A stretch of DNA of 64,000 nt from a phage: sequence record PZ049338.1. One strand, written 5' to 3'. The translations under genes and the position numbers were made by a program. Under the pieces are notes generated by a model. The model was not told the DNA's origin and did no database searches. It saw only the letters and a program-made list of their open reading frames with translations. Positions 1-64,000 of this stretch are shown here, piece after piece. Within the stretch, counting starts at the first letter, position 1. The number at the start of each line of letters is the position of its first letter.

Positions 1-171
1 TTAGTAACGTGTACGAGTTACCGGATATTCGGCTTCACGCAGACGTCTCAGGTTTTCTTCAACCGGATTGGCTTGCTTGCGAGAAGCTAGGATGCGCTCA
101 CGGCGTTCAAGAGCATCTTCACGGTATCCGATAGTTGCTGGTAAGGACACAGCTACACGTTTCTTTTTCAT
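1..171 (-). CDS. small hypothetical protein (56 aa)
   Basis: Not in ORF track (<60 aa). ATG at 171-169 overlaps stop of upstream gene (ATGA), TAA at 3-1; translation MKKKRVAVSLPATIGYRE... Confidence 0.35.
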   Translation of the reverse strand: MKKKRVAVSLPATIGYREDALERRERILASRKQANPVEENLRRLREAEYPVTRTRY

Positions 172-539
172 TTTTTAGTACCTATGGTAGATAAGTCTAC
201 GTTTTTGTAAAATTGTGCAACCTGATAAGCGCGGTCGGCGATGGTTGCGTCAGGGATTGGTCCACGTTCCACACCAGCGTCACAGTAGTAACACTGGAGG
301 ATGCAAACTTGTAACGCATATTCACGTCGTTGAACCCAGATACGGAAGAAGGTGTCTAGCTCTTCGTCCGAGTAGCGCAAGTAAGGGTCTTGCTTGATGC
401 GCTCGATTGATTCAGGGTGCAATGGTAGTGGCTTGTTGCCACCCATCACGAAAGGATAAAGCTGTCGCAGCGAAGATAGGACACGCTTGTAGGTATCATG
501 CTCAATTTGGGTGAAGCGAATCGGCGTGTGAGCTTTCAT
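168..539 (-). CDS. hypothetical protein (123 aa)
   Basis: ORF track; co-oriented with neighbours in a packed minus-strand block. Confidence 0.55.
   Translation of the reverse strand: MKAHTPIRFTQIEHDTYKRVLSSLRQLYPFVMGGNKPLPLHPESIERIKQDPYLRYSDEELDTFFRIWVQRREYALQVCILQCYYCDAGVERGPIPDATIADRAYQVAQFYKNVDLSTIGTKK
279..290 (-). other. strand-specific 12-mer (TACTACTGTGAC on minus), exact copy 1
   Basis: exact 12-mer; shares 18-mer with copy at 2539. Confidence 0.6.
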
Positions 540-906
540 TTAATTTTTCCTTATTACGCTGACCGAACATGTAATACGAAGACCAGTTTGCAGTTTGTGC
601 ATTGCAAATTGGGGTGATAACATTAGTGCAACCATTCATCGAAGATGATAACTCGATTACACTTGCAATGGATTGGTTTACGTTGACACTGCCAGCGCCC
701 ATCTGGATTGCTTCAACATAGCCATCAAACATAATGTCTAAGCATTCTTGACGATCTGTTAAATCGTCAACCATATCACACACAGCAGCAGCATCAGAGT
801 TCATCATGTCAACGATGTTGGCTGGAATATCTACCGGAGGAAGTTCAGCGGTAGCAGGCACAGGGTGACAGGCAGAGATAAACAAGGCCAGCAGTAAACG
901 TTTCAT
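502..906 (-). CDS. hypothetical secreted protein with N-terminal signal-peptide-like segment (134 aa)
   Basis: N-terminus MKRLLLALFISACHPVPATA is hydrophobic; start overlaps upstream stop (ATGA). Confidence 0.5.
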   Translation of the reverse strand: MKRLLLALFISACHPVPATAELPPVDIPANIVDMMNSDAAAVCDMVDDLTDRQECLDIMFDGYVEAIQMGAGSVNVNQSIASVIELSSSMNGCTNVITPICNAQTANWSSYYMFGQRNKEKLNESSHADSLHPN

Positions 907-1214
907 ATAATGATTTCCAGAGATTTAAGGTGAACACGCTTGAGGTGTCCATCTTTGAATTTAACAATAACATACGGGGAGAAGTACGGAGCACTGTCAC
1001 TGTGGTATTCACAGAAGGCCGTATGTTCAGATGAATAGCGATACATCAGGTCACGGTTACGCAGAATGCGACGCTTAGTGAAGTCGAGCGCCAGACCTTT
1101 ATCTTTGAAGCCGAGCTTTTTCATCTCAGCTTGTACATGATTCCACACAGAATAACGCATTATCCACCCATCCCAACGAAAGTAATCAGACCGAAAAACA
1201 CACCGAAGGCGCAC
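903..1214 (-). CDS. hypothetical protein (103 aa)
   Basis: ORF track; tight coupling to downstream gene. Confidence 0.5.
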   Translation of the reverse strand: MRLRCVFRSDYFRWDGWIMRYSVWNHVQAEMKKLGFKDKGLALDFTKRRILRNRDLMYRYSSEHTAFCEYHSDSAPYFSPYVIVKFKDGHLKRVHLKSLEIII

Positions 1215-1247
1215 AATGAAATGACGCCAGCCACATGAGCACGCGCC

Positions 1248-1259
1248 GTCACAGTAGTA
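1248..1259 (-). other. strand-specific 12-mer, exact copy 2 (intergenic)
   Basis: exact 12-mer. Confidence 0.6.
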
Positions 1260-1649
1260 TTACGAGTTGCCATGAGTGATTACCTTAACCAGAGTGTTAA
1301 CGTGAATTGAAGTAACGTCGCCAGTTTCCAGAACTTTGCAGCGAATTTCGTCGAACGTGCTGTCAATTTCAAGAACTAAATAAGTTTCTTGATTATCACA
1401 ATGACGATGGTCACATGGACGGCAAACATCATTGACTGACAGCGCGCCAATGGCAATTGGTTTTACTTCATCGGATGGACGCAGACGGCACGCAGCATAG
1501 GCCGGGAACTTTGCAACAGTCTTGCTGATTTCATTGACAGCCAGAACATTGTCATGCTCGCCATACATACGGATGCAAACGTAGACAGTATCATCACTGC
1601 CTAGACTGAATCGGTCGCCTAAATTCAATTCGAACATTTCACGTTTCAT
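1260..1649 (-). CDS. hypothetical protein (129 aa)
   Basis: ORF track. Confidence 0.55.
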   Translation of the reverse strand: MKREMFELNLGDRFSLGSDDTVYVCIRMYGEHDNVLAVNEISKTVAKFPAYAACRLRPSDEVKPIAIGALSVNDVCRPCDHRHCDNQETYLVLEIDSTFDEIRCKVLETGDVTSIHVNTLVKVITHGNS

Positions 1650-1662
1650 AAATCCACCTGAA

Positions 1663-1827
1663 TTAAGATAATTTCAAATTAGTGCCAGCTACAGTCGCAC
1701 TGATTGCAGGCCATACAGCCAGAATAAAGAAAATACCAGCGATTAAATCACCGCCGAAAAGCCAGAAGAAGGCAGAAAGGAACAGAAAGAACACGCTCAG
1801 GATAATTTTCAATAACGTTTTCATCAT
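1663..1827 (-). CDS. small hydrophobic membrane protein (54 aa)
   Basis: Not in ORF track. ATGATG start at 1827 with GAGAGG Shine-Dalgarno upstream; translation MMKTLLKIILSVFFLFLSAFFWLFGGDLIAGIFFILAVWPAIS... gives two predicted TM segments. Confidence 0.4.
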   Translation of the reverse strand: MMKTLLKIILSVFFLFLSAFFWLFGGDLIAGIFFILAVWPAISATVAGTNLKLS

Positions 1828-1943
1828 GAACCTCTCATTCGTTGTTGGGAATAGTCACAGTAGTTGGCACTGGCGGTAATGATGCCAATACTTGAGCGGC
1901 ATAATCAGCCATGAATTTCATGTACTCAGCAGGTGTAAGCATA

Positions 1944-2153
1944 TTAAAACCCCCACACGTTATTGTAGTAAGCATCGCCAGACGGACGGGATGAATCAAG
2001 TCGTGACAAATCATCACGGCGCTTAATACGGGCTTTCATTGCAGCACGGGCGGCAGCACGCTTTTTATAGCTTGCCTTGTTCTTGCCACGGGGCACAGCT
2101 TGCCCTTTCATTTTCTGCAATGAAATCAAATCGTTATAGCGTTTACTTGCCAT
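1944..2153 (-). CDS. small basic (Arg/Lys-rich) protein (69 aa)
   Basis: ORF track; composition KRAAARAAMKARIKRRDD suggests nucleic-acid binding. Confidence 0.45.
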   Translation of the reverse strand: MASKRYNDLISLQKMKGQAVPRGKNKASYKKRAAARAAMKARIKRRDDLSRLDSSRPSGDAYYNNVWGF

Positions 2154-2508
2154 GACGTTTCCCCTTACTTGGTTTTACGTGACGTTTTTTGTGAGTATTG
2201 TACACGCGAGGCTCGGCCTTGCTTGCATTTTGGCGCGGTTTCTCAGCCTTAGCCGCTTTCATTTCTTCCGTGTATGTGCGCTCGTCGCCTAACTTGATGC
2301 GTACACCATTAACCACGGTTTTAAAACCAGTCTGACTAATCTGATAATGAAGACACTTGCGCTTCTGACCGTTCAACAATTTATGGACGGACTCGGACGC
2401 AGTTTTAGTACCGCCCACGGCTTGCAAAGATTGCTTGCGCTTTTTAATGCGTGGACGGTTGACTTTTACAGCGTAGATTGACGCGTTCATTATGAATTGA
2501 ACAGACAT
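2143..2508 (-). CDS. Lys-rich basic protein, possible DNA/RNA-binding (121 aa)
   Basis: ORF track; GAGG SD upstream of ATG; very basic C-terminus. Confidence 0.5.
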   Translation of the reverse strand: MSVQFIMNASIYAVKVNRPRIKKRKQSLQAVGGTKTASESVHKLLNGQKRKCLHYQISQTGFKTVVNGVRIKLGDERTYTEEMKAAKAEKPRQNASKAEPRVYNTHKKRHVKPSKGKRHGK

Positions 2509-2538
2509 AGTTGTGCCTCAAATCGGTTGGGTGGAGTC

Positions 2539-2550
2539 GTCACAGTAGTA
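2539..2550 (-). other. strand-specific 12-mer, exact copy 3 (intergenic)
   Basis: exact 12-mer. Confidence 0.6.
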
Positions 2551-2561
2551 ACACTGCGGCC

Positions 2562-2687
2562 TTACATGAACAGGGAAGCGAAGACACAAGCGGCAACGAT
2601 ACCACAAGCGAAGGTTAACCAGAATTTTGTAGTGCCTTCGTGAATGTCAACATCGCCATACTCGACGGTATACTTATTCTTGTTCAT
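2562..2687 (-). CDS. small protein with hydrophobic C-terminus (41 aa)
   Basis: Not in ORF track; ATG at 2687 preceded by AAGGTG SD; MNKNKYTVEYGDVDIHEGTTKFWLTFACGIVAACVFASLFM. Confidence 0.3.
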   Translation of the reverse strand: MNKNKYTVEYGDVDIHEGTTKFWLTFACGIVAACVFASLFM

Positions 2688-2757
2688 ATTAGTCACCTTG
2701 TCAGTTAAGTAATACTAATAAAGCCCATCATATAGATAGGCTTGATAGTGTCACTTG

Positions 2758-3378
2758 TTACGCAGCTTTCTTGCTTGCTGCCTTGCTGCGCAGTTCACGC
2801 ATATTTTCAGCGGTGAACAGATCGTTGATGGCTTTAATGGCCATGTTACGCAGTACATCGGTATTCGCGCCGTTCTCAATCGCTTGCTGCAATTGGGATT
2901 GGATAGACGAGCGGATTGATTTGGCGGACTTATCCAAATCATATGACTTAGCATCGCGCTCCTTAGTCTTATTGGTATGCAGCAGGGAAGAGTATTCCGC
3001 AGCTACGAAGGCTTTTACCGCGTTACGATATGCAACCTTCTGCTCCTTAGATACCGGAGCTTCACCTTTCGCCGCGTCATGTTTCCAGTTGGTTACGGTG
3101 TAGGCTTTTTCTTTCTTGTCTGCGGACGTGTTATCTTTATCCATTTTGATAACCAGTTTTGCCATAGTCGGCAGCAGGTCATTGATAACAGCACGTTGCA
3201 ATTGTGGGAAACGTTTAATTGCATTGATGAAAAATTCAATATTGGACGGATTGCAGGAGTCTTTACCCCAATAATCGGTCGCAACTACCTCAAAGGTTTT
3301 AACCAGACCGCGCGAACCTTCACGGAAGTTTTTAACGGATTCGATAATCAGCATTTGGGTAGCGTTCAATTTAGCCAT
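2758..3378 (-). CDS. hypothetical protein (206 aa), first sizeable gene of the leftward unit
   Basis: ORF track; GAGGAA SD 9 nt upstream of ATG at 3378. Confidence 0.6.
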   Translation of the reverse strand: MAKLNATQMLIIESVKNFREGSRGLVKTFEVVATDYWGKDSCNPSNIEFFINAIKRFPQLQRAVINDLLPTMAKLVIKMDKDNTSADKKEKAYTVTNWKHDAAKGEAPVSKEQKVAYRNAVKAFVAAEYSSLLHTNKTKERDAKSYDLDKSAKSIRSSIQSQLQQAIENGANTDVLRNMAIKAINDLFTAENMRELRSKAASKKAA

Positions 3379-3434
3379 GATAATATTCCTCGTTGTTTAC
3401 ATTGATTGAGTTATGAATCAGCACGATTCGATAA

Positions 3435-3466
3435 ATAGCCCACGCATCATGGGAATTATGGGCTAT
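3435..3466. other. inverted repeat (ATAGCCCA ... TGGGCTAT) just upstream of the first leftward gene
   Basis: 8-bp arms read directly; possible operator or RNA structure. Confidence 0.35.
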
Positions 3467-4238
3467 TCGAATCATCACTATTTGCGACTTGTCCAGTCGC
3501 CGGACTGATGCGCGCCTGATGGATACGGGGGCGAGTACCTTTTCACTTTACACATCAAATTTTACTCCCCGACTATCTGCGAATTAAAGATTAATCAGTG
3601 TTAATTGACGCAGTGACACGCCTCAAACGAGATAATCAACCATTGAAATCAATCAAGGCCGATTAAATAAAACTTGTCGTTGTTGTGCTACGTTGTCGCA
3701 TTCTTTATATAATCTTTCGGTAGTCTTAGTTGTGAGTAGGTAGAATTTTCATTCATTCGCTATCACTATTCGATTACGCGGCCTCTCGGCCTATCATCTT
3801 TTCAATCACTAGCCCACTTATTCTATTCAGTGAGATACCAAATTAACACTATACCGACGCTTAGATGTATAGATGATGTTCTAGTCTGGTTAAATCAGTC
3901 TTTACTTTGATGGCAACATGACACGTTGTGTAAACCGCTGGCACTTAAGCCGTCACGCATTGCGTTTTACGCCACCTTTTCAACCTTCCTTGCAAGCCTT
4001 GCGACTTTTAAGGTCGGGGCAAACTACTCCGGCTAAGTATTCAGTGTCTTATGTTTCCCACTGTTACCCGCTTTCGTCAATAAGCCGTAATTTAAAACCA
4101 TCCGTTAATCAGGTATGATTGCCACATTGTCGGGGGGAAGTATCCGACTGATGTTTACCGTTGGTTATACGGCGGGCTATTGCCCCTTAAGGTGCGGCCT
4201 ATGTGGTAGGCTGCCTTTGATGGGTAATGATTAACCTA

Positions 4239-4248
4239 TCCCATCTAT
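4239..4248 (+). promoter_or_regulatory. TCCCATCTAT motif copy 1
   Basis: exact 10-mer, repeated 4 times in the control region. Confidence 0.35.
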
Positions 4249-4269
4249 TTACTACTGGATAACTAATCT

Positions 4270-4292
4270 AGTTAATCCACATATATTAAGAG
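4270..4292 (-). promoter_or_regulatory. 23-bp repeated element, inverted copy (CTCTTAATATATGTGGATTAACT on minus strand)
   Basis: 1 mismatch to copies at 25156-25178 and 47913-47935. Confidence 0.4.
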
Positions 4293-4315
4293 ATAATCCC
4301 TTAATACGTCCTACT

Positions 4316-4351
4316 TAAAACATTCTAGGTTATCCCTTCCTACCTTGTCAA
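4316..4351 (-). promoter_or_regulatory. sigma70-type promoter P1 (leftward): -35 TTGACA 4351-4346, -10 TAGAAT 4327-4322, 18-nt spacer
   Basis: hexamers read directly; AT-rich upstream. Confidence 0.5.
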
Positions 4352-4426
4352 CCTTACTTAGAAAATTCTTTCTTCTGGTTGACTCACCTGATAGTTACTT
4401 GGCTATTCAGCTTCACTATCTGGTAT

Positions 4427-4463
4427 GTGGTAGATTATAGGTTTAACCTTTCTACCTTGTCAA
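4427..4463 (-). promoter_or_regulatory. sigma70-type promoter P2 (leftward): -35 TTGACA 4463-4458, -10 TATAAT 4439-4434, 18-nt spacer
   Basis: consensus hexamers; shares CTACCTTGTCAA context with P1; AT-rich UP-like region. Confidence 0.6.
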
Positions 4464-4683
4464 TAAGATATTTTAATTTATCTTGCTGACCTTTACTACC
4501 TATCAGGCTTTCGCGTTGTTGCTGCGTCGTCCTGATATGATTAACTATACGCAATCTTTTCAGATATGCAAACTAATATTTTAATTATTTTCTAACTTTC
4601 TTTCATCTCACTGATTTATAACGGATTATTTCTTGATATTCTTTCTTGATTCAGTGGATAAGATACGGGATACGGCTTATCTA

Positions 4684-4693
4684 TCCCATCTAT
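4684..4693 (+). promoter_or_regulatory. TCCCATCTAT motif copy 2
   Basis: exact 10-mer. Confidence 0.35.
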
Positions 4694-4894
4694 AGCGTCA
4701 CCTTTCCACCTGGACAAATTGGAACATCAATCACCTTATCTATTCCCTACCTTTCCAGCTCATAGATTCATGCCTGATTGATGATCTTTCTTGTGAGCTG
4801 GAAGCTAAGAGATAACACCGCATGAATTAAAACTAGATAAAGGGCACTAGATAGAAACATGCGGAACGTTATCCCATACGTCTTAATTGCTATT

Positions 4895-4932
4895 ACACGG
4901 AAGAAAGGAAAGGAAGAAAGGAAGAAAGGAAG
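4895..4932 (+). repeat. polypurine tract (GGAAGAAAGGAAAGGAAGAAAGGAAGAAAGGAAGA)
   Basis: read directly. Confidence 0.7.
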
Positions 4933-5040
4933 ATACACCATACGGATTAATGCTTATCAAACTATCGTCGGGTAACGGTGCAATGATTAAGATTGATGCG
5001 ACCAATGGTCGTGTTATGACCTGCGGTCATGCGTACCTAT

Positions 5041-5198
5041 TATCAAAGTCAACAATCAAACGATGATTATCAAAGACGATTATCAAACGATAACTATCAA
5101 AGACGATTATCAAACGATAACCATCAAAGGATAACTATCAAAGGATAACTATCAAAGGATAACTATCAAAGGATAACTATCAAAGGATAACTATCAAA
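5041..5198. repeat. tandem array, about 12 units of 13-14 bp with core TATCAAAG/C (5 perfect GGATAACTATCAAA units at 5129-5198)
   Basis: read directly; iteron-like. Confidence 0.85.
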
Positions 5199-5803
5199 GG
5201 CTGGCATTTTAAACACCGACGTTTTAGCCTCACAAAATAACGGGAAGAAATATAGCTCAGGATACTTACTATTAGTAAGAACATAACCATGCTGGTTATT
5301 ATTACCATGCTATCTATGCGATGGCTTATCATTAGGTAGCTAACTATAACATCGTGCATCATATTCCATTGGTATCATTAGATGACTAATCATGTGCGTG
5401 CATAGTATATCACTTGAGATAATAACGCATGAATACTATATCACTTCCCATTATCAGCGGAGGTATATTAATCCCGTGAACTAATAGCCAACTAATTACT
5501 TATGATATAGTTGCCAATGTTATTAATAGATGAGGTATGGTATCATTTGTATATTAATAATAAGCAAGCTATCTATTCACTGGATGCAATTACAGTATTG
5601 TGCTTCATCCAATAGGCTGTATAATCGTTGTTACATTGTTAACGGTATATGTGCCGACCCACTTCCCCCTTTTTAAAAGTTGTGTGCGCAGCTAGCCCCC
5701 TATACCACCGCGTGAGAGTATGAGAATGAGGATACCCTAACCAATTAATGGGTGAGAGTGATTGCCCGTGGGTATGACCTCCCATCAGACAGTACTCATG
5801 ACC

Positions 5804-5813
5804 TCCCATCTAT
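5804..5813 (+). promoter_or_regulatory. TCCCATCTAT motif copy 3 (GACCTCCCATC also at 5776-5786)
   Basis: exact 10-mer. Confidence 0.35.
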
Positions 5814-5872
5814 CAGTGTCAGTAGAGGCCGAAGGCCTTGGTCTTACCAAAGGTAAGTGACTTCCCATCTAT

Positions 5873-5882
5873 TTTCACTTTC
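5873..5882 (+). promoter_or_regulatory. TCCCATCTAT motif copy 4
   Basis: exact 10-mer. Confidence 0.35.
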
Positions 5883-5896
5883 TTTCAGTGTAAACA

Positions 5897-5920
5897 GTGT
5901 AAATCTGTAAGAAAATTGAA
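5897..5920 (+). promoter_or_regulatory. repeat TTCAGTGTAA-N-TCTGTAA copy 1 (candidate late promoter or packaging-related element)
   Basis: near-identical copy at 6168-6188; TAATCTGTAAG also at 12433-12443 upstream of capsid gene. Confidence 0.3.
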
Positions 5921-6167
5921 AATTTTGAACTAAAGTTCATGTACGAAGGAGATAGAGATTGATAAGAGATTCTTAAACAGTTTCTTATATATCTCCTTCT
6001 TATCCATTCTTATATATCCTCTCTTCTCTCCTCTATAAAAGCCCCTCTTATATTTAAAAATCCATAAACCAATTACGCTGAACAAGAAGAAAGTATAAAG
6101 GAGGTTATGACCTTCCATCTGATTGATAAGATGAGTACCCATCAACTATTTTAATCTTTTCAGTGTA

Positions 6168-6188
6168 AGTCTGTAATGTTTTCCATTT
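6168..6188 (+). promoter_or_regulatory. repeat TTCAGTGTAA-N-TCTGTAA copy 2
   Basis: see copy 1; about 135 bp upstream of first late gene. Confidence 0.3.
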
Positions 6189-6322
6189 ATCAGTGCTATA
6201 TGTAACTGTAGCATCTATAAGGTTTATGTAATTAATAAATAGATAGATGGGTGGATGGTGGGAACTACATTCGCTGGAAGCGAAACTATTGCTTCTGGCA
6301 ATTATTAATTGAAGGAGTGAAC

Positions 6323-6709
6323 ATGTCTGACAATAACGAATTACTTGATTCCATTGTTGAAGGTCGCTCCGTCAAGACTGGACAGTTTGTGAAGGGTAAT
6401 ACTCAAGGTAAGGGCCGTCCGAAAGGTAGCCGAAACAAAATGACTCAACGAATGTTGAATCGTGTTGCTGAACGAAGTGAAGATGGTTTGTCTATGGAAG
6501 AAATCATGATGGATATCGCCCAAGACCCTCAAATGCCAGCAGAGCTTCGCTTTAAAGCAGCAGCTAAAGTTTCTGACCTCGTTTATCCTAAAGCATCTTC
6601 TGTTGAAGTTAAGATGGACGATAAAGAAAGCATGACTAAAGAACAGATTGATGCTCGCCTTAAAGCTTTGCTTAGTGGTGGCCATACAACTGAAGACACT
6701 GAGGACTAA
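6323..6709 (+). CDS. putative DNA-binding protein / terminase small subunit candidate (128 aa) with AT-hook-like GRPKGSR motif
   Basis: start moved to internal ATG 6323 (GAAGGAG SD); sits 2 genes upstream of large terminase; function by position only. Confidence 0.4.
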   Translation: MSDNNELLDSIVEGRSVKTGQFVKGNTQGKGRPKGSRNKMTQRMLNRVAERSEDGLSMEEIMMDIAQDPQMPAELRFKAAAKVSDLVYPKASSVEVKMDDKESMTKEQIDARLKALLSGGHTTEDTED

Positions 6710-6711
6710 AT

Positions 6712-6948
6712 ATGATTGGACTGATATTTGATATTCTTATTCCACGCTTCCGTACTTCTGATTTTTGCCTTGAGGGTAATGATGCTGAAGGTTATGACGC
6801 TGTGTGTGAATATACGTCACGAGATGTAGGAGAACGCTTCGATAAGATAGCAAGTATCAGTTACTTTCAACTCTTCGGGTTTGTTCTGTTTCCTAAAGTA
6901 CATCTAGATTCGATTCGTACGTTTACAAGAGAAGACGTACTGAAATAA
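6712..6948 (+). CDS. hypothetical protein (78 aa)
   Basis: ORF track; SD GAGGA in end of preceding gene. Confidence 0.4.
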   Translation: MIGLIFDILIPRFRTSDFCLEGNDAEGYDAVCEYTSRDVGERFDKIASISYFQLFGFVLFPKVHLDSIRTFTREDVLK

Positions 6949-7276
6949 ATTCCTTGCCAGCCAGCGAGGTTGACTTTCGTCGGGTAAGTCGTGAAAGAAC
7001 CCGACCGCGAATTCAAAGTCTAGCTAGGGTGACAAGAGTATGACAGGCTGTCCTAGATAAGTGTCGGTACTCAACTAGATGTTGTATTGGATGTTAGGTA
7101 AGTCAAGAGAGACAAGCCACGGTCGGGGTCGTCCACGTTAAACATTAAAACCCCGCCCCTCGAATACACGACTGAAGATTTTCCAAATGACTAAAGGTTC
7201 AGAAAATTTTGCAGTTGCCGCTTTGCGGATTAGGGTGAGAGCCCTCGAAAGGTTTATAGTATACACGGAGGTAAGG

Positions 7277-8761
7277 ATGGATTTTAATGAAATCGACTTA
7301 GACTCCCTTCCGGAACATATCAAGTGGGAAATTATTGACTTACTAGAGGAAAGGGAAAGGGTCATTAAATATAATCGGATTAACGAATTCGAACCCTACG
7401 AGTTCCAAAAGAATTTTTATTCTGCAAGTGCTAAATTCAAAAGACGCTTCCTTTGTGCGGCTAACCGAGTTGGTAAGTCTTACTCTGAAGCGGTAGAAGT
7501 GTTTTATCATTTGTCAGGTCTGTACCCTGAATGGTGGGACGGACACAGATTTAAGAAACCAATCCTCTTATGGGCTGTTGGTATCACCGGTGACTCAACT
7601 CGAAAGGTGTTGCAGAAGGAGTTGTTTGGTACACCGATGGGCAAAGACCAAGATGCATTGGGAACAGGCGCTATCCCTCGTGACCTGATTGACATTGAGA
7701 ACATCGAGAAAGACGGTAACATCATCAAAATCGCAAAGGTTAAGCATCATGATAAAAATGGTGACTTTGATGGTTGGTCTACTATCGAATTCCGCTCAAC
7801 TCAACAGGGTGAGCACGTACTGATGGGTGCGACTGTAGATTATATATGGTTAGATGAAGAAGACCCGTTCAAGTCTATGGAAATCTATGCACAGTGCGTT
7901 ACTCGTACTGCTACTACTGGTGGTTTGATTACCATCACCGCTACTCCTGAGAACGGTTTGACGAAACTGGTAGACCTGTTCATGAAAGACACGTCAGGTT
8001 ACTTATATTTTCAGAATGCGACATGGGATGATGCTCCCCACTTAGATGAAGAAACTAAAAAAGAGTTGTTAGCATCTATTCCGACATGGCAGCACGAAAT
8101 GCGAAGCAGGGGGATTCCAATGATGGGCGAAGGTTTGATTTACGATATTGCAGAGTCTTCTATTATTACAGAGCCGATTGAGATTCCATCTCACTGGCGT
8201 AGACTTGCAGCAGTTGATATTGGTATCAGTCACGATACTGCGGTTGTATGGACAGCTTACGATGCTGCTACTGACTGTATCTATGTATATGACTGCTACT
8301 CAGCAGATGCGGGCGTTCCTGCTATGCACGCTACAGCTATTAATGCTCGTGGCAACTGGATTCCTGTTATTCTTCCACACGATGCTGATAACACTGAACG
8401 TGGTTCAGGTCGTAGTGTCGCGTCTTATTATGCAGAGGCTGGTGTCAACGTGATGCCTGAGACGTTCTATAATCCACTGGATTGGACGGGTAAGAAGAAT
8501 AACTTCGTAGAACCGGGCATTATGGAAATCCTTCAAAGGATGAAGACTGGTCGCTTTAAAGTGTTTAGCACTTGTGGCAAGTTCTTCGAAGAAATGCGTC
8601 GTTATCACCGTAAAGATGGCAAGATTGTCAAAGAATTCGATGATACAATGGACGCAGCACGATATTCAGCACTCTCAGTAATTGGACGTGGTGTAAGTGC
8701 AGGTGAAGCAAGTGCTGGCTACAATGCAGCATTCAATGATAACTGGAATTACAATTACTAA
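7277..8761 (+). CDS. terL: terminase large subunit (ATPase/nuclease)
   Basis: start moved to ATG 7277 (GGAGG SD); Walker A-like AANRVGKS; about 495 aa; position upstream of portal. Confidence 0.8.
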   Translation: MDFNEIDLDSLPEHIKWEIIDLLEERERVIKYNRINEFEPYEFQKNFYSASAKFKRRFLCAANRVGKSYSEAVEVFYHLSGLYPEWWDGHRFKKPILLWAVGITGDSTRKVLQKELFGTPMGKDQDALGTGAIPRDLIDIENIEKDGNIIKIAKVKHHDKNGDFDGWSTIEFRSTQQGEHVLMGATVDYIWLDEEDPFKSMEIYAQCVTRTATTGGLITITATPENGLTKLVDLFMKDTSGYLYFQNATWDDAPHLDEETKKELLASIPTWQHEMRSRGIPMMGEGLIYDIAESSIITEPIEIPSHWRRLAAVDIGISHDTAVVWTAYDAATDCIYVYDCYSADAGVPAMHATAINARGNWIPVILPHDADNTERGSGRSVASYYAEAGVNVMPETFYNPLDWTGKKNNFVEPGIMEILQRMKTGRFKVFSTCGKFFEEMRRYHRKDGKIVKEFDDTMDAARYSALSVIGRGVSAGEASAGYNAAFNDNWNYNY

Positions 8762-8779
8762 CAATTATAGGAGTTTAGA

Positions 8780-11143
8780 ATGTCAGATAATAAAATTACT
8801 GGCAACATCACAATTGATGAAGACACTCTGAGCACTCTCCAATACCAAGTTGGTACTTATTATAACCACGCTATTGGTTATCATGAAGGGGAACTGGGTG
8901 TTCGTGCTCGGATGGGTTGGGAATATTACTACGGTAACCTCCCAGAACCCGTCACAAAGGGCTCTTCTAAGTGGGTTGACCGAAGTGTATGGGAAAGTGT
9001 GAATGGTACGCTACAGGAGCTTGTAAGCGTTTTTACAAGTGGTGAGGATGCAGTTAAGTTCGCCCCGATGCACTCTAAAGATGCAGATGCTGCTATTGCA
9101 GCGACTAAGATGGTTAACAAGGTTCTTCTCCGTGATAATCCGGGATTCAACGTACTGCATGACGCTTTTAAAGAGTGTCTGATTGCGCGTAACTCGTTTA
9201 TCAAACGTTACTGGAAAGTTGAGAAGAAAGTATTCACTGAAGAATTCGATGGTTTAACCAAAGATGAATTAGATGTGTACCTCTCTGGTATTAAGGGAGA
9301 TATTATTGAGTTTTCCTCTGAGATTAAGGATATGTCAGAAGATGAAGACGGTGATAATATCATTGAGACCCATGCTGAAGAGCAAGAAGAAAATGAATTT
9401 GAACAAATCGAAGATGAACCACAGGCACAAGCTATTCCTGAAGACATGACCTCTGCTGGTGACTTGCAAGACGAGCCAGAACCAGAACCTGTCGAAGAAA
9501 CCGAAGCTGACAACGAAATTGCTGACATTGCTCCGGGTGCTTTAGCTAAGCCTGAAGAAGATTCCGAAGAAGAGGAAGAACAAAACGAAGAAGACCAACT
9601 CTTCTGCGGCATTGTTACCTATGAAGTTACAACCGAAGGTGTTTGCGTTGAATATGTTCCTTTCGAAGAAGTAATCATTGAACCTACGGCTCGTTCCTTG
9701 CATGATGCCAACTATATCGGCCATCGTGTTCGTAAATCCAAGGACGAACTGATTCTTATGGGCTTTGATGCTGATGTTATTGAAGAATTGAACCCAGCTT
9801 CGTCTGATATTGAAGCTGGAGTCATCGCTAACTCTCGTGTTAACAACCTGAACCCACTTAACGTGAGTGATGTGTTGTCTGTAGGTGACGAGAAGGCAGA
9901 TAAACTGTGGTTGCATGAAAACTACATTAAGACATCTCTCATCTCTGGTCGTTTGGAGATTTTGCAGGTGTTTACACTCAACGGTCAGATTCTGGAAGTG
10001 AACCGTGTCAACGAATTCCCATTCGAGACAATGACTCCGTTCCCAATTCCGGGTTCTGTGTGGGGTGAATCAGTATTTGACATTACTAAAGATGTACAGG
10101 ATTTATCTACGACGCTGATTCGTGGTATGATTGATAACATCATGAACGCTAACTTCCGTAGATATGAAGCCATCAAAGGTCAGTACGACCGAGAATCATT
10201 ACTGAACAACCGTCCGGGTGCAGTCGTTGAGGTTCTATCTCAAGGTGCTGTTACTCCTTTCCCATATCACCAATTACCACAAGGTATCGACAACCTGCTT
10301 ACTTACATTAATAGCAAGAAGGAAGAACGTACTGGTGTTAGTAAGGTAGGGCAAGGTCTTGACCCAAACGTGTTTAAGAACGATAACTCGACTGCCACTG
10401 TAAATATGGTCATGAGTGCTGCTCAAAACCGTTTGCGCATGGTTGCTCGTAACATCGCTCAACGCGGTATGATGAGTTTGATGCTGTCCATCTACAACTT
10501 GATTCGTGAGAATGGTAAGACACCTATCAACGTTGAAACAGCTAATGGTAATGTAACACTTGACCCACGTAAACTGCCACATCGTACTCAAATGATTGTA
10601 GCGGTAGCGGTAGGTGATGGTGAGCGTCGTGAACGTGCAGCAGGTTTGCAGAGTTTGATGATGTCTATGACTCAGATTCCTCAATTGCAACAGTTCCTGC
10701 AACCGAACAACGCATACTACTTAGCAACTCAACTGTTTGAGACTATGGGTATCTATGATGTGGAAAACTATCTGACTCCAATTGATAAGTTACCTCCTCC
10801 GAAACCAGACCCGATTCAAGAACTGACTATCCAGCAGTTGCAGGAGACAGTTAAGCAGATTGGTGTTACAACACAGAAGATTCTGTCCGACGTTAATAAT
10901 GAAGACCGTAAATCAGAGTTTGAGCAGCAGAAAGCTGCGGATGAAATGAGTCTGAAGATTAACGAGTCCCGCTCTAAGGTAGACAAGGAAGCTGAGGAGG
11001 TGGAGATTAAGCGACTGGAATTGCAACTTAAACGTGAGGAGTTGGCTATCCAACGTGAGTTGGTTGAGCTTAAGAAACAAGAGATGCTTGTTGAGGCTCA
11101 ATTGGAAGCACGACAGACTCGCCCGGTTTCACTTGGGAGGTAA
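8780..11143 (+). CDS. portal protein (787 aa) with long acidic insertion
   Basis: size and position between terminase and scaffold; Glu/Asp-rich stretch encoded about 9340-9600. Confidence 0.7.
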   Translation: MSDNKITGNITIDEDTLSTLQYQVGTYYNHAIGYHEGELGVRARMGWEYYYGNLPEPVTKGSSKWVDRSVWESVNGTLQELVSVFTSGEDAVKFAPMHSKDADAAIAATKMVNKVLLRDNPGFNVLHDAFKECLIARNSFIKRYWKVEKKVFTEEFDGLTKDELDVYLSGIKGDIIEFSSEIKDMSEDEDGDNIIETHAEEQEENEFEQIEDEPQAQAIPEDMTSAGDLQDEPEPEPVEETEADNEIADIAPGALAKPEEDSEEEEEQNEEDQLFCGIVTYEVTTEGVCVEYVPFEEVIIEPTARSLHDANYIGHRVRKSKDELILMGFDADVIEELNPASSDIEAGVIANSRVNNLNPLNVSDVLSVGDEKADKLWLHENYIKTSLISGRLEILQVFTLNGQILEVNRVNEFPFETMTPFPIPGSVWGESVFDITKDVQDLSTTLIRGMIDNIMNANFRRYEAIKGQYDRESLLNNRPGAVVEVLSQGAVTPFPYHQLPQGIDNLLTYINSKKEERTGVSKVGQGLDPNVFKNDNSTATVNMVMSAAQNRLRMVARNIAQRGMMSLMLSIYNLIRENGKTPINVETANGNVTLDPRKLPHRTQMIVAVAVGDGERRERAAGLQSLMMSMTQIPQLQQFLQPNNAYYLATQLFETMGIYDVENYLTPIDKLPPPKPDPIQELTIQQLQETVKQIGVTTQKILSDVNNEDRKSEFEQQKAADEMSLKINESRSKVDKEAEEVEIKRLELQLKREELAIQRELVELKKQEMLVEAQLEARQTRPVSLGR

Positions 11144-11146
11144 TGA

Positions 11147-11371
11147 GTGAACCTAACTGCATTAAGTAAATTAAAAGGATTAATGGAGGGGGATGACCTC
11201 TCCAACCTTTTACAAGAGTTAAAAAATGATATTGCCCTGAGTATAGTTCAGACTTCATTCGACCAAAAGGAAAAGAGGGAAGAGCTATACATGCTAACTA
11301 AAGCTATAGATGGTTTACAGGTTAAGCTTCAGGAGTATGTTAACGAATATGATAAGATTCAGGAGATTTAA
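11147..11371 (+). CDS. small hypothetical protein (74 aa, GTG start)
   Basis: ORF track; GGGAGG SD upstream. Confidence 0.4.
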   Translation: MNLTALSKLKGLMEGDDLSNLLQELKNDIALSIVQTSFDQKEKREELYMLTKAIDGLQVKLQEYVNEYDKIQEI

Positions 11372-11373
11372 TA

Positions 11374-12429
11374 ATGGCTAATGACGCAATCGAAGTACAA
11401 GAAGTAGTAACTAACCCAATGTTCATTGATACTGACAACTTTAACTTCTTTGACCTTGAAGATGTAGTTGCTGATGATGGTAACGAACTCGGCTATAATA
11501 CTAAGCAGACTGGCAAAGACCTGATGCCTAAAGAAGAAGTAGCTGAAGCCGATGAAGACGAAGGTGATGAGGATACTGATGCCCTCCCTCCGGAAGAAGG
11601 CGAAGAAGGTTACGAAGATGAAGACGAAGAAGGTAATGAAGGCGAAGCTGACGAATCCGAACAAGCTGAAGCAGGCGAAGACGGTGAAGAAGTTGACTTT
11701 GAGACTTACGAAGTAACTCTGCCTAATGGCGAAGTCATAGTTCTCAGTGATGCTATCGCTGGTTACAAAAACGCTCAGGCGCTGGCGGCAGAACGCGAAG
11801 AGTTCGAGAGCGTGCGTAATAAATTCACTGATGAATCTGAGAAAGTAGCTAAGTATCTTGATTTGGCTCGTCTGGAAGCTGACCGTGTAATCGAAGATTA
11901 TGAAGACTTCGACTGGGCAGCATACAAGAAAGATGACCCGGTTGGTTATGTAGAGAACCGTGAGTTCTTAGACCGCTATCGTGCGCGTCGTCAGGAGATT
12001 ATTGAAGCTCAGGAATCCTTAGAAGCAGAACGTGCTGCCAAAGAAGCTGAAGACTTTAAAGAGAAAGCCCGTGAAGCAGGTGTTATTCTGGCTCGTGATA
12101 TTCCGGGTTGGAACAACGATATGTACCAGAGCCTCATGCTGTACGCAGTAGAGAATGGTGCGAATGCTGAAGAAATTGCTAACTCTGTTGACCCAACTAT
12201 TTTTAAGATTCTGCACAAAGCAATGCAGTATGATAAGGGTAAGCAGGTCGTAAAAGCTAAAGTTAAGCGTGTTGGTGGTTCCCCGACTAAAGTAGCTAAG
12301 CCGTCTGCGAAAGTGACGACTACTACCTCTCCGGAGACCGGAAAACGTAAAGCAATCCTTAAGAAAATGGAGAATGGTGGCCTGAACGAGAGCGAACTGC
12401 GTAATTCTTTCAGTTTCTTGGAAGATTAA
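11374..12429 (+). CDS. scaffolding protein (acidic, coiled-coil-like)
   Basis: position before capsid gene; strongly acidic low-complexity N-terminal half; AGGAG SD. Confidence 0.6.
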   Translation: MANDAIEVQEVVTNPMFIDTDNFNFFDLEDVVADDGNELGYNTKQTGKDLMPKEEVAEADEDEGDEDTDALPPEEGEEGYEDEDEEGNEGEADESEQAEAGEDGEEVDFETYEVTLPNGEVIVLSDAIAGYKNAQALAAEREEFESVRNKFTDESEKVAKYLDLARLEADRVIEDYEDFDWAAYKKDDPVGYVENREFLDRYRARRQEIIEAQESLEAERAAKEAEDFKEKAREAGVILARDIPGWNNDMYQSLMLYAVENGANAEEIANSVDPTIFKILHKAMQYDKGKQVVKAKVKRVGGSPTKVAKPSAKVTTTTSPETGKRKAILKKMENGGLNESELRNSFSFLED

Positions 12430-12580
12430 TGGTTAATCTGTAAGGGTTTTATGATAAACGTACTAGAATAGTATGTTAACAACAAGGAAATGCCTTGTGT
12501 GTTCAACAAAGAGTAACGAACGTGTTCGTGCTCACTGAGCCGCAAGGCAAACAACAATATTATCAGAGGAGAATTCTCTA

Positions 12581-13546
12581 ATGGCAGATACTACTTTAGT
12601 TTCTTATGACCTGAATGGTAAGAAACTTTCCTTTGCAAACTGGATTTCTAACCTGTCTCCTACCGAGACCCCGTTCGTTTCCATGACTGGCAAAGAAGCA
12701 ATTAATCAGACTCTGTTCCAATGGCAGACTGATACGCTGGAAACCGCTAACCCGAACAACGCAGTTGTTGAAGGTTCTGCTGCTGAAGCTCCAGTTCGTA
12801 GCTCTACCACTGTACTGAACAACGTTACTCAGATTCTGCGTAAAGTGGTTCGTGTTTCTGATACCGCAAACGCTCTGGCGAACTACGGTCGTGGTCAGGA
12901 ACTCCAGTACCAGATGGAAAAAGCTGGTAAAGAAATCAAGCGTGACCTCGAAGTTGCTCTGCTGCGTAACGGCGCTAAAGTTGACGGTAACGGCACTACT
13001 GCTCGTAAGACCGCTGGCTTTACTGCTCTGGTTGCTGCTAAAGGTGTAGCTGACCCGGACACTGGTGCTGTTGTTCATAAAGAGACTGCTGTTAAGTCTA
13101 AGATTTCTGAAGCAGAACTGTTTGACCTGACGTACAACCTGTACCTGTCTGGTTCTAACGCGAACATCATCATGTTCCACCCGAAACACGCAAGCTTCTT
13201 CGCTTCCCTGATGGACACTCCGGCTGCTGGTACTAACCGCATGAAGATGTTCGACGGTAGCGATACTAAGTTTAACCAGTATGTTTCTAGCGTAGTTGAC
13301 CCGCTGGGTCAGTTGTACAAGCTGATTCCTAACCGTTGGATGGATGAGACTGAGATCTACTTCTTCACTCCTTCTGACTGGGATGCTGCTCGAATGGATT
13401 GGGGTAGTCGTGGTACTACCACTGTTGCTGGTGCTCACGAACACGCATTGCGTATTACTGGTGGTATCTTCTCTCAAGGTGATAACCAGAAGCACAACAA
13501 CATTCAACCATTCATTACTGTATATATGTGGCGTCGCATTTCTTAA
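12581..13546 (+). CDS. major capsid protein (321 aa)
   Basis: position after scaffold, GAGGAG SD, size typical; not motif-verified. Confidence 0.65.
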   Translation: MADTTLVSYDLNGKKLSFANWISNLSPTETPFVSMTGKEAINQTLFQWQTDTLETANPNNAVVEGSAAEAPVRSSTTVLNNVTQILRKVVRVSDTANALANYGRGQELQYQMEKAGKEIKRDLEVALLRNGAKVDGNGTTARKTAGFTALVAAKGVADPDTGAVVHKETAVKSKISEAELFDLTYNLYLSGSNANIIMFHPKHASFFASLMDTPAAGTNRMKMFDGSDTKFNQYVSSVVDPLGQLYKLIPNRWMDETEIYFFTPSDWDAARMDWGSRGTTTVAGAHEHALRITGGIFSQGDNQKHNNIQPFITVYMWRRIS

Positions 13547-13559
13547 TAGGAGTTAGTCC

Positions 13560-15266
13560 ATGCCTTTAATGAGATTACGAAATGTAGGGAAGACTGGTGT
13601 AACAACAGATATCCCTTCATATGATTTAAAACCCTCGGATTGGTCTTGGGCTAACAACGTTCGATTCCAAGCAGATAGGGTTCAGAAAGTGGGTGGCTCT
13701 AAGGCCGCCCTAACTCGTCTTATGCCACAAGAACATCCACTTGGTGTCGTACAGTGGCCTCTTACTGAATCACTGTTATATGGTACTTGGAAGCCTGGGA
13801 CATCTAAGGGTAGTTTATGGGTGGCTCGTGGTAACTCACATGAGAATATTTCAAAAAGAGCCTCCGGAAGTAGTACACCTTTTGAATATGAGTGTTCTCC
13901 AGAGTATTCATGGGACTATACAACACTCTCTAACACAGTTATTTTTAATACTCGTCTTTCAGACCCACAAGGTATTAAGAATGGTCAAGCTTACTTCTCA
14001 GACCTTCCGGGTTGGGGTAAGCCCACAGCATCTACTACTGCAAACTGGAAAGCTAACCGAATTCGTGCATTTAAGAACTACTTACTTTGCATGGGTATGT
14101 GGGAGAATGGTGTAGAGTTTCCTCAGCGTGTACGATGGTCTGATGTTGCAATGGTCGGTTCACTTCCTTCTAATTGGTATGAAAATGACCAGACTAAAGA
14201 TGGTGGATTTAACGACCTGACAGACTCATTATCACACATCATTGATGGTCGTCCTTTGCGTGACTCCTTTGTTGTTTATACAAACCGAGACACATTCATC
14301 ATGGACTACGTTGGTGGTACAATGGTGTTCAACTTCCGTAAAATCTTCTCAGATTCAGGGATGCTTGCACCAAACTGTTGTGTTGAGTTTGAAGGTCAGC
14401 ACTTTGTTATTTCAGAGGATGACATTTTCGTTCACAACGGTTCCACTCGTAGGTCTGTTGCTACAGGTCGTGTGAAAGATTACCTCATGGCTCAGATTGC
14501 CTCTAACAACCACGAAGCTACTCGTGTATATGCATATCCTGCTCGTAAAGAGATTTGGATTACATATGTTAGTGATGGTAACACTCCATCTAACGCTGAC
14601 GATAAGGTTTGGTCTTGTGATAAGGCTGCAATCTGGTCTTGGCAGTACGATACTTGGTCTTTTACAGACTTACCTAATATCTATGATATTGGTATCGGAT
14701 TATCACCTGAGACTGACTCTCGTTTCTGGTATGATAGTGAGTTCGTACCAACACCTGGAGACCCGACACAATATGGTGACTATCCGTGGGAAGATCCTAA
14801 GATTCCTGAAGATATTTGGAAGAACAAGGTTCAGGGGTTCACAAGACATGTAATGTTCGGTGCCTCATCTGATATGTGCTTCTACAACCTTGATAATGGT
14901 TACTATTGGGAGAAGTATGATGCGGTGTCTAAGACTATTTCCAAAGTTCCAGTTGTTTGTGAATTAGAGCGTTCTGCACTGGATTTCGATGAACAAGAAC
15001 CTGATATCTCTTACCATAAATGGTGGAGGGCAGTTTACCCACAGATGGGTGGTACTGGTACAGTTCGATTCTATGTTGGTGGCTCTAACTCCCCTAACGG
15101 TGAACCTGTTTGGGATTCTTGGCAGGACTTTGATATCGAACTTGATTCTAAAGTTGACTGCTTCTCAAACTACAGATACCCAGCAATTAAACTGCTTGAT
15201 TCTACGGAAGGTGAGTGGTCAATGGTTGGATATGATGTTGAATACTTCAAAGAAGGGAATAGATAA
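13560..15266 (+). CDS. virion structural protein (568 aa), possible tail/adaptor component
   Basis: late block position; AGGAG SD. Confidence 0.5.
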   Translation: MPLMRLRNVGKTGVTTDIPSYDLKPSDWSWANNVRFQADRVQKVGGSKAALTRLMPQEHPLGVVQWPLTESLLYGTWKPGTSKGSLWVARGNSHENISKRASGSSTPFEYECSPEYSWDYTTLSNTVIFNTRLSDPQGIKNGQAYFSDLPGWGKPTASTTANWKANRIRAFKNYLLCMGMWENGVEFPQRVRWSDVAMVGSLPSNWYENDQTKDGGFNDLTDSLSHIIDGRPLRDSFVVYTNRDTFIMDYVGGTMVFNFRKIFSDSGMLAPNCCVEFEGQHFVISEDDIFVHNGSTRRSVATGRVKDYLMAQIASNNHEATRVYAYPARKEIWITYVSDGNTPSNADDKVWSCDKAAIWSWQYDTWSFTDLPNIYDIGIGLSPETDSRFWYDSEFVPTPGDPTQYGDYPWEDPKIPEDIWKNKVQGFTRHVMFGASSDMCFYNLDNGYYWEKYDAVSKTISKVPVVCELERSALDFDEQEPDISYHKWWRAVYPQMGGTGTVRFYVGGSNSPNGEPVWDSWQDFDIELDSKVDCFSNYRYPAIKLLDSTEGEWSMVGYDVEYFKEGNR

Positions 15267-15490
15267 TGGCTGCAATCGACAGGACAAAACAACCCTATCG
15301 TATTTACAAACCACTCTTCCTAGATGAAGACCAGATTAAGATGGACTTAGACCGAGAGTTTGAGTCCATCTCTCAGGCACTCATTTGGGTAACGAACAAT
15401 ATGCTTATAATTGTTGATGCGGTCAATCCTCTTCTGATTGCTGCTGGTAAAGCACCTATTGTTCTTGAATATCCTAAGACGAATAGCTAA
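15266..15490 (+). CDS. hypothetical protein (74 aa), TAATG coupled
   Basis: ORF track. Confidence 0.45.
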   Translation: MAAIDRTKQPYRIYKPLFLDEDQIKMDLDREFESISQALIWVTNNMLIIVDAVNPLLIAAGKAPIVLEYPKTNS

Positions 15491-15502
15491 GGAGCTAATA
15501 AA

Positions 15503-16735
15503 ATGGGCAAGAAAAGTACACCGAAGCAGACCACTACTTCAAAAACTGAGAATAATCCGTGGGCTCCGGCCCAAGACCAACTCAAAGATATACTCTCTGA
15601 GGCTCAGAAACAATATGAAGCAACCGGTGGTCTCGATGGTAACTGGATTGATAAGAATTTCCCAGACTTAACACCAGAGATGAAAGCATCTCTTGGTAAT
15701 CTGGCATCTTCTGGTCAGTTAAATCAAGTAGCGGATAATATTAATAAGATTACCTCTAGTGCATCTACAAACGTAAATAATGCCTCTAGTGCATTATCTG
15801 GAATGACTTCTGGTGGCATTACTGGTCAGCAGATTAATGATTTGGCTAGCTCATTATATGATAATGAACTTGTTGACAGTCAAGTTACAAGTCTCACTGA
15901 TGATGCAATGTTAAACTACGACAAACAAGTTAATGCACTTAACCAAGCTGCTGGTGCAACTGGTAACATGGGCTCTTCTCGTGCTGGTGTTGCTCAAGGT
16001 GTTATGGCAGGTGAAACCAACAAAGCAATCGCTAAAGGTACAGCGGACATTACTAATGCCGCTCGTTCCTCAGCGTACAACCAAGCACTTGGTACACTGC
16101 AAGGTAATCAACAGACTAATCTGTCTGCTTCTGGCGCTCTTGGTAGTCTCGGTATGAACCAAGGTCAACTTCAAGCTAGTAACTCTGATATCTATCAGAA
16201 GGTTCTCCAGAACGAAGCTACTGCTGCTAACGTGTGGCAATCTCAAGCACAAGGTAAAGCTGATAACGATTGGTTCAACGCAACTGGTGCTGCTAATGGT
16301 GGCTGGGATAACCTGTCTAAATACTTGCAAATGGTTGGTGCCATTGGTGGTATGGGAGGTACTTCCAACTCTACCGTTACATCTAAGACCTCAGGAAGCA
16401 GTGGTGGTATGTTCAACTCCATCCTTGGTGGTGTTTCTACCGGTGCCGGTTTGATTGGTGCTGGTGCTCAAGCTGGTTGGTGGTCTGACGCTGCTATGAA
16501 GAAGAACGTCAAGAAGACTGGCAAGACTAAGAAAGGTACTAACAAATATGAGTGGGAGTGGAACAAGGCAGGTGAGGAGAAGGGTATGAAGGGTAAGGCG
16601 TCTGGTGTACTTGCACAAGATGTTGCCAAGAAGAACCCTGAAGCTGTTAAGAAAACTCCAAGTGGCAAGCTGATGGTCGATTATGATAAGACTGATGTTA
16701 AGCCTAAAAACTCTAAAGCTAAGAAGAAGAAATAA
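15503..16735 (+). CDS. Ser/Gly/Asn-rich structural protein, possibly fibre-like (C-terminal GVLAQDV...PEAV...VDY resembles fibre chaperone motifs)
   Basis: AAGGAG SD; composition; weak motif resemblance only. Confidence 0.45.
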   Translation: MGKKSTPKQTTTSKTENNPWAPAQDQLKDILSEAQKQYEATGGLDGNWIDKNFPDLTPEMKASLGNLASSGQLNQVADNINKITSSASTNVNNASSALSGMTSGGITGQQINDLASSLYDNELVDSQVTSLTDDAMLNYDKQVNALNQAAGATGNMGSSRAGVAQGVMAGETNKAIAKGTADITNAARSSAYNQALGTLQGNQQTNLSASGALGSLGMNQGQLQASNSDIYQKVLQNEATAANVWQSQAQGKADNDWFNATGAANGGWDNLSKYLQMVGAIGGMGGTSNSTVTSKTSGSSGGMFNSILGGVSTGAGLIGAGAQAGWWSDAAMKKNVKKTGKTKKGTNKYEWEWNKAGEEKGMKGKASGVLAQDVAKKNPEAVKKTPSGKLMVDYDKTDVKPKNSKAKKKK

Positions 16736-16754
16736 GAGCCTTCGGGCTCTTTTC
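16735..16754 (+). terminator. intrinsic terminator (AGAGCC ttcg GGCTCT + TTTTC)
   Basis: hairpin with UUCG loop and T-run directly after stop codon. Confidence 0.65.
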
Positions 16755-16770
16755 TTATAGGAGAATAGAA

Positions 16771-17631
16771 ATGGGTAATATCTTATCAGCAATCACAGAT
16801 GGTGCTTTGGATTCTATCAAAAGCCCCCTTAAGGTTGTAAAAGACATTGGTAAAGGTGATTTCAGCGGGGCATTTAAAAACCTCAAACACATTCCCGGTA
16901 ACCAAGAACGTGCTAACAAAGAGATTCTTCAATCTGCTGGTGTCCGAGGTTGGGTTGGTGACTATCCCGGTGAAAGTGCTGCTGCAATAGTTGGTTCTAT
17001 CTTTGGCGGTGCAGCCCTTATGGGTGGTGGAGCAGCCGCAGCCGGTGGTGCTGGGGCAGCAGGTGCTGGAGGTGCTGCGGGTGGTTCTGCTGCTCTTGGT
17101 GGTGCAGGTGCTGCCGGATATTTAGCACCTACTGCTGCTGGAGGTGTTGGTGCCACAGGTGCTGGCAGTAGCTTAGTATCTACAGGTGCTCTCTCAGCTA
17201 TCAGTTCCCAAGCCCCATCTACTGCTGCACTGTTACAGATGGGTAATGCTGGGGTTGGTGCATCTACAGCAACTGCTGGTGCTTCGTCCTTTACTCCTGC
17301 AATGTTAACAACTCAAGGTGCTGCTGCATCTGGCGGTACTTATGGTGCTGCTTCTGCTCCTGCAATTGCATTGCAAACACCTGCTGCCGGTGGTGCTTCT
17401 GCTGGAAGCTCTACAATGTCAAACCCTGAAACTTGGAATCAAATCTCTAAACTTGTGAACAGTGTTAAAAAACCAGAGCAAGAGAACCAAACACTTGCAC
17501 CTGTTCCAATGGGTTCGGGACATCGAGGTAACTTCAACTTCGACCGTAAGAATTTCCAAAATCAGGCACTAACTCAAACGTATGGTGAACTTTATAATAA
17601 ACCTACGAAAACACCGAATATTAAATTCTAA
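16771..17631 (+). CDS. Gly/Ala-rich low-complexity virion protein (286 aa)
   Basis: AGGAG SD; long GA-rich tract. Confidence 0.45.
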   Translation: MGNILSAITDGALDSIKSPLKVVKDIGKGDFSGAFKNLKHIPGNQERANKEILQSAGVRGWVGDYPGESAAAIVGSIFGGAALMGGGAAAAGGAGAAGAGGAAGGSAALGGAGAAGYLAPTAAGGVGATGAGSSLVSTGALSAISSQAPSTAALLQMGNAGVGASTATAGASSFTPAMLTTQGAAASGGTYGAASAPAIALQTPAAGGASAGSSTMSNPETWNQISKLVNSVKKPEQENQTLAPVPMGSGHRGNFNFDRKNFQNQALTQTYGELYNKPTKTPNIKF

Positions 17632-17642
17632 GGAGAGATTAG

Positions 17643-18197
17643 ATGGCTACTAACGCCTACTTAGAGCGCATGAATCAGCTCCGTTCAGAAAGACGTCAAG
17701 TTAAAACTAGACAGTTAGAAGAAATGGGTGTTCCGATTCGTCGCCCAGAACAACATAGTAATTATAATGGTGCTTCACCTTCAGGTGTTCCTACTGGAGA
17801 AGCTCCTATCCCTCAAGAAGATGAATCATACAAAGACTCCCACTTCTATAATGCGTTTGAAGGTTATAAACAGCGTGATGAGAAGTTTGGTAGTGTCATT
17901 GATGAACTCACTGAGTTAGCTACAGGTCTTCGTGAGCAGGTTAAACTAGGGTATATGCCTGAGCAAGTTGCTCGTCAACGATTGACACAATTCGTAGGTG
18001 ATACTCAACAGCAATTTGTACGTGCTAAGCCTCAACTGGAAAAAGAAAAGCAGAATAAGCAAATGGAAGCAATGTTAGGTGTATTAACTGGTGTTACACA
18101 GCAACAGCAGATGCAACAGCAGCAAGCCAAAGCTAACGAGCCTATCCCAGCAGAGGGTATTTCAGCAGAAGAAGCACAACAAAGGGGAGGTTGGTAA
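17643..18197 (+). CDS. hypothetical structural protein (184 aa)
   Basis: ORF track; AAGGAG SD. Confidence 0.45.
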   Translation: MATNAYLERMNQLRSERRQVKTRQLEEMGVPIRRPEQHSNYNGASPSGVPTGEAPIPQEDESYKDSHFYNAFEGYKQRDEKFGSVIDELTELATGLREQVKLGYMPEQVARQRLTQFVGDTQQQFVRAKPQLEKEKQNKQMEAMLGVLTGVTQQQQMQQQQAKANEPIPAEGISAEEAQQRGGW

Positions 18198-19840
18198 TGG
18201 CTGATTCTAACAGCCTGTCATTTGGTGCTCTCGCACTGAATACTGGCATTAATAATTTAAAGAAGGTTGTTAATCCTGTTATTAACACCTCTCTCGCTGA
18301 AAATGATTTCAAAGAGCAGAATGGTCGGTATCCAAACTCTAAGGATGAGTTGAATACTTTTATCAAGCAGGGTGGTCAATCTGAACGTGACCGTCGTAAT
18401 CCTGCTCCAACTCCTGCTCCTGCACAAGCGGCTCCAGAACAAGCTCCGGGTGAACCATTTAACCCATCTAGTCTGTTAGTTCCAGTGCAGAAACATCTTC
18501 CTACTCAACAGACACCTGATAGTGCTCAGGATAAGGCCGCACAGCAACGTGGGGCTCTTAATCAGCAAGCACAAGGCAAAGCCCAAGCTGTTGCGAAAGC
18601 ACGCTCACAGGGCTACCAGGACGTTCCTAATGCTGCTCAAGACCCAGCGGGTAACTTAGCTGCTCGTAACGCTAACAAAGCTGCTGGTGTGGGTGGTACT
18701 TCTGGTGAGATTAACTTTAATAAAGAAGGCGAAGTACCTTCTCCTCAACAAGCTCAGAACATGCAGCTTGACCAATTGGGTAAGAAGACAGCCTTCAATA
18801 TGGATGATATGCCTGAGTGGTATGAGTCTAATTCGTTTAACTATGGACTCATTTCTTTTGGTCTCAATCTGTTATCTGGTAACGATTTGGCTACCTCTTT
18901 TGGTGCCGCTGGTGAAGCTTTCTCTTCTATGTATGGGCAAGAGCGTCGTCAGATGTGGGCGCAAGATTTGATTAGTCAGGGATATTCCCCTACAGAGGTT
19001 GAAGAGTACATCCGTACTGGTAAGTCTGACGTATTGACCGACCCGATGGAGAAACAGGCTAAGCAGATTCAAATGGCTACTGGTTTGGCTAATCTGGAAG
19101 CTATTCAGTACGAGAACTCTGATGAAGAGCGTCAGTACAAGAAAGACCAAGATAAGTTTGAACGTGATATCAAGATTCAGCAACTCAATGATTCCCGTGC
19201 TGCTCGTGCTGAAAGTGCTGCCCTCCGTCGTGAACAGATGGCTATCAATCAGGAGGAAAGAGAGTTACGTCGTCAAGAGCGTGCTGAGAAAGCTGCTGCG
19301 AAGGGTCAGGAGTATAAAGAAAGCTTGGCTAAGGCTGAGAACTGGTATACCCGTGCTCGTCAAGGTTATAAGAACTACGAAGATACAGTTAAGAGTTATG
19401 GTGGTGTTAACAACATTTACTCCGATAGTGCTTTAGGTAAGATTACTCAGGCTGCACTGACTGATGCTGTGTTCTCTGGTACCTCTGTCAAAGAAGCTGT
19501 TTCGAAGGGTGTTGACGAGAAGTTCGTTACCACTGTTAACCGTGAACGTGAGTTCTTGGCTCCTCTGCTCCGTAAGGACTCTGGTGCTGCAATCTCTCAA
19601 TCTGAATGGAAAACTACGGGTGAGATTTACTTCCCACGTCCGGGTGATACCCAGCAAACGATTGACCAGAAAGCTCAATCTCGTGTTGTAGCAATGTTGG
19701 CAACCAACCCTCATGCATCTGGTGAACTCCGTGGTGCAGTTGATGCTTACACTCGTGGTGAGATTTCCTCTCTCCGTGAGAAAGGTGGTCGAGTTTATGC
19801 TCAATTACCAGACGGAAGGTGGTTGGAAATCCAACAATAA
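18197..19840 (+). CDS. virion protein (about 547 aa)
   Basis: start moved to ATG 18197 (GGGGAGG SD; TAATG overlap). Confidence 0.5.
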   Translation: MADSNSLSFGALALNTGINNLKKVVNPVINTSLAENDFKEQNGRYPNSKDELNTFIKQGGQSERDRRNPAPTPAPAQAAPEQAPGEPFNPSSLLVPVQKHLPTQQTPDSAQDKAAQQRGALNQQAQGKAQAVAKARSQGYQDVPNAAQDPAGNLAARNANKAAGVGGTSGEINFNKEGEVPSPQQAQNMQLDQLGKKTAFNMDDMPEWYESNSFNYGLISFGLNLLSGNDLATSFGAAGEAFSSMYGQERRQMWAQDLISQGYSPTEVEEYIRTGKSDVLTDPMEKQAKQIQMATGLANLEAIQYENSDEERQYKKDQDKFERDIKIQQLNDSRAARAESAALRREQMAINQEERELRRQERAEKAAAKGQEYKESLAKAENWYTRARQGYKNYEDTVKSYGGVNNIYSDSALGKITQAALTDAVFSGTSVKEAVSKGVDEKFVTTVNREREFLAPLLRKDSGAAISQSEWKTTGEIYFPRPGDTQQTIDQKAQSRVVAMLATNPHASGELRGAVDAYTRGEISSLREKGGRVYAQLPDGRWLEIQQ

Positions 19841-19855
19841 TATTGGAGATGATAA

Positions 19856-22800
19856 ATGAATTTTGTGACTGACCCTAAATTGCTTGAGGAGTTAAACGCA
19901 GGATTCAATCCACAGGGGGCTTCGGCCCCTTCGGTTGATTCCCAAACTCAAACCGCTCCACAGGAAGCAGAAACTAACTGGGGTATTTACGCTAAAGAAG
20001 ATGGTTCCATTATGGACACTATCGGTTCTGGTTTGACCAGGATGGGGCGTGCTACCGCAGCAGCTATGGTTCCTAGTGATGATGAGGACATGTCGGATTA
20101 CGCATTAGCTCGCGCTCGACGTGCTAACGCAGAGTACAAAGCTGATGCTGAAAAGCTTGGTGTTGCAGGTCAGGTAGTTGCAGGTGCTGCAACATATGCC
20201 CCTGTTATTGCCGCTGGTATTGCTAACCCTCTGGCAGGTGCTGCTATGATGGGTGGTGCTACTACTGCTGACTCTCTTGCTGCACAGATTGATAACAATC
20301 AAGATTTAGACCTTAACAGTGCAATTGCTGCCGGTGCTGCATCAGCAGGTGTCGACCTTGCTACAATGGGACTCGCCTCTCGTGGCATGAATGTTGCTAA
20401 GGAATTAACATCCCCTGTTAAGCGTGCAATTGCCGGTACTGGTATACAAGCAACTCAGGGTGCTACTTCTAACGCAGCAGCTCAAGCTGCTATTAACTTA
20501 GCATCTGGTCGTCCTTGGAATGAAGGTCTGATAGAAGCTGCTGCCATTGGTGGTGTTGCAGGTGGTGGTTTACATGCTACCCTCTCTGGATTGAACCACT
20601 CTGCAGGCACTCCACCTAATAAGGGTGGTCAGAAGGCTACAGAAGACCAAGTTAAGTTCGAAACCAAAGATGGGATTACTCCTACGGGTGATTATCGTAA
20701 TCAAGTGTACGAATACGCAAACCAACGTCACCAGTATGATGAAGACATTAACAACATCGACATTGATGATACTAATGGTTTGGATGCCGCTGTAAATGCT
20801 AAAGTAGGCATGGCACTTAACAACGGTACTGCCTCTGCTATTCAGGGCACTGCTAAGCTGTTAGATAAGTTTAAAGTACCTAAGACTATTAACTTCTGGG
20901 ATATGGATGTTGGTAATGGTATCAGTAGCCAACCTGTTGGTAACATAGCTCGCGATTGGTTCAATTTCAGTGACAAAGACCTGTTGAAAGCTGGTGAATC
21001 TATTGGCCGTGCCAAGCAGACATTGACTGGACGTACCAAAGCACTGGAACAGGGTGAGTTTGAGGAATCCTTCCTTCGTCAGATGAAAGACTCTTACGAT
21101 AAGGCCCAAAACGACATCTTAGGGCGTGCAGAATCCAACTGGCGTACCGTCGATAACATTCGTTCACAAATGACCGGTGCAGAGCGTCCTATGCGTGATT
21201 CTCTGAATATCCTGTCTCGTAACCTTGAAGACTACTCTAAGATGGTACGTGATGCCAACTTAGGTAAAGCCCCTAACACCGATACTCTCCGTGCTGTTGT
21301 AGAAAGCATTGAAGTTAATGCTAAGAAGACTGGACTTCGTGACAAGCTGAAATCTCTTGTAGATGACGCTGAGCAGTTTGATGGTATCACAAACTTAGAG
21401 TCTGCACTGTTGTTTGCAAAAGGTGCTCAGAAGGTTGCTCCTGGCATCCATCGTGCTAACCCTGACCCACTGAAAGCATCAAGCCAGAAGGCTGATATGC
21501 TGGATGCTGCTGCTGTTGCAACAGGTCAGTTCTGGTTACCTGTGGCTCGTCGTGGTCTTCGTGAGATTGGCGGTAAACGTTCTCAAGCTCGTTTGCGTGG
21601 TGAGAAGGCTCAAGGTGAAGTTGTTTCTCAATCCTTGGCTCGTGACCCACGTCCTGATTTTGTTAACCAAGCTGCTCAGCGTGGTGATTTCAAAGGTGCT
21701 GCTGATGAAGCTGCTGCTGATTTGGAATCAATGGGTATTTCTACTGGTCAGAAAGATGTATGGGGTCGTGAAGCCGAGGCTGCACCTGTACAAGAGACTG
21801 CACCAATCCAAGAAGCCCCGGTTACTCCGGAACCTAAAGTCGATGTTTGGGGTCGTCCTCGTGAGTTCACAGACCTGACTGGTCGTGGAGTACGTGAGGC
21901 AGAAGCAGCTAAGGCTGAAGCAGAGGCCGCTAACGCACCTGTGGTAGACCCAGAAGCAGAAGCCCAGATAAGGTTCAACCTTGGTGAAAGACTCGCTCAG
22001 GATGCTCGTGTGGACGCTCAGAGACGTGCTCCTGCACCAGAACCTGAACCTGCATTCACGGATAAAGACTCTCGTCGTGTAGATGACTTGCAAACCAAAC
22101 AGAACACCGATGGTTTAACATCCTCTGAAGCTCGTGAACTTGAGTCACTTATTCAGCGTAAGCCTACGCCTGAAGTTAAGGAAGCAGAACCTGAAGCCCC
22201 TAAGAAAGAAGGTGTTAAAGCTTCTGAACTGGCTCGTAAACCCATCTCTGATAAGATTAAAGAGTTCAAGGAGTTGTCTCCTGAAGCTAAGAAAGACCCT
22301 CAACTGATTAACGAGTTTACTCGTAACAGACGTCTTCTCTCTGATGCTGATAAAGCTGTATCCTCTAAGGCTACTGCTATGTCTGTTCCTCAGGAAGATA
22401 TTTGGAGAATCATTGAACGTCAAGGTGGCTTGGAGTCTGTATTTAAGGATGGTCACTCTGCTGAACGTGGTCTGAATATTCTTATGCAGAAAGATAAGAT
22501 TGACTTGCAACGTAAAGCTGATATCGAAGCTAAGAATGCCGAAGATGCCGCTGACAGTGTTAATACTAAATCAGGGAAAGGTGAGACAACCTCTACTGAT
22601 GAAGTTGATACTGGAAAGGTAATCGAAGACATGAAGAAAGACTTCATCTCTAAAGGTGTTTCTGGTGAGACATTTGAAGCTGCACAAGTCCGCGCTGAAC
22701 AGACCCTTGGCCCAGATTATACACCAACGCAGTTAGCTAACGTTGTTAAATTACTGGCAAAAGAGAAAGCGGCTAAGGCTCGTGAAGAAGCTAAGAAGAC

Positions 22801-23866
22801 TAGTAAAGCAGCTAAAACCTCTACTCCGGCAGCAACCCCTACCGTTGGTAGAACAATGCAAGACTCTTGGAATGATATTCATGGTTATGCACAGACACTC
22901 GGTGTTGATGCTGAACCTGAAATCCGTAAGGCACTTAAATCAGCCATGAACTCTGGTAACAAGGACAGGGCTAAATTTAAGGCACTTAGCGAGGCCAAGG
23001 AGCGTGAGTTGTACAACAAGGTAGACGACTTCATTGCAGAACAGCAGAAGGCCTACGAGCGTGCTTTAGCGGCTCCTAAGACCGAACAACCTGCTGAGTT
23101 GGGTGAATGGCGTAAGAAGGTTGCAGACCTCAAGAAACGTCGTGCTCGTGTTTCTAACTTCAATGACTGGCAGACTAAGAAAGCTAATGACCGCAAGGTA
23201 GTAGCAGAGAAAGCTATCAAAGAAGAAGAAGCTCGTACTAAGCGTTTAGAGGCTGAAGCTAAGAAGGCTGATGATGAAGCTAAGGCTGCTGAGAAGGCTA
23301 TCAAAGATGCTGAAGAAGCTAAGGCAGCAGAGCAGAAGAAAATGGAAGAAGCTGTAGAGAAGGCTTTCGAAGAGAAAGATATGGATGCTGATGTTATCGT
23401 AGAAGCTGGTTCCCAGTTGTTTGAGAAACTTGCTGCTCGTGTTAACAGTACAGATTCACCTGACTACAATAAGTTGAAAGCCATTATGACTGTTGTTGAG
23501 CGTAACCTGCCAGTTACCAAACTGAAAACAGGTGAACGTAATCAGGCTAAAGCTTTACTGCTGTCCCAGAAGGCACTGTTCGATGGTCTGGCTCGTAAAG
23601 CAGAGTTCCCGAACAATCCTGAATACTGGTTGTCTACAACAGAACGTGACTTAATTGGTGAAGCATACACTGGTAAGCAAGGGACTAAGGAGTACGGTTC
23701 CATGTATCAGCGTCTGCGTGCTGGTCTGTTCGAAGACGAATCAACTCGTGAGTATGTTCGATTCCCTATCGAGGCTCTGAATCGTAAGATTAAGAATCTT
23801 CGTAAGCGTGCTGAGAATACTACTGAACTTGGAGAGGGTGCTATTAACGTTCAGGACATCAAGTAA
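19856..23866 (+). CDS. large Ala-rich/coiled-coil internal virion or ejection protein (1336 aa)
   Basis: size, composition, position at end of structural block. Confidence 0.5.
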   Translation: MNFVTDPKLLEELNAGFNPQGASAPSVDSQTQTAPQEAETNWGIYAKEDGSIMDTIGSGLTRMGRATAAAMVPSDDEDMSDYALARARRANAEYKADAEKLGVAGQVVAGAATYAPVIAAGIANPLAGAAMMGGATTADSLAAQIDNNQDLDLNSAIAAGAASAGVDLATMGLASRGMNVAKELTSPVKRAIAGTGIQATQGATSNAAAQAAINLASGRPWNEGLIEAAAIGGVAGGGLHATLSGLNHSAGTPPNKGGQKATEDQVKFETKDGITPTGDYRNQVYEYANQRHQYDEDINNIDIDDTNGLDAAVNAKVGMALNNGTASAIQGTAKLLDKFKVPKTINFWDMDVGNGISSQPVGNIARDWFNFSDKDLLKAGESIGRAKQTLTGRTKALEQGEFEESFLRQMKDSYDKAQNDILGRAESNWRTVDNIRSQMTGAERPMRDSLNILSRNLEDYSKMVRDANLGKAPNTDTLRAVVESIEVNAKKTGLRDKLKSLVDDAEQFDGITNLESALLFAKGAQKVAPGIHRANPDPLKASSQKADMLDAAAVATGQFWLPVARRGLREIGGKRSQARLRGEKAQGEVVSQSLARDPRPDFVNQAAQRGDFKGAADEAAADLESMGISTGQKDVWGREAEAAPVQETAPIQEAPVTPEPKVDVWGRPREFTDLTGRGVREAEAAKAEAEAANAPVVDPEAEAQIRFNLGERLAQDARVDAQRRAPAPEPEPAFTDKDSRRVDDLQTKQNTDGLTSSEARELESLIQRKPTPEVKEAEPEAPKKEGVKASELARKPISDKIKEFKELSPEAKKDPQLINEFTRNRRLLSDADKAVSSKATAMSVPQEDIWRIIERQGGLESVFKDGHSAERGLNILMQKDKIDLQRKADIEAKNAEDAADSVNTKSGKGETTSTDEVDTGKVIEDMKKDFISKGVSGETFEAAQVRAEQTLGPDYTPTQLANVVKLLAKEKAAKAREEAKKTSKAAKTSTPAATPTVGRTMQDSWNDIHGYAQTLGVDAEPEIRKALKSAMNSGNKDRAKFKALSEAKERELYNKVDDFIAEQQKAYERALAAPKTEQPAELGEWRKKVADLKKRRARVSNFNDWQTKKANDRKVVAEKAIKEEEARTKRLEAEAKKADDEAKAAEKAIKDAEEAKAAEQKKMEEAVEKAFEEKDMDADVIVEAGSQLFEKLAARVNSTDSPDYNKLKAIMTVVERNLPVTKLKTGERNQAKALLLSQKALFDGLARKAEFPNNPEYWLSTTERDLIGEAYTGKQGTKEYGSMYQRLRAGLFEDESTREYVRFPIEALNRKIKNLRKRAENTTELGEGAINVQDIK

Positions 23867-24085
23867 TTGTAAGGTGTTGCAAATTATGGCACTAATATAG
23901 TTTGTGACACACTTGCAGATTCACCGTACCTGAATAGGACTTGATAATGAACGAATATAAACTTCCTTCGAACAAAGATAAAGATTTCTGGGAACGTAAT
24001 AACGAATCTCGGAAAGAAAGCAAAATCACCAAAAAGAAGGGAGATAAAAACCCTTGGACTCCATACCGGAGTTGGTAACCTTTAC

Positions 24086-24110
24086 AGGGCTCCTTCGGGA
24101 GCCTTTTTTC
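24086..24110 (+). terminator. intrinsic terminator (GGGCTCC ttcg GGAGCC + TTTTTT)
   Basis: read directly. Confidence 0.75.
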
Positions 24111-24128
24111 GTTTATGGGGTATAAGAT

Positions 24129-24554
24129 TTGAAAAAGAGATATTACAAGAAGAAAGAAGGGTCGTTGAAAGGGACTGGATACGACTCCTTTTTAGAGAAG
24201 CATGTTCATGAGAACATAATCCCGAATGCCAGATTCCATGATAAGGGAGATAAGGTGTCTTATACCGTTTCTCATACTTACGAACCTGATTTCGTATTAG
24301 AGAAAGATGGTAAGACTTACTTAGTGGAAACTAAGGGTAGGTTCAGGGATTCAAATGAGGCTAGGAAGTACATCTTTATTAGAGAATTCTTACCAGAGAA
24401 TACTGAATTGGTATTTGTATGGGAGAAGTCCAACACCATATTCCCGTTCGCCAAAAAGAGGAAGGATGGGACTAAAGCAACTCATGAGGAATGGGCCATT
24501 AAGAACGGCTTTCGGAACTGGGTTCAAACATCATTCACAGAGGAAGTGTTATGA
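24129..24554 (+). CDS. endonuclease I-like Holliday junction resolvase (PD-(D/E)xK)
   Basis: HTYEPDFVL...YLVETKG and IREFLPE align by eye with recalled T7 gene 3 endonuclease (HTYTPDFLL...FVETKG, IREQHPE). Confidence 0.7.
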   Translation: MKKRYYKKKEGSLKGTGYDSFLEKHVHENIIPNARFHDKGDKVSYTVSHTYEPDFVLEKDGKTYLVETKGRFRDSNEARKYIFIREFLPENTELVFVWEKSNTIFPFAKKRKDGTKATHEEWAIKNGFRNWVQTSFTEEVL

Positions 24555-24970
24555 TTAAGCATATAGCTACATGGGTTAAACAAGTTGTATTTGGGGCTGG
24601 TATTGTGGCAGTCCTTGGTCTATTCCCACTAGGTTACAAATATGGGGTAGATTCTGAACACATTGCTCAACGAGCAGAGTATACCAAAGAACTTGAAACC
24701 TTAGTCAAACGTTATGACCAGACTCAAGGTATCTTATCAGCATTGGCTCAGGGTCAGCAAGTTTCATTGACCCTTTTACGCACTAAACAGGATGGAGTGA
24801 AAAGTGACGTTAATAAGTACAATCAAAGCAGTAATGCTCGTATTTCTTGTCTTGATGATGAGTGGTTGCGGGTCTACAACAACTCCATTACCGGAGATAA
24901 GCATAAATCCGGAAGCAAGGTTGATGGAAAGACCACAGGAAAGGTTAACACTGGAGATGGGAGCAAATAA
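24551..24970 (+). CDS. i-spanin (Rz-like)
   Basis: N-terminal TM (VVFGAGIVAVLGLFPLG) then charged periplasmic domain; o-spanin ORF nested out of frame. Confidence 0.6.
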   Translation: MIKHIATWVKQVVFGAGIVAVLGLFPLGYKYGVDSEHIAQRAEYTKELETLVKRYDQTQGILSALAQGQQVSLTLLRTKQDGVKSDVNKYNQSSNARISCLDDEWLRVYNNSITGDKHKSGSKVDGKTTGKVNTGDGSK

Positions 24971-25082
24971 TGGTAATGCTCTTTCTGTTATCACTGAGAA
25001 TAACATGATATGTGAAAGAGAGATTAATAAACTCACTGATTTGCAAGATTGGGTGGGGTTATTGAAACATGTGCCTAAATAA
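24804..25082 (+). CDS. o-spanin (Rz1-like outer-membrane lipoprotein)
   Basis: signal peptide plus lipobox-like LMMSGC, Pro-rich; overlaps and extends past i-spanin. Confidence 0.6.
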   Translation: MTLISTIKAVMLVFLVLMMSGCGSTTTPLPEISINPEARLMERPQERLTLEMGANNGNALSVITENNMICEREINKLTDLQDWVGLLKHVPK

Positions 25083-25087
25083 GATAT

Positions 25088-25114
25088 AGGGGAATATTAA
25101 TTTCCCCTTTTTTC
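25088..25114 (+). terminator. intrinsic terminator (AGGGGAA tattaat TTCCCCT + TTTTTT)
   Basis: read directly; end of plus-strand late block. Confidence 0.7.
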
Positions 25115-25155
25115 TTAAAAGTTTGTAAGATAATTAGAAATGTTAAGTAGAATTA

Positions 25156-25178
25156 CTCTTTATATATGTGGATTAACT
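25156..25178 (+). promoter_or_regulatory. 23-bp repeated element CTCTTTATATATGTGGATTAACT (copy A)
   Basis: identical to 47913-47935; inverted near-copy at 4270-4292. Confidence 0.45.
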
Positions 25179-25310
25179 CCACCCTATATAATAATAAAGA
25201 CTGAGGTTAATTATCAGTGAAATAATAACTAGAACCAGTGGAATCATCCAATTGTCAAGAAAATTAAGTATTGACAGTGCTATCTTGTTCATACTTTGTA
25301 ATCCACTCCT

Positions 25311-26030
25311 CTATCGTTGGGGGGGTTTAACTTTCTCGATAGCTGCTCTAAAGATTGCAGCACGGTGGAGTTTATCAGATATTTCCGGAGAACGTAACTT
25401 AGTCTTTGGAACAATAATTGAGACATAAGCACTATCAGCAGAATCGAAAGGATATTGACTAATTGCCCTAACATCTAAAGCCCTCAAACCATGAATCTTC
25501 ACAGGATATTTCTTTGTGATGTAAATGTGCTTGAAAACCTCGTCCATTCGCTCTCTCCAAGCCGGGGAGCGTATAGAACGGTGTCTACCAACACAACCTA
25601 TGGCTACACGTTCAAACCTCTCACACAGCCTCTCAAGACGTTCTAGAGACCCTTCGGAGTGCCATACAGGTACTGCCTTGCTTAGTAGGTGTTCTGGTAA
25701 CTTCGCTAGGAGCGCGTCGTTTTCTTCATCAGTGCCGCCAATAACGTCAGGTACAATAAACCACCCGATACGAGCATAAAGAGACTCAACCCACTTATAA
25801 TACTTATTCCAATGTTTATCCCAGTCAACTATCTCACCTTTACGATTCGATTTCATCCAAACAGAGAAAGCACCATTATCAAGAATCAAGTCACAATCTA
25901 ATTGAACTATACGCTTAATCTGGTCAGGGCGATGGAAAGAAACAAGGGCTCCACCTCCACGGTAGAGTGCCTTGATTAGCTCATCACCTTCACCACCCCA
26001 AATAGGGCCACCATGAAAGTGTATTGTCAT
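25311..26030 (-). CDS. hypothetical protein (239 aa), coupled to NADAR gene
   Basis: ORF track; 4-nt overlap with upstream gene. Confidence 0.55.
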   Translation of the reverse strand: MTIHFHGGPIWGGEGDELIKALYRGGGALVSFHRPDQIKRIVQLDCDLILDNGAFSVWMKSNRKGEIVDWDKHWNKYYKWVESLYARIGWFIVPDVIGGTDEENDALLAKLPEHLLSKAVPVWHSEGSLERLERLCERFERVAIGCVGRHRSIRSPAWRERMDEVFKHIYITKKYPVKIHGLRALDVRAISQYPFDSADSAYVSIIVPKTKLRSPEISDKLHRAAIFRAAIEKVKPPQR

Positions 26031-26503
26031 TTTCGTTCCTGTAATAGTTTACGGAGCCTATCAAACTCAGCAAGCATCCAACCATATTGAGGTTGGTTAA
26101 TTACTGTAGCATTATTAGGTTGTCCATAATAATAGTAATGCTCAAATGGCAATGTAGATTCAGAAAGCAAGATGCGGATATCCCGATGCTGTCTCAGTTT
26201 ACAACGAATAGCTGCAAGGATAACTTCCTGATGCTCAAGCTCCATATTACCTCTGGTGTCAATACGGAACTCTTTAACAGTTTTACCAATACGTTTGGAG
26301 CCATGACCAGATGCCAGTCTGAATTCATCAAACTGACAACCAGTTAAGTAGTAATGCCAGAAGCCTTCCATTGAACGGAATGAACCATATCCATCAACAA
26401 TGAAGTCTCTGTCGTACAAGTTAGAAAGCATTCTACCAAGTTCAGTGTGACCTCTTGAGTAGATATTGATGTGCTCAACACCATCCAATGTGGGGTTTAT
26501 CAA
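26027..26503 (-). CDS. NADAR-domain (YbiA-like) protein
   Basis: INIYSRG...LSNLY...FIVDGYGSFRSMEGFWHYY fits recalled NADAR pattern. Confidence 0.6.
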   Translation of the reverse strand: MINPTLDGVEHINIYSRGHTELGRMLSNLYDRDFIVDGYGSFRSMEGFWHYYLTGCQFDEFRLASGHGSKRIGKTVKEFRIDTRGNMELEHQEVILAAIRCKLRQHRDIRILLSESTLPFEHYYYYGQPNNATVINQPQYGWMLAEFDRLRKLLQERK

Positions 26504-26748
26504 AACGGAATATCCTCTTCTAACTGTCTACGAACCTCAGCCTCTGACATTTCAACACAGACAGGGCAATACCACTGATTGTTGAGAACCGTTCCCCAGC
26601 CGCTTGCTACGGCCCCTGTTGTGGTTCGTATGCCACATGGACAAGGGACTAAGCCCTCGTCGTCAAGAATAAGTTTAGATTTAGTTTTAGCCACCAAATA
26701 ACTCCTTCGCCTGCTGTTTAAACTTCGCAACTTCTTCCGGGTTGTCAC
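26500..26748 (-). CDS. small Zn-ribbon protein (82 aa, GTG start)
   Basis: CPC...CPVC cysteine pairs; start codon lies inside a TACTACTGTGAC-like motif. Confidence 0.4.
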   Translation of the reverse strand: MTTRKKLRSLNSRRRSYLVAKTKSKLILDDEGLVPCPCGIRTTTGAVASGWGTVLNNQWYCPVCVEMSEAEVRRQLEEDIPF

Positions 26749-27256
26749 AGTAGTTTAAGTCAGCTTCAAGTAATGCGTAATGGATAACTTTCAAAAGATC
26801 TTGAAGACCATTCTTATCTTTGTGCCGGTATGCATACTTAATCATATTGCACTGTTGAAAATTTAACTGAGGATTTGCGTTGTAGAATTCAATTGGCTGA
26901 ATACGCCCACTACCTGCTTGATAGTGAGAACCACCAACCATAGTGCTTAATGAATTACCCTTAGATGCCATCGCTAATTGCTCCGTGTGGTCATGTGAAT
27001 AGTCTACTGGGGCAGTTTTATGTCCAGTAAGCATTGGTACGCAAATGTGGACTTCATTACGCTTACCCACATCAATTGCCTTTCTTTCATTACTTAATTC
27101 ATACCCTGTCATTTGGGCTAGGTTATGAAGTTGGTCAGACACTATCTCATACATCTTTCTAAAAGCTTTGGCAGATAAGGATGCTTCCTCGTATTTTCGG
27201 CTTAATACCTGAAGTTCCGCCTCAGTCTCGAAGTGATTAATCATCGTCTTCATCAT
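26687..27256 (-). CDS. hypothetical protein (189 aa), C-terminal conserved-looking SHYQAG...IQPIEFY region
   Basis: ORF track; resemblance to a phage DUF recalled only vaguely. Confidence 0.5.
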   Translation of the reverse strand: MMKTMINHFETEAELQVLSRKYEEASLSAKAFRKMYEIVSDQLHNLAQMTGYELSNERKAIDVGKRNEVHICVPMLTGHKTAPVDYSHDHTEQLAMASKGNSLSTMVGGSHYQAGSGRIQPIEFYNANPQLNFQQCNMIKYAYRHKDKNGLQDLLKVIHYALLEADLNYCDNPEEVAKFKQQAKELFGG

Positions 27257-27342
27257 CCTCAGATTTCTTAATCATAATCATCATGCCCATTAATAGTAAC
27301 ATGAAAGCCAATACAAACAAATCACTAACAAATAAAGACGGG

Positions 27343-27687
27343 TTAGTAAACATAACAAGGTTTTCCTAATCGTTTCATCTCTGAAATCATATGCTTAGTC
27401 CCTTTGGACTCACCATCCCACATAATAATCGCTTGGTCGGCGTAGAGAGCCATCTTTGCATTGCGCAAGTGACCAGCCTTTTTACCATGTATGTGCCATT
27501 CGGCTGGGAATCGTTTAACTGGAGCACGACAACGAGCAGCTATACGCTCGCCATGTTGGTCTGGCCCTCGGGCTGTACCTGATACTACTTCGGTAATAGT
27601 CCTGCGGATATCCTTAGGAATCTGATTCCATTGAACCACAAACTCCTCCCAAGTTATATCACGACTTCCGGCAATGATAGTCTTCAT
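27343..27687 (-). CDS. SLOG / DUF2493-like nucleotide-binding protein
   Basis: GSRD...SGTARGPD...FPAEW...GKKAGHLRN...WDGESKGT fits recalled family pattern. Confidence 0.5.
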   Translation of the reverse strand: MKTIIAGSRDITWEEFVVQWNQIPKDIRRTITEVVSGTARGPDQHGERIAARCRAPVKRFPAEWHIHGKKAGHLRNAKMALYADQAIIMWDGESKGTKHMISEMKRLGKPCYVY

Positions 27688-27688
27688 G

Positions 27689-27868
27689 TCAGAGTCCTTC
27701 TACGGTCTTACCTATTACGAAAACCTCTTCATCTGGGAAACGAGCTAAGTAACGCTGACCTGCTTCTTCAGCAGCCTCAGTTGTTGAGTGAACACTCTCA
27801 CAGAACCATTCCCACTGACAGTAAGGGCTATCACTATATGTAGTAGCCATCAAAATAAATACCATCAT
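27689..27868 (-). CDS. small hypothetical protein (59 aa)
   Basis: start trimmed to ATGATG at 27868, 1 nt after upstream stop. Confidence 0.35.
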   Translation of the reverse strand: MMVFILMATTYSDSPYCQWEWFCESVHSTTEAAEEAGQRYLARFPDEEVFVIGKTVEGL

Positions 27869-27869
27869 A

Positions 27870-28310
27870 TTAAAACCTGCTAGATAAGTCAGCACCATGT
27901 GCCGATATACGCTTATACTTCAGCGTCATTTCATAAGTAGAGGTTGCTTTTGTATATGCAATCCACTCTACACCCAATTCCATTGCAACTTCACGCATCC
28001 AACGATAACCACCCACGAGAGCACGCCTGTTAGCGTCTGTGGAGAACGCAACTAGTACAGACATACAATCACCTACATGCATATCAACTTCTCGGTAGAA
28101 GGCCATTGAGGCCACTATATTGCCATCATCACCGAACACTACATACTCATACCGGTTCATACTTTCAATGAGTATTTTTGTATTATAGTAGAACTCGAAT
28201 GACTCTCGATGCTGGAAAAGGGGCTGACCAGCCCACACAACACCAGCAAATCTTGGAGAGAATCCTGCTGTGGGGCTGTTTGGCCCCTTAATGTATTTAT
28301 GTACAGGCAT
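27870..28310 (-). CDS. hypothetical protein (146 aa)
   Basis: ORF track. Confidence 0.5.
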   Translation of the reverse strand: MPVHKYIKGPNSPTAGFSPRFAGVVWAGQPLFQHRESFEFYYNTKILIESMNRYEYVVFGDDGNIVASMAFYREVDMHVGDCMSVLVAFSTDANRRALVGGYRWMREVAMELGVEWIAYTKATSTYEMTLKYKRISAHGADLSSRF

Positions 28311-28324
28311 GGTCAGTTCCTTAA

Positions 28325-28579
28325 TTAATCACAACTAGAGCTAGAGCCAGAGTCACAGCTAGAACTACCACTGTCGTAATTATCACTAGATGTTGCGATT
28401 GTAGTGGAAGTGGAGATACCTGCATCATCAGAAGTTACAGTTGCACGCTTAGTTGTCTTCTTAGCTACAACCTTCTTATCTTCAGGGGTAGGGATGGTGC
28501 CATAACGAATCTTCTCGTTACAACGCATCAGTTCAAACATATTGCTATGAGTTTCTTTACCACATGCTACACAAGTCAT
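28325..28579 (-). CDS. small protein with N-terminal Cys pair and Ser-rich tail (84 aa)
   Basis: ORF track. Confidence 0.45.
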   Translation of the reverse strand: MTCVACGKETHSNMFELMRCNEKIRYGTIPTPEDKKVVAKKTTKRATVTSDDAGISTSTTIATSSDNYDSGSSSCDSGSSSSCD

Positions 28580-28848
28580 TAATGTGCTCCTATAAAAGAT
28601 TTATTTGAGATACTAGTTGGGCCGGTACAGTAATGAGAACCTGTAAAGTAACCACCACAAATTTGACAAGTGTAATCCATGCTGGAGAACGGTTGTCCTG
28701 TGTTATTTACTGGAATCACTTCGCCATTACGGCCACGATTTGCTCGTACAAACCGCTTTGCAGCGGCAAGTAGAACATCATAACCCATCTCTGGGCTTAA
28801 TCCTTCAGACACAGCGATTGCTCGCTCTAACTGGGATAGTGTGTACAT
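28579..28848 (-). CDS. hypothetical protein, start uncertain (track ORF extends to 29016 and overlaps ligase)
   Basis: in-frame ATG at 28848 just after ligase stop; no clear SD. Confidence 0.3.
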   Translation of the reverse strand: MYTLSQLERAIAVSEGLSPEMGYDVLLAAAKRFVRANRGRNGEVIPVNNTGQPFSSMDYTCQICGGYFTGSHYCTGPTSISNKSFIGAH

Positions 28849-28858
28849 TTCATATACT

Positions 28859-29956
28859 TTATTCAATTGGATTTCCTTCTGCATCACATTCGCGGACGTA
28901 GAGTCCGACAGGGAACTGTGGTAAGCCATCGTTAGTGAGGGCTTGGTATTTGTAGGTAATCCATTTACCAAGGAGTTTAACTTGGCTATCATATTTCCGA
29001 AAATCATGTCCACCACGCATTTTACACTTGAAGTAATTCTTAGTACCCTTCATCTGGCAGACGAGTACACCCTCTTCATTAAGGTCTTTCTCAACGTGTG
29101 TTACGAATGCCTCAGCATCCTGCATTAACTTCCACTTCTGTAAGTTATGAGAGCGATGATTGAACTCGTAAAGACCATTCACATTACGAAGCATCATACC
29201 TTCATATCCATCATTAATGAATCTGTTCAGTAGAATCTGAGCAGAGATTTCATTATTGACTAAGATGTTAGGTACAACCTTGATGAACTGAGTTCTTACT
29301 TTAGTAACATCAGCAAGCATGTCATGTCGTGTTTCCCAAGTCACATCTGACACTGGAATATCAAACACATGGAACTCAAGTCGTGATGTATCTTTGTTAG
29401 GCTTCTTAGCCGCACTGACGATGTTTTGAAGAGGTAGTCCGTGGATGTACAACTCACCATCCAGCTTAGTGAATCCTGTCCGTTCAGATACGTCAATGAT
29501 TTCTTTCTTTAAATGCTCATGGCAGTCATATGTCTTACCGCCTCGGCTATGGAGGATAACCCCTTCATGAGTGATCTCAGCAATGCATCGAAGCCCGTCA
29601 AGCTTAGGAGAAACGTAGCAAGGCCAACTAATACGATGTCCCACTTTTGTATAATCGTGGGCCAACATGGGGAGGATTTCTCCGACACCCATCGCTTCCT
29701 CAACAGTGGGTCGGTAGCATTTATCGATTTGTTTGTTGTATTTTGATTCAGCTTCCAACAGAGCTTGTTCTTGTGCTGTCGTTTCATTTGCACGTCCTAC
29801 ATTCTTAGGCTTAGCAACAGTCTCCTTGATTTGCATCTTACCACCAAGACGACCATGTGTGACAATAACAGTATCATCAGAGACTCCGACAGTCCAAATC
29901 TTAATGTTACCCTTCTTGTCCTTAGCAAACAACTCTTTACAATAAACCATTCTCAA
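28859..29956 (-). CDS. ATP-dependent DNA ligase
   Basis: adenylation motif KLDGLR; 365 aa. Confidence 0.8.
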   Translation of the reverse strand: MRMVYCKELFAKDKKGNIKIWTVGVSDDTVIVTHGRLGGKMQIKETVAKPKNVGRANETTAQEQALLEAESKYNKQIDKCYRPTVEEAMGVGEILPMLAHDYTKVGHRISWPCYVSPKLDGLRCIAEITHEGVILHSRGGKTYDCHEHLKKEIIDVSERTGFTKLDGELYIHGLPLQNIVSAAKKPNKDTSRLEFHVFDIPVSDVTWETRHDMLADVTKVRTQFIKVVPNILVNNEISAQILLNRFINDGYEGMMLRNVNGLYEFNHRSHNLQKWKLMQDAEAFVTHVEKDLNEEGVLVCQMKGTKNYFKCKMRGGHDFRKYDSQVKLLGKWITYKYQALTNDGLPQFPVGLYVRECDAEGNPIE

Positions 29957-29962
29957 TCCTTA

Positions 29963-29992
29963 GAGACGAAAAAGGCACCCGAAGGTGCCCTC
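29963..29992 (-). terminator. intrinsic terminator on minus strand (GGGCACC uucg GGUGCC + U-run)
   Basis: read directly. Confidence 0.65.
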
Positions 29993-29997
29993 TTAAA

Positions 29998-30468
29998 TTA
30001 CAGGTTTTTAGTTGCACGCATAACTGCTGCAATGTTGGCGATATCTGTAGCTGACACAGAATCAAGGCCAAGTTCCTGGATAACTTTCACAACATCCTTT
30101 GGGTCAATGTCGTCAGCCTCATCCACTGCAATCGAGCCTTCCACTTGAGCATTTTCACGAGGCTCTTCAAGATTGCCTTCACGAACCAGAGTACCATCAG
30201 AAAGGTCAGTAACGTCTTCAACATCCGTGGTATCAAGTGCATCATAGTCATTCACCGTAGCTTCTTTACCCTTGAACTCAAATACATCAGAACCTGAAGC
30301 TACAAGAGCACTCTCATAGGATGCTCGGGTCGTCTCCAATGTCTGGCCGCTCGTCATCGTAATATACACTGTCGAGTTCTGTGCAAAGCTCACCGCTTCC
30401 ACTTTCTCCATGTTCACAAATACTTCCCGATTCGCATTCGCTAACGTCACTTGATAAAACTTCGCCAT
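29998..30468 (-). CDS. acidic hypothetical protein (156 aa)
   Basis: AAGGA SD upstream of ATG at 30468; overlaps exonuclease 3' end. Confidence 0.5.
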   Translation of the reverse strand: MAKFYQVTLANANREVFVNMEKVEAVSFAQNSTVYITMTSGQTLETTRASYESALVASGSDVFEFKGKEATVNDYDALDTTDVEDVTDLSDGTLVREGNLEEPRENAQVEGSIAVDEADDIDPKDVVKVIQELGLDSVSATDIANIAAVMRATKNL

Positions 30469-31285
30469 TATTTGTATCCTTACTTAGTTCATAATCTAAC
30501 CAGTCCCAGCTAAACAGGTTGTCTGCTGTTTGACCGATGTATAGTAAACGTGCTTGTTCAAGCATAACTTCTTCGTAATTCTCACCAAATACCTTTTTGT
30601 ATTCAGCGGAAACCACATCAAACATTTCCCTCACAGTAGTAAGACCATCCAACAACTTGATAGCTGTTGCCTCACCAACGCCTTTACGACGCAGTTGAAG
30701 TTTACCACCCCACATGACTTCTTTTCGAATACCACATCCGGGAATGTTATCGGTATTGTCTCCAGTCAGCATTTGCTGAAAGAAGAATAATTTAGATTCG
30801 AACTCTGGAACCCAATGTTTCAGAACTTCTGGTTGTCTATCACCACAAGCCCATCTATAATGCCAACCAAAACAAGTCCACATGTCCTTGTCACGAGTAG
30901 CAATCAGTGTATTCTCAGGGTCATTACGCTGCTCTATTGCCATCCAGTCGTCAGCCTCAATACCATCCACAATGATGTGGTTATAATATTTGACTATATG
31001 CTTCTCAACTGTTTCGTAATGGAAAGGCCTCGCTGTGTTTGGGTCACGATTACCCTTGTACTCCTGCTGAACAGCAACCTCATTTCTGAAATTACCTTTA
31101 CCAGACAATGCACAAATGTAACTGTCTCCCTTGTTAATCTTAATGACATGACGTATTAAATCATCTACAAGCTTAACAATCTCTGTCTCGGGTGCCGGTA
31201 TATACTCACCCTTAATGTAAGGATGAGCAGCTTTAATAGCACCAATCTGATACCGAAGAATGTCAGCGTCAATCAGTATACGCAT
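30314..31285 (-). CDS. 5'-3' exonuclease (FEN / T7 gene 6-like)
   Basis: YKGNRD and DxD-rich segments resemble recalled T7 gp6 (YKANRK). Confidence 0.7.
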   Translation of the reverse strand: MRILIDADILRYQIGAIKAAHPYIKGEYIPAPETEIVKLVDDLIRHVIKINKGDSYICALSGKGNFRNEVAVQQEYKGNRDPNTARPFHYETVEKHIVKYYNHIIVDGIEADDWMAIEQRNDPENTLIATRDKDMWTCFGWHYRWACGDRQPEVLKHWVPEFESKLFFFQQMLTGDNTDNIPGCGIRKEVMWGGKLQLRRKGVGEATAIKLLDGLTTVREMFDVVSAEYKKVFGENYEEVMLEQARLLYIGQTADNLFSWDWLDYELSKDTNNGEVLSSDVSECESGSICEHGESGSGELCTELDSVYYDDERPDIGDDPSIL

Positions 31286-31473
31286 TAGTTCTTCTCGTCA
31301 AATTGCTTAAGGGCACCGACTAGAGCATCAGCTTTAAACTTAGCTGTTGGTAGAGAAGGTTCTTCAACCTCCCGAACATTGGTAGTCTTGTTTGTGATGT
31401 TGTACCAGCGCAATCCTTCATCCACTGTTACAACATACTTGTCATTCTCATAAACAACATTATCCATCGTCAC
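31285..31473 (-). CDS. small hypothetical protein (62 aa)
   Basis: ORF track; ATGA coupling. Confidence 0.4.
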   Translation of the reverse strand: MTMDNVVYENDKYVVTVDEGLRWYNITNKTTNVREVEEPSLPTAKFKADALVGALKQFDEKN

Positions 31474-31476
31474 TCC

Positions 31477-32046
31477 TTAACTCTGGAAGTTTACTGATTC
31501 TCTGTCAATGTTAGCGACTAATTGACTTCGAATACGATGGAGACTGACGTAAATGTTATTTGAAGACATGCCATACTTATTGGCAACATCTTTAGTCGTG
31601 AGGTTCTTCAGGTAAACATCGGTGAACAATTCACGTTCTGATTCCTTAAGAGTCTCAAAAGCTCTCTGAACAAACGAGGAAGCTTCATCGGCTAGTAACT
31701 CACGAACAGGGTCAGTTAACCCATTATCATGGCATTCAAATTCGAGGACATTATCGTACATCTCCGTATCAACTCTGTCGAACTCTCGGCGTACATAACC
31801 ATAACGAACATTGTTCGCAATAGTACCTATAACACCGCCTAACTTATCCCACTGGATTCTGTCCCAATACTGCCAAATCCTTAGCAGAGTTTCTTGAGCC
31901 AAATCTTCAGCCAGATGGTAATCTTTTTCCATGTAGTAGAATTGTTTCTGGAGAGGTTTCCAGAACTCTTCGTACAACTCTTCAAAAGTATATGTTTCTC
32001 GTTTTGGAGTAGGGGCACTAATTCTCTTAGCCATCATACATTCCAT
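31477..32046 (-). CDS. ECF-type sigma factor (regions 2 and 4)
   Basis: DLAQETLLRIWQYWDRI (region 2-like) and LTTKDVANKYGMSSNNIYVSLHRIRSQL (region 4 HTH). Confidence 0.7.
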   Translation of the reverse strand: MECMMAKRISAPTPKRETYTFEELYEEFWKPLQKQFYYMEKDYHLAEDLAQETLLRIWQYWDRIQWDKLGGVIGTIANNVRYGYVRREFDRVDTEMYDNVLEFECHDNGLTDPVRELLADEASSFVQRAFETLKESERELFTDVYLKNLTTKDVANKYGMSSNNIYVSLHRIRSQLVANIDRESVNFQS

Positions 32047-32050
32047 GTAC

Positions 32051-32080
32051 TGATGAAAGAAAACCCCTCCGAAGAGGGGC
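32051..32080 (-). terminator. terminator-like hairpin (CCCCUC uucg GAGGGG + U-rich) immediately upstream of sigma factor gene
   Basis: read directly. Confidence 0.55.
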
Positions 32081-32275
32081 TAAGTTTCAAGCCGCACTTA
32101 AGGTAGCGAATCACCTTTACAAACAGCCTCTATCTGTTGCACACCGTTAGCATTAAGGTTCCGGGTTCTATATTATCGAGGATAAAGTATATGCTGATGG
32201 ACATATAGGCCATAGGTTATCTCCCAATTAGCCATCACCTTGGGGTAACATGCCCTTGCCGCTGTTTGAATTTAA

Positions 32276-33049
32276 TTAGAACGGGCAATCGTCGTCAAAA
32301 TCCAGACCTTCATCTGGTTTATTGGTCGGCTTATTGTTACCGTACTTCTGTTCTTCACGAGTAGTGGTATTCTTTGGCTTTTCACCATCACCACTGTCGG
32401 CAATTGGTTCTTTGCCTGCATACGGAATGTGTTGTGCATCTTTAGCTTCTGCAATCACATCACGCTGGAATTTGTAAAGCTTGGAGTATGCTTGCAGCAT
32501 CTCAGGGGTATCAATGTAAGGGTTATATGCTACCAGTTCTGAACGTGCTTCACCAACTTTGGACTTGTTTCGAGAAGAAACAGCACCAATGGAAGTCACT
32601 TTGTTACGCTTCACACCTTTCTTCGTGGTATAAGAACCAACACCGATTGAAACAACTTCATTCAGGCGTTCCATGAACCACTCGAGATTACGAGGAACTT
32701 CGGTAATAGTTGGGTCAATTGCTTTACAGAGGTCGAATACACCACCACGTTTAGCACCGGGGAAGAGGTAGAAGTCTTTGAACTGACAGGAAGGGCGAGG
32801 GTCGATAGGCTTACCGACTTTATCTTCTTCACCTTCGTATGTGCGACCAGTTGCGTCAACGTCAATAAGTTCAAAAGCAATGGTACACTTGAATGCGGGA
32901 GCTTTCGCTTCACCTTGCCAATCTGGTTGAGGCTGAACACCTAAGCCAACAAAGCGAACGATACGTGCGTCGAATACATCATCTTCAATCGCGTCGTATA
33001 CAGTGAAAGATTTTTTAGAAGTGGAAGTAGATGGAATAGCAGTAGTCAT
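32276..33049 (-). CDS. ssb: single-stranded DNA-binding protein with host-SSB-like acidic tail (…DFDDDCPF)
   Basis: C-terminus matches recalled E. coli SSB tip DFDDDIPF. Confidence 0.65.
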   Translation of the reverse strand: MTTAIPSTSTSKKSFTVYDAIEDDVFDARIVRFVGLGVQPQPDWQGEAKAPAFKCTIAFELIDVDATGRTYEGEEDKVGKPIDPRPSCQFKDFYLFPGAKRGGVFDLCKAIDPTITEVPRNLEWFMERLNEVVSIGVGSYTTKKGVKRNKVTSIGAVSSRNKSKVGEARSELVAYNPYIDTPEMLQAYSKLYKFQRDVIAEAKDAQHIPYAGKEPIADSGDGEKPKNTTTREEQKYGNNKPTNKPDEGLDFDDDCPF

Positions 33050-33144
33050 TATTTAATATCCTTATTAATTAATCTCAATGTTGAGAGAACTGTTTATATC
33101 TCTCGCTCAGTTGTATATAGATTAGTGTAAGATAACTGAAAATC

Positions 33145-33576
33145 TTACATACTTTCTTGCATTATTTGAGAGCGACTAACACCATCAAAGTAACAAAAAT
33201 CGCCCACAATATTGCTATTAATATGGTATACTTCATTGAGGTTCTCACCTGTACGCTTGTGATAGTGATGGCAGATAGCTTTGTGAGCACAAATCAACCG
33301 ACTCATGAACGCATACACATGGCTCCTGCCGTATGTACGACCATCCACTGTAGATGATTTCGTATTCACAAACCTGTCAACAGCGTCATACTCTATCACT
33401 GGTAACATTCTTAGTGCAACAAATAGTGCATTGGTTGATGAAGGGCGGGAATGTCCCGAGTTCGCCGCCCCGTATAACACATCCTGCAACCAACCACTAA
33501 GTTCATGGAGTTCATCAAAGTTAGAAAACAGGGACTGAATACAATGATTATCTAAATGGACTGTAGGACGTGACAT
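33145..33576 (-). CDS. hypothetical His/Cys-rich protein (143 aa)
   Basis: ORF track. Confidence 0.5.
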   Translation of the reverse strand: MSRPTVHLDNHCIQSLFSNFDELHELSGWLQDVLYGAANSGHSRPSSTNALFVALRMLPVIEYDAVDRFVNTKSSTVDGRTYGRSHVYAFMSRLICAHKAICHHYHKRTGENLNEVYHINSNIVGDFCYFDGVSRSQIMQESM

Positions 33577-33584
33577 TCTAAACC

Positions 33585-33989
33585 TTAAATCTCGAAGTGA
33601 GGGCCATCAAAACGTTTGTTCTTGTTCCAACCGTCAGTGGTTGGTGCCCAAGTACCACCCCACACAACACGAACGCCAAGTTTATCAGCGGAAGCTAACA
33701 TATGAGCAGCCATAACAACAAAGCTTTCCAGATTATTCCAATCAACAGGGTAAGGTACAATATCAATTGCATGACTATACCCATCAGATTGACGAAGGTG
33801 TTTAGAGTTCATAGTCCAAGATGAACCCTTGGCTACATATTCACGCTGCTTCTCAATAGTACGCATACCTTCTGTGATTGTCACATCGAAAGGCATATTC
33901 TTGAAAGCTTCGACACAGACAGCACGTAAGTCTGGATGAACTTGGTCAAGACGTTCTTGAGAGCGAGCACTAAGTTTAACATTACTCAT
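33585..33989 (-). CDS. endolysin, L-alanyl-D-glutamate peptidase (M15-like)
   Basis: SKHLRQSDGYSHAIDIVPY fits H..D..H zinc peptidase pattern. Confidence 0.7.
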   Translation of the reverse strand: MSNVKLSARSQERLDQVHPDLRAVCVEAFKNMPFDVTITEGMRTIEKQREYVAKGSSWTMNSKHLRQSDGYSHAIDIVPYPVDWNNLESFVVMAAHMLASADKLGVRVVWGGTWAPTTDGWNKNKRFDGPHFEI

Positions 33990-34007
33990 TATTAACTCCT
34001 TAAAGCA

Positions 34008-34520
34008 TTAAACATTGTCTTCAATATACCCTTTTTTAGGTGCTTCGTTGTGCATAACCTTACGAAGTTCTTGAAGGGAGATTGGGGTGTAGTTTAATTG
34101 CTCACATGATGTGCAGAAGTATCGCTTATCAACAATCTTAGCACGATGCATGTGTCCATGAATGTTCATCTTACCACGTAACTCAGCGGGATGCACTGGA
34201 ATGTGGGTAAGCCAGAACTCTTTGTACTTAATAGGGCCAGAGACCCAATTGAATGCCTTGTGGAAATCCACATGGAAATCATCATGGTTGCCCAGAATAA
34301 GATGTTTATTAGGGCAATTAATCTGCCTGATTAAGTCCAAAGCTGTAACATCAAACACCCAATCACCCATAAAGAACATCTTATCACGAGATGTGACTAA
34401 GTTGTTAATGTTTGTGATGATTGTCTGGTCATGATGCTCGATTGATTCAAACTCAGGGCGATACTTTAGGATGTTACGATGGGCGAAGTGCCCATCTCCT
34501 AGGAAATATACTTCAGCCAC
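34008..34520 (-). CDS. calcineurin-like metallophosphoesterase (GTG start)
   Basis: GDGHF, GNHD, GHMH motifs. Confidence 0.7.
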   Translation of the reverse strand: MAEVYFLGDGHFAHRNILKYRPEFESIEHHDQTIITNINNLVTSRDKMFFMGDWVFDVTALDLIRQINCPNKHLILGNHDDFHVDFHKAFNWVSGPIKYKEFWLTHIPVHPAELRGKMNIHGHMHRAKIVDKRYFCTSCEQLNYTPISLQELRKVMHNEAPKKGYIEDNV

Positions 34521-34522
34521 GA

Positions 34523-34684
34523 TTAATCCTCTTCTAAGGCTACAAGTTGCATTAATGCACCACCAAGCAGTTTGTGGTTCATCTTAGCTTCAGCTTCATC
34601 TTCGTAGACTTTCTGAACAACCTTCTGGTCTTTGCCAGAGGAAATAAGGAATGCGTGGTAATAGTAAATGCGCTTCTCAACCAT
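34523..34684 (-). CDS. small hypothetical protein (55 aa)
   Basis: Not in ORF track; ATG at 34684, stop 2 nt before phosphoesterase start. Confidence 0.3.
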   Translation of the reverse strand: MVEKRIYYYHAFLISSGKDQKVVQKVYEDEAEAKMNHKLLGGALMQLVALEED

Positions 34685-34830
34685 TAATCTCAACCTCGTC
34701 TACATATGAATAGGAATTATCGTAATCATAAGACTCACATACACGGTATGCTTCATCCTTGTCATGAGTTGCTAGGATAAGTCTCCAACCTTCTCCATCT
34801 ACCCCATCAACCCATACGTGGTAATACTTG

Positions 34831-35034
34831 TTAGAGGTCACTATTCAGTAAGTCCACCGCATATTCATAACCTGACCAGTTATCAACACCTGCTGCACGA
34901 AGGGCTTCAAGAAACTCAAGTTCCTCGTCTGCTTCTTCTAAAGTATTAACGATGCCTTGTAACTCTTCAGTCATCTTAACATCATTACCTTCGATGTACT
35001 TCTTTAAAATAGATGATAACATTAGATTGTGCAT
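34831..35034 (-). CDS. small hypothetical protein (67 aa)
   Basis: ORF track; start of a coupled run of five small genes. Confidence 0.45.
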   Translation of the reverse strand: MHNLMLSSILKKYIEGNDVKMTEELQGIVNTLEEADEELEFLEALRAAGVDNWSGYEYAVDLLNSDL

Positions 35035-35237
35035 CCATCACAAGTTAAGTCACCCATAAGTGACAGGGAGAGTAGGCGAGATTGTTCGTCACTGTAAAGC
35101 TGGTCAATCTCTTCTTTGAGTTTAGCCAGTTCAGTGAAATTAATCAACTGACCGTGTTCGAGGCAGTCCGTCTTAAATACAAAGAGTGCTTCAACTTCTG
35201 TTGAATCTTCATCTGTATATTTATCAATATATTCCAT
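35022..35237 (-). CDS. small hypothetical protein (71 aa)
   Basis: ORF track. Confidence 0.45.
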   Translation of the reverse strand: MEYIDKYTDEDSTEVEALFVFKTDCLEHGQLINFTELAKLKEEIDQLYSDEQSRLLSLSLMGDLTCDGCTI

Positions 35238-35464
35238 TATCGTACCTTCTTGTAAACTAACATACCAACATCGTTGGTGAATGGTTCAAGTTCTTTTACC
35301 CGGAATAACTCAACACGGCAATCAACTGTCGAGTATTTCTCAATGTTCTTTTTGACAGCTCGAGCATTCTTACGAGTTTTACATGAGACTGTAGTGTATG
35401 ACTGTGTTCCACCACTGTAGTTATAGGTCGTCTTTACAACCCATTTATCTCCACTGTAAATCAT
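35237..35464 (-). CDS. small hypothetical protein (75 aa)
   Basis: ORF track. Confidence 0.45.
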   Translation of the reverse strand: MIYSGDKWVVKTTYNYSGGTQSYTTVSCKTRKNARAVKKNIEKYSTVDCRVELFRVKELEPFTNDVGMLVYKKVR

Positions 35465-35811
35465 ACTTTAACTCCAAATTTATTTTTAAGAGTATCTTTA
35501 ATCCACTCAAGACGGTGTAAATTCAAGTGATGCTTGCGATAATTCTGGTCATTGATATATTGTTTTGAGCCAAACGGGAAGTCTGGGTCAAGATTATCTT
35601 CTTTGAAGAGATTTATCAATTGACGCATGATTGCAGTATTACTCCTCAACCCGTAATAGCTTGAGTAAGAAATAGAGTTACTGCACAGGCCATTATGGAA
35701 ATCAACCCACTCTGGTGGCTTGAGTGAATCATGAATGTGATAATACTGATATAGGAAGTCTTGAAGATTTCGTTCCTTCTTACGGAACAGTTTTCGGAGG
35801 AAATTAATCAT
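35461..35811 (-). CDS. hypothetical protein (116 aa)
   Basis: ORF track. Confidence 0.5.
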   Translation of the reverse strand: MINFLRKLFRKKERNLQDFLYQYYHIHDSLKPPEWVDFHNGLCSNSISYSSYYGLRSNTAIMRQLINLFKEDNLDPDFPFGSKQYINDQNYRKHHLNLHRLEWIKDTLKNKFGVKV

Positions 35812-36002
35812 TGTTGTGGAATCTCAAATGTTAATGGTTTAACCCTGAAGGTTATGTGTGGGTAATCTTTAATAAGACTTGCAGCTTTGACTATAGCATC
35901 TTGCTCTGTCGTGAAGATTAACAATTGACCACCGAGGCTTGCTACAGAGCCTAACTCGGTAACAATGGCCCATGTGACGTGTACGTGAATCTCTCTTCCC
36001 AT
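35808..36002 (-). CDS. small hypothetical protein (64 aa)
   Basis: ORF track. Confidence 0.45.
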   Translation of the reverse strand: MGREIHVHVTWAIVTELGSVASLGGQLLIFTTEQDAIVKAASLIKDYPHITFRVKPLTFEIPQQ

Positions 36003-36062
36003 TATTCCACACCTGCAATTAATGTTACTGTATATTTACGACCACCTCTAACATCTTCAACC

Positions 36063-36524
36063 TTAGTTACAATACCTTCCATTATGATTCCTTAATCGGT
36101 AATAAATTGCGGATTCAGTTCTGCCCAATCGTGCAGCTATAGTTTTAACAGGAACACCTGCTCTCCACATCTCAAAGCAATCGTCATGACTTTCTCTGTA
36201 ACGATTTACGTTTGTTTCAGTAGCATGTTCAGAGCCTTCAAGAATTTCAAGGTGTTCTGGGTTACAGCAAGCCCTGTTCCTGCATTTGTGATTAATCTCA
36301 CAACCTTCAGGGATTGAGCCGTTAAGTTCTTCCCACACTAACCTGTGGTACATCACCCAAGTATTTTTACCAATATTCTTGCGGAAGTACCCATCACTGT
36401 TAAGTTTATGAGAAACGGGGATTTTACACCCCGTATTAGTAATATCAAATACAAGTTTCTTTGGCATATTCAATGGGTATGGAACCAGCTTGCACCAAGC
36501 ATTGAGTCTGAAGCTAATGGACAT
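36063..36524 (-). CDS. HNH homing-type endonuclease
   Basis: INHKCRNRACCNPEHLEILEGSEHATETN HNH-like core; overlaps 3' end of polymerase gene. Confidence 0.65.
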   Translation of the reverse strand: MSISFRLNAWCKLVPYPLNMPKKLVFDITNTGCKIPVSHKLNSDGYFRKNIGKNTWVMYHRLVWEELNGSIPEGCEINHKCRNRACCNPEHLEILEGSEHATETNVNRYRESHDDCFEMWRAGVPVKTIAARLGRTESAIYYRLRNHNGRYCN

Positions 36525-38314
36525 TCCATATTCAACGACTCTCCAGCTTTTTTAACACACTGGTCAATCAACTCTCTTAATTTAACTACATCTTTGGTGG
36601 CGCAAGTGAACTGCATCTCATCGTGCATCATAATGACCTGATTTGCAAACAGCTTATCACGTTTAACCCAAGAAATCAGGTAGCAGTCAGCAATCTTCAT
36701 AACAATAGAACCAGCAGACTGGAGCATTGTATTCAGTGCTTTATGGGTCATCACCTCACCGGAGTTAGGGTCACGACGCATAATCAACTTACGACCATCA
36801 ATAGCTGGAACCCAACCATGTTTCGCTGCGAATGTTTGTACCCACTCCATAAGAACTGGAATACAAGGACATTCTTTCAGGAACTTATCACGAGCTTCCT
36901 GACCTTCGGCAACACCACCACCTAACTGAGCACCTAAGTTCGCATTACCAGCGCCATAGAGGAAAGCATAGATAAACGTCTTAGCCTGCTTACGAGTTGC
37001 TAGACCTGCAAGCTTCTGGTTGTGCGAGTGGATATCACCATTCAGAAGAACTTCACGATACTCTAGAGCGGAGTCGAGTGCTTTCTGATAATACTCAGCC
37101 TCTCGTGTCTTACCAGCTTCGAGAGCTTCCTCAAGCAGCATACGAGATACAGCAATGAGGTAGTGAGTAAGCATACGAAGTTCAAGACCTGCACCATCCC
37201 CACCTACGAAAGCCTGTTGGCCCTCTGGGATAAGGTATGTACAGTGTCCTACATCTTCCCACTTCTTACCATTGAACTCCTGCATGATGTTAGTCAGTGG
37301 CTTACGACGAAACTTGCCAGACTCAATCATTTTCTTGGTGAGCTTAGGAACCAGAATGCCACGACGACCCATCTCAGAGTCACAGTAGTCACCCTTAAAT
37401 AAGTGACGACATTCTTCACCCAGCAACGCACCAGCAGCAGGAATGTTAACAATTGTCTTGTGACGCATACGAGCAGTTGGTGTAGCGCATGGGTTGGCTT
37501 CACCAGACAGCTTACCATCAGCACGTACTTGAGCAATCAAACCTTCTAAGAGGGAACGACGATGCGCAAGCTGCATACGATGCTTCAAGAGCGTCAATGC
37601 CTGACTCTCATCCTCACCAACTGAATCAAAAGAATCATCAGTGATTTGTGGAGAAGTCGGCCAGAACTGTTTCAGTAGAAGTTTCTTCTTAATGGCATCG
37701 AAGTTAGGAACCTTTCTGCTCAGGTCGAAACCTAAAGCAACCAGAATTGCCTTCATGTAACCCTTCGTCTGGTCACGGAAGTGTGTATCAATAAACCCGT
37801 TAACAGCGTTGGTGAATGCAAGTCTGTCCTCAGAATCACACTGTTCATTGATGAACTTAGCGTATGAGGTTTTCTCCAAACGTTTGCGATACTGCCAAAC
37901 TTGGAAAGGTGTCTTCTTCTCGTTCCACTCAGTAGGAACCCAACCCATATCCATCATGACTTTCTTCAGTCGAGATGTTTTACCAGGGTCGAATGGTGTA
38001 TACCATACAGCGGAGAATGGCCCACTAACATCTTCAGAAGAGAGTCCATGAATGTCCATGTACTTCTGAACGAATGCTTTAGGTTGACCGTTCAACTTAA
38101 ACGGAGCTTTATACTCTGAACCCTTGTGCATCATAGGAGGAAGCAAAGGGATTAATTCGAGGTCAATCTTGAGGATACGCTCATTCAATGAGTGAACCAA
38201 CCAAGAAGCACCACGCTTATCAAAGTTACAGCCATGTTTCCACTGATTCGAAATCAAATCAGCGACTTTCTGTTCTAACAGGAATGGTTTAGTCCAATCC
38301 GGCTTGATATCCAT
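36470..38314 (-). CDS. family A DNA polymerase, polymerase domain only (614 aa)
   Basis: motif A DGAGLELR, motif B RKQAKTFIYAFLYG, motif C HDE; no 3'-5' exo motifs in this ORF. Confidence 0.85.
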   Translation of the reverse strand: MDIKPDWTKPFLLEQKVADLISNQWKHGCNFDKRGASWLVHSLNERILKIDLELIPLLPPMMHKGSEYKAPFKLNGQPKAFVQKYMDIHGLSSEDVSGPFSAVWYTPFDPGKTSRLKKVMMDMGWVPTEWNEKKTPFQVWQYRKRLEKTSYAKFINEQCDSEDRLAFTNAVNGFIDTHFRDQTKGYMKAILVALGFDLSRKVPNFDAIKKKLLLKQFWPTSPQITDDSFDSVGEDESQALTLLKHRMQLAHRRSLLEGLIAQVRADGKLSGEANPCATPTARMRHKTIVNIPAAGALLGEECRHLFKGDYCDSEMGRRGILVPKLTKKMIESGKFRRKPLTNIMQEFNGKKWEDVGHCTYLIPEGQQAFVGGDGAGLELRMLTHYLIAVSRMLLEEALEAGKTREAEYYQKALDSALEYREVLLNGDIHSHNQKLAGLATRKQAKTFIYAFLYGAGNANLGAQLGGGVAEGQEARDKFLKECPCIPVLMEWVQTFAAKHGWVPAIDGRKLIMRRDPNSGEVMTHKALNTMLQSAGSIVMKIADCYLISWVKRDKLFANQVIMMHDEMQFTCATKDVVKLRELIDQCVKKAGESLNMECPLASDSMLGASWFHTH

Positions 38315-38417
38315 ATCTACCTCAACATTACTAGCCGTACACCTGACGAATCAGTTGGGAGTTAAGTCGGCATTCGTAGTTATCCTTGCCGCCTCCGAAG
38401 AGGCAGCGATGTAGGTC

Positions 38418-38684
38418 TTAGTTAGCCCACTTAGTAAATCGACCGGTATTCAAATCACGTACAACGACGTTGGTTCGGAACAACTCTTTGAGTTCTTCTT
38501 TAGCCTTCATCAGTTTTTGTTGTTTGTAAATCTTACCAACCTGAATACGTGTAGGTTCGTCATTCGTTTCAAACAGAATCTTAATGTCCTTGCTGACAAG
38601 CTCAGGAAGAGTCCTATAAACTGCTGAAGATATGAAACGACCTTTGGTAGTGTATTCACGGTACTCGATAACTAATTTACTCAT
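38418..38684 (-). CDS. hypothetical protein (88 aa)
   Basis: ORF track. Confidence 0.45.
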   Translation of the reverse strand: MSKLVIEYREYTTKGRFISSAVYRTLPELVSKDIKILFETNDEPTRIQVGKIYKQQKLMKAKEELKELFRTNVVVRDLNTGRFTKWAN

Positions 38685-38935
38685 TTTGCTGCTCCATTAG
38701 CATTAGGGAAATAACGTTCATAATTTCTTGCGTGGTTAGTTTCCAACTTAGCCACACATTGACGACAGAATGGATACAATCCACTGTCAGAGTTCGCAGA
38801 TTCATCGAAGTGATAAACCCCACGAAGTTGTTTACAGCACTTGCAAGTGATGCACTGGCCGTAAGTTGTTCTTGCGTAATTGTTAATTAAACGCTTAACC
38901 ATGTCCATTAGGACTCCAGAGACAAAAAAGGCCAC
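38681..38935 (-). CDS. Cys-rich hypothetical protein (84 aa)
   Basis: ORF track. Confidence 0.45.
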   Translation of the reverse strand: MAFFVSGVLMDMVKRLINNYARTTYGQCITCKCCKQLRGVYHFDESANSDSGLYPFCRQCVAKLETNHARNYERYFPNANGAAK

Positions 38936-39044
38936 CCGTAGGCAGCCTTGTGTTAACCTTCACCCCAGCCCGTATTAGAATCCATCGAATTCATCATACG
39001 TCCCAGTTCTCTTCACCAGCAGTGTAACCAATTGCATTCATTCG

Positions 39045-39401
39045 TTAATCCTTCTTCTTCTTGCTCTTAGGCTTGCTCACAGGTAAACGGGACTTAGCGC
39101 CCTTACGTCCACCTGCGGCCTTACCTTTTGAGCTACCAGACTTACCACCAGCAGACATATTCTCGCTGGCATCACGTAAACGCAAATTACTGCGGTCATT
39201 GGAGCCACCATCTTTAACTGTCTTCTTGTGGTCAACGTGTACAGATGTTGGCAATTTTCTACCGATGCTCTTTTCCATCTCTCGACGGGCACGGTGTCGC
39301 ATTGCATCCTTAGACTTCTTACCAACGCCGGTATCACCACGCTTTATAGCAGTGATACGTTCTTGTGCGTAGTTTCGTACATAACCCGGTGAACTAGGCA
39401 T
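39045..39401 (-). CDS. basic protein with HNH-like motif (HVDHKK...GGSNDRSNLRL)
   Basis: motif read by eye; candidate small HNH nuclease. Confidence 0.45.
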   Translation of the reverse strand: MPSSPGYVRNYAQERITAIKRGDTGVGKKSKDAMRHRARREMEKSIGRKLPTSVHVDHKKTVKDGGSNDRSNLRLRDASENMSAGGKSGSSKGKAAGGRKGAKSRLPVSKPKSKKKKD

Positions 39402-39413
39402 TCAACCTCCATG

Positions 39414-39629
39414 TTAATCAGAGCATGAACGGGTGACCCCTCGCTCTCCAACTGGTGCGCGTTCTTTTGCTTGCCAGTCTTGTGCGAGTTTTTGATAATT
39501 CTCAGCTTCTTCCACATTGCCATTTGCATATGCTTCATCACGCATTGAAAAACACCAGTCAACCGTTGATGCGTTACTCTTGTCCATTATAATCACCCCA
39601 TTCGTATTCATATTCGTCGAAACGTTCAC
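39414..39629 (-). CDS. small hypothetical protein (start uncertain)
   Basis: ORF track; alternative frame 39344-39562 overlaps neighbour. Confidence 0.3.
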   Translation of the reverse strand: MNVSTNMNTNGVIIMDKSNASTVDWCFSMRDEAYANGNVEEAENYQKLAQDWQAKERAPVGERGVTRSCSD

Positions 39630-39795
39630 CCGGCATTGTTTCTTTACAACACGGGCATATGTAATAGTGTGAATAGTCCTCAGTGCTTACGCGTTTCATG
39701 GGAACAAAACACCAATCACATTCAATACTTTTCACACCGTACATAATGAATACCTTATTTAAGACTCTTCTCAACTCTACGAGTAATATACTCAC
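39574..39795 (-). CDS. small Zn-ribbon protein (73 aa)
   Basis: CDWC...CPCC. Confidence 0.45.
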   Translation of the reverse strand: MSILLVELRRVLNKVFIMYGVKSIECDWCFVPMKRVSTEDYSHYYICPCCKETMPGERFDEYEYEWGDYNGQE

Positions 39796-40024
39796 GAGCT
39801 ACTTTAGGATTACATTCCATTAAGAGGTCTTCAACATCTTCGTTGATTTCACTCTTCGTTACAGTTAACTGATGAAGATACTTACCCTGAATAATCATTG
39901 CAATCTGCAGAGCTTCATCAAAACTTGATTGATTGACAGCCTCTTGTGAGGCCATAACTGATTGGATGATTTGGTTTACATCAAATTCAACCAAGGAGCC
40001 ATCATCTTTCTGATATTTTACCAT
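39755..40024 (-). CDS. hypothetical protein (89 aa)
   Basis: ORF track. Confidence 0.45.
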   Translation of the reverse strand: MVKYQKDDGSLVEFDVNQIIQSVMASQEAVNQSSFDEALQIAMIIQGKYLHQLTVTKSEINEDVEDLLMECNPKVAREYITRRVEKSLK

Positions 40025-40032
40025 TCACTACC

Positions 40033-40482
40033 TCAGCGACCAGAGCGTACAAAGTATGCCAGCTTGTCGATGGCAGCTACTAATTCTTGCAAGATGCTAA
40101 CAGTCACATCATCCTCTGTATCAAACAGACGAGCCACATGACCAGTTATTGTTTCCAGAGTTTCGACCATATCAGACAACATCTCTGAACTGTCGTAGCT
40201 GTCAACACCTTCACTGAACCAGCGAACTTCATGATAATACCCTGCCGTTGATTTGACAGGATGCTGTAGGCCACGTAGCCGCTCAGCAACAATATCAGAC
40301 CATTCATCAGCAACAGTATCAATATCTTCGAACAGTTTATGGAGACTTCCAAAGTTGGCTCCGGTTACGTTCCAATGATAATTCTCTGCCTTGATGGACA
40401 GTAATTTGAGGTTGGCAACCACTGGATTCAATGGGTGCAGATTATCTTCACCACTTTGACGTGACGGTCTTGGAGATAACAT
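40033..40482 (-). CDS. Dps-like ferritin-fold protein
   Basis: YHWNVTGANFGSLHKLFEDI and DIVAERLRGL align by eye with recalled E. coli Dps (HWNMRGANFIAVHEML, DTMAERAVQLGG). Confidence 0.6.
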   Translation of the reverse strand: MLSPRPSRQSGEDNLHPLNPVVANLKLLSIKAENYHWNVTGANFGSLHKLFEDIDTVADEWSDIVAERLRGLQHPVKSTAGYYHEVRWFSEGVDSYDSSEMLSDMVETLETITGHVARLFDTEDDVTVSILQELVAAIDKLAYFVRSGR

Positions 40483-41138
40483 TACTCAGTTTCCTTAATA
40501 GTTGCTTTCAAGGCCGACCAAGCGACCGGATAAAGGTCAGTCATGATTGCATCAAGTTGCTGTGCAAACAAACGAACCTCGTATTGAGCATGAGTGCTCG
40601 AACGTTGACGGTATACTTCAAACCAACCATACAGTGAACCAGTCCATACCCATTCTGTAACCATCCCTTGCGGGAGTACAAAGCGAGCCTGCTCTGGTGC
40701 AATGAACTTAATCAGCTTATCGTAGGCAAGTAATGCTGCTTCATATGCGTAATTATACAACACAAGAGCTTCATATTTCTTAACACCTTCAAGAAGTACA
40801 CCACCGCCATCATGCAAGTTATCAGGTCGTGCAAAGATTTCCTTAGGAATGAACACTTCGACATTACCATCTTTATATCGACGGCTCATTTCGTTCCAAG
40901 AAAATCCAACCTGATGCTTACCTAGCTGGCGAGCGATTGCGATTGGGGCTTTACAGCGAAGGGTCACTGTTGCGTGCCGGAATGGGGTTACATGACGTTC
41001 ACGAGCTAAGAACTTGACCAAGCGAACATCTCGCTCATTCAACTCACCTTCTCGTGTTACACCATAAGATACTCGTGCTGCGTTAACAACTGAAGTATCA
41101 TCACCCATTAAATCTACTAATTGCGCTTCAATAGTCAT
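40482..41138 (-). CDS. thyX: ThyX-like flavin-dependent thymidylate synthase homologue (signature appears divergent)
   Basis: ARQLGKHQVGFSWNEMSRRY resembles ThyX motif region, but canonical RHR seems replaced by KHQ. Confidence 0.6.
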   Translation of the reverse strand: MTIEAQLVDLMGDDTSVVNAARVSYGVTREGELNERDVRLVKFLARERHVTPFRHATVTLRCKAPIAIARQLGKHQVGFSWNEMSRRYKDGNVEVFIPKEIFARPDNLHDGGGVLLEGVKKYEALVLYNYAYEAALLAYDKLIKFIAPEQARFVLPQGMVTEWVWTGSLYGWFEVYRQRSSTHAQYEVRLFAQQLDAIMTDLYPVAWSALKATIKETE

Positions 41139-41152
41139 CCTTGACCCTTATA

Positions 41153-41362
41153 TTAATATTCGATTTTACTTAAAATGAAAATAGCACCATCAGGTGTTAT
41201 ATTAGCCTTATGCATTGACACTTTAATGTTATGCTTACGGGCAGGTATGAGGTTTTTCAACCCTGCACGGGCTTCTTTTCTTGTTTTATAAGTCATTAAC
41301 AATGGTAAGTCGTCTGACTTATCTTTATTAAGAAGCTTGAGTACCCAAATCCATTGAGACAT
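41153..41362 (-). CDS. small hypothetical protein (69 aa)
   Basis: ORF track. Confidence 0.4.
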   Translation of the reverse strand: MSQWIWVLKLLNKDKSDDLPLLMTYKTRKEARAGLKNLIPARKHNIKVSMHKANITPDGAIFILSKIEY

Positions 41363-41371
41363 GATTGTACC

Positions 41372-41557
41372 TTAAATATGTTCGAAATCTTTACGAGTGG
41401 CTTCACGAATATAGAAGCCTTTATAGCCATGACTTGTTGCTAAATCATGTGCTATCTTCTTTGTAGCACAGATAGCCATAAGGCAACCCTGCACGACAAT
41501 AACATGGGCACGTAGTTCACGTTCCATTAACTGTATTCCATTTCTGTTGATTGACAT
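41372..41557 (-). CDS. small hypothetical protein (61 aa)
   Basis: ORF track. Confidence 0.4.
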   Translation of the reverse strand: MSINRNGIQLMERELRAHVIVVQGCLMAICATKKIAHDLATSHGYKGFYIREATRKDFEHI

Positions 41558-41702
41558 TCATTACATCGGGTTTTCTTTACAGTAATCTCGACATATTGTT
41601 TGTTCTTCCCACGAGAAGGAGAGCCTTTCTTAAGCTCTCGAATCTTCGTATAGGAAATGTTAAGCTCTATTCCAGAGCAGGTTGGACATCTCACTATTCA
41701 CC

Positions 41703-41945
41703 TCAGTAATTGTAAGGGTCGTAGTCCAAAGAATCAAACCCGTAATCTGAACTATCAAGATAGCGACCCGGAAAACCCATTCGCTGATAAGTTGGTTCGC
41801 TAGGGATGGTGTTACCACGAGTGATTTTCTTAACTTGGTCAGAGGAGAACAAAGCTAATCCTTCAGAGGTTCGGGCCGAAGCCCGTTCCCCTTTCTTGAC
41901 AACCTTACCCTTCTTTAACCAATCTTCGAAGGAGCGGTATTGCAT
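41703..41945 (-). CDS. hypothetical protein (80 aa)
   Basis: ORF track. Confidence 0.45.
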   Translation of the reverse strand: MQYRSFEDWLKKGKVVKKGERASARTSEGLALFSSDQVKKITRGNTIPSEPTYQRMGFPGRYLDSSDYGFDSLDYDPYNY

Positions 41946-41947
41946 GG

Positions 41948-42163
41948 TTATTTACCCCAATGTTCAACAAACTGTTGAAACACTTTACGGTCGAATGTGA
42001 AATTACGAGCAATATTACATTCAACAAAAGTAGAGCCCATATAGTCTATAGACAATTCATCAGTGTGACCGTGAACTTGGATAAGGCGTTTAATCTTATC
42101 CTTCTCCTTCCGAGGTAACATACGGAATGCTTCCTGTATGTCTGTAATATGCTTAATTTTCAT
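41948..42163 (-). CDS. hypothetical protein (71 aa)
   Basis: ORF track. Confidence 0.45.
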   Translation of the reverse strand: MKIKHITDIQEAFRMLPRKEKDKIKRLIQVHGHTDELSIDYMGSTFVECNIARNFTFDRKVFQQFVEHWGK

Positions 42164-42429
42164 CAGCGAGTCTCTTCTAAGTCTCGGTTAACACCCACAT
42201 TACCATCAAGGTTAGCCTGCACTTGAGCAGAAATAACAATCAGGTTCTTAGGGTAGGAGAGGGTTGTTTTACCAGAGCTAAGCACATGGATTCGAACTTT
42301 CAGAGGAGTAACATCCACAACTCGGGCTATTTCTAGCCCTTGGTTGTATTTACCATTACCCCAGACAACAATATCGTCCAGTCGAATCACCCGGTGCAGC
42401 TTATCACGGTGATTGTGTGACAGTAACAT
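42163..42429 (-). CDS. hypothetical protein (88 aa)
   Basis: ORF track. Confidence 0.45.
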   Translation of the reverse strand: MLLSHNHRDKLHRVIRLDDIVVWGNGKYNQGLEIARVVDVTPLKVRIHVLSSGKTTLSYPKNLIVISAQVQANLDGNVGVNRDLEETR

Positions 42430-42719
42430 TAATCAAGACCTCGCACTGTAGAGAGGATGAAATTACGCAGCATGTCTTCAGTCTGCATCCCTGTTTTGAA
42501 ACCTACTGGCTTCTTGTTTTCATCAAACACGATGATGGTTGGGACACCACGGATGCCAAAGGTACGAGCTTCTTCGCGTACTCCGTCGTCTTCGATGCTA
42601 CGGGATTCAAAAGTAAATCCCTCTTCTTCCAGTTCATCTTGAACTTTCTTGAAGATAGGCTCGATTGCTTTGCAAGGAGCACAGGAAGTACCAAAGTATT
42701 TAATTACAGAGTAAGCCAT
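42429..42719 (-). CDS. thioredoxin
   Basis: CxxC active site SCAPC in thioredoxin-sized (96 aa) protein. Confidence 0.75.
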   Translation of the reverse strand: MAYSVIKYFGTSCAPCKAIEPIFKKVQDELEEEGFTFESRSIEDDGVREEARTFGIRGVPTIIVFDENKKPVGFKTGMQTEDMLRNFILSTVRGLD

Positions 42720-43477
42720 TATTCACCACCTTCGTTGTCTAATTCCATTGCTTTAACCACTGCCTTACAGAAGCCGCTTCGAACGATATCGTCAGAAGTA
42801 CCTTCAACAACAGCAGCATAGTCGCCCAGAGCGTGACGGTTGATAAAATCAATCGCCCAATCCAGACCATTTTCACCACCCATATCATTCTGCTCGGAAT
42901 CCCCGATACAGAACAGCTTAGAGTTCTCACCCAAGCGAGTCATGATTGAGTACATTTCATCAGGTTTGGTATTCTGAGATTCATCCACAATGACCACAGC
43001 GTTCTCGAAAGAACGACCACGAACATATTCCAGTGGTACGAATTCAATGTTACCAAGACCCATCTGGCACTCATAGAAGCCATGACCGTAACGACCTTTG
43101 ATTACATCTACCATAGGCATCAGATACGGTTCAAACTTCTCTTTCAGAGTGCCGGGCAGGAGACCAAGAGATTTACCCATACCAACCGAAGGTCGGCTCA
43201 GTACAATCTTCTGAATCTTGTTCTGCTTAAGCCAATCTGCGGCTTGACTCATGAGTACAAAAGTCTTACCGCAACCAGCAGGAGCGTCAACAAACACAAC
43301 CTGAGCTTCCATCATGCTAGTATGAAGTTCACGTTGGAACTCATTCTTAGGGATGATAGGCTTGATAATGTTTGCTGTCTCAAACTCACGACGAGCGTGT
43401 TGGCTATTACGACGAACAGTTTCTTCGCGCAGTGCTTCACGACGTAATTCACGACGACTAGGCTTAAGTTTCTTCAT
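42719..43477 (-). CDS. phoH: PhoH-like ATPase
   Basis: Walker A DAPAGCGKTF; overall PhoH-like pattern. Confidence 0.75.
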   Translation of the reverse strand: MKKLKPSRRELRREALREETVRRNSQHARREFETANIIKPIIPKNEFQRELHTSMMEAQVVFVDAPAGCGKTFVLMSQAADWLKQNKIQKIVLSRPSVGMGKSLGLLPGTLKEKFEPYLMPMVDVIKGRYGHGFYECQMGLGNIEFVPLEYVRGRSFENAVVIVDESQNTKPDEMYSIMTRLGENSKLFCIGDSEQNDMGGENGLDWAIDFINRHALGDYAAVVEGTSDDIVRSGFCKAVVKAMELDNEGGE

Positions 43478-44081
43478 TATTCAACTCCTCAGTGTGACCA
43501 GAGCCAGCATATGCTTGAGTAGCACCCTGCTGACCGTTGTAGTTACCTTTAACAGCGTAAGAGTCGTTACCAACGTCTTCGTGTTCAAAGAATACCATCT
43601 GACCAATGCGCATACCGGGTTTGATAAGGAGTCGGTGATACTTGTTCATATTCTTGAACTCCATAGTAAGCTGTGCGCCATGCCAACCGGCATCTGCCCA
43701 ACCTGCCATCATGTGTTCAAGGAAGCAACGAGCCACTGTAGAACGTAATACAAACTGACTGGAGATAGTATTTGGTAAGTTAAATGTCTCAACAGAGTGA
43801 GCCAAGAAACACTGACCCGGTTCGATAATCAAACCAGTCTCAGGGATAATCTGTTTGATGAACTTAGGAGATTGCTTTGCAGCAATATCAATCGGTTCAG
43901 AATGAACACCCGGAACAGCTTCAGCCATACCAGAAAGGTCTTGGTATTGCCATGCAGGGGCTTCGACCAGAATCTCGTTACCAATACGGATATCAATACT
44001 CGCTGAGTTTACGTTCTCATGCAGAGCGTCAATAACATTTTCATCAATCAGTTGGTGCAATCGTGTAGAAGAGAGTAACAT
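43464..44081 (-). CDS. dcd: dCTP deaminase
   Basis: SIDIRIGNE, RSTVARCFL, KPGMRIGQMVFFE, YNGQQGA align with recalled E. coli Dcd. Confidence 0.75.
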   Translation of the reverse strand: MLLSSTRLHQLIDENVIDALHENVNSASIDIRIGNEILVEAPAWQYQDLSGMAEAVPGVHSEPIDIAAKQSPKFIKQIIPETGLIIEPGQCFLAHSVETFNLPNTISSQFVLRSTVARCFLEHMMAGWADAGWHGAQLTMEFKNMNKYHRLLIKPGMRIGQMVFFEHEDVGNDSYAVKGNYNGQQGATQAYAGSGHTEELNNEET

Positions 44082-44264
44082 TAACTATCCTTAGTCTTCG
44101 TCGTTGTCGTTAAAGCGGAATGGGTCGGAGCATTCAATTACCCCAGCGTCTTCGTCTAAGCGAAAGGTCATTCCTGCAATTTCAAAATCGGAGTCCATCA
44201 TGTGTTATTCCTTAACAAGAGGCCACACTTATTATAGTGACCTCTAGAGAGTATCCTTACACCG

Positions 44265-44762
44265 TTATTTGTAAAAGATTCTGCTATGTGGAGGATTCAA
44301 CCAATCAAATCCAGCCAGATTGCAAAGATGCTCATACAAAGCAACGGTAACATTTACGTCCTGCTCACAGTAAGTGAACATGTCTTCAGTGAACACATCC
44401 CAAGCATTCTCTGTCTTGCCATAATCGCCTTTATAGATACCAAGCTCACGACCCCATGAATCCAGTGAATGACCACCGGGGCGGTCAGGCTGGAGCATAC
44501 GGCTGAGAACTAAGGTATCAAAGGTGTTCATGTGGAATTCAAGACCACTGAGTTTAGCCAGAGTCGGGAGGTCATAATCAATGATGTTATGGCCAACCGT
44601 TAAATCGAAGGACATTAAATCCTTCATATACTTGTCTAAATCTTGTGGTCTATAACCCTGTCGCTCTTTCGGTTGACTAGGGTCAATAATCCAGGCACAG
44701 TGAAATTTGGAGACATCAATATAGAGATTGTTAGTCTCTATATCTGTACAAGCAATCTTCAT
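44265..44762 (-). CDS. DnaQ-like 3'-5' exonuclease (stand-alone polymerase proofreading domain)
   Basis: Exo I DIET, Exo II HNIIDYD, Exo III YCEQD. Confidence 0.7.
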   Translation of the reverse strand: MKIACTDIETNNLYIDVSKFHCAWIIDPSQPKERQGYRPQDLDKYMKDLMSFDLTVGHNIIDYDLPTLAKLSGLEFHMNTFDTLVLSRMLQPDRPGGHSLDSWGRELGIYKGDYGKTENAWDVFTEDMFTYCEQDVNVTVALYEHLCNLAGFDWLNPPHSRIFYK

Positions 44763-44771
44763 TAATACACC

Positions 44772-46568
44772 TTAGAATGGTCGACTATCATCACGACTGA
44801 CTTCATCAGAGTCAGGCTCCTCTCCCGGGATAGAGAAAGGATTCTTAGGGTCATACTCATCAGCAGTACGCTGTCTCAATCGACCTGTAACTGGGTTATA
44901 GGAAGTTGGGACAATACCTGTCTGACCGAAGTTACGGTCTTTCAGGAGACGAATCTGAGACAAGTTACGAGCATCACCATCTGCCTGCTTGTTACGCTCA
45001 AAGCCCAGAATTAACTGGGAGAATCGCATAAGAGCACGCGAACCTGTGAACTGCACTTCCTGAACCTGACCACCTTCCTCGTGCGGAGCACCAGTTTTAG
45101 GTGGGTTCAAGTGACTGAATACGAAACATGTGAACTCCAGTTCGTTACACAGTCCAGCCAGTTCTACAGCAATACGAGCAACTTCGGTGTTAATCTCAGT
45201 CGCTGATAAGTGTGATACCAGTGCGGTGATGTTATCTAAGAAGATGAACTTCACACCATGCTCCACAACCCAGAAACGCATACAGCGTTTGATATCTTCC
45301 CAATCATTCTGACCAAAGTTCCGGTAAAGGAACAGATGGCCATCATACTTCAGAGCTTCACTCTTAAGCAGTTCAGGGTCGAACTCAACATCTGGGCGAT
45401 GGAAAGGTATATTAGCAGATTTACCTGCGATGTTTTTGATTGTGTTACCTACAGTCTCTTCCAACATGAAAGCGCCCACTTTCTCTTTGTGGACGTTAAT
45501 GAGGTGAGCACTAAGTTCGTGAGCAAGCAGTGTTTTACCACCACCCACACCACCACCAATTGCAATCACTTCACCATATCGGAGACCGAAGGTTAACTCT
45601 GTAAGACCTTCCCAAGGGAATGATAAACCCCACTCAGGCTTCTTCAGCGCATCTTCCAGACACTCAGCTACAGTCGTTGAGCCAGCCGGAGATTCTTTTG
45701 CAGCATTGAAGCGTAAGCAGTTATTAAGTTCGAGGTCACGACCGTCCATGAGGAGGTCATTAGCGTCCTTAATTGGAGCACCATCTTTACGGAACCCTTT
45801 AGGGATTCGGGCAATCTTAATGTTCGGATACATCGCTCGAATCTTGTTCACAGCATCATCACCAGCTTCATCGTTATCCATGCAGACAACAACTTCAGCG
45901 AATGATTCTACGAATGCACGGTCACGAGAGAACGCAGCCGCTGCTGATTTCGAGCCATCCGGTAAAGAAACACATGCTGGTTTGTATGTACTCTTAGAGT
46001 TCTCTGTCAATACCTGAAAACCAGACATTGCACTGAGTTCGTCTTCAAATACAAACAACTTACCTGTGTACACATCACCAAGACGTGCTTGGGACATACC
46101 GAAGAAACTACAACCTGATGCTGCACCTACAGCATAAAAACCTTTAGGTTCTAAGGTGCGAACTTTGTAAGCACGGATTGCTCCGTCCTTTTCCTTCGGG
46201 TAAAACTGAGAGATAGGTTCCCGGTTAGTGGATGAAAGACCAATACGAACACCAAAACGTTCGGCAACTTCTTTCTTCACACCACGAATGGTGCAGTTCT
46301 GAATAGGAAGCTCTTGGACTTCCGCTAAACGTTCTTGTACTTCTTCCTCGGTCAGTTCACGGAATTCATGACGAACTCCTTCCCACTTCTCGCGGTTACC
46401 TTCTTCAACCTGTTCGTAAAAACCATCACGACTACAGTAAACCCACTGCTCGCCGGTCTCAACATTTTCCCAATGCTGAAGATGGTTGCCAGTTCGGTCA
46501 TGGCCTGCTGCCGTACAGGTTGGACATGCAGAATCACCAAGGATTCTTTTGTTTCCATAAACTTTCAT
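44772..46568 (-). CDS. primase-helicase (Zn-finger + TOPRIM + DnaB-like helicase)
   Basis: N-terminal CPTC Zn finger, TOPRIM-like CMDNDEAGDD, Walker A GGGVGGGKT. Confidence 0.8.
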   Translation of the reverse strand: MKVYGNKRILGDSACPTCTAAGHDRTGNHLQHWENVETGEQWVYCSRDGFYEQVEEGNREKWEGVRHEFRELTEEEVQERLAEVQELPIQNCTIRGVKKEVAERFGVRIGLSSTNREPISQFYPKEKDGAIRAYKVRTLEPKGFYAVGAASGCSFFGMSQARLGDVYTGKLFVFEDELSAMSGFQVLTENSKSTYKPACVSLPDGSKSAAAAFSRDRAFVESFAEVVVCMDNDEAGDDAVNKIRAMYPNIKIARIPKGFRKDGAPIKDANDLLMDGRDLELNNCLRFNAAKESPAGSTTVAECLEDALKKPEWGLSFPWEGLTELTFGLRYGEVIAIGGGVGGGKTLLAHELSAHLINVHKEKVGAFMLEETVGNTIKNIAGKSANIPFHRPDVEFDPELLKSEALKYDGHLFLYRNFGQNDWEDIKRCMRFWVVEHGVKFIFLDNITALVSHLSATEINTEVARIAVELAGLCNELEFTCFVFSHLNPPKTGAPHEEGGQVQEVQFTGSRALMRFSQLILGFERNKQADGDARNLSQIRLLKDRNFGQTGIVPTSYNPVTGRLRQRTADEYDPKNPFSIPGEEPDSDEVSRDDSRPF

Positions 46569-46635
46569 GACTTAATCCTTTTCCATGTCATTAAGCTTGC
46601 TGCGGGTATTACTTAGTGCCTTAGGTTAGATAACA

Positions 46636-47310
46636 TTACAGAGTGTCATAGTAGTCTGCGCGATTATGCAGACACCAGTCACCCGACTCAACACGGTTAC
46701 TGTCGCCTTGGTCTTCATCAATGTGATAAATCCAAGCCTTTGCGAAGGAACCATCATCCAGTTGGATTTCAACCTGCGTACGGTTATAGAAACCATTCTC
46801 AGGGTCACAGGCACTGTACCCTTCCAGCATGTCGTATGCACCAGTCAGACCTTCCAGAGGTGCTTCAAATACATCAACAACAACCTGCTTGCCAGACTTG
46901 TTAGCCTTAAGGTTCACGGAAGGGAAGTAGGAGCCACCGTAGCGATATAAATCGAACTGGTCTACAGTCACACCCTTACTTACAAATTCACCGCCGCCAC
47001 GAGCGTTTACGTGGAAATTCTGCATGTTGCGACGCAGAGAGCCATAAGTTGCGATGAATACTTTACCGTCTGAAGGAATTACTAAGTTCTTTGACATTAC
47101 TTGTCCTGTTTTAGGTTGTAGATAATATTTAACTTCGACAAATCGCCATGTGTTCTGGAGGTTCTCTGCCATTTCTTTTGCTTCTGGGTAAGTTAAGCCA
47201 CAGCCAAGCTGATAACCTTCCTCACCCTTACTCATGCGACCAATCAGTAAATAACGAACTTCATGGTCACCTGTTAGTGGTTCTTTAATTGAGAGCTTCA
47301 TCTTATACAC
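46636..47310 (-). CDS. gamma-glutamyl cyclotransferase-like (AIG2/GGCT fold) domain protein
   Basis: FIATYGSLRR ... DMLEGY ... YNRTQV fits GGCT pattern. Confidence 0.55.
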   Translation of the reverse strand: MYKMKLSIKEPLTGDHEVRYLLIGRMSKGEEGYQLGCGLTYPEAKEMAENLQNTWRFVEVKYYLQPKTGQVMSKNLVIPSDGKVFIATYGSLRRNMQNFHVNARGGGEFVSKGVTVDQFDLYRYGGSYFPSVNLKANKSGKQVVVDVFEAPLEGLTGAYDMLEGYSACDPENGFYNRTQVEIQLDDGSFAKAWIYHIDEDQGDSNRVESGDWCLHNRADYYDTL

Positions 47311-47366
47311 TTCTCACCCCTTGTTATGTTCGACAAAGGCCACTCCGAAGAATGACCTTTAGCAAA

Positions 47367-47903
47367 TTACCAGAGCTTATTAAGAGCCAGATTATTAGTA
47401 ATCACTGGTGTGCTTTCGTAATCATCCAGAGATGTTGGGCCCATACTAATAGCACCATATCCAGTTACGTGAACACTTACACGGGTCATCTGGTCGAAGA
47501 ATTCCTTCATCTGAGACGGTTCTGTGATGTTCTTTCCAGCAACACCAAGAACCTGTACACGCTGACCAGAGGAGCGCAGACCCTTCTTAGTGACCACTGC
47601 CGTAACTGTCTGACCAACAACAGTGGGCTTAGTTAATACCTCAAAGAACACACCGGATATGTCAGTTACACCCTGTTCCATATGCATTGTTGCATAGTTA
47701 ACTTTGTAGGTGTTTGGAACTTCATATACACGGGTAGATTTGAAAGTAGTACCAATGTAGTTATCTGCATTGAAGTCACGGGAACGGCTACGACGTTCAG
47801 CCTCAATGAGAAGTGATTGGTAATAACCTTCCAGTATTTCACCAACACCTTTACGAGTTGTACTTAACCCGATTACTCGGGAATATCCAATAATTAAGAA
47901 CAT
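47367..47903 (-). CDS. hypothetical protein (178 aa)
   Basis: ORF track; 23-bp repeated element immediately upstream. Confidence 0.5.
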   Translation of the reverse strand: MFLIIGYSRVIGLSTTRKGVGEILEGYYQSLLIEAERRSRSRDFNADNYIGTTFKSTRVYEVPNTYKVNYATMHMEQGVTDISGVFFEVLTKPTVVGQTVTAVVTKKGLRSSGQRVQVLGVAGKNITEPSQMKEFFDQMTRVSVHVTGYGAISMGPTSLDDYESTPVITNNLALNKLW

Positions 47904-47912
47904 TAAGAATCT

Positions 47913-47935
47913 CTCTTTATATATGTGGATTAACT
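47913..47935 (+). promoter_or_regulatory. 23-bp repeated element CTCTTTATATATGTGGATTAACT (copy B)
   Basis: identical to 25156-25178; 10 nt from start codon of 47367-47903. Confidence 0.45.
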
Positions 47936-47936
47936 A

Positions 47937-48476
47937 TTACAATTTCTGAGTCACTGTTTCGTAGGTGGTTACTACCTTTTTCTTCTTCTCAGTGATACCG
48001 GAAAGAAGTGCCCAATAGAAACGACCGCCATGACGTTCAGCCATCTCAGCAGCAATCTGCTCTGCCTTCTCAGCAGTTTCCACCACTACGCGAGGTGGAC
48101 GAGATGATTCAGGACACCACAAGATATACTTACCGAGGTTCTTATCTTTAGGAGAAGCCTTGGCTTCCGCTTTAGCTGTCTCTTGGGTAGCAGTAGAACT
48201 TTCACCCAAATCGTTGAGACGCCATGTATACAAGGCAGTACCTGATAGTAGGGTCAGTCGGCTACGAATGATGAAGCTGGTTGGTCGCTGATTCAACTGT
48301 ATAGAATACAATTGACGACCATGCTTGTCAATTAAGCACACTTCCCAACGACCCGGATATAACAAGTAGATTCCAATAGTGTACATGAACCTATTACCAA
48401 TACGAGCCTCTGCACGGTCATGGTCATGGAAGTTGAAGTTAACAGAAGAGGGGATGTGGATTAACTTCTTAGACAT
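47937..48476 (-). CDS. hypothetical protein (179 aa)
   Basis: ORF track. Confidence 0.5.
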   Translation of the reverse strand: MSKKLIHIPSSVNFNFHDHDRAEARIGNRFMYTIGIYLLYPGRWEVCLIDKHGRQLYSIQLNQRPTSFIIRSRLTLLSGTALYTWRLNDLGESSTATQETAKAEAKASPKDKNLGKYILWCPESSRPPRVVVETAEKAEQIAAEMAERHGGRFYWALLSGITEKKKKVVTTYETVTQKL

Positions 48477-48682
48477 TATTTACCAACCTTAGTTACGCTT
48501 TCAACAAGAGCATAAGGGAATGCGGCTTGCAATTCCATGTGACCTGCCTTACCACCAATAGTCTTGTTCTCAATGAAGATGTAGAACTTGTAGTGGTGAG
48601 GGTCAATCTGAACCATTGTTGCAGGAATGATTTTATCCGCAGAGTCAAGAAGTTTTACACGATATTTAATAATCTCAGCCAT
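48476..48682 (-). CDS. small hypothetical protein (68 aa)
   Basis: ORF track. Confidence 0.45.
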   Translation of the reverse strand: MAEIIKYRVKLLDSADKIIPATMVQIDPHHYKFYIFIENKTIGGKAGHMELQAAFPYALVESVTKVGK

Positions 48683-48686
48683 TTCT

Positions 48687-48956
48687 TTAATCCCAGTTAG
48701 GTTGGAGGTCTTTCATTGCGAAGTCACGTACTTCACCACGTTCACGGCAAACAGCTTTTACGAACCACTGTTCACCTTCATGGTACTCAGAGATACCATA
48801 CCAAATATTGATTGGTACAATAGTGCGCTCTGCTGTTTCACCGCGCCAGTTAGTGTAGGTCACACGGTGTGGTACTTGTAGAACTAATAACTTTGGTCGT
48901 GCTGTTTCAGAAGGGACTTTCGTCGTCATAATCTTCACCGTAGACAATAGAATCAA
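48687..48956 (-). CDS. hypothetical protein (89 aa)
   Basis: ORF track. Confidence 0.45.
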   Translation of the reverse strand: MILLSTVKIMTTKVPSETARPKLLVLQVPHRVTYTNWRGETAERTIVPINIWYGISEYHEGEQWFVKAVCRERGEVRDFAMKDLQPNWD

Positions 48957-49182
48957 TGAACGCTTGATGTTTTGCCAACTTCTTTTTCATGAGTTTGTTG
49001 TGGACTTGAAGAATATTAGAGACCTCTTTGGTGACAGTCACATGAGGTACAGCAACACCTTCAGCGAATTTTAGTCGCTTAAAGGGAGCGACAAGGTAAA
49101 TGAACTTAGCAACTTCAGTGTTGTTTCGTAAATTTACCTCTTCCCCATTAGTTAACTTATAATACACCCAGAGATTCCACAA
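48907..49182 (-). CDS. hypothetical protein (91 aa)
   Basis: ORF track; overlaps both neighbours. Confidence 0.4.
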   Translation of the reverse strand: MWNLWVYYKLTNGEEVNLRNNTEVAKFIYLVAPFKRLKFAEGVAVPHVTVTKEVSNILQVHNKLMKKKLAKHQAFIDSIVYGEDYDDESPF

Positions 49183-50344
49183 TAATTACATCGTTAGTTG
49201 TAACCATGATTTCCCAGCCAGCCAGTTCGAACATACCACCGGTGAATACACCTACGTTACGAACATCATCGTTACGCATCTGAACGATGTAGATGCCGTT
49301 TTCAACCAAGCGAATTGGTTCCTGACGCGTCACAGTAGCTGTTACCTCTGCTTCGATAGCGAAGTTTTCATCTTCAGCAGCTTCTACTGCATTGTCTGTG
49401 GCAGTCTGGTTCTGAGTTACAATGTCAACCAGTTCCTGAGCGGCAGCGTTACCACGAACGATTGCTGCTTGCAATTCACTGTTGGTGTTCACTTCATTTT
49501 GCAATTCAGCCAGAGCTTCATTAATATCTTCGACAGCATAAACTTCCTGACCATTGAAGATTGCCATTACGTTGGCTGCAAAACGTTCTGCGTTAGAACC
49601 GGTCATACCCGGAGCAGTGTTAACTTCCAGTACCCACGCTTCATCACGACGAGTAATGAGGTCAACTGCACCGTAGTCCAGACCCAGAGCAGCGATTGCT
49701 TTCAGGGCTTCACGCTTAGCTTCTTCATTAGGCTCAGCCTGCTGAGTTGCATAAATCCAACCAGTGTGGTGATTTCGGATAATATCACTGTATTCTGGCA
49801 GGTCAGCGTAACCGTTCACACGCTTCTTCTGCTGAATGTTAGTGATAACACCATTCATCACATGGATGCGGTATTCACGACGCTGAGCATTAACACCCTT
49901 GGTGTAAAGCTGTGCATTAGCCAGAGTACCTTGAACACCATCACCGAAAAGCTCTTCGTTGTTGGTTGCAATCACAATGCCTTCACCAGAGTGTCCAGAA
50001 AGGCGTGTACGGCAATAAACCAGATGACCTGCATCAAGCCATGACTGAGCTTCTTCACGGTCTGTAGTGTACTCTACAGTCTTCACATCATTGCGACGGA
50101 ATACTTCGAAAGAGATACGTTTGTTGGTCGCATTACCAACGTTGTACGGGTTGTTCAGGATGCGGGCATTGCCGATGATTTCGGCAGATAGGGAGGATGA
50201 ACCGTAGTTGACAATTAAGTCACCACTGCGACCACGGAAGCGAGAGCCATCAGTCAGGAGACGAAGTGCTCCCGGCATTAAAGGCATGAGTTCGTTCAGG
50301 GTGTCAGAAGGGCCATTTGAATATACACGTAAGCGAGGTGCCAT
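49157..50344 (-). CDS. ATP-grasp ligase
   Basis: C-terminal ATP-grasp signature WVLEVNTAPGMTGS. Confidence 0.7.
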   Translation of the reverse strand: MAPRLRVYSNGPSDTLNELMPLMPGALRLLTDGSRFRGRSGDLIVNYGSSSLSAEIIGNARILNNPYNVGNATNKRISFEVFRRNDVKTVEYTTDREEAQSWLDAGHLVYCRTRLSGHSGEGIVIATNNEELFGDGVQGTLANAQLYTKGVNAQRREYRIHVMNGVITNIQQKKRVNGYADLPEYSDIIRNHHTGWIYATQQAEPNEEAKREALKAIAALGLDYGAVDLITRRDEAWVLEVNTAPGMTGSNAERFAANVMAIFNGQEVYAVEDINEALAELQNEVNTNSELQAAIVRGNAAAQELVDIVTQNQTATDNAVEAAEDENFAIEAEVTATVTRQEPIRLVENGIYIVQMRNDDVRNVGVFTGGMFELAGWEIMVTTNDVIIVESLGVL

Positions 50345-50389
50345 TGTTGTTACCTTTTCAGTGGGTTGTTGGAAATCAATATTATAAGA

Positions 50390-50409
50390 GGCTCCGAAGA
50401 ACCTCTGAA
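50390..50409 (-). other. conserved intergenic hairpin (RNA AGAGGUUC uucg GAGCCUCU)
   Basis: UNCG tetraloop hairpin; family member. Confidence 0.5.
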
Positions 50410-50417
50410 ATATGGAC

Positions 50418-50657
50418 TTAAGCGGCCATCAATGCGATGAGTTTGCGGTTTTCATTCCTGAGAGCACCAATCTCATCATCAATAAGACTGTAGTGGTACG
50501 ATAACATTTGGAGGGACATTTCACCTACATCTGAGGCAGTCATCTGCTCGACGTAAGTTGCCTTCTCCTCAATCAGCCGTCCAATGTCTTTGTTGTTTTG
50601 TGCTATTAAATCCATCGCCTCTTTACGAGCAGCTCTTGCGACTTCATTATCAGCCAT
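50418..50657 (-). CDS. hypothetical protein (79 aa)
   Basis: ORF track. Confidence 0.45.
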   Translation of the reverse strand: MADNEVARAARKEAMDLIAQNNKDIGRLIEEKATYVEQMTASDVGEMSLQMLSYHYSLIDDEIGALRNENRKLIALMAA

Positions 50658-50881
50658 TAGACTTCAATCCCCTTCAGACGGCAGTAGTCAGCCAGCATCA
50701 TGTGGATTGATACCGGATAAGGGATAGCCACTTTAACACCTTTTTGCTCTTCGTAAAGACCAATCTGGTAGGCACGAACTGCACGGAGCATATCAGAACC
50801 TAAATCAGTCATTGGAACTTTACGAATCACAACCGGGTTCTCCAGACGAAGAACCTTAACTTCTTTCATTGAATCATCCAT
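50657..50881 (-). CDS. hypothetical protein (74 aa)
   Basis: ORF track. Confidence 0.45.
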   Translation of the reverse strand: MDDSMKEVKVLRLENPVVIRKVPMTDLGSDMLRAVRAYQIGLYEEQKGVKVAIPYPVSIHMMLADYCRLKGIEV

Positions 50882-50896
50882 ATTCTCATTTACCTA

Positions 50897-52888
50897 TCAT
50901 TTCTTGTTTGAAACTTTACCCGGAACCTTTCCAGTTTCCAGAACTTTTGAACAGCGTTCACAGCAAGGTGTACTGCCGATAAACTCTGTAACCGCTGCTT
51001 TGTTGAAAGGAATCTTGTAGTTGCAGAAAGAGCAAGTGTTCATCTCTTCCCACTGAACCAGAGTCACTTTCATACCGTTTTGCAGAGACTTGCGATAAGT
51101 CAGGATTGGTCGGACATTACTGCCGCTATTCTTCCGCGCTTCCACAATCTCATTCTGGAGAGCTTTCAGTTCACTCTTCAGATGCTTGTTACTGTGGCAC
51201 TGTAAGCAGAGGCTCTCAACCTCTGATTCAGCATCAACAGGTAACTCTTCTTGACAGTTGATACATTCAAAACGAAGCGAGTCGTCAGAGGACGTCTTTA
51301 CACCATCAACTAACCCCGCATCTACACAACCACCACAATAGGCGTAATCATGATAGATTGTTGAGTCTGCCACGAAATCGAACGGTATTGGAGAGCCACA
51401 GTTTCCGCAGCAATTGTAAGACCCGTTTCCCTCCCATTCCTTTTTTGTGACTACAGTTCCGTCACGAGTTGTGTCCATTGTGTAACCATCATCTTCCTCT
51501 TCTTCGAGTTCAGAGAAGTCACCAATTGAAACACCGGGAGTGGTAAGAGTTAGAGCCGGCGGGGTACGATTGTTCTTGACAGTGTTGAACTCTGTCAGAA
51601 TATCATTGATATCTTCATCTAACGAACCTTCATCATCCAAATCCAATGTTGAAGGAATTAGGGTCTCACCTTGTGGTGAAACATCAGATACGATGATAGT
51701 CAGGATGTAGTTTGATTCGTAACAAGAGATAATCTTGCCTTCGAACATACCACCATCGGTGTACATTTCCAGAGGAACGCCATGACCCTGAACCTCAATG
51801 TAAGCGCCTTCACCTATCCAACCGGTAAGTTGACCTTTCTGAGGATTCTTAGGATACGGTTCGTACTGATACGCTTCGAACACCATACGTTCATGCATCT
51901 TGTATGGAACCTGATGCACTTCCAGAAGTTCGTTAAGCTGCTTGTACTTGTTGCTCACTGAATCAGGGACACCAATGTGAGAAGGCTCAACGTTGCTTCG
52001 ATTAACGCTGCTGCGAGAAGGATTGTTATAAACACGCGACGAGCCGTAGGTGTCATAACGGTCTGAAAAGTAGTCATCATACGACTGGTAGGAATTGCCC
52101 CAGTAGCGCGATTGGTATACCGTTTGAAACACAGGCAGCTCGTGCTTGATTTCCTCCTTAAATACCAGACCATCAGTTGCATCAAATACATACTGAGTTC
52201 CGACTTCGAGTTCAAACTCTTTGTCGAAAGTTGGGTTCCACTTCTTACGGGACATAATCCACTTGAGCATGTCCTTCTCAGAAGCACCATACCAGTCACC
52301 ACCAGTGGTCTTCATCATGTAGAATGGACGCTCGTCGTTACGCAGGAAGTTCAGCGTATTCAGCTTAGCGTCATGCCACACCAGAACGAATGCACCATGC
52401 AATTTCTTGATGGTTTCTTCGATACCGATAGTTGCGATTGAATGGCAAACGTTCTCACTGTCCACTTCAAACTGCTCATGGTCAGGGAGTAGGCTTTGGT
52501 TTACTAATGAGCCGTTGTGAACCAGAGTGATATGTCCACATTGGAATGGGTGGGCGTTCTTGTCAACCACAGCTCCAGCAGTTGCATAGCGGTTGTGACC
52601 AACAATGAATCGAGGGTACGACACTGATGTTGTTTTAACACCGAGGTTGTTAACATTCTCAGAACGATGCTGAGCAATATCTTTCCACAGAGTTGAACGA
52701 AGGAAAATGTCACTTGGTACAGCTTTCTTAGCCGTCTTCAAGAAGGCATCCTGCTGATACGGCTTGTAATAAGCCATCACCCCAGTTGAATGGTCGCCTC
52801 GGAACACATCGGCATACAACATCTGCTCGAAACGCTCGAGGTTAGTTGAAGATAAGGCGGTTCCACCTACAAATACAATTCCACACAT
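50897..52888 (-). CDS. class II glutamine amidotransferase (Ntn, Cys2 nucleophile) with long Cys-rich Zn-ribbon C-terminal extension
   Basis: N-terminus MCGIVF as in PurF/GlmS-type amidotransferases; C-terminal clusters CCGNCGS, CINCQ...CLQCH, CSFCN...CCERC. Confidence 0.7.
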   Translation of the reverse strand: MCGIVFVGGTALSSTNLERFEQMLYADVFRGDHSTGVMAYYKPYQQDAFLKTAKKAVPSDIFLRSTLWKDIAQHRSENVNNLGVKTTSVSYPRFIVGHNRYATAGAVVDKNAHPFQCGHITLVHNGSLVNQSLLPDHEQFEVDSENVCHSIATIGIEETIKKLHGAFVLVWHDAKLNTLNFLRNDERPFYMMKTTGGDWYGASEKDMLKWIMSRKKWNPTFDKEFELEVGTQYVFDATDGLVFKEEIKHELPVFQTVYQSRYWGNSYQSYDDYFSDRYDTYGSSRVYNNPSRSSVNRSNVEPSHIGVPDSVSNKYKQLNELLEVHQVPYKMHERMVFEAYQYEPYPKNPQKGQLTGWIGEGAYIEVQGHGVPLEMYTDGGMFEGKIISCYESNYILTIIVSDVSPQGETLIPSTLDLDDEGSLDEDINDILTEFNTVKNNRTPPALTLTTPGVSIGDFSELEEEEDDGYTMDTTRDGTVVTKKEWEGNGSYNCCGNCGSPIPFDFVADSTIYHDYAYCGGCVDAGLVDGVKTSSDDSLRFECINCQEELPVDAESEVESLCLQCHSNKHLKSELKALQNEIVEARKNSGSNVRPILTYRKSLQNGMKVTLVQWEEMNTCSFCNYKIPFNKAAVTEFIGSTPCCERCSKVLETGKVPGKVSNKK

Positions 52889-52944
52889 GGATAATAATCC
52901 TCTAAGTTCATTTAAATGGGGCCGAAGCCCCTGTTTGTTAATAC

Positions 52945-54612
52945 TTAAGCGATATGGTCGTTATCTGGCTCATAATCATCGTCTTCTTCAATATCGTCAT
53001 CTTCAGATGATTCATACATATCGTAATCACCACCACGACGAGGTACAGGGACTTCATTACGAGCTTCACGGTTCTCTTCATTACGCATGTCTACGAACTG
53101 ACGGTAGAAGTTTCCGAACAGACGAGAACGTTGAGCCTGATTGGTTTCGTAGATGAACCAATCAATGTCAAAAGTGATGCCAAGCATATCGCACTTCCAA
53201 CGCAACTCAGCTAACCAACGGAATGTCAGCATTGGAGGGCGGGTGTTCTCCAACAACCAAGTGCCATTACTGCGGGTTTCCAGATTGATTCGCAGGTGTT
53301 CCCAATAGCGAGGTTCCAGATAGAAATTTGTACGATGACTTGAATCATCCTCGGCAGATTTCACAGTGTGAACGTAAGCACTGAGTTTGCGTAGGGTTGA
53401 CATTGAAATCACTTCATATGCCAGTTTGTAGCCAATGTCCAAATCTTCTTCGAAGTTCTGAACAACCTTCGGCAGACCCTTACGAATTGCGCTGTGAATC
53501 GGCAATGTTGATAGGTACTCAATGAAGTCACTATCAGTACCTTCGAAGTTCACCGCCAGTTCCTTCAGTGATAAGAAGCGGTTAGTCAGGCGAATAATGC
53601 TGCCCTTACGCCACTTGGCCTCACTAATACGGAATTCAACTGAACCAAAACTACTCATCGGTAACAAGTTCAGTGAAGTGTACTTATCCCATTCACGGGT
53701 TACACGATTAGTGAAATCGTGGTTGTCCAGATGCCAGTTGTTAGCCAGAGTAGCTAACTGCTCCTGTGCAAAACCAAGAGCAACACAGAAGTTGTTCTTG
53801 TAACGATGCCAACCAGAGCAGCGGAACAGTACACGCTCATAAACAATATACGCAAGAATCATGCGCTTCAGTTGAGCGACACTCAAATCACGTACATCAA
53901 TGTGAACGTGGGTGGAGCAACGCCAAGATGTATCTGGCGTATGACGGAACAGGAAGGAGTCGATTTCCAGGGATGCTGCATAGAGGTCACGACCACCCCA
54001 AGGGGATGAACATACAAACTCCATACCTGAGTTACGAAGTGAACCATCTAGCTTTGCTTCCCAATACTGGAAAGTTGGCTCATCACTGAGGTGAATCTCT
54101 TCGAGTTCAATCTCAATACCTGCCAGATGTGTTCCAACAATTAAAGGATGACCCTGAATAGTTGGGTAGGTTGCACGTTGCCCGTAAATCTGTGCAATAT
54201 TCATGTTATTCGATACCTCTACGTTTCCGGAGATGAAGCCGTTGCGGCTTGGATTATTAACGCTTCCGTGTCTCTGGTTACCAATCTCTTCCCGTAGATT
54301 GTCTCGTGTGTATGCGTGTTGACCTCTTTGAAGTCCAGTGAAGAGGCTAGGTCTCTGGCTTTCGCGCTCCATTCTCCGCTGTCTTGCTTGTTCATCAGCA
54401 CGGTTATTCAACCACGTCATGAAGGCACTATCTTCTGACTGAGCTACCCCCTGATTCACTATTGGCACAGGTGGCTCTTCGAAAGCTTGAGATACAACAC
54501 TTTCTGTTACATTCGGAGGTTGATAATTAGCCCATCTGTCCATGTGTACAGTGGCTTCAACGTCGAAGAAACCCCCAGTTAATCCTGGGGAGTTGTTACT
54601 GTTATTTGGCAC
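52945..54612 (-). CDS. glutamine-synthetase-fold carboxylate-amine ligase (GCS2/YbdK-like amidoligase), 555 aa
   Basis: GIEIELEE, THVHIDV, FGSVEFRIS match recalled YbdK motifs GIELEM, HVHVG, FGTVEVRVMD. Confidence 0.55.
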   Translation of the reverse strand: MPNNSNNSPGLTGGFFDVEATVHMDRWANYQPPNVTESVVSQAFEEPPVPIVNQGVAQSEDSAFMTWLNNRADEQARQRRMERESQRPSLFTGLQRGQHAYTRDNLREEIGNQRHGSVNNPSRNGFISGNVEVSNNMNIAQIYGQRATYPTIQGHPLIVGTHLAGIEIELEEIHLSDEPTFQYWEAKLDGSLRNSGMEFVCSSPWGGRDLYAASLEIDSFLFRHTPDTSWRCSTHVHIDVRDLSVAQLKRMILAYIVYERVLFRCSGWHRYKNNFCVALGFAQEQLATLANNWHLDNHDFTNRVTREWDKYTSLNLLPMSSFGSVEFRISEAKWRKGSIIRLTNRFLSLKELAVNFEGTDSDFIEYLSTLPIHSAIRKGLPKVVQNFEEDLDIGYKLAYEVISMSTLRKLSAYVHTVKSAEDDSSHRTNFYLEPRYWEHLRINLETRSNGTWLLENTRPPMLTFRWLAELRWKCDMLGITFDIDWFIYETNQAQRSRLFGNFYRQFVDMRNEENREARNEVPVPRRGGDYDMYESSEDDDIEEDDDYEPDNDHIA

Positions 54613-55196
54613 TGTGGTAATTCCTTGGCTAAAAAGCGAACCAAGTGACGTGCTTCAGCAGCCACTTCGATAGCATCGTCAGAGAGGAACTTACCGATGC
54701 TCACATCCTTGTAGCGTAAGTCTGAATTGACACGCAGGAATACCCCTCCAATAACTTCAGGATACTCATTTTTGTTGAAGAACGCTTTGATGTTCTCCCA
54801 ACTAAAGCGGAAGTTGTTACAGATACGGCTGTGGGTTAACCCCTTCTTAGTTGAGCGATTTGCACGATAACTGACCCATACGAAGTTGTTTCCAATCTTC
54901 ACGAATGCAGGCTCAGGTAATTCTAGAACCAGATTCGGGTCAGTATGAGAGATGGATACGTTACGGTAATTACCATCGTCACCCATCGTCGTTCCGTGGA
55001 ATACCAGAGCATCTTCAGCTTCCTGAGAATACGCTGCACGGTCACGCTGTGCTCGCGTCATTTCACTGAAATCCAGAACAGTATTGTCATGGGTCACTGC
55101 GTCAATCTGGAAGGGCTGGACTTTACCAGCCTCATCCTTCAGACCAACGTAAGTCCCAGAGTAATACATTGAGAAATCGTCGGTAAGCATTAGCAA
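54579..55196 (-). CDS. hypothetical protein (205 aa) within amidoligase cluster
   Basis: ORF track; overlaps both neighbours. Confidence 0.5.
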   Translation of the reverse strand: MLMLTDDFSMYYSGTYVGLKDEAGKVQPFQIDAVTHDNTVLDFSEMTRAQRDRAAYSQEAEDALVFHGTTMGDDGNYRNVSISHTDPNLVLELPEPAFVKIGNNFVWVSYRANRSTKKGLTHSRICNNFRFSWENIKAFFNKNEYPEVIGGVFLRVNSDLRYKDVSIGKFLSDDAIEVAAEARHLVRFLAKELPQCQITVTTPQD

Positions 55197-55993
55197 ATCT
55201 CCATCACACGTACATATTCTTTAGCCAGAGCTTTGTCATTGTTGTTAATGACACGCTGTACTTCTTCCGGGTTGATGATTGATGCGATGCCACGGAAATC
55301 ACCACGCATCATAGCGAATGCTTTCTGAGCTTGTTCCCAAGCCCATTTGCGATTCTCTTTGTTCATAATCCAGAAGTTGGACATTACACGATATTCGATA
55401 CCGTATGGCTTGAAGCGGCAAGCACCAGCTTTACCATACAGTTCTTTTCGACGGTCATCACCGTCCAGCAGGAGGGCGGGCAGTCCCAGGAAGTAGTCAC
55501 ACATCACGCCGAGAACTTTCTGACTTTCGGACGTCACAGTAGTAACTGTATCGTAGCCAACGTGGATGTGACCACCTGCTGTACGAAGACCGGGGTCAGC
55601 AGCTTGAGGTTTAGGATTACGCATACCAGTCAGTGCGTTGTAATCAGGCTCACAGCCGAATACGAATGCATCTTTGTGGAAGCGTTCCAGTTCAGCAGCG
55701 GTGTAGATATGAGAACTGACATTCATTGCCAGTTCATGACCTACATAACCAACTGCTTCTTCACAGTATTTGATACCATCAACAATGTTCTTGTCGAAGG
55801 ATTCAAAATCACTATGCGGGTTGGTGTCGAACTCAACCAGCACGTTATCTTCCTGAATACGAACGTCTTCCGTGACTGCTTTCTTGTTGTACTTGTCCGC
55901 TCCAAGCAGACCTGAAACAGAACTGATAGCCCCTGTGCTCGAATCACGAGTGAACAACTCAGGGTCGGTAGCCAACAAAATAACATTAGACAT
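55190..55993 (-). CDS. glutamine-synthetase-fold carboxylate-amine ligase (GCS2/YbdK-like amidoligase), 267 aa
   Basis: GGHIHVGYD and YGIEYRVMS match recalled YbdK HVHVG and VEVRVMD. Confidence 0.6.
   Translation of the reverse strand: MSNVILLATDPELFTRDSSTGAISSVSGLLGADKYNKKAVTEDVRIQEDNVLVEFDTNPHSDFESFDKNIVDGIKYCEEAVGYVGHELAMNVSSHIYTAAELERFHKDAFVFGCEPDYNALTGMRNPKPQAADPGLRTAGGHIHVGYDTVTTVTSESQKVLGVMCDYFLGLPALLLDGDDRRKELYGKAGACRFKPYGIEYRVMSNFWIMNKENRKWAWEQAQKAFAMMRGDFRGIASIINPEEVQRVINNNDKALAKEYVRVMEIC
55533..55544 (-). other. strand-specific 12-mer, exact copy 4 (intragenic)
   Basis: exact 12-mer. Confidence 0.6.
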
Positions 55994-56013
55994 TTCGTTT
56001 TCCTTAAAGAGGG

Positions 56014-57150
56014 TTAATATTTAGGGTTGTAACCGTTTGCTTCTGCGAAAGCAGCCAAAGCAGCAATTGCAGCTTCAGCATCTCTCTTGTTCATGTCACT
56101 ATGAACCGGACTGTATGGGTGGTCTTGCGAACCAGATGTTGGGCCTGCAATGTAGAAACCAACAACACTGTTCCATTCTTGCACGCCTGGGATTACTTCA
56201 TCACCAGCGATACTGAAAGCATCAACCATCTTACGGTAGCGAATTGCGTTAGAATGGTCAGTATCAATATCACCAAATGTATCACGCTCACGCGCTACAT
56301 CACGGGAATTGGTTCTCCAGTTCCAGTAAATACCCTTGTAGCGGTCATCAAACACCACTTCAAGACTTTTAAAGTGCGAGTCACGATAGTAACCACGCTG
56401 ATTCTTCCACGTATCCTGCACGTAGTCGAACTTGTCAACACGCTGATGGAGGAGGTTAATCAGGCCTTGAGAACCAATGGTGTCCGGAGAGAACCAGTTA
56501 TACTCACCAGTACGAATTGGTTGATAATACTTATCGACCTTGCCCGAGAATGCACTCTTGTTAACAGTGATGTTAAAGAAGTGCGCGATGATGGCAGAAA
56601 AACGTCGCGTGTATCCACAATGCAACGCCTCTTTATAAGCGGTGACGAATCCACCATAGTTACAGAGGTTGCGGAACAATGACATTGCCAACATAACTTC
56701 GTCAGCTTTGCGCTTGCCAATGTGGAAACGAATTACGCCAAGCTTTGGATGAACCTTCACCCAAGACTTATACATTGGCAACTCTTCCAGCAATAACTTC
56801 ATTTCACTGAAATAGTTTGGGCCACAAGTTTTAAGCATGTACTTGACGCGTGATTGTTGATTTTCGATTTGGTAGAATTCCTCAGGATATTCACCATCGC
56901 CATGAGTATCCATTGGGGCAGACCACATGTGACTAATGCCATACTCAACTTCAAAATCGATGTGCTTCTGTTGGTGACCATCACGCTCACGGATATTACT
57001 GGCTTCTACCGGAGTGAAATGTTGTGTCGGGCTGTCAGGGTTAATTAGGCGCTGCTCATGCCAACGATTAACACCCATTTTACCGAAACAAATACCTTGG
57101 GCACGGAAGGATTTTCCGTCCTTAAACATTACGCGATATTGAACTGACAT
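56014..57150 (-). CDS. hypothetical protein (378 aa) within amidoligase cluster
   Basis: ORF track. Confidence 0.5.
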   Translation of the reverse strand: MSVQYRVMFKDGKSFRAQGICFGKMGVNRWHEQRLINPDSPTQHFTPVEASNIRERDGHQQKHIDFEVEYGISHMWSAPMDTHGDGEYPEEFYQIENQQSRVKYMLKTCGPNYFSEMKLLLEELPMYKSWVKVHPKLGVIRFHIGKRKADEVMLAMSLFRNLCNYGGFVTAYKEALHCGYTRRFSAIIAHFFNITVNKSAFSGKVDKYYQPIRTGEYNWFSPDTIGSQGLINLLHQRVDKFDYVQDTWKNQRGYYRDSHFKSLEVVFDDRYKGIYWNWRTNSRDVARERDTFGDIDTDHSNAIRYRKMVDAFSIAGDEVIPGVQEWNSVVGFYIAGPTSGSQDHPYSPVHSDMNKRDAEAAIAALAAFAEANGYNPKY

Positions 57151-58107
57151 TTAGTTACCTTTTACATGTTCGTTAATGAGAGCAATGCAATTGAGGAGTT
57201 CTTCTTCATCAAGCTGATGGTAGCTTGAGGAATTATTACGAATCAGGCTCTCCAGTGTCTGACTGGTTGGTGAATCTGATGGAGCACCTTGTACATCCAT
57301 GAGAATATCCTTTAGGTCTGCTTCATGACCTATACGCTCGAAGATAGGTGCTGGTTCACCTTCCCCATCGTAGGTGGTCTCCATCGTACCATCACGGCCA
57401 TAGCCGCTTGCAGTGGAACCCCACTCACCTTGCCATGCGTGTCCCAGACGACCTTCCATAATCATAATAATGTCATGGATTTCAGTATCATCTTGGAACA
57501 GTTCAGAGTCATCACTGCATTGATACCAGTAACGAACCTCACCTTTCCAATTCGCATTGCCATTAAACATCATGGAGTAGATGAAGGCTTCTTTAGGTGA
57601 GTAACCTTTGTTACGAAGGAGTTCGTACAGTCGGTTACATGCTGTGTATTCAATCAAGTTACGGAGCATCATTGCACCGACGATTGTTACCTGCATTTGC
57701 TGACCGCATAGAGGCCATGTAATACGAACGTTGGCATTACCCCAATTGCCACTATATTCAGATACCTTATCAAGGTTCTCTACAGTCACATTGCTGTAGA
57801 ATTGTGGGAATGCTTCCATGATTGCAACTAAATCAGCTTCAATCATCCCCTTAACCGCGTCAGAATTACAACGAGGCACTGGTAACCAAATTAAGAAGTG
57901 AATGTTATCTGATTCGAAGTCGGGGTTTGCGCAGTAAACACTTTCTGCATCCTCCCAATCAAAATCTTCATCATCTTCATTTACAACATGCCCTAATCCA
58001 TTAACGTAATGCTCGTTCCATTGATTGATGTAGGCCATGAAGCCAAAGCATGGGCGAGAGTGACGGAGTTCCTTCCCTTGTCCGTTAACAGTGATAGCTT
58101 GTACCAT
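57151..58107 (-). CDS. hypothetical protein (318 aa), first gene of the cluster
   Basis: ORF track; hairpin and RBS upstream. Confidence 0.5.
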   Translation of the reverse strand: MVQAITVNGQGKELRHSRPCFGFMAYINQWNEHYVNGLGHVVNEDDEDFDWEDAESVYCANPDFESDNIHFLIWLPVPRCNSDAVKGMIEADLVAIMEAFPQFYSNVTVENLDKVSEYSGNWGNANVRITWPLCGQQMQVTIVGAMMLRNLIEYTACNRLYELLRNKGYSPKEAFIYSMMFNGNANWKGEVRYWYQCSDDSELFQDDTEIHDIIMIMEGRLGHAWQGEWGSTASGYGRDGTMETTYDGEGEPAPIFERIGHEADLKDILMDVQGAPSDSPTSQTLESLIRNNSSSYHQLDEEELLNCIALINEHVKGN

Positions 58108-58169
58108 TTGTTTGTTACCTTAGAGAGTTAAAGCTTAGAGCCCTCAATTAAGAGGGCGACCTTGAATTA

Positions 58170-58541
58170 TTATTCAGTTACTTGCAGCTTGGAAGATTCC
58201 CAAAGCTGGTCTACCAGATGAACGCGCTTAACTGCGTCGTCAATGAATTGGTTGAGTTGAATACGCTGGAACTTCTCAGCCTGACGAGAAAGCAGGAGCT
58301 CTTGGTACTGAGCTTTCAGGAAGTTGCGAGTTACCACCAGAGTTTTCTGACGATGCCCAGCTTTGCCCAGACGGATTTCAGCATTAATAACACTGAGTTG
58401 GTCGCTGATTGATTTGCGTAGGACTTTCGCCGCAGACACTTCCAGATTAAAACGCTTAAGGTCTTTACGAGCGTTAGTCAGTGCTGAGCCTTCAGATTTC
58501 AGGATTGCTTCGATAGTTGCGATATTACCAATCTTATTCAT
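58170..58541 (-). CDS. hypothetical protein (123 aa)
   Basis: ORF track. Confidence 0.45.
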   Translation of the reverse strand: MNKIGNIATIEAILKSEGSALTNARKDLKRFNLEVSAAKVLRKSISDQLSVINAEIRLGKAGHRQKTLVVTRNFLKAQYQELLLSRQAEKFQRIQLNQFIDDAVKRVHLVDQLWESSKLQVTE

Positions 58542-58986
58542 TGCTTTTACCCTTAGGTTTGTGGAGTTTTAGGAAATAATGGTTACGATATTTAAACGCT
58601 TTCTTACCTTTAGCCCAATAAGGTCTATCAGTACCACTGTAGAAGTGGGTGTAGCGATACTTGGGTTTATAACCGGGCTTCATCACCTTGCTGGCTAAGA
58701 ACATTGCCTGTGCATAAGCTGCCTTCTCTTGACTCGTTTGTGGGTGAGTCTTGAAGACCTTCTTTTGCATAGTCAGCAAACCGTTGAAGTCTTTGTGTTT
58801 AAGGCGTTTTGTCCAATCGAACTGACTCTTTTGCAGAACAACTTTACAAGCAGTATCTGGGTAACGTTCATCAGTGACACGAGTCGCTATAACATCAGCA
58901 ACTAATTCCATGCCCTTGTCACCCTCGCCTCCGGCCTCCGTATATATTGTTAATGTAAGTGCTAATAAGCACGCTGCAAAGCTCAT
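58534..58986 (-). CDS. SleB-like cell-wall hydrolase with signal peptide
   Basis: N-terminal hydrophobic leader; TEAGGEG...VIATRV...YPDT...VVLQKSQF fits recalled SleB/CwlJ hydrolase pattern. Confidence 0.55.
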   Translation of the reverse strand: MSFAACLLALTLTIYTEAGGEGDKGMELVADVIATRVTDERYPDTACKVVLQKSQFDWTKRLKHKDFNGLLTMQKKVFKTHPQTSQEKAAYAQAMFLASKVMKPGYKPKYRYTHFYSGTDRPYWAKGKKAFKYRNHYFLKLHKPKGKSNE

Positions 58987-59018
58987 TGGGGATTGCTCTC
59001 CTAGTGAGGTTAGTTAAT

Positions 59019-59037
59019 GGCTCTCGTAAGAACCCTT
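59019..59037 (-). other. conserved intergenic hairpin (GGCTCTCGTAAGAACCCTT family)
   Basis: family member. Confidence 0.45.
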
Positions 59038-59047
59038 AGTAACTTCG

Positions 59048-59311
59048 CTACGAAGCAGTTATTTCAACTGATTTAAATACCTTCTCAACAGGTAGGTTGT
59101 GGGCCATATTTCGGGCTTCACCTGTTTCGAGATTAACAACTTTCATGTACTCTTTACCACGGCAAACACCACCGAGTAGCATATATACACGGTGCAATGG
59201 GCACCCTTCGAGGGCAAATACAGAGCCCATATGTAACTCACCAACAGTGATAGTTGTTGGATTAAGGTTAGTGGTAATTTTAACCTTTGTCATTTTCGAC
59301 AATCTCCACAC
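59048..59311 (-). CDS. hypothetical protein (87 aa)
   Basis: ORF track. Confidence 0.45.
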   Translation of the reverse strand: MWRLSKMTKVKITTNLNPTTITVGELHMGSVFALEGCPLHRVYMLLGGVCRGKEYMKVVNLETGEARNMAHNLPVEKVFKSVEITAS

Positions 59312-59759
59312 GAGGACAGTATTTATCTTTATTGCTGCGATACATCACAACAATCCAGTTTGAATCACGACGCTCTTTCTTACGTCGTTTCTTTTCAGCA
59401 CGAGTTTCATATGTGCCAGTTCGGTAGTCACGGTATATTCCACGAAGGTAGTAGAATAACCAACCAACACCAAATGATACACCAGCCAAAGCAGCAAAAG
59501 ATAAGGCACCAAGAGCAGGGGCAGCGAACCATGTCCACCAATTGAATGACAAAATATTCTCATGTCCAAGGAGAGAGCCACCAACCATTGACAGTGCAGC
59601 GTACAATACTGCAATGAGACCTGATAGCATCACAAAATGAAATACTGTCCGCCAGAAGTATTCGCAGAAGTTGCTCATGTTATCCCAATGATAACTGGAA
59701 AGGCTTGACATTTTTTTGTTAAACTTGTGCAGCCAACCGTTCTTATTAACCTTAATCAT
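59280..59759 (-). CDS. membrane protein (2-3 predicted TM segments)
   Basis: hydrophobic stretches VFHFVMLSGLIAVLYAALSMVGG and WFAAPALGALSFAALAGVSFGVGWLFYY. Confidence 0.5.
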   Translation of the reverse strand: MIKVNKNGWLHKFNKKMSSLSSYHWDNMSNFCEYFWRTVFHFVMLSGLIAVLYAALSMVGGSLLGHENILSFNWWTWFAAPALGALSFAALAGVSFGVGWLFYYLRGIYRDYRTGTYETRAEKKRRKKERRDSNWIVVMYRSNKDKYCPRVEIVENDKG

Positions 59760-60025
59760 TACGCATCCCCGATATGTTTACATTCAACTTTAACACGGAC
59801 AACCTGAGTATCAGCCAGTGGTGCGCTGACATTACCAGTCTCGATGTTAGTCAGGTGTACGCGGTGGTATCCCGGAAGAGCATTAATACTAACATTTGAG
59901 GAGTTGGCTACATCACCAACTAGGTAAAGAGTGTCGCCATTAACAAAACGAACAACTTCACCGGGTTTTGCTTGACAAAGACCAATAACTTTTGGCATTG
60001 GTACTTTTGATTTTGTCACTTTCAT
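59759..60025 (-). CDS. hypothetical protein (88 aa)
   Basis: ORF track. Confidence 0.45.
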   Translation of the reverse strand: MKVTKSKVPMPKVIGLCQAKPGEVVRFVNGDTLYLVGDVANSSNVSINALPGYHRVHLTNIETGNVSAPLADTQVVRVKVECKHIGDA

Positions 60026-60327
60026 TTATGTAACCTCAGGAATACATGTAACACAGTGGATGCACGGTTAGTAACTGAATTAACCGAACGGTTTAGCTTC
60101 TTTGCAATCCAATCGCGAGGACGAATACCAGCCCACTTGCGAATGAAGTCATCATCCTTGTCAGTGTAAGGTTGACGCTGTTTTGCACGGGAGATTTTGA
60201 ATCGTGAGCAGGCACCAATGATAACCGTCACAGTAGTACCCATCTTTTCAGCCACTTCTTCAACTGAATACTTCTTAATCAAACGTTCTAAACGCTTGAT
60301 GTTCTTATTTGTCCAAGTAAATTGCAT
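60022..60327 (-). CDS. small basic protein, possible HTH regulator (101 aa)
   Basis: AGGAGG SD; motif and hairpin upstream. Confidence 0.5.
   Translation of the reverse strand: MQFTWTNKNIKRLERLIKKYSVEEVAEKMGTTVTVIIGACSRFKISRAKQRQPYTDKDDDFIRKWAGIRPRDWIAKKLNRSVNSVTNRASTVLHVFLRLHK
60227..60238 (-). other. strand-specific 12-mer, exact copy 5 (intragenic)
   Basis: exact 12-mer. Confidence 0.6.
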
Positions 60328-60350
60328 ATGAACCTCCTAAGTATTTAATA

Positions 60351-60370
60351 AAGGGCTCCGTAGAACCCTT
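60351..60370 (-). other. conserved intergenic hairpin (RNA AAGGGUUC uacg GAGCCCUU)
   Basis: 8-bp stem with UACG tetraloop, then RBS. Confidence 0.5.
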
Positions 60371-60375
60371 GATAA

Positions 60376-60453
60376 TTACTCAGCATCAACAGTGAGTGAA
60401 ATGCCGAATGCGATTAGGGCAAGAACTACAGCCGCTATTGCATACCAATCCAT
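60376..60453 (-). CDS. micro-ORF, 25-aa hydrophobic peptide (MDWYAIAAVVLALIAFGISLTVDAE)
   Basis: Not in ORF track; strong AAGGAG SD 5 nt upstream of ATG. Confidence 0.3.
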   Translation of the reverse strand: MDWYAIAAVVLALIAFGISLTVDAE

Positions 60454-60597
60454 AATCACTCCTTATTCCATTTAACATTAAATGAGATAAGGCACGCCGC
60501 TGCCAGTGCAGTTTCAACAACAGCGATCACATGATTACCAACAGTCACATCGTATATCGCAAATCCCAACCAGAATGCTGTAAGGTACAGATATAGT

Positions 60598-61350
60598 TTA
60601 CGACTGGATAATGCTTTCTTGAGCCAGTTCATCTTTCACCTGTTTAAGTGTAAATGTATTGTCGTCACAATCAATACCAATAGGGCCGATAATACGGTAT
60701 TTAGTATTGCGAGTTTCAACAAAGAAAGTACCAACCTTCTCAGAGATATTTACTACACGGGAGGTACTGATTGACAACCCATCACGGAAAGGGTGATTTC
60801 CGTGAGTGTGGGTATCGCTCCAGATTCGACCAGTCATGTACCAGTTGCTATCATTGGACTTGTAAATGATAGCAGATGACAGTTTGGCGTCGAATTGTGG
60901 AATTGGTAATGGGACATAACCTTCACGCAGTATCGGATTTTGTTCATCCGGCATTTGAGTGAAAGGCTTCATCTCAAACATTATTTCAAAGTCACGAGCC
61001 CATTGGCGAATCCGTTTTGGATTTAAACCATTGACACGTTTGAAGTAACCCTGCTGATGTTCAGCACTGATTAATTCATATGACAAATCCAAATCCGTAC
61101 GATGAACAGTGGAACACATCATCATAAGGTATTCATGACGACCACACCACACGTAAAGAAGATGTCCAATCTCCTCTTTAGTGAAATCTGTCGCTTCCGC
61201 CAGACGGTCAGTGATACCAAGCGCCAGTGGTTCAGGGAAACGCTTGTAGAAAAGGATTGGGAACTTCTCAATAAGTTCCGGCATACGACGCTTATAGAAA
61301 TCGTACTGAACAGGGGTAACAGGGCGAAGTTTTACGCGTTGAGTTGTCAT
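60598..61350 (-). CDS. ProQ/FinO-domain-like RNA-binding protein with C-terminal extension
   Basis: LIEKFPILFYKRFPEPLALGI...LLYVWCGRHEYL...DLD resembles recalled ProQ/FinO N-terminal pattern. Confidence 0.5.
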   Translation of the reverse strand: MTTQRVKLRPVTPVQYDFYKRRMPELIEKFPILFYKRFPEPLALGITDRLAEATDFTKEEIGHLLYVWCGRHEYLMMMCSTVHRTDLDLSYELISAEHQQGYFKRVNGLNPKRIRQWARDFEIMFEMKPFTQMPDEQNPILREGYVPLPIPQFDAKLSSAIIYKSNDSNWYMTGRIWSDTHTHGNHPFRDGLSISTSRVVNISEKVGTFFVETRNTKYRIIGPIGIDCDDNTFTLKQVKDELAQESIIQS

Positions 61351-61613
61351 CTATTTGCCTCACATTTAATTACTTCGTTTATTTCTTCAGCCACACTCTT
61401 TGCCTCTTTATACGAGGTTAGTAAAGAGTTCCAGTAATCGTCACGGTATTCGTGAACAGTTAATGAACTAAGGCGCTCTTTGTAATACTTAGCGCGCTTT
61501 ATTGCATCACGTCCAGTTTCTATCATGTGACGTGTGTTTTTAAGTCTTTTATTTCTGACGAGATTCTTCGTCATCCATAAATTTACGCTTCTTGTGTTCA
61601 TAATGAACCTCAA
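61347..61613 (-). CDS. hypothetical protein (88 aa)
   Basis: ORF track. Confidence 0.45.
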   Translation of the reverse strand: MRFIMNTRSVNLWMTKNLVRNKRLKNTRHMIETGRDAIKRAKYYKERLSSLTVHEYRDDYWNSLLTSYKEAKSVAEEINEVIKCEANR

Positions 61614-61757
61614 TTGCGATGATTGTCACAACTGCAACAGCAGCGAGAGCGTATTCAATCCACCAGATATCAGCTAGGCTTGACATAGATGAAACCCTCA
61701 TAGGCGGTGTAGATGAACTTACGACCGAGCAGTGTGCCTACAAGCACGTACTTTTGT

Positions 61758-61946
61758 TTAGTGGAGTTGGACACTACGGCCCCCCTGATATGGTGAGGAG
61801 TTAGGATACCAGAACATGTTCTTACTGTTTGCAATCATACCGAATCCGGTAAGACCCATCAGTTGGTCACACAATGCTTGAGCGATTGATTGAGGCTTGG
61901 TGGTAGATTCACTAACCTTGAAACTGACTTTAGGCTCTTTGTACAT
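61758..61946 (-). CDS. small hypothetical protein (62 aa)
   Basis: ORF track. Confidence 0.4.
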   Translation of the reverse strand: MYKEPKVSFKVSESTTKPQSIAQALCDQLMGLTGFGMIANSKNMFWYPNSSPYQGGRSVQLH

Positions 61947-62164
61947 TACAAACCCCCATGTCTACATTTAACAAGAATGCCGTCAATGATGATGTAGTGT
62001 GAATGGTAAACCATTTCACGAGGTATATCACCATGTTCGCTGTTCCACTGGATAAAGTTCATCCGTTCCCAATCAATATATTGGGACTTCGCTTGAGCAA
62101 TTACTTCTTCCAGAGTGACTTCACCATAAGGACTCATTGACTTCATCATTTCACAAACTGACAT
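61946..62164 (-). CDS. hypothetical protein (about 73 aa)
   Basis: start trimmed to ATG 62164, 1 nt after upstream stop. Confidence 0.4.
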   Translation of the reverse strand: MSVCEMMKSMSPYGEVTLEEVIAQAKSQYIDWERMNFIQWNSEHGDIPREMVYHSHYIIIDGILVKCRHGGL

Positions 62165-62165
62165 A

Positions 62166-62477
62166 TCAACTCCTGTCAAAGTCGAGAACAACACTACCGT
62201 TCTTCTCAATCTCAGCCATAACTTTATTGTACTCATTCACTGTTCGAACGAGTGCAGCCTTCGGGTTGGCTTGCATGGCAATACCCATGACAACGCCTTG
62301 AACTTGAGGGTCAGTCACCCAAGTATTAACGATTGCTGATGCACAACCAACAATCTTAGGAATCACGCGTGGTTTACGCTTTTCAGTGCGAGCACTATCA
62401 CACTCGATAAGGTAAGTCATTATCAGTGCTTCAAGGGCTTCCTCATACTGAAAGAGTTTTTCATCTTGAACAATCAT
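62166..62477 (-). CDS. hypothetical protein (103 aa)
   Basis: ORF track. Confidence 0.45.
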   Translation of the reverse strand: MIVQDEKLFQYEEALEALIMTYLIECDSARTEKRKPRVIPKIVGCASAIVNTWVTDPQVQGVVMGIAMQANPKAALVRTVNEYNKVMAEIEKNGSVVLDFDRS

Positions 62478-62696
62478 TAGAAGTCCTTAAAATAGGAGGC
62501 GGGGACGAGCCGCCTTTACCCTATGAGTTAAGTTTGCATGTAAGACCTAACAATCGGATGCCTTCAGCGGAATAAGCGTTATGCGTATCCTGCACTAAAC
62601 TCCCGCCCCCTTAGTGGGCTGGGTGTATAAAGGGTAACGCCCTTATGGGCTAGTTACATGAATGTTAGTTTGATAGGAGATCTGACGTCCTATCTC

Positions 62697-62720
62697 AAAG
62701 GGCTCTCAGAAGAACCCTTT
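62697..62720 (-). other. conserved hairpin (AAAGGGCTCTCAGAAGAACCCTTT) in 250-bp intergenic region
   Basis: 10-bp stem; family member. Confidence 0.45.
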
Positions 62721-62728
62721 ACGATAGT

Positions 62729-62977
62729 TTACAGATGCAGCATGTACGTGTGCAGTGCATCGTGAGCCATCTCACGAGTTGGATAAGGCATAGACCAAAG
62801 TCCAGCTTCATCACTGTACACATAAGCACACTCATTACTTACCGGGTCACGCAGTTTGGTAATCAGTGGGTCAACATGCTCAACCACTATTGCACCGTGT
62901 GATGCTGCTTCTTGGAGGAGGTTTGCAGTATTACTTGTAACCCTCACACCTCCGAAGTATTGAAGATGTCTTGCCAT
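62729..62977 (-). CDS. hypothetical protein (82 aa)
   Basis: ORF track. Confidence 0.45.
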   Translation of the reverse strand: MARHLQYFGGVRVTSNTANLLQEAASHGAIVVEHVDPLITKLRDPVSNECAYVYSDEAGLWSMPYPTREMAHDALHTYMLHL

Positions 62978-63315
62978 TATGAGAATAAACCTCCTCGACT
63001 GAATTTAGGTTTTGGTGGTTCAACCGACTTCTTCATTGTTACGAGTGAGTTCAACCCCTTCTTAATAGCTTCAGATATTTCAGCGTATATCTTTGCATCA
63101 AGTAGGATGAAATCCCCAACAGGCTTGCCACCAGATAGTACACTCTGGATGGTTTCCTCACCAAAGGTAAACTTTGGCCCGAACCCTCCGAAGAAGTGGA
63201 CTGTACCAGCCAATTCGTCACGAGAAACAATGCTCATTTCGATGTGAGTAACACCCGGCACTGAATCAAACTGACAGCGAATCTTAACAGATGGAAAACT
63301 CAGTACACTAATCAT
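62977..63315 (-). CDS. hypothetical protein (112 aa)
   Basis: ORF track. Confidence 0.45.
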   Translation of the reverse strand: MISVLSFPSVKIRCQFDSVPGVTHIEMSIVSRDELAGTVHFFGGFGPKFTFGEETIQSVLSGGKPVGDFILLDAKIYAEISEAIKKGLNSLVTMKKSVEPPKPKFSRGGLFS

Positions 63316-63587
63316 TGTTTCTTACCCGGAAGAAGTTTGTAGAGGAAATCCACCCAAAGTTTACCGAAGCAAATTCCAGTGAACACACCCAAAACAGCGA
63401 CAAGGCCTAGGGGCCATAAGAAAATCATCACAGTAGTAAACGTTACATCTGGATGACCTTTCTTCTCACGACTTCTGAACATATCAGAGCCTAGTTGGTC
63501 AGCCAGACGTACCGCACCGATTGTGGCTACAATTCCTATTAGGTAAATGGCAACTATAAGGATGAGGTAATCAGAAAAGCTGTTCAT
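63312..63587 (-). CDS. small two-TM membrane protein (holin-like candidate)
   Basis: two hydrophobic segments in 91 aa; function speculative. Confidence 0.45.
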   Translation of the reverse strand: MNSFSDYLILIVAIYLIGIVATIGAVRLADQLGSDMFRSREKKGHPDVTFTTVMIFLWPLGLVAVLGVFTGICFGKLWVDFLYKLLPGKKQ

Positions 63588-63750
63588 TACAACATCTTCA
63601 GAGTTATTGATGAATCTTCACCTTCTGTAAACACGTTTGCATCCTTAACAGGATACTCATTACCTGAGGCATCTTCTATATAGACAATAGCTTCCGGCCC
63701 AGATTTAACAGAGAGGTTTTCAAGAACTCTGATTAATTCATCAACTGTCA
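63587..63750 (-). CDS. small hypothetical protein (54 aa)
   Basis: Not in ORF track; ATG 63750, TAATG overlap with next gene. Confidence 0.3.
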
Positions 63751-63769
63751 TAACAACCTCAATAATTAA

Positions 63770-63964
63770 TCAGCAGGATTGGTCACAAGGCTGGTCGCCA
63801 CAGGTTGTGCAGATTACCGGAGAGTAACTACACGCTGGGTATACTGACACACCATCCCACGTTTCACACCCACAAGCAGGGCATGTACCGTTAGATTCCA
63901 TGTCATCGCCATCTTCAACTTCACCACCACCGTAACAAGTCATCGGTAATACCCCAAGTAACAT
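63770..63964 (-). CDS. Cys-rich small protein (64 aa)
   Basis: ORF track; CPACGC...CTTCGDQPC. Confidence 0.4.
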   Translation of the reverse strand: MLLGVLPMTCYGGGEVEDGDDMESNGTCPACGCETWDGVSVYPACSYSPVICTTCGDQPCDQSC

Positions 63965-64000
63965 AATAAGGTTTCAAGACAGTTAAGATGGAATTCTTCT

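Follow-up and report, generated by a model that had tools for sequence, protein, structure and literature searches.

The gene at positions 40482–41138 on the minus strand of the phage DNA analyzed here (sequence record PZ049338.1; the whole stretch of 64,000 nucleotides is called the window) very probably encodes an active flavin-dependent thymidylate synthase (FDTS, ThyX) of a distinct subfamily, here named K-type, whose mode of action is most likely that of canonical ThyX. A first reading of the DNA had described a ThyX-like open reading frame (ORF) with KHQ replacing the RHR of the ThyX signature, and had offered two interpretations, a functional but divergent thymidylate synthase or a ThyX-fold enzyme turned to a different pyrimidine modification. 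The replacement itself is borne out by HMMER and MAFFT alignments to solved ThyX proteins, and the first interpretation is favored by scores above the ThyX cutoffs, a predicted ThyX fold, the active-site residues that have been kept, and the presence of the same K-H-Q package throughout a large clade, some of whose members are resident chromosomal genes in a housekeeping context. The features of the window that bear on the argument are:

40033–40482, minus strand: Dps/ferritin-like gene, 149 aa (Pfam Ferritin, 8e-10; NCBIfam Dps below cutoff; PHROG 3636, 'DNA binding protein')
40482–41138, minus strand: thyX, 218 aa, predicted K-type flavin-dependent thymidylate synthase (ORF list, ATG start)
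40590–40685, minus strand: C-terminal active-site segment R152...Y170...R179...H183 (translation, position mapping)
40875–40919, minus strand: variant ThyX motif K74-H75-Q76-x8-S85-R86-R87-Y88 (translation, alignment, conservation statistics)
41139–41155, minus strand: spacer, 14 nt intergenic, with a Shine-Dalgarno-like AAGGG before the thyX ATG (sequence read, reverse complement: TAATATAAGGGTCAAGG-ATG)
41153–41362, minus strand: upstream ORF of 69 aa, its stop codon directly followed by the spacer (ORF list)
42429–42719, minus strand: thioredoxin-like gene, 96 aa, in the same leftward block (NCBIfam thioredoxin models, 1e-12, below cutoff)
43464–44081, minus strand: dCTP deaminase, 205 aa (Pfam DCD, 5.6e-33; TIGR02274, 94.2 bits, cutoff 92.8; PHROG 1663)

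The 218-aa ORF, whose translation holds ARQLGKHQVGFSWNEMSRRY, is a full-length member of the ThyX family with the ThyX alpha/beta fold. It matches PF02511 (Thy1) over profile positions 1–191 of 191 (Pfam, E = 6e-42; 144 bits, cutoff 24.8), the NCBIfam thyX equivalog TIGR02170 (123.5 bits, cutoff 87.9), and PHROG 85 (thymidylate synthase, 1e-60). The best PDB match by phmmer is ThyX of Thermus thermophilus (6j61, E = 6e-30), with Thermotoga maritima (Tm) ThyX at 9e-25 and Mycobacterium tuberculosis ThyX only at 1e-3; the much better match to the former two places the query well inside the sequence range of solved ThyX proteins. For the AF2 model, a ligand-free monomer (pLDDT 95.3, pTM 0.89), the top 50 Foldseek matches in the PDB are all ThyX with TM scores of 0.79–0.84, and the T. 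maritima complexes are matched at 0.84. The model and the two homologue alignments were built from 40482–41135 and lack Met1, their numbering being one below that used here. The T. maritima and T. thermophilus enzymes (1O26, 4GT9, 6J61) share the fold of the query at about 30% full-length identity. Near-identical phage genes are already annotated as 'thymidylate synthase ThyX' in GenBank, and the proteins of phages PKM.Lu.22.1 and PKM.Hi.22.6 are 97% identical to the query. Neither ThyA nor any other thymidylate synthase was detected among the 45 window ORFs scanned with Pfam.

The motif segment (40875–40919) encodes KHQVGFSWNEMSRRY, in which the canonical form R-H-R-x7-S-G-R-Y reads K-H-Q-x8-S-R-R-Y. 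HMMER aligns K74-H75-Q76 with high posterior support to the R-H-R of 6j61 and to R78-H79-R80 of 1kq4 (T. maritima), and MAFFT gives the same mapping; the spacing to the serine is 8 rather than 7 because of a one-residue insertion in the phage protein. The first reading had been made to depend in part on RHR not turning up at another place in the protein. The 218 residues contain no such tripeptide, and the nearest strings, RHV (residues 48–50) and RHA (54–56), are where Tm H53 and H59 have their equivalents. The query fails the literal signature RHRX7-8S and therefore belongs to the ThyX family outside its canonical RHR-type subgroup.

Three flavin contacts differ from T. maritima ThyX (R78 to K74, R80 to Q76, and R165 to Y170, the last being the second-subunit arginine at the FAD phosphate), as do G89 (R86 in the query, turning SGRY into SRRY) and R143 (Pro), while the flavin-contact residues H75 and T51 are retained in the alignment. 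All dUMP-binding and catalytic residues compared are identical, Tm Q75, E86, S88, R90, Y91 (the lid), R147, and R174 corresponding to Q71, E83, S85, R87, Y88, R152, and R179; R152 and R179 are conserved dUMP contacts, and H183 corresponds to Tm H178. The equivalents of Tm H53, E144, and R174, which we take to be folate/NADPH-site residues from the T. maritima folate complex, are also present (H49, E149, R179), and T. maritima and T. thermophilus ThyX share these dUMP, folate, and catalytic residues with the query; mutant structures of H53 and E144 exist among the ThyX matches in the Foldseek list. The FAD phosphate and ribityl are contacted by the RHR triplet and by a Ser/Thr and an Arg of the second subunit (S71 and R190 in M. 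tuberculosis), and in the M. tuberculosis and Helicobacter pylori enzymes the positions altered here hydrogen-bond the AMP phosphate, the FMN phosphate, and the ribityl (PMC6514825). With roles assigned from that review, the altered residues are, as mapped through the alignment, flavin-phosphate/ribityl contacts that lie outside uracil recognition.

The change of motif had been presented as if it were rare, which proved wrong: RHR is lacking from the 120 closest homologue clusters and from 149 of the 150 best representatives at 50% identity, and RHRX7-8S is failed by the query and by no fewer than 149 other clusters at 50% identity. In the 120 closest clusters (56–99% identity) the Lys and the Gln are invariant (120/120 each) and the His is found in 119, the single exception reading K-S-Q, and because of this near-invariance KHQ is not explained by chance or sequencing error. 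The variant comes as a package that comprises K-H-x, a spacer longer by one residue, SRRY for SGRY, and loss of the Tm R165 equivalent. Conservation of Tm H53, Q75, E86, S88, R90, Y91, E144, R147, and R174 is at least 96% among the 150 representatives, that of H79 is 92% (138/150), and the dUMP-binding and catalytic residues remain at least 96% conserved over 270 homologues. In a neighbor-joining (NJ) tree the K-type proteins form a single clade that is sister to, or derived from, the T. maritima/T. thermophilus group, with intermediate forms such as KHR/SGRY and KHQ/SGRY. Several K-type metagenomic homologues carry HNH inteins exactly within the motif; inteins tend to lodge at conserved positions in important proteins, and distinctive ThyX motifs together with an intein in ThyX were reportedly the subject of a 2004 paper by Liu and Yang, going by its title. 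Taken from these alignments, K-H-Q is a fixed trait, under constraint, of a large and little-studied ThyX branch.

Alteration of three FAD-phosphate contacts at once makes altered cofactor handling likely, and a refinement of the preferred explanation can be formulated in which dTMP is still the product and the flavin is held differently, because two or three of the FAD-phosphate arginines are gone. FAD might then be a weakly bound, exchangeable co-substrate, or FMN or another flavin might be used, and R86 might re-form the phosphate clamp. Such a mode fits the joint shift of R78 to K, R80 to Q, and R165 to Y/L/A with G89 to R and R143 to P across the K-type clade, the hydrogen bonds that these positions make to the AMP phosphate, FMN phosphate, and ribityl (PMC6514825), and the third motif position, which varies freely across the clade at large (Q 86, K 20, T 17, V 7, and others), as expected if a cofactor contact is lost. 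On the other hand, Tm H79, T55, and H53 are retained and Lys is able to replace Arg at the first position, and we regard this refinement as a tentative possibility.

K-type thyX is not confined to phages. A 46-sequence alignment was too diverse for a locus search and a narrower one was used, whose patterns include K-H-Q, so that the counts that follow cover KHQ-type genes only and say nothing on relative abundance. In Spirochaetia the gene lies between lpd with citrate synthase and a pyrF-pyrE fusion, in Nitrospinaceae between acrB and ispH (four loci), and in SAR202 Chloroflexota beside pdh E1/E2 (two loci); in Poribacteria it was found three times as a chromosomal gene. The divergence of thyX in Spirochaetia tracks that of the flanking genes (65% versus 64–70%), and the GC content of the cellular genes is close to that of their flanks. 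By this genomic context, Spirochaetia, Nitrospinaceae, SAR202, and Poribacteria have K-type thyX as a resident, syntenic chromosomal gene amid housekeeping genes. Some matches were discounted as cellular evidence on the strength of their ORF translations: a 'Prochlorococcus' match (L030) appears to lie on a fragment of a T4-like cyanophage, with a gp32-like ORF beside thyX, and the flanks of the Phenylobacterium, Novosphingobium, and Roseicella matches look prophage-like (helicase/primase-like genes and small ORFs). The motif package further occurs in unrelated phages, namely a T4-like cyanophage, an N4-like Klebsiella phage, a roseophage, and Barba phages, and K-type thyX is accompanied by a gene for the ribonucleotide reductase (RNR) small subunit in Klebsiella phage FBKp27, for glutaredoxin in Rheinheimera phage Barba, and for thioredoxin in phage Bas90.

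In the window, the ATG of the Dps/ferritin-like gene overlaps the thyX stop codon (TAATG), and because of this overlap the two genes are probably translationally coupled. The statement that thyX neighbors dCTP deaminase holds only loosely: the deaminase lies 2.3 kb upstream on the same strand, with PhoH, a thioredoxin, and about eight small ORFs in between. It probably provides deoxyuridine nucleotides upstream of ThyX, and the block that holds thyX includes both the dCTP deaminase and the thioredoxin gene as a dNTP-supply context; in Bas90 and 7-11-like phages the gene directly upstream of thyX carries a thioredoxin-domain annotation. The phiEco32-like, Kuravirus, and 7-11-like phages (including Bas89–91) share with the query the KHQ...SRRY form and the replication/nucleotide-metabolism block, whereas the gene order around thyX differs between these genera. 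ThyX of phages 7-11 (Salmonella), phiEco32, and SU10 is 72–75% identical to that of the query. In Bas90 the dCTP deaminase is separated from the polymerase exonuclease subunit by a 437-aa 'nucleotidyltransferase' that the window lacks. The window also contains an unexplained cluster of amidoligase, GATase, ATP-grasp, and GGACT genes.

If the K-type enzyme works as proposed, the homotetramer, with each active site built by three subunits as in the ThyX family, would bind dUMP stacked on the reduced flavin, a methylene from CH2H4folate would be taken via flavin N5 and then reduced to give dTMP, and NAD(P)H would be the reductant. The grip on the FAD phosphate/ribityl would be remodeled, with the first Arg of RHR replaced by Lys, the third by Gln, and the Arg from the neighboring subunit (Tm R165) by Tyr; the new R86, beside the dUMP-phosphate Arg (SGRY to SRRY), might compensate. 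What the analysis demonstrates is family membership, fold, conservation of residues, the spread of the subfamily, and its housekeeping setting in cells; that the enzyme is active, that it makes dTMP, and that R86 compensates are what we infer. Aided by the dCTP deaminase of the phage and by dUTPase and kinases of the host, ThyX could convert the C-rich dNTP pool of the host into dTTP, a supply that would serve an AT-rich genome of 43.6% GC replicating in a host of about 51% GC (the GC content of the window is 0.436). As K-H-Q marks the whole branch, the query most likely makes ordinary thymidylate and serves the nucleotide metabolism of the phage as a regular thymidylate synthase.

Retargeting of the ThyX fold, the second interpretation of the original prediction, would mean that a C5-substituted pyrimidine nucleotide other than thymine enters the phage DNA and shields it from restriction, such as the 5-hydroxymethyl-dUMP that would arise if water captured the exocyclic methylene intermediate. 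Gordonclarkvirinae relatives are reported to withstand RM systems strikingly well and no modification pathway is known for them (PMC11990801), which leaves room for an unrecognized nucleotide modification; an exocyclic methylene intermediate is indeed part of the ThyX mechanism (PMC8989533), and the amidoligase/GATase/ATP-grasp/GGACT cluster could be read in the same direction. The changed residues are flavin-phosphate contacts rather than base- or hydride-transfer residues; R174, Y91, H53, and E144 are intact, and the identical package is carried by unrelated phages and, in four bacterial lineages, by genes resident on the chromosome. Moreover, known thymidine hypermodification begins with a ThyA-family dUMP hydroxymethylase and not with ThyX (PMC8989533), and restriction profiling served to map the genome ends of phiEco32 (PMC9965538). 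The hydroxymethylase, 5-hmdU DNA kinase, and transferases of the ThyA-type set, as well as any other Pfam nucleobase-modifying family such as a glycosyltransferase, gave no Pfam match among the 45 window ORFs scanned. With these changes and this distribution, retargeting has gained no positive support and is improbable. More specifically, that the K-type ThyX of this phage group releases another C5-substituted deoxyuridylate such as 5-hydroxymethyl-dUMP into DNA, with the base possibly elaborated by the amidoligase/GATase/ATP-grasp/gamma-glutamyl-cyclotransferase cluster, is slightly more improbable still; if true, a non-dTMP product would account for the restriction resistance of the Gordonclarkvirinae.

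A precedent for retargeting is PolB (PDB 4P5A/4P5B), presumably a ThyX-like UMP/dUMP C5-methylase of polyoxin biosynthesis, in which the ThyX fold serves another pyrimidine substrate. Its match to the query (4p5a, E = 2.4e-16) is much weaker than that of bona fide ThyX (6e-30), and its gene belongs to a nucleoside-antibiotic cluster, whereas the query lies in a phage replication/nucleotide block. PolB-type enzymes are further marked by loops specialized to recognize ribose. Least probable of all is a catalytically dead or moonlighting homologue, for instance a dUMP- or flavin-binding regulator, for which only the broken literal signature and the three changed cofactor contacts speak, against active-site residues that a very deep clade conserves strongly, inteins placed right within the motif of several homologues, residence among housekeeping genes in cellular genomes, and a score above the equivalog cutoff.

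The textbook RHRX7S fails to describe a large, mostly viral ThyX branch of at least 150 clusters at 50% identity, and this branch will be missed by motif-based screens. It is also unsampled by work on ThyX inhibitors and mechanism, since literature and PDB searches found neither a solved structure nor a published assay of a K-type ThyX; every PDB match with an inspectable alignment is RHR-type, and a paper on Asgard ThyX gives neither sequence nor motif in its text from which a validated K-type enzyme could be taken. Coliphage N4 gp30, termed a putative thymidylate synthase (PMC2784036), was considered as a possible K-type enzyme from a well-studied phage and rejected, being 313 aa long, very divergent, and non-comparable. 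The branch has a resident chromosomal gene in Nitrospinaceae, SAR202, and Poribacteria, lineages that are abundant, uncultured, and marine or sponge-associated. A conserved and apparently functional ThyX in these phages also argues against the published idea that Gordonclarkvirinae use deoxyuridine for thymidine to escape restriction.

Canonical phage ThyX proteins, such as those of mycobacteriophage L5 (gp48), Thermus phage P23-45, and cyanophage S-RIM14, belong to the same Pfam family and have the same role in nucleotide metabolism, and L5 gp48 was reportedly found to be active by Bhattacharya et al. in 2008. They differ from the query in keeping RHR, S(G/Q/A)RY, and mostly the R165 equivalent, and are at most 27–30% identical to it.

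The gene on which this analysis centres encodes a member of the ThyX/FDTS family, as judged from its HMM score, fold and catalytic residues:
40482-41138, minus strand: thyX, 218 aa, ATG start (ORF, Pfam, NCBIfam, PHROG and PDB matches)

Its translation includes PIAIARQLGKHQVGFSWNEMSRRYKDG, and the 14-nt spacer upstream of the ATG holds a Shine-Dalgarno-like AAGGG. Pfam Thy1 (PF02511) matches at full length (E=6e-42, profile positions 1-191 of 191), the NCBIfam "thyX" equivalog TIGR02170 scores 123.5 bits (cutoff 87.9), PHROG 85 (thymidylate synthase) matches at 1e-60, and phmmer against the PDB recovers T. thermophilus FDTS 6j61 (6e-30) and T. maritima ThyX (9e-25). An AlphaFold2 model built from a 46-sequence alignment was confident (pLDDT 95.3, pTM 0.89), and its best 50 Foldseek matches in the PDB were all ThyX (TM 0.79-0.84). 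Neither ThyA nor a second thymidylate synthase was found among the 45 larger window ORFs scanned.

The original prediction that KHQ replaces the canonical RHR was borne out, with K74-H75-Q76 opposite the R-H-R of solved enzymes (T. maritima R78-H79-R80) and no RHR elsewhere in the protein. The spacer from the triplet to the signature serine is one residue longer (KHQ-X8-S vs RHR-X7-S), so that the protein fails the literal RHRX7S signature and is placed not in the canonical RHR subgroup but in the K-type subgroup, in which K-H-x takes the place of R-H-R.

Residues of T. maritima (Tm) ThyX and the corresponding residues of the phage protein
Conserved: H53 = H49; T55 = T51; R74/Q75 = R70/Q71; H79 = H75; E86 = E83; S88 = S85; R90 = R87; Y91 = Y88; E144 = E149; R147 = R152; R174 = R179; H178 = H183
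Changed: R78 to K74; R80 to Q76; G89 to R86; R143 to P148; R165 to Y170

The RHR residues form hydrogen bonds with both phosphates of FAD (AMP and FMN) and with its ribityl, the first arginine also touches the isoalloxazine and dUMP, and a serine and an arginine from the neighbouring subunit (S71 and R190 in M. tuberculosis; S50 and R165 in H. pylori) contact the same FAD groups (PMC6514825); Tm T55 and R165 were equated with this pair by position, without direct alignment. Contacts to dUMP come from the first arginine, the equivalents of R174, S88 and R90, and the tyrosine lid (PMC6514825). Given these roles, the residues altered in the phage protein are cofactor-phosphate contacts, and those for uracil recognition, the dUMP phosphate, folate and the shielding of the reacting atoms are intact.

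We regard the protein as very probably an active flavin-dependent thymidylate synthase that would convert dUMP to dTMP in the usual way, with a methylene relay through flavin N5. The clamp on the FAD phosphates would be remodelled, with K74 and Q76 in place of two arginines, Y170 in place of the trans-subunit arginine, and a new R86 that probably compensates for the lost arginines. It is possible, if somewhat doubtful, that the subfamily handles flavin differently, with FAD bound more weakly or exchangeably, or with a different flavin, which would be compatible with dTMP synthesis.

The window derives from a phiEco32/7-11-like prolate podophage; over 10 kb it shares 96-97% identity with phage PKM.Lu.22.1 (Grimontviridae in its taxonomy line) and Salmonella phage PKM.Hi.22.6. 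Its ThyX shares 72-75% identity with the ThyX proteins of Salmonella phage 7-11, phiEco32, SU10 and BASEL phages Bas89-91, and in all of these phages the gene is annotated as "thymidylate synthase (ThyX)"; with near-identical proteins already deposited under that name, this is an ordinary finding for the window. K and Q never vary across the 120 closest 90%-identity clusters (56-99% identity), 119 of which have H and 115 SRRY; the R165 position is always Y, F or L. When 1.84 billion cluster representatives were searched exhaustively with HMMER, 6902 relatives emerged (319 at E<=1e-30). Among the best 150, which were scored, the first motif position is K in 128 and the second H in 138; the third is most often Q (86), followed by K (20), T (17) and V (7), with other residues in the rest, and SRRY occurs in 139. 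Only one of these 150, from Petrotogaceae, combines RHR with R165, and it alone has arginine at that position.

A hand-picked comparison separated two clean classes. The canonical class (RHR, S(G/Q/A)RY, mostly R165) takes in T. maritima, Thermus phage P23-45, mycobacteriophages L5 and JayJay, cyanophage S-RIM14 and Gordonia, Bacillus and Pseudomonas phages, whereas the K-type class holds the protein studied here, Rheinheimera Barba phages, roseophage CRP-4, the N4-like Klebsiella phage FBKp27 and Streptomyces phage StarPlatinum (triplet KYA). A further K-type gene lies on a contig labelled Prochlorococcus, which appears from its ORF translations to be a T4-like cyanophage fragment. In a neighbour-joining tree, one clade takes in all K-type sequences beside the T. 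maritima/Thermus group, and KHR/SGRY/Q and KHQ/SGRY/Q intermediates at its base suggest that the flavin-phosphate clamp was replaced stepwise rather than through an abrupt change of function. HNH inteins sit exactly within the motif (KHQxGF / intein / SWNExSRRY) in the metagenomic K-type homologues P0121, P0197, P0230 and P0243; many other representatives match the phage protein in two stretches and may be interrupted too.

Scanning 185,579 species, one genome each, with K-type patterns yielded 50 thyX loci, many on phage or prophage contigs and several unmistakably chromosomal, with synteny kept between independent genomes of a lineage.

Chromosomal K-type thyX loci, numbered as in the genome scan
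Spirochaetia, 2 genomes, one a 1.79-Mb chromosome (L005/L006)
Nitrospinaceae, 4 genomes (L029/L035/L044/L050): AcrB-type pump, thyX, IspH
SAR202 Chloroflexota, 2 genomes (L025/L031): pyruvate dehydrogenase E1/E2, thyX
Poribacteria, 3 genomes (L011/L017/L033): syntenic chromosomal thyX

In the Spirochaetia, thyX is flanked on one side by dihydrolipoyl dehydrogenase (Lpd), citrate synthase and, as read from translations, aldo-keto reductase-like and SDR-like ORFs, and on the other by a pyrF-pyrE (OMP-decarboxylase/phosphoribosyltransferase) fusion gene; the pair is 65% identical in ThyX, 70% in the flanking citrate synthase and 64% in Lpd. In the six cellular loci checked, thyX differs little from its flanks in GC content. 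To judge from sequence comparison, the cellular gene behaves as a vertically inherited housekeeping gene, and it would presumably be the sole thymidylate source in these genomes. The subfamily may have passed from phages to cells or from cells to phages.

The HMM cutoffs, fold, catalytic residues and cellular housekeeping loci thus support the view that the enzyme is divergent but probably functional. The competing idea, that a ThyX fold has been retargeted to another pyrimidine modification, found no such support and is very unlikely: the changed residues, being cofactor-phosphate contacts, are the wrong ones for a new substrate or chemistry, the same motif recurs in cellular housekeeping genes and unrelated phages, and known thymidine hypermodification starts with ThyA-family hydroxymethylases (PMC8989533). 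Two points keep it in view: the Gordonclarkvirinae, to which relatives of this phage belong, are reported to withstand restriction-modification systems remarkably well with no modification pathway known (PMC11990801), and we found no assay of any K-type enzyme in the literature. No K-type structure was found among the PDB matches. A dead or moonlighting protein is less credible still, as the active site is deeply conserved.

Phage K-type thyX genes accompany functions in dNTP supply, such as the ribonucleotide reductase small subunit in FBKp27, and lie beside glutaredoxin in the Barba phages and thioredoxin in Bas90. In the window, thyX shares a block with thioredoxin, PhoH, dCTP deaminase and replication genes. 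Other ORFs of note in the window are:
39045-39401, minus strand: highly basic 118-aa protein of the replication block (phrog_7785 2e-4; phrog_4590 1e-35)
39755-40024, minus strand: stand-alone ATP-cone-like ORF, 89 aa (phrog_487 6e-7; phrog_36488 2.5e-42)
40033-40482, minus strand: Dps/ferritin-like gene, 149 aa, its ATG overlapping the thyX TAA stop (TAATG)

The dCTP deaminase that had been taken for a neighbour is real (Pfam DCD 5.6e-33; TIGR02274 94.2 vs cutoff 92.8) but sits on the same strand 2.3 kb upstream, with PhoH, thioredoxin and several small ORFs between. Since window GC (43.6%) is well below that of enteric hosts (~51%), a dCTP to dUTP/dUMP to dTMP shunt is physiologically sensible. 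The TAATG overlap makes translational coupling of thyX and the Dps/ferritin-like gene probable, and as an NADPH-oxidase side reaction of ThyX enzymes yields H2O2, a Dps-like protector made in step with the enzyme would suit it well. The 89-aa ORF resembles the N-terminal part of NrdD-type ribonucleotide reductases, no reductase gene being seen within the window, and the 118-aa protein matches HNH endonuclease weakly.

A large viral branch, biochemically unsampled, is poorly covered by the textbook ThyX motif. The finding also bears on restriction resistance in the Gordonclarkvirinae, since a thymidylate synthase conserved by purifying selection speaks against the published suggestion of deoxyuridine replacing thymidine. 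In the Kuravirus Bas90 (scan locus L053, 5018-6331), a 437-aa "nucleotidyltransferase", tied by the BASEL authors to possible DNA modification (PMC11990801), separates dCTP deaminase from the polymerase exonuclease subunit; the window has only ~180 bp at the corresponding position (44082-44264), so that such a gene is absent there. Coliphage N4 gp30, a putative thymidylate synthase (PMC2784036) of 313 aa (scan locus L064, 1844-2785), is encoded downstream of the dCTP deaminase of N4, at a distance of ~1 kb that takes in three small genes; it carries only a faint ThyX-like string (FMTHRALNRNASSSRAIP) and may represent a still more divergent ThyX-like family.

Elsewhere in the window, a phiEco32-type peptide/amide-bond enzyme cluster (46636-58107, minus strand) also holds two uncharacterised proteins of 378 and 318 aa. 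Its product could be a metabolite or peptide tag; any involvement in nucleic-acid modification would be purely speculative. Its identified members and two further genes are:
46636-47310, minus strand: GGACT gamma-glutamyl-cyclotransferase-like
49157-50344, minus strand: RimK/ATP-grasp
50897-52888, minus strand: class-II glutamine amidotransferase, 663 aa
52945-54612, minus strand: Amidoligase_2, 555 aa
55190-55993, minus strand: "Phage phiEco32-like COOH-NH2 ligase type 2" (PF14395)
60598-61350, minus strand, outside the cluster: ProQ/FinO-domain protein (PF04352, 3.6e-9)
31477-32046, minus strand, outside the cluster: sigma-70-family factor, regions 2 and 4

Follow-up and report, generated by a model that had tools for sequence, protein, structure and literature searches.

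Organization of the locus

The analysed window, a 64,000-nucleotide stretch of phage DNA (sequence record PZ049338.1), carries a minus-strand gene cassette between positions 46636 and 58107. The original prediction had described this region as a tightly packed, co-oriented run of genes for amide-bond enzymes, and every ORF it listed exists at its coordinates and in that orientation (Table 1). The packing is also as described, with junctions that overlap, abut or lie close. ORFs A and B abut, B and C are separated by 20 nt, C and D overlap by 7 nt and D and E by 34 nt, followed by gaps of 56 nt (E-F) and 15 nt (F-G) and overlaps of 1 nt (G-H) and 26 nt (ORF I and the next ORF). The sole larger gap, 73 nt, precedes the ATP-grasp gene, and a promoter is annotated at the position equivalent to its sigma-70-like match in Salmonella phage 7-11.

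Table 1. Features of the cassette, from high to low coordinates
Feature	Coordinates	Strand	Evidence or remark
ORF A, 318 aa, A/B family	57151..58107	-	phrog_24882 E=1e-55; very acidic, net charge -31
ORF B, 378 aa, A/B family	56014..57150	-	Nearly invariant C21, R160, R256
ORF C, 267 aa, phiEco32-type COOH-NH2 ligase type 2	55190..55993	-	Pfam PF14395 E=2e-7; phrog_3815 E=9e-104
ORF D, 205 aa, near-core protein encoded between ORFs C and E	54579..55196	-	Predicted SH3/Tudor-like small beta-barrels
ORF E, 555 aa, Amidoligase_2	52945..54612	-	PF12224 E=3.7e-4, just under the Pfam cut-off; PHROG amidoligase phrog_7469 E=8e-82
ORF F, 663 aa, class II (Ntn) glutamine amidotransferase with extension	50897..52888	-	Pfam GATase_6 E=1.5e-15; N-terminus MCGIV
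ORF G, 74 aa, DUF7195, accessory	50657..50881	-	PF23825 E=1e-33
ORF H, 79 aa, lineage-specific	50418..50657	-	Only 3 loci; no Pfam match
Sigma-70-like promoter match, TTCAGA-17-TATAAT	50381..50409	-	Consensus match only; in the 73-nt gap just upstream of the ATP-grasp gene
ORF I, 395 aa, RimK-like ATP-grasp ligase	49157..50344	-	RimK PF08443 E=3e-6
Five small ORFs (91, 89, 68, 179, 178 aa), lineage-specific, between ATP-grasp and GGCT genes	47367..49182	-	In only 2-5 of 86 loci
ORF O, 224 aa, GGACT/AIG2-like gamma-glutamyl(amine) cyclotransferase	46636..47310	-	PF06094 E=8e-16

The five small ORFs lie outside the conserved core, and the one of 89 aa consists of a WYL domain by itself (Pfam, E=8e-6). 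A scan for hydrophobic 19-residue stretches over 18 ORFs in 43464-58107, all cassette proteins included, found none of membrane-helix strength, which is consistent with soluble, cytoplasmic proteins.

Enzyme families and accessory proteins

Searches against Pfam, PHROG and NCBIfam placed the ATP-grasp, ligase, GAT-II and GGCT proteins in the families originally proposed, and the catalytic residues are kept in all five enzymes (about 80 homologues each). ORF C is predicted to be an ATP-dependent carboxylate-amine ligase, with D10, E12, K34, D49, E54, C114, R137, H142, H144, R182, R193, E200 and R202 invariant (100%) in 80 homologues. In ORF E, a core at about residues 138-440 is flanked by a non-conserved N-terminal region of about 137 aa and an acidic C-terminal tail; E167, E169, S191, E198, H235, H237, Y311, E326 and R328 are 100% conserved, and 37/37 homologues match PF12224. 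As first noticed, the two ligases share E-x-E, HxH and E(F/Y)R motifs. Their description as paralogues stands on these motifs and on the Pfam classification, the profile-profile similarity being non-significant (4% probability). The proposed GS-fold of YbdK type was not confirmed beyond motif matches: neither ORF had a sequence match in the PDB, profiles included, and only the signature motifs align with YbdK, at non-significant scores.

The amidotransferase domain of ORF F (about residues 1-240) is followed by a variable extension of about 420 aa. The original prediction had described it as about 430 aa of Cys-rich sequence; the extension is indeed there, but its Cys-rich part is confined to the last ~160 aa, where three CxxC...CxxC pairs (residues 494-646) are Zn-ribbon-like. 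The MCG N-terminus is found in at least 70 of 83 homologues, and R30-G31, R100, N125-G126 and D143 are conserved, the last three of these elements forming an intact Gln-binding set. The nearest models are GlmS, PurF and AsnB, with EgtC ranking behind. ORF F contains no recognizable synthase domain, so its partner ligase is a guess.

ORF I combines an ATP-grasp region (about residues 1-265) with a C-terminal extension of about 130 aa, and K75, G122, E157, R159, K173, D228, E240 and N242 are 100% conserved. By sequence, its nearest models are alpha-L-glutamate ligases: the best PDB match is RimK (5zct/4iwx), and the NCBIfam matches are rimK_fam (1e-9) and MptN (3e-9), both far under the cut-offs of these families (for rimK_fam, 38 bits where 143 are required). 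In ORF O, the cyclotransferase domain (about residues 85-215), with a conserved Y89-G90-x-L92 motif and E163, follows an extra N-terminal domain of about 80 aa.

Among the remaining proteins, ORFs A and B are paralogous (96.6% in an hhalign comparison of their clusters). ORF A has no match in Pfam or NCBIfam, and the confident AlphaFold model of the A/B family has no PDB counterpart. Because their Cys is nearly invariant, the A/B proteins may be thiol enzymes. ORF D is probably a non-catalytic binding or adaptor subunit; fold comparison of the A/B proteins and ORF D gave no role-informative match.

Conservation of the cassette across phages

Salmonella phage PKM.Hi.22.6 matches the window at 97.7% identity, and the type 2 ligase of Salmonella phage 7-11 is 74% identical to ORF C. 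Co-occurrence was counted in the 73 related phage loci whose sequence continues for 8 kb or more beyond the type 2 ligase on its downstream side. All 73 contain Amidoligase_2 and GAT-II, 72 the ATP-grasp gene, 60 a member of the 205-aa family and 37 GGCT, in an invariable order of overlapping genes with median intergenic gaps of -24 to +3 nt. The genes are thus clustered in relatives rather than scattered, far beyond chance. The conserved core comprises five genes (COOH-NH2 ligase type 2, the SH3-like 205-aa protein, Amidoligase_2, class II amidotransferase and RimK-like ATP-grasp), whose order is kept in at least six unrelated podophage groups. ORF O is accessory to this core. In about 40 loci, from other lineages, the upstream slot is occupied by a gamma-glutamyl hydrolase, Peptidase_C26. 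DUF7195 occurs in 19/73 loci, each time between the GAT and ATP-grasp genes and confined to enterobacterial and Pseudomonas lineages; its proteins share no conserved C-terminal residue, Glu or Gln included. The cassette as a whole is widespread. The breadth of its distribution is shown by 315 phage records with the type 2 ligase and by at least 564 viral contigs, with carriers among Grimontviridae, Escherichia phages nearest phiEco32, Bruynoghevirus, phiM6, a crAss-like Steigviridae phage and marine metagenomic contigs.

In related loci the cassette always adjoins the primase/helicase genes, just upstream of them, and the polymerase genes, and in most lineages it groups with replication rather than lysis genes. 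Such a constant site would make sense if the enzymes hypermodified phage DNA or nucleotides, for example by placing an amino acid or polyamine on a base; a dCTP deaminase gene nearby would also fit, as would the occurrence of amidoligase and amidotransferase Pfam domains together with thymidine-hypermodification genes on some viral contigs (PMC8989533). Nevertheless, we consider this role unlikely, to the point of being hardly credible. Nanopore comparison of native and amplified DNA from the cassette carrier Rembedalsseter gave no modification motif (bioRxiv 10.1101/2024.10.22.619576), DNA of the LUZ24-like carrier U17 is cut by 11/16 restriction enzymes (PMC11945000), and the ThyX of the window makes ordinary dTMP. 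Moreover, the 40 window ORFs scanned against Pfam included no ThyA-type hydroxymethylase, DNA kinase or DNA glycosylase-fold transferase.

Cellular genomes almost entirely lack the type 2 ligase (10 matches, mostly on tiny contigs, in one genome each for 100,044 species), and the A/B family is phage-only. These genes are therefore not copies of host metabolic genes, which makes it very improbable that they are generic auxiliary genes boosting host nitrogen or amino-acid metabolism (glutamine, glutamate or glutathione turnover), as was proposed, without an enzyme test, for a Planctomycetes-associated phage with amidoligase, GAT, 'glutathione synthase' and GGCT (PMC10945688). The fixed five-gene order and the specialized accessory proteins point to one dedicated product.

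The cassette itself is already known from the literature and from Pfam, where PF14395 takes its name from phiEco32. The comparative-genomic predictions mentioned in the original prediction are real: they trace to Iyer et al. 2009 (Mol Biosyst), described with Hardies et al. 2013 (J Virol) in PMC5498523, and a predicted "peptidoglycan modification cassette" is reported for RIO-1, phiEco32, 7-11, LUZ24, PaP3 and others (PMC5498523, PMC11945000, PMC10580990). In Pseudoalteromonas phage HP1, transcription of the homologous cassette starts right after infection (PMC7082346). Our literature search found no biochemical test of, or experiment on, any cassette member. To the published description we add the paralogy of the phage-only A/B proteins and their model without PDB counterpart, the near-core position and predicted SH3/Tudor-like fold of the 205-aa protein, Peptidase_C26 in the upstream slot elsewhere, the near-absence of the type 2 ligase from cells, the glutamate/glutamine theme developed below and the case against DNA hypermodification.

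Candidate products and comparison with known systems

With order, co-occurrence and catalytic residues all conserved, the idea of a multi-step unit building and trimming amide bonds held up well. We judge it slightly better than an even chance that the block is one phage-restricted, cytoplasmic, early-expressed unit making and trimming glutamate-type amide bonds, an estimate that applies to this unit-level mechanism and not to the peptidoglycan target. The nearest characterized relatives of all its enzymes act on glutamate or glutamine amide bonds, a theme seen in the kinship of the ATP-grasp protein with alpha-L-glutamate ligases, the Gln-binding residues of GAT-II, the GGACT protein and Peptidase_C26. 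Each of the three ligases would use ATP to convert a carboxylate into an acyl-phosphate and then couple it with an amine, giving as many as three different amide bonds one after another. For the ATP-grasp enzyme, the most likely reaction is the addition of L-glutamate to a terminal carboxylate, as in its nearest relatives RimK, MptN and CofF; for the two GCS/GS-like ligases, it is the use of a glutamyl gamma-carboxylate or the formation of a similar side-chain amide. The amidotransferase, which retains all residues for binding free glutamine or a gamma-glutamyl group, could either supply one ligase with glutamine-derived ammonia for an amidation or hydrolyse a gamma-glutamyl amide. GGCT, plus Peptidase_C26 in other lineages, would remove or recycle gamma-glutamyl groups, with the 205-aa barrel protein and the A/B proteins as putative accessory subunits.

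The leading candidate for the acceptor, a tentative one, is that already published: the stem peptide of a cytoplasmic peptidoglycan precursor, whose alteration would change the envelope during infection. The cassette contains no Mur-ligase, lipid II enzyme or evident export signal; this lack of peptidoglycan-specific genes and, in most lineages, the replication-gene neighbourhood weigh against it. To our knowledge, the Gram-negative hosts of the cassette do not normally make such peptidoglycan side-chain or amidation changes.

Somewhat more doubtful is a free small molecule, such as a glutathione-like gamma-glutamyl peptide, a gamma-glutamylated polyamine or a glutamyl-tailed cofactor (folate, pterin), the gamma-glutamyl group serving as a handle taken off later, as in the Puu/Pau, butirosin and ergothioneine pathways. 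The enzyme set fits known gamma-glutamyl pathways: glutathione is made by a GCS/GS-like ligase and an ATP-grasp enzyme, Puu/Pau pair a GS-like enzyme with Peptidase_C26, butirosin uses ATP-grasp and the GGCT-like BtrG, and ergothioneine uses GCS and the GAT-II EgtC. The cofactor-glutamylating MptN and CofF among the nearest ATP-grasp models, the ~40 Peptidase_C26 loci, the apparent solubility of the proteins and the folate-dependent ThyX encoded by the phage agree with such a product. However, hosts already produce glutathione, folylpolyglutamates and polyamines themselves, and the genes linked to the cassette include neither a transporter nor a thiol-handling or pterin enzyme. In addition, the Zn ribbons of the GAT, the extra domain of the ATP-grasp enzyme and SH3-like ORF D are more like macromolecule-binding modules.

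SH3/Tudor-like ORF D, the WYL protein and the Zn ribbons, as binding-type modules, would suit another proposal, in which a protein of the host or the phage receives glutamate or a short peptide at its C-terminus or a Lys side chain, with later removal by GAT, C26 or GGCT; the cassette would then be a takeover device akin to pupylation or to RimK. RimK itself, the nearest relative of the ATP-grasp enzyme with a solved structure, glutamylates ribosomal protein S6, the GS-like ligase PafA tags proteins, and GGACT acts on gamma-Glu-epsilon-Lys; early expression of the HP1 homologue (PMC7082346) also fits. Still, we regard this alternative as unlikely: the analysis turned up no conserved gene for a tag or a substrate, the limited distribution of DUF7195 and its lack of a conserved C-terminal Glu/Gln argue against that protein as the tag, three ligases plus three gamma-glutamyl-cleaving enzymes exceed the needs of known tagging systems, and our literature search found no proteomic report of such adducts.

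Compared with characterized systems, the amide-bond unit shows partial likenesses. MurT/GatD, AsnB1/LtsA and the D-Asp ligase Aslfm act on cytoplasmic stem-peptide precursors and resemble it in using an ATP-dependent ligase with a glutamine amidotransferase, or an ATP-grasp ligase. The published peptidoglycan hypothesis assumes chemistry of these types, but the cassette lacks a Mur-ligase fold protein and its sequence kinship with them is at superfamily level at most. PuuA/PuuD, PauA/PauD, BtrJ/BtrG and EgtA/EgtC likewise pair a GS/GCS-like or ATP-grasp ligase with a GAT-type hydrolase or GGCT-type cyclotransferase; the cassette differs in having Amidoligase_2 and COOH-NH2_lig in place of true GS/GCL, and in lacking oxidizing or tailoring enzymes acting between addition and removal. 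ORF F shares with GlmS, PurF, AsnB and their stand-alone relative EgtC the N-terminal Cys nucleophile, R-G motif, Gln-binding Arg, Asn-Gly and Asp, whereas its CxxC-bearing extension replaces the synthase domain of class II amidotransferases, and its partner would be a separately encoded ligase. RimK, MptN and CofF resemble ORF I as top Pfam, NCBIfam and PDB matches with ATP- and Mg-binding residues kept; ORF I differs from them in its far sub-cut-off scores and its added C-terminal domain. By contrast, the phiEco32/RIO-1-type cassette differs in nothing essential, sharing the PF14395, PF12224, GAT-II, ATP-grasp and AIG2/GGACT families, the gene order and the site upstream of primase/helicase. 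Relative to other carriers, in this lineage two A/B paralogues take the upstream place of Peptidase_C26, the GAT, ATP-grasp, amidoligase and GGCT proteins are longer and bear extra domains, and the five small ORFs are inserted before the GGCT gene.

Layout of the amide-bond enzyme block

The 11.5-kb block is, over its full length, 97.7% identical to Salmonella phage PKM.Hi.22.6, and more distant relatives of the window are Salmonella phage 7-11 and Cronobacter phage A24 (both Grimontviridae). The cassette belongs to the early/middle arm, whose minus-strand genes run from ~64 kb to 25 kb. Its genes overlap or abut, except for a 73-nt gap ahead of the ATP-grasp gene (I) that contains a sigma-70-like promoter match; the equivalent place in phage 7-11 is an annotated promoter. 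The cyclotransferase gene (O) is followed, in order, by genes for a primase/helicase, a polymerase exonuclease subunit and a dCTP deaminase.

Features of the cassette block and its surroundings, with positions in the window
Feature	Position	Strand	Description
ProQ/FinO protein	60598-61350	-	250 aa; RNA-chaperone domain (PF04352, E = 4e-9); early region upstream of cassette
Endolysin-like gene	58534-58986	-	Hydrolase_2 (SleB-type cell-wall hydrolase); two genes upstream of cassette
A	57151-58107	-	318 aa
B	56014-57150	-	378 aa
C	55190-55993	-	267 aa; PF14395 COOH-NH2 ligase type 2
D	54579-55196	-	205 aa
E	52945-54612	-	555 aa; PF12224 Amidoligase_2, marginal
E, acidic C-terminus	52945-53040		
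Hairpin	52918-52931		perfect, GC-rich; in the 56-nt E/F gap
F	50897-52888	-	663 aa; GATase_6
G	after F in transcription order	-	74 aa; DUF7195 family member
H	after G in transcription order	-	79 aa
I	49157-50344	-	395 aa; RimK-type ATP-grasp
Five small ORFs	between I and O	-	one is a stand-alone WYL domain
WYL protein	48687-48956	-	89 aa; E = 8e-6
O	46636-47310	-	224 aa; GGACT/AIG2
Nucleotide-metabolism set	40033-44081	-	dCTP deaminase-like protein, PhoH, ThyX, ferritin-like protein; downstream

Several features accompany the block. The coding strand carries no T-run after the hairpin (GGGGCCGAAGCCCC), which may thus act in RNA processing or stability instead of in termination. The counterpart of the WYL protein in phage A24 is also annotated as WYL, and the endolysin of phages 7-11 and A24 likewise lies a few genes upstream of the cassette. 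Phage A24 further carries an RNA ligase 2 gene (4837-5805 of its locus) between the GGCT and ATP-grasp genes, which the window lacks. The amidoligase E ends in a strongly acidic tail (...EDDDIEEDDDYEPDNDHIA in the window, ...DEEDDEDTANF in 7-11 and ...EDDEDDSSPDFW in A24) that is confined to this clade and reminiscent of the acidic C-terminal tails of T7 gp2.5 and gp4; the primase/helicase next to the cassette ends in ...RDDSRPF.

Enzyme families and catalytic residues

The original prediction of a block of linked amide-bond enzymes was borne out by Pfam and PHROG family placement, catalytic residues and conserved linkage, and its ATP-grasp, class II amidotransferase and GGCT calls agree with where Pfam places I, F and O, each with conserved catalytic residues. 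The first ligase, C, matches PF14395, labeled by Pfam "phage phiEco32-like COOH.NH2 ligase type 2", above the Pfam cut-off (E = 2e-7), as well as phrog_3815 (E = 9e-104). The second, E, scores 20.9 bits against PF12224, for which the cut-off is 22, and 8e-82 against the PHROG amidoligase profile, while 37 of 37 aligned homologues match PF12224 (best E = 4e-12). PHROG profiles strongly agree with the Pfam placement of the cassette enzymes, and the Glu, His and Arg sets of both ligases are conserved across ~80 homologues per enzyme.

The two ligases had also been described as paralogues. They do have motifs in common, but profile comparison shows no statistically significant similarity between them. 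Searches of the PDB with single sequences and profiles returned no sequence match for either, and hhalign comparison with E. coli YbdK gave only a motif-level alignment at 2-5% probability, pairing GGHIHVG with GQHVHVG and FGSVEFR with FGTVEVR. A weak GCS2 match (E = 0.058) was found in 2 of 38 ligase family members. Pfam's authors assign both ligases to the GS/GCS superfamily, whose members activate glutamyl gamma-carboxylates.

The ATP-grasp protein I matches Pfam RimK (E = 3e-6), and residues K75, K173, E157, D228, E240 and N242 are 100% conserved; in ATP-grasp motifs, Lys serves ATP and Glu/Asp/Asn serve Mg. Its nearest characterised relatives are the alpha-L-glutamate ligases RimK, MptN and CofF. 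Since I scores far under the cut-offs of these families (38 bits against 143 for rimK_fam, 21 against 331 for PRK10446), it is not an orthologue of the S6 glutamate ligase RimK. The cyclotransferase O scores 59 bits against PF06094 (cut-off 22.8), with the YGSL-type motif residues Y89, G90 and L92 conserved at 95-97% and the catalytic E163 at 100%.

The amidotransferase F matches GATase_6 (Pfam, E = 1.5e-15), starts with MCG, including the Cys1 nucleophile, in at least 70 of 83 homologues, and retains the glutamine-binding residues R100, N125-G126 and D143 (96-100% conserved). It is nearer to GlmS, PurF and AsnB than to EgtC. No fused acceptor (synthase) domain was found, there being no Pfam or NCBIfam domain past residue ~270, and after residue 214 no column of the homologue alignment is conserved at 90% or more. 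The extension, expected to be Cys-rich over about 430 residues, is indeed Cys-rich with three CxxC pairs, but only in its last ~160 residues.

The leading proteins A and B are paralogues, with hhalign values of 97%, 96.6% and 89% for paralogy and family placement, and neither matches a Pfam or NCBIfam family. An exhaustive profile search recovered 233 representatives among 1.84 billion proteins; the matches listed are all stand-alone proteins of ~200-430 aa, except for one 137-aa fragment. The family also lies directly upstream of C in a marine clade and in the Escherichia phages nearest phiEco32, and the positional analogues in LUZ24-like phages gave hhalign values of at most 10% against A/B. 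No cassette protein that was checked contains a 19-residue run hydrophobic enough to form a membrane helix, in keeping with soluble proteins of the cytoplasm.

Conservation of the cassette across phages

We compared 86 loci around C homologues, comprising six from annotated phages and 80 from IMG/VR (the best 80 of at least 564 matches), in which ORFs were called crudely and then compared with iterated profiles built for each protein of the window. Co-occurrence was counted in the 73 loci that extend 8 kb or more downstream of C. The amidoligase E and the amidotransferase F were found in all 73, I in 72 and D in 60, with diverged D genes occupying its place in several others; the accessory gene O was present in 37. 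The order C-D-E-F-(G)-I-(O), followed by replication genes, is almost invariant, with median gaps of -24 to +3 nt. The clustering anticipated by the original prediction thus holds in relatives, where the genes are in fixed order rather than scattered, and chance clustering does not account for the cassette, which is a conserved module. A search for other conserved neighbours yielded replication proteins (SSB-like, primase zinc ribbon, DnaB) and proteins of no known function, and nothing else.

The slot upstream of C is occupied in ~40 other loci by Peptidase_C26, a gamma-glutamyl hydrolase-type protein with a class I amidotransferase fold. Sinorhizobium phage phiM6 has an expanded cassette (7795-14988 of its locus) with Peptidase_C26, two class II amidotransferases, two GGCT genes and the same ligases. 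A second architecture was seen in five loci (L004, L061, L064, L072 and L079, one of them a crAss-like phage), in which the ATP-grasp gene leads, D is absent and a larger amidoligase (486-591 aa) is encoded. The DUF7195 protein G, the only small conserved ORF of the cassette, was considered as a possible tag or carrier of the Pup or LysW kind and rejected, given its patchy distribution (19 of 73 loci) and its variable C-termini, which lack a conserved acidic residue.

Homologues of C were present in 315 of 50,697 phage records. The module occurs, among others, in the Escherichia phages nearest phiEco32, in 7-11-like and LUZ24-like phages, in a crAss-like Steigviridae phage, in phiM6, in Vibrio phages and in many marine contigs, and the gene order is the same in 7-11, A24, phiIBB-PAA2 and UFV-P2. 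Among cellular genomes, sampled as one per species for 100,044 species, only 10 homologues were found, mostly on 1-12 kb contigs or MAGs, and their gene contexts gave nothing informative. Two Herbiconiux daphne CPCC 203386 scaffolds (L087 and L089; 866 and 1119 bp) carry fragments 55-61% identical to the window's C, most likely phage contamination of an actinobacterial assembly. Because C is nearly absent from cellular genomes and the A/B family is phage-only, the reading of such genes as a "nitrogen AMG" (PMC10945688) does not fit.

Candidate products and relation to the known system

The nearest characterised relatives of every recognisable enzyme act on glutamate or glutamine amide bonds. 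From these relatives and the lack of membrane-helix stretches, we read the cassette as a putative cytoplasmic amide-bond pathway, its steps suggested by family membership, residue conservation and linkage. The three ATP-dependent ligases would between them form as many as three amide bonds in which glutamate or glutamine takes part. The amidotransferase F, which retains the residues holding free glutamine or a gamma-glutamyl group, could supply ammonia or remove a gamma-glutamyl group. GGACT and Peptidase_C26 enzymes cleave gamma-glutamyl amides, and the GGCT or C26 protein may act in trimming or recycling.

The literature has proposed a "peptidoglycan modification cassette" whose purpose is to block superinfection (PMC5498523, PMC11945000, PMC10580990), a hypothesis that originates in the work of Iyer et al. 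2009 and Hardies et al. 2013, as quoted in later papers. In Pseudoalteromonas phage HP1, the cassette genes are transcribed immediately after infection (PMC7082346). A literature search found no biochemical or genetic test of the cassette. As no computed feature is peptidoglycan-specific, we regard peptidoglycan as only a tentative, though the leading, candidate for the target. A free metabolite as the product is a doubtful reading, and modification of a protein slightly more so; no Pup-type small tag with a conserved C-terminal Glu/Gln was found beside the ligase.

DNA hypermodification is judged unlikely. The window encodes ThyX, not a ThyA-type hydroxymethylase, and the 40 window ORFs scanned contain no dUMP hydroxymethylase, TET, DNA kinase or transferase domain of the kind that defines thymidine hypermodification clusters (5-HMUDK, aGPT-Pplase type). 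Evidence from the DNA of two carriers points the same way, since Rembedalsseter showed no modification motif in nanopore data (bioRxiv 10.1101/2024.10.22.619576) and DNA of the LUZ24-like phage U17 was cut by 11 of 16 restriction enzymes (PMC11945000).

It is rather doubtful, though conceivable, that what the cassette makes is specific to phages, contains glutamate in amide linkage, occurs in no cellular pathway and requires A/B and D. Such a product might be either a small molecule or a group attached to a macromolecule of the host. In that case A/B, whose Cys/Arg/Arg are nearly invariant, would be a thiol enzyme or carrier of a novel type, and the double-barrel D would serve as a substrate adaptor; both families have, as judged from models, folds not seen before. 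The role would be host takeover or counter-defence, not superinfection exclusion via peptidoglycan.

Hundreds of lytic podophages devote ~10% of their genome to the cassette, which was predicted in 2009; among them are crAss-like gut phages, abundant marine phages and phages considered for therapy against Pseudomonas, E. coli, Salmonella, Cronobacter and Klebsiella. If its product were identified, at least seven gene families, two of them without structural precedent, would gain a function, and either new phage envelope remodelling or a new phage-made metabolite or protein modification would come to light. Since the Salmonella and E. coli carriers are genetically tractable, the question is directly testable. 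The cassette is a genuine, long-standing and testable problem, and no surprise for specialists.

Like the phiEco32/RIO-1-type system, reported in phiEco32, 7-11, LUZ24, PaP3, tf, PA11, CW02 and RIO-1 (PMC5498523), the window has the PF14395 ligase and a second ligase of the PF12224 Amidoligase_2 family, with a class II amidotransferase, ATP-grasp and AIG2/GGCT genes linked in conserved order beside replication genes. With every testable defining feature present, the window cassette is a member of this system and thus a re-discovery, its sequence being already in GenBank at 97-98% identity; the original interpretation was reasonable given the families and conserved linkage, but already published. 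To the published picture, our analysis adds Peptidase_C26 as an alternative occupant of the upstream slot, quantification of core versus accessory genes, the essential restriction of the type 2 ligase to phages, and evidence against DNA modification.

Follow-up and report, generated by a model that had tools for sequence, protein, structure and literature searches.

Comparison with related phages shows that the four elements designated H1 to H4 form a family of real conserved RNA stem-loops located between genes in the window (the whole 64-kb stretch of DNA analysed, from a phiEco32/7-11-like podophage with a 97% identity to Salmonella phage PKM.Hi.22.6). Their RNA structure is under selection, since the hairpins are strand-biased, possess a fixed U-G wobble and have acquired compensatory changes in 7-11, pSal-SNUABM-01 and phiEco32, which bears out the initial annotation of hairpins formed on the minus-strand transcript. 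Their most likely role, which we put forward tentatively, is that of intercistronic punctuation of mRNA stability or processing, with weak termination at most.

The pattern GGCTC-N(2-8)-GAACC has only four matches in the 64 kb, all of them intergenic and in a single orientation, against a chance expectation of about one over both strands (a rough estimate). These are the elements initially annotated between minus-strand genes, and their positions hold:

50387..50406, minus strand: H1, AGAGGUUC-UUCG-GAGCCUCU, 8-bp stem with a C-G loop closure
59019..59034, minus strand: H2, GGUUCU-UACG-AGAGCC, 6-bp stem, the weakest of the four (z = -1.0)
59043-59055, minus strand: small hairpin CUUCG-UAG-CGAAG ahead of H2, overlapping the upstream stop codon
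60351..60370, minus strand: H3, AAGGGUUC-UACG-GAGCCCUU, 8-bp stem, followed by UAUUAAAU
62696..62721, minus strand: H4, UAAAGGGUUCU-UCUG-AGAGCCCUUUG, 11-bp stem, helix P1 of a non-coding element

The UUCG or UACG loops attributed to all four are found in H1, H2 and H3, but the loop of H4 is UCUG and thus not of the UNCG type; its orthologues carry UACG, UUCG or UCCG. Folding z-scores are -4.0 for H1, -4.2 for H3 and -5.6 for H4, and the antisense strand of these three folds 3.6-8 kcal/mol worse than the sense strand, since the U-G pair turns into C-A. H1, H2 and H4 are located 7-13 nt after the upstream stop codon (11 nt for H1 and 7 nt for H4), while the closest ORF upstream of H3 with 35 aa or more in our gene map ends 85 nt away. 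The next start codon follows H1-H3 at a distance of 23-42 nt: H1 precedes an ATP-grasp (RimK-like) gene by 42 nt, H2 an endolysin-like gene by 32 nt, and H3 a D5-like regulator gene by 23 nt, 13 nt before the AGGAGG of that gene. H4 is followed by the non-coding element instead.

The family is larger than the four elements first reported. In the whole window, the transcribed strand carries 13 C(UUCG/UACG)G hairpins with stems of 5 bp or more and the antisense strand one, compared to a mean of 0.34 and a maximum of 3 in 300 dinucleotide shuffles. The elements have short G+C-rich stems and a common apex, conserved as YUC(U)-UNCG-(A)GAG; most are capped by the very stable UNCG tetraloop, and UUCG is the commonest loop among the intergenic sense-strand tetraloop hairpins of the window. 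The other hairpins are given below with d, an approximate terminator score computed with modern energy parameters:

58140..58157, minus strand: GCCCUC-UUAAUU-GAGGGC, 12 nt past a stop codon, with the next gene 32 nt downstream
52918..52931, minus strand: GGGGC-UUCG-GCCCC, between amidoligase-like and glutamine-amidotransferase-like genes, without a U-tract
47334..47361, minus strand: UAAAGGUCAUUC-UUCG-GAGUGGCCUUUG, with the apex UUC-UUCG-GAG and the U-G wobble as in H1 and H3
38928..38949, minus strand: AAGGCUGCC-UACG-GGUGGCCUU, then UUUUGU, terminator-like, d = +21
38388..38407, minus strand: GCUGCCUC-UUCG-GAGGCGGC, intergenic, without a U-tract
32062..32081, minus strand: AGCCCCUC-UUCG-GAGGGGUU, then UUCUUU, canonical intrinsic terminator, d = +18
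31477-32046, minus strand: sigma-factor gene downstream of the preceding hairpin, confirmed by a phrog_1740 match
29969..29994, minus strand: AAGAGGGCACC-UUCG-GGUGCCUUUUU, terminator-like, d = +7
24086..24105, plus strand: AGGGCUCC-UUCG-GGAGCCUU, then UUUUCG, terminator close to where the plus-strand late block ends, d = +29
16734..16751, plus strand: AAGAGCC-UUCG-GGCUCUU, intergenic in the late block, d = +0.2, borderline

Both of the GCCCTC...GAGGGC-type hairpins noted earlier, near 58140 and upstream of the sigma-factor gene, are thus present (58140-58157 and 32062-32081).

Identity to 7-11 is 86-94% in the islands that contain the hairpins, whereas in the flanking coding sequence it is 65-77% or no alignment is obtained. 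The sequence of H1 itself is identical in 7-11 (L124 16569-16588), and its counterpart in pSal-SNUABM-01 (L128 15823-15842) has two compensatory pairs with G-C/A-U swaps. H3 lies in an island (60325-60383) with an 86% identity to 7-11, where its orthologue has a UUCG loop (L124 27303-27322); the one in pSal-SNUABM-01 possesses an extra C-G pair (L128 26880-26901). The conserved flanks of H3 read UUAUCAA...UUUAUUAAAU. The 47334 hairpin, preceded by a conserved GUAAUUUGC that includes the upstream stop codon, belongs to an island (47329-47379) with a 94% identity to 7-11 and has covarying versions in pSal-SNUABM-01 and A24. The same intergenic positions also hold hairpins of different sequence in 7-11, pSal-SNUABM-01 and A24. 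The H2 position in 7-11 is occupied by an annotated terminator with a U6 tail (L124 25684-25708), and in pSal-SNUABM-01 also by a hairpin of a different sequence, while the position of the 58140 hairpin holds UUCG-looped hairpins in 7-11 (L124 24238-24257) and pSal-SNUABM-01 (L128 23500-23527).

H4 is the first helix of a conserved, structured, non-coding RNA-like element about 235 nt long, which N4-like phages also possess and which is new and, as far as we can judge, undescribed. It consists of the following parts:

62488..62727, minus strand: the whole conserved non-coding element, about 235 nt
62723-62727, minus strand: P1ext, CUAUC
62672-62694, minus strand: P2, GAUAGGA/UCCUAUC
62664-62668, minus strand: CUAAC, pairing with GUUAG
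62536-62551, minus strand: invariant GUUAGGUCUUACAUGC
62497-62515, minus strand: terminator-like hairpin followed by a U-run

The central domain is variable. An Rfam search with the H4-containing element of about 235 nt gave no match. The element is found in phiEco32 as well as in N4-like phages. When its H4 (P1) and P2 helices are aligned, 97% of the cells are paired, with both-sided changes at five pairs, two in H4 and three in P2; the covariation score was reached by 0 of 500 shuffles. Compensatory changes in H4 occur in phiEco32 (GGAUUCU/AGAGUCC), pSal-SNUABM-01 and L145.

H1-H4 possess no usable U-run and have d-scores of -25, -63, -12 and -24, respectively, that is, they score as non-terminators, in agreement with the earlier statement that they are not simple terminators; by comparison, four hairpins with clear U-tracts score from +7 to +29, the fifth, at 16734, being borderline. 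Promoters of the 7-11 late type (GTAAG-N16-CACTA) are located on the minus strand at 46639, 44260, 39690 and 33148, and a scan of the window found no such phage-sigma promoter upstream of 46639 on that strand. Since none lies above about 46.6 kb, H1-H4 fall within the early block. The early block of 7-11 is transcribed as a long polycistronic RNA (PMC8948821), and by analogy the one described here may be read as such from distant sigma-70 promoters.

The elements are RNA stem-loops of the early and middle transcripts that run leftward, and they occupy the small spaces separating gene modules. According to the reading we favour, RNA polymerase would mostly pass through H1-H4 because they have no U-tract, and the hairpins would then act post-transcriptionally as punctuation of mRNA stability. 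A 3'-to-5' exonuclease would be stopped at the hairpin, so that the upstream segment would outlive an endonucleolytic cut in the adjacent A+U-rich spacer, and after cleavage the hairpin could serve as a protective 5' stem-loop of the downstream segment. As a result, modules of one transcript would reach different steady-state levels. Additional weak termination is conceivable at H3 and perhaps H1, in the case of H3 because its tail reads UUUAUU and its d-score is no lower than -12. In bacterial operons, the malE-malF REP stem-loops and the 5' stem-loop of the ompA leader are intercistronic or 5' mRNA stabilisers, and hairpins of this type stop 3' exonucleases or keep RNase E from entering, leading to differential mRNA levels, which is by analogy the putative mechanism for H1-H4. 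Like H1-H4, they are hairpins without U-tracts between cistrons, but they have no sequence relationship to H1-H4, and the REP elements are repeats of the host to which other factors bind. RNase III is unlikely to be a partner, as its substrates need roughly two helical turns and the stems here, with 6-11 bp, are well below that.

Stem-loops directly past stop codons could alternatively be leaky intrinsic terminators or attenuators causing a stepwise drop along the early operon, possibly overridden by antitermination, which the authors of the 7-11 study expect in this group. We regard this as rather unlikely. It is in keeping with the tail and the least negative d-score of H3, with the annotated terminator at the H2 position of 7-11 and with the annotation of a near-identical GGGCUC-UACG-GAGCCC as a terminator in a Seuratvirus; however, the tails of H1, H2 and H4 are poor (T = 1.1-2.5, d-scores from -24 to -63), at orthologous positions the hairpin is kept and the U-tract is not, and the genes past every hairpin still need expression from distant promoters. 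Less probable again is that the hairpins are specific sites for an RNA-binding protein, with the RNA protected or remodelled either by host ProQ or by a phage protein of 250 aa (60598..61350, minus strand) whose N-terminal ProQ/FinO RNA-binding domain matches PF04352 with 37 bits against a cut-off of 27; for H4-P2 a factor- or polymerase-binding antiterminator RNA is the alternative version. A phage-encoded ProQ/FinO-domain protein is new here, and it is a candidate partner of the hairpins or of the non-coding element, although any protein partner, host or phage, is one that we infer. Non-homologous intergenic sites repeatedly carry the apex UUC(U)-UNCG-(A)GAG with a U-G wobble at a fixed position. 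It is the top motif of this phage group and does not figure among the top motifs in unrelated viral contigs totalling 1.05 Mb, and conservation is higher in the islands around the hairpins than in the genes. The conservation of the flanks of H3 and of GUAAUUUGC exceeds the needs of a bare exonuclease block, which hints at a sequence-specific partner. The FinO-domain protein is present in 7-11 and pSal-SNUABM-01, both of which carry H1, H3 and H4, and in the phiEco32 region examined no such protein was found, H1 and H3 being absent there as well; this co-occurrence is, however, based on about five lineages, and the H4 element is found in phiEco32 and N4-like phages with no detectable FinO homologue in the regions examined. 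FinO domains bind the hairpin base plus the 3' tail (PMC9674577, PMC7367173), and known ligands are stable hairpins whose shape is read at the base of the stem, most of them terminators with 3' U-tails (PMC9674577, PMC7367173, PMC9977716). H1-H4 have no such tails, though the H4-led element does end in a terminator hairpin. The covariation of orthologous stems also speaks against a protein site, since much of the sequence is not fixed.

There is only a small chance, chiefly concerning H1, that the elements are cassettes resembling the PeSLs of T4-like phages (Arbiol 2010, Comeau 2014), that is, early sigma-70 promoters whose -35 and -10 elements flank a stem-loop; such a cassette would terminate or attenuate incoming transcription, restart it and serve as a recombination point for module exchange. 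H1 has the anatomy of a PeSL cassette, as it is located exactly between TTCAGA (-35-like) and TATAAT (a perfect -10 hexamer) with a 17-bp spacer, in an early region with many small ORFs (PMC2839356, PMC4122927), and PeSL stem-loops mostly occupy this position (PMC2839356). Promoter-like hexamers are kept, in a different form, in pSal-SNUABM-01 (TTAAAA and CATAAT, spacing 18), and the unrelated T7-like Dickeya phage Luksen shares a 27-nt stretch identical to the H1 region (with hexamers TTCAGA-17-TATAGT), which implies cassette transfer. Besides, H4 lies at the edge of DNA homology with phiEco32, and H3 at the edge of that with 7-11. The 7-11 orthologue of H1 carries the annotation of a sigma-70 promoter and is also predicted to be one (PMC4331800 Table 2), but of the five predicted promoters of 7-11, to which it belongs, primer extension validated only two, both before gene 151, and promoter activity of the H1 orthologue was not detected. 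Nor is there an acceptable -35/-10 pair at H2, H3 or H4 by inspection, so that promoter hexamers are confined to H1, which differs from PeSLs in having no AT-rich UP-like element or dense repetition; cassette recombination here is putative, and the differences of the window from its close relatives PKM.Hi and PKM.Lu fall outside the hairpins. Finally, it is very improbable that the elements are double-stranded DNA palindromes serving as operators for a phage DNA-binding protein such as the D5-like regulator. The inverted repeats do have similar half-sites (GGGTTC and GAGCCC), one of them lies directly upstream of the predicted regulator gene, and symmetry-preserving changes would mimic covariation too. 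Against this, a 5'-arm T constantly faces a 3'-arm G in the orientation of transcription, on the sense strand the middle four bases are restricted to UNCG, sense hairpins outnumber antisense ones by 13 to 1 genome-wide, and hairpins of unrelated sequence substitute for one another at the same positions.

The hairpins of the window belong to the long-known T4 CUUCGG kind, which are likewise very stable, short UUCG- or UACG-capped stems found mainly between genes on the transcribed strand. As cited in PMC8948821, the intercistronic hairpins of T4 stabilise mRNA (Tuerk 1988, Gorski 1985); besides mRNA stabilisation, they have been associated with stops of reverse transcriptase and with some terminators (Tuerk et al. 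1988 PNAS). The window phage differs in belonging to an unrelated podophage group, with an apex specific to its lineage, UUC(U)-UNCG-(A)GAG, that includes a fixed U-G wobble, with loops closed by U-A instead of C-G in H2 and H4, and with orthologues traceable across genera through compensatory changes.

The hairpin before the sigma-factor gene had been placed in the same class as H1-H4 and proposed to gate the gene. It is a canonical intrinsic terminator with a U-tract (tail UUUUCUUU), located 15-27 nt before the start of the sigma gene, and so does not belong to that class, but gating is plausible because UUCG hairpins also precede the sigma genes of Cronobacter phage A24 (GAGGCC-UUCG-GGCCUC-UUUAUUU) and of 7-11. 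The idea has already been raised in the literature: for 7-11, a phage of the same family, a UUCG stem-loop (GUUCGG loop) directly before sigma gene 47 was reported together with a late primer-extension end and proposed to influence how stable the sigma transcript is or how it is processed (PMC8948821, Lavysh et al. 2022). H1-H4 and the rest of the set are absent from that description (PMC8948821). The hairpin in the window differs from the gene 47 stem-loop in having a clear U-tract and scoring as an intrinsic terminator.

The 50-63 kb part of the window shares 97% identity with Salmonella phage PKM.Hi.22.6 and phage PKM.Lu.22.1 (Grimontviridae), and more distant matches for parts of it were found in 7-11-like and phiEco32-like podophages. 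Plus-strand genes occupy about 6.2 to 25.2 kb, and all genes from there to 64 kb lie on the minus strand; no tRNA genes were detected in the window, and a search of the whole 64 kb against Rfam at the gathering threshold returned no match. Four hairpins of the GGCTC...GAACC type had been reported in the initial annotation between minus-strand genes, and all four (H1-H4) are indeed intergenic and have one orientation:

H1, 50387-50406, minus strand, hairpin with the RNA sequence AGAGGUUC-UUCG-GAGCCUCU
H2, 59019-59034, minus strand, hairpin with the RNA sequence GGUUCU-UACG-AGAGCC
H3, 60351-60370, minus strand, hairpin with the RNA sequence AAGGGUUC-UACG-GAGCCCUU
H4, 62696-62721, minus strand, hairpin with the RNA sequence UAAAGGGUUCU-UCUG-AGAGCCCUUUG

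The pattern GGCTC-N(2-8)-GAACC occurs in the window only at these sites, and the genes following H1, H2 and H3 code for an ATP-grasp ligase, an endolysin-like protein and a D5-like regulator, respectively. The UUCG and UACG loops ascribed to the whole family are present in H1 (UUCG), H2 and H3 (UACG) but not in H4, the UCUG loop of which is not of the UNCG type; in H4 orthologues the loop is UACG, UUCG or UCCG, and UUAG in one. The closing pair is C-G in H1, H3 and the hairpins at 47334, 52918 and 32062, and U-A in H2 and H4. The four stems consist of 6-11 bp including 3-4 G-C pairs, with free energies of -5.5 to -13 kcal/mol and folding z-scores of -4.0 (H1), -1.0 (H2), -4.2 (H3) and -5.6 (H4). 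The complementary strand of H1, H3 and H4 folds 3.6-8 kcal/mol more poorly due to a conserved U-G wobble, which becomes a C-A mismatch.

Comparison with relatives reveals compensatory changes. H1 is identical in phage 7-11, and in pSal-SNUABM-01 it has the sequence AAGGGUUC-UUCG-GAGCCCUU, which corresponds to two compensatory pair swaps. In 7-11 the loop of both the H3 and the H4 orthologue is UUCG. In pSal-SNUABM-01, H3 has one more C-G pair, and H4 differs by two compensatory swaps and carries the loop UCCG. The phiEco32 version of H4 is GGAUUCU-UACG-AGAGUCC, and one metagenomic relative has U-A in place of the H4 U-G wobble. At the positions of H1, H2, the hairpin at 58140 and the hairpin upstream of the sigma factor gene, relatives possess hairpins of other sequence: the H2 position in 7-11 is occupied by an annotated terminator ahead of the endolysin gene, and Cronobacter phage A24 carries a UAGGGUG/CGCCCUA hairpin ahead of the ATP-grasp gene and GAGGCC-UUCG-GGCCUC-UUUAUUU ahead of the sigma gene. 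A search for relatives with the ATP-grasp protein yielded one distant locus only. In BLAST comparison with 7-11, the hairpin islands at 47329-47379 and 60325-60383 show 94% and 86% identity, respectively, against 65-77% for the surrounding coding sequence, where it can be aligned at all. It follows from the data that RNA hairpins of the sense transcript are under selection at fixed sites between genes.

The four hairpins belong to a wider set, with which the hexaloop hairpin at 58140 was also grouped. The further members lie at the following positions:

16734, 19914 and 24086, plus strand, hairpins of the wider set
29969, 32062, 38388, 38928, 41872, 47334 and 52918, minus strand, hairpins of the wider set

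C(UUCG/UACG)G hairpins with at least 5 pairs number 13 on the transcribed strand versus one antisense, the mean in 300 dinucleotide-preserving shuffles being 0.34 and the maximum 3, and UUCG is the most frequent loop among sense-strand intergenic tetraloop hairpins. Most members are located 3-13 nt past a stop codon and 12-42 nt ahead of the next start. The apex UUC-UUCG-GAG or UCU-UNCG-AGA is the most frequent one in this phage group and does not figure among the top motifs in unrelated viral contigs totalling 1.05 Mb. When viral contigs were scanned with a 14-base pattern of the H2/H4 core, more than 120 loci were obtained, phage 7-11 among them; most are apparently unrelated, and their number is close to the chance estimate. 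The hairpins are a new lineage-specific set of an already known kind; the initial observation is confirmed and extended, and its interpretation is supported in part.

Two further observations concern the same motifs. The motif GUAAUUUGC (47362-47370), which in this window supplies the upstream gene's stop codon with its UAA, is found directly 5' of UUCG hairpins in four phages, at several sites that are not homologous (other sites: 34403 and 13238 in 7-11, 33990 and 12529 in pSal-SNUABM-01, and 24497 in L139), which looks like a repeated stop-plus-hairpin cassette. In addition, an 8-bp hairpin GGUUCUUC-GUCU-GGAGAACC at 50836-50855 on the minus strand opens with the GGUUCU string of the H1-H4 family and falls within the first codons of the ORF 50657-50881.

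The hairpins were scored as terminators with a d-score after d'Aubenton-Carafa, which combines tail and energy. The 3' tails of H1-H4 (UUAUAAUAUU, AUUAACUAAC, UUUAUUAAAU and UUUGAGAUAG, respectively) have no U-run directly past the stems. The remark that the family lacks a clean U-run is therefore correct, since the d-scores are negative for all four: -25 (H1), -63 (H2), -12 (H3) and -24 (H4). Positive scores were obtained at 24086, 29969, 32062 and 38928, where a U-run directly follows the stem, and the hairpin at 16734 is borderline (+0.2). The hairpin upstream of the sigma factor gene differs from these four in being a canonical terminator (32062-32081) with the tail UUUUCUUU, and the gene just past it matches the phage sigma-factor family phrog_1740. 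The sigma gene is separated from the gene downstream of the 33148 promoter by 229 nt (32047-32275, minus strand), in which a short ORF of about 27 codons may be present ahead of the terminator; its GGGAG ribosome-binding site would lie near 32213.

Late promoters of the 7-11 type (GTAAG-N16-CACTA) were found on the minus strand at 46639, 44260, 39690 and 33148, with none upstream of 46639 on that strand of the window, and plus-strand matches are located at 5907, 12440, 17546 and 23869. They fit the 7-11 bipartite consensus GTAAtg-N16-aCTA, and several lie in or beside inter-ORF gaps. These matches imply a sigma factor of the 7-11 type rather than of the phiEco32 type; the phiEco32-type AATGTAT motif is absent from the sense-strand intergenic regions of the window. 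The early/late boundary marked by these promoters is predicted to lie near 46.6 kb, and H1-H4 are placed in the early block because no minus-strand late promoter precedes 46639. In 7-11, very long polycistronic RNA covers the early block, the two sigma-70 promoters for it being located at the extreme right, and antitermination was suspected by the authors of that study (PMC8948821). Promoters of the phage sigma factor overlapping the hairpins were rejected, since the 7-11-type matches lie elsewhere in the window.

H1-H4 are devoid of a terminator tail and form part of a long operon. The preferred, though tentative, reading of their role is punctuation of the RNA after transcription: they would block 3' exonucleases and, once the neighbouring A+U-rich spacers are cleaved, serve as protective 5' stem-loops, and would in this way set segment-specific mRNA levels. 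The same stabilising role has long been proposed for the CUUCGG hairpins of T4, according to references cited in PMC8948821. Leaky termination or attenuation is unlikely. Among the four, only H3, with its tail UUUAUU, might terminate appreciably. Processing by RNase III in the manner of T7 was rejected, as stems of 6-11 bp are too short compared to the roughly 20 bp or more of mostly duplex RNA required, and only the H4 stem extends, to 16 bp with mismatches; involvement of this enzyme is thus unlikely. Recognition of the hairpins by a specific RNA-binding protein is improbable, and their action as DNA operators, the likelihood of which is very slight, was rejected on the strand asymmetry.

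For H1, a combined promoter and recombination cassette resembling the PeSLs of T4-like phages, in which a stem-loop is most often located between the -35 and -10 elements (PMC2839356), was also considered and is quite improbable. H1 is located exactly between the promoter-like hexamers TTCAGA and TATAAT (17-bp spacer), which correspond to TTAAAA and CATAAT in pSal-SNUABM-01, and in this it appears PeSL-like. Sigma-70 promoters at H2-H4 were rejected, as no acceptable hexamer pair was seen on reading the sequence. In 7-11, the H1 orthologue carries a sigma-70 promoter annotation, and Guzina and Djordjevic predicted the same. Of the five promoters predicted in the 7-11 record, only the two ahead of gene 151 gave primer-extension products. 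The unrelated T7-like Dickeya phage Luksen contains the 27-nt H1 core TTCAGAGGTTCTTCGGAGCCTCTTATA (50383-50409) with 100% identity, at 1501-1527, past an exonuclease gene. In contrast to PeSLs, many near-identical copies of which flank ORFans and mark indel boundaries, there are four related copies here; the differences between the window and the two PKM phages do not fall at the hairpins, and the only homology edges coinciding with them are that of phiEco32 (H4) and that of 7-11 (H3). The H1 core is also 96% identical in four sister phages, and both phage sets were isolated in Denmark.

The value of the hairpins lies mostly in annotation, as a conserved set of RNA punctuation marks in a phage family with an unusual transcription strategy, which involves a phage-encoded sigma factor and early transcripts of great length. 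They have so far been overlooked or, in the case of the 7-11 H1 orthologue, annotated as a promoter. The literature yielded no transcriptome data for this phage group, and the hairpins offer precise mutation sites for asking how an early transcript of more than 17 kb is split into differently expressed modules.

H4 may be the first helix of a larger non-coding element of about 235 nt (62488-62727, minus strand) exchanged among phages, possibly a stable or regulatory RNA and apparently undescribed. The 250-nt gene-free stretch beginning with H4 (62478-62728) is conserved above the level of the flanking genes. Homologues are present in 134 phage records of Kuravirus, Suseptimavirus, 7-11-like Grimontviridae and N4-like Gamaleyavirus, among which the element has evidently been exchanged; 17 distinct sequences of these GenBank homologues were gathered. 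The pattern GTTAGGTCTTACATGC-N-TCGNCCCC was found in phage contigs only and not in bacterial genomes, and a host origin of the element was rejected, since searches of 5,426 E. coli genomes and of 185,579 bacterial and archaeal genomes gave no match. A tRNA or tmRNA identity was likewise rejected (ARAGORN negative), Rfam gave only noise at E <= 10 for 62400-62800, and no paper describing the element was found.

In the consensus fold of the element, P1 (H4) is followed at a distance of one nucleotide by P2 and then by a CUAAC/GUUAG helix closing a variable, swappable central domain, the invariant 16-mer GUUAGGUCUUACAUGC and a covarying terminator-like hairpin. Compensatory changes were detected in 7 of the 25 predicted pairs. 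Of the alignment cells of the 5' module, 97% are paired; five pairs are changed on both sides, and the covariation score of the module was reached by none of 500 shuffles. A segment upstream of P1 is an alternative pairing partner for the 5' half of P2, and since both pairings covary, the alternative one with few independent events, the element could be a cis-acting switch. A covariance model of P1-P2 finds a single orthologous copy per genome, with no extra copies, and has no match in A24 or a Proteus phage. There are at least two versions of the central domain, and their distribution is independent of phage family. One version is shared by the window, phiEco32 and PhAPEC5 and the other by EK010 and ECBP1. 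In N4-like phages the element adjoins tRNA genes. In the metagenome contig OERT01002574.1, an N4-like 5' part is joined to a Suseptimavirus-like 3' part, which could be due to natural recombination or an assembly chimera. Directly past the terminator of the element, EK010 carries AUUCU-UCCG-AGAGU (about 1735-1755), a UUCU-UNCG-AGAG apex with the U-G wobble, as in H2 and H4.

About 1 kb downstream of the element, both in this phage and in EK010, there is a gene (ORF 60598-61350, minus strand) for an early protein of 250 aa, which carries a ProQ/FinO domain at its N-terminus (PF04352; score 37 bits, cut-off 27). Its homologues share 50% identity in 7-11 (gp122) and pSal-SNUABM-01 and 30% in Suseptimavirus, others are found in phages like Erwinia phage phiEa21-4, and none was detected in the phiEco32 region examined. 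FinO domains bind at the base of stable hairpins, together with a 3' tail. The protein might be linked to the hairpins or to the element, which as one possibility is its cognate RNA. A conserved structured RNA common to unrelated podophage families and a FinO-domain protein encoded by a lytic phage could each matter more than the hairpins; together they provide a tractable entry into phage-encoded riboregulation and are the leads most worth following up. Residues 155-224 of the FinO-domain protein match a separate small protein in A24 and Proteus phages.
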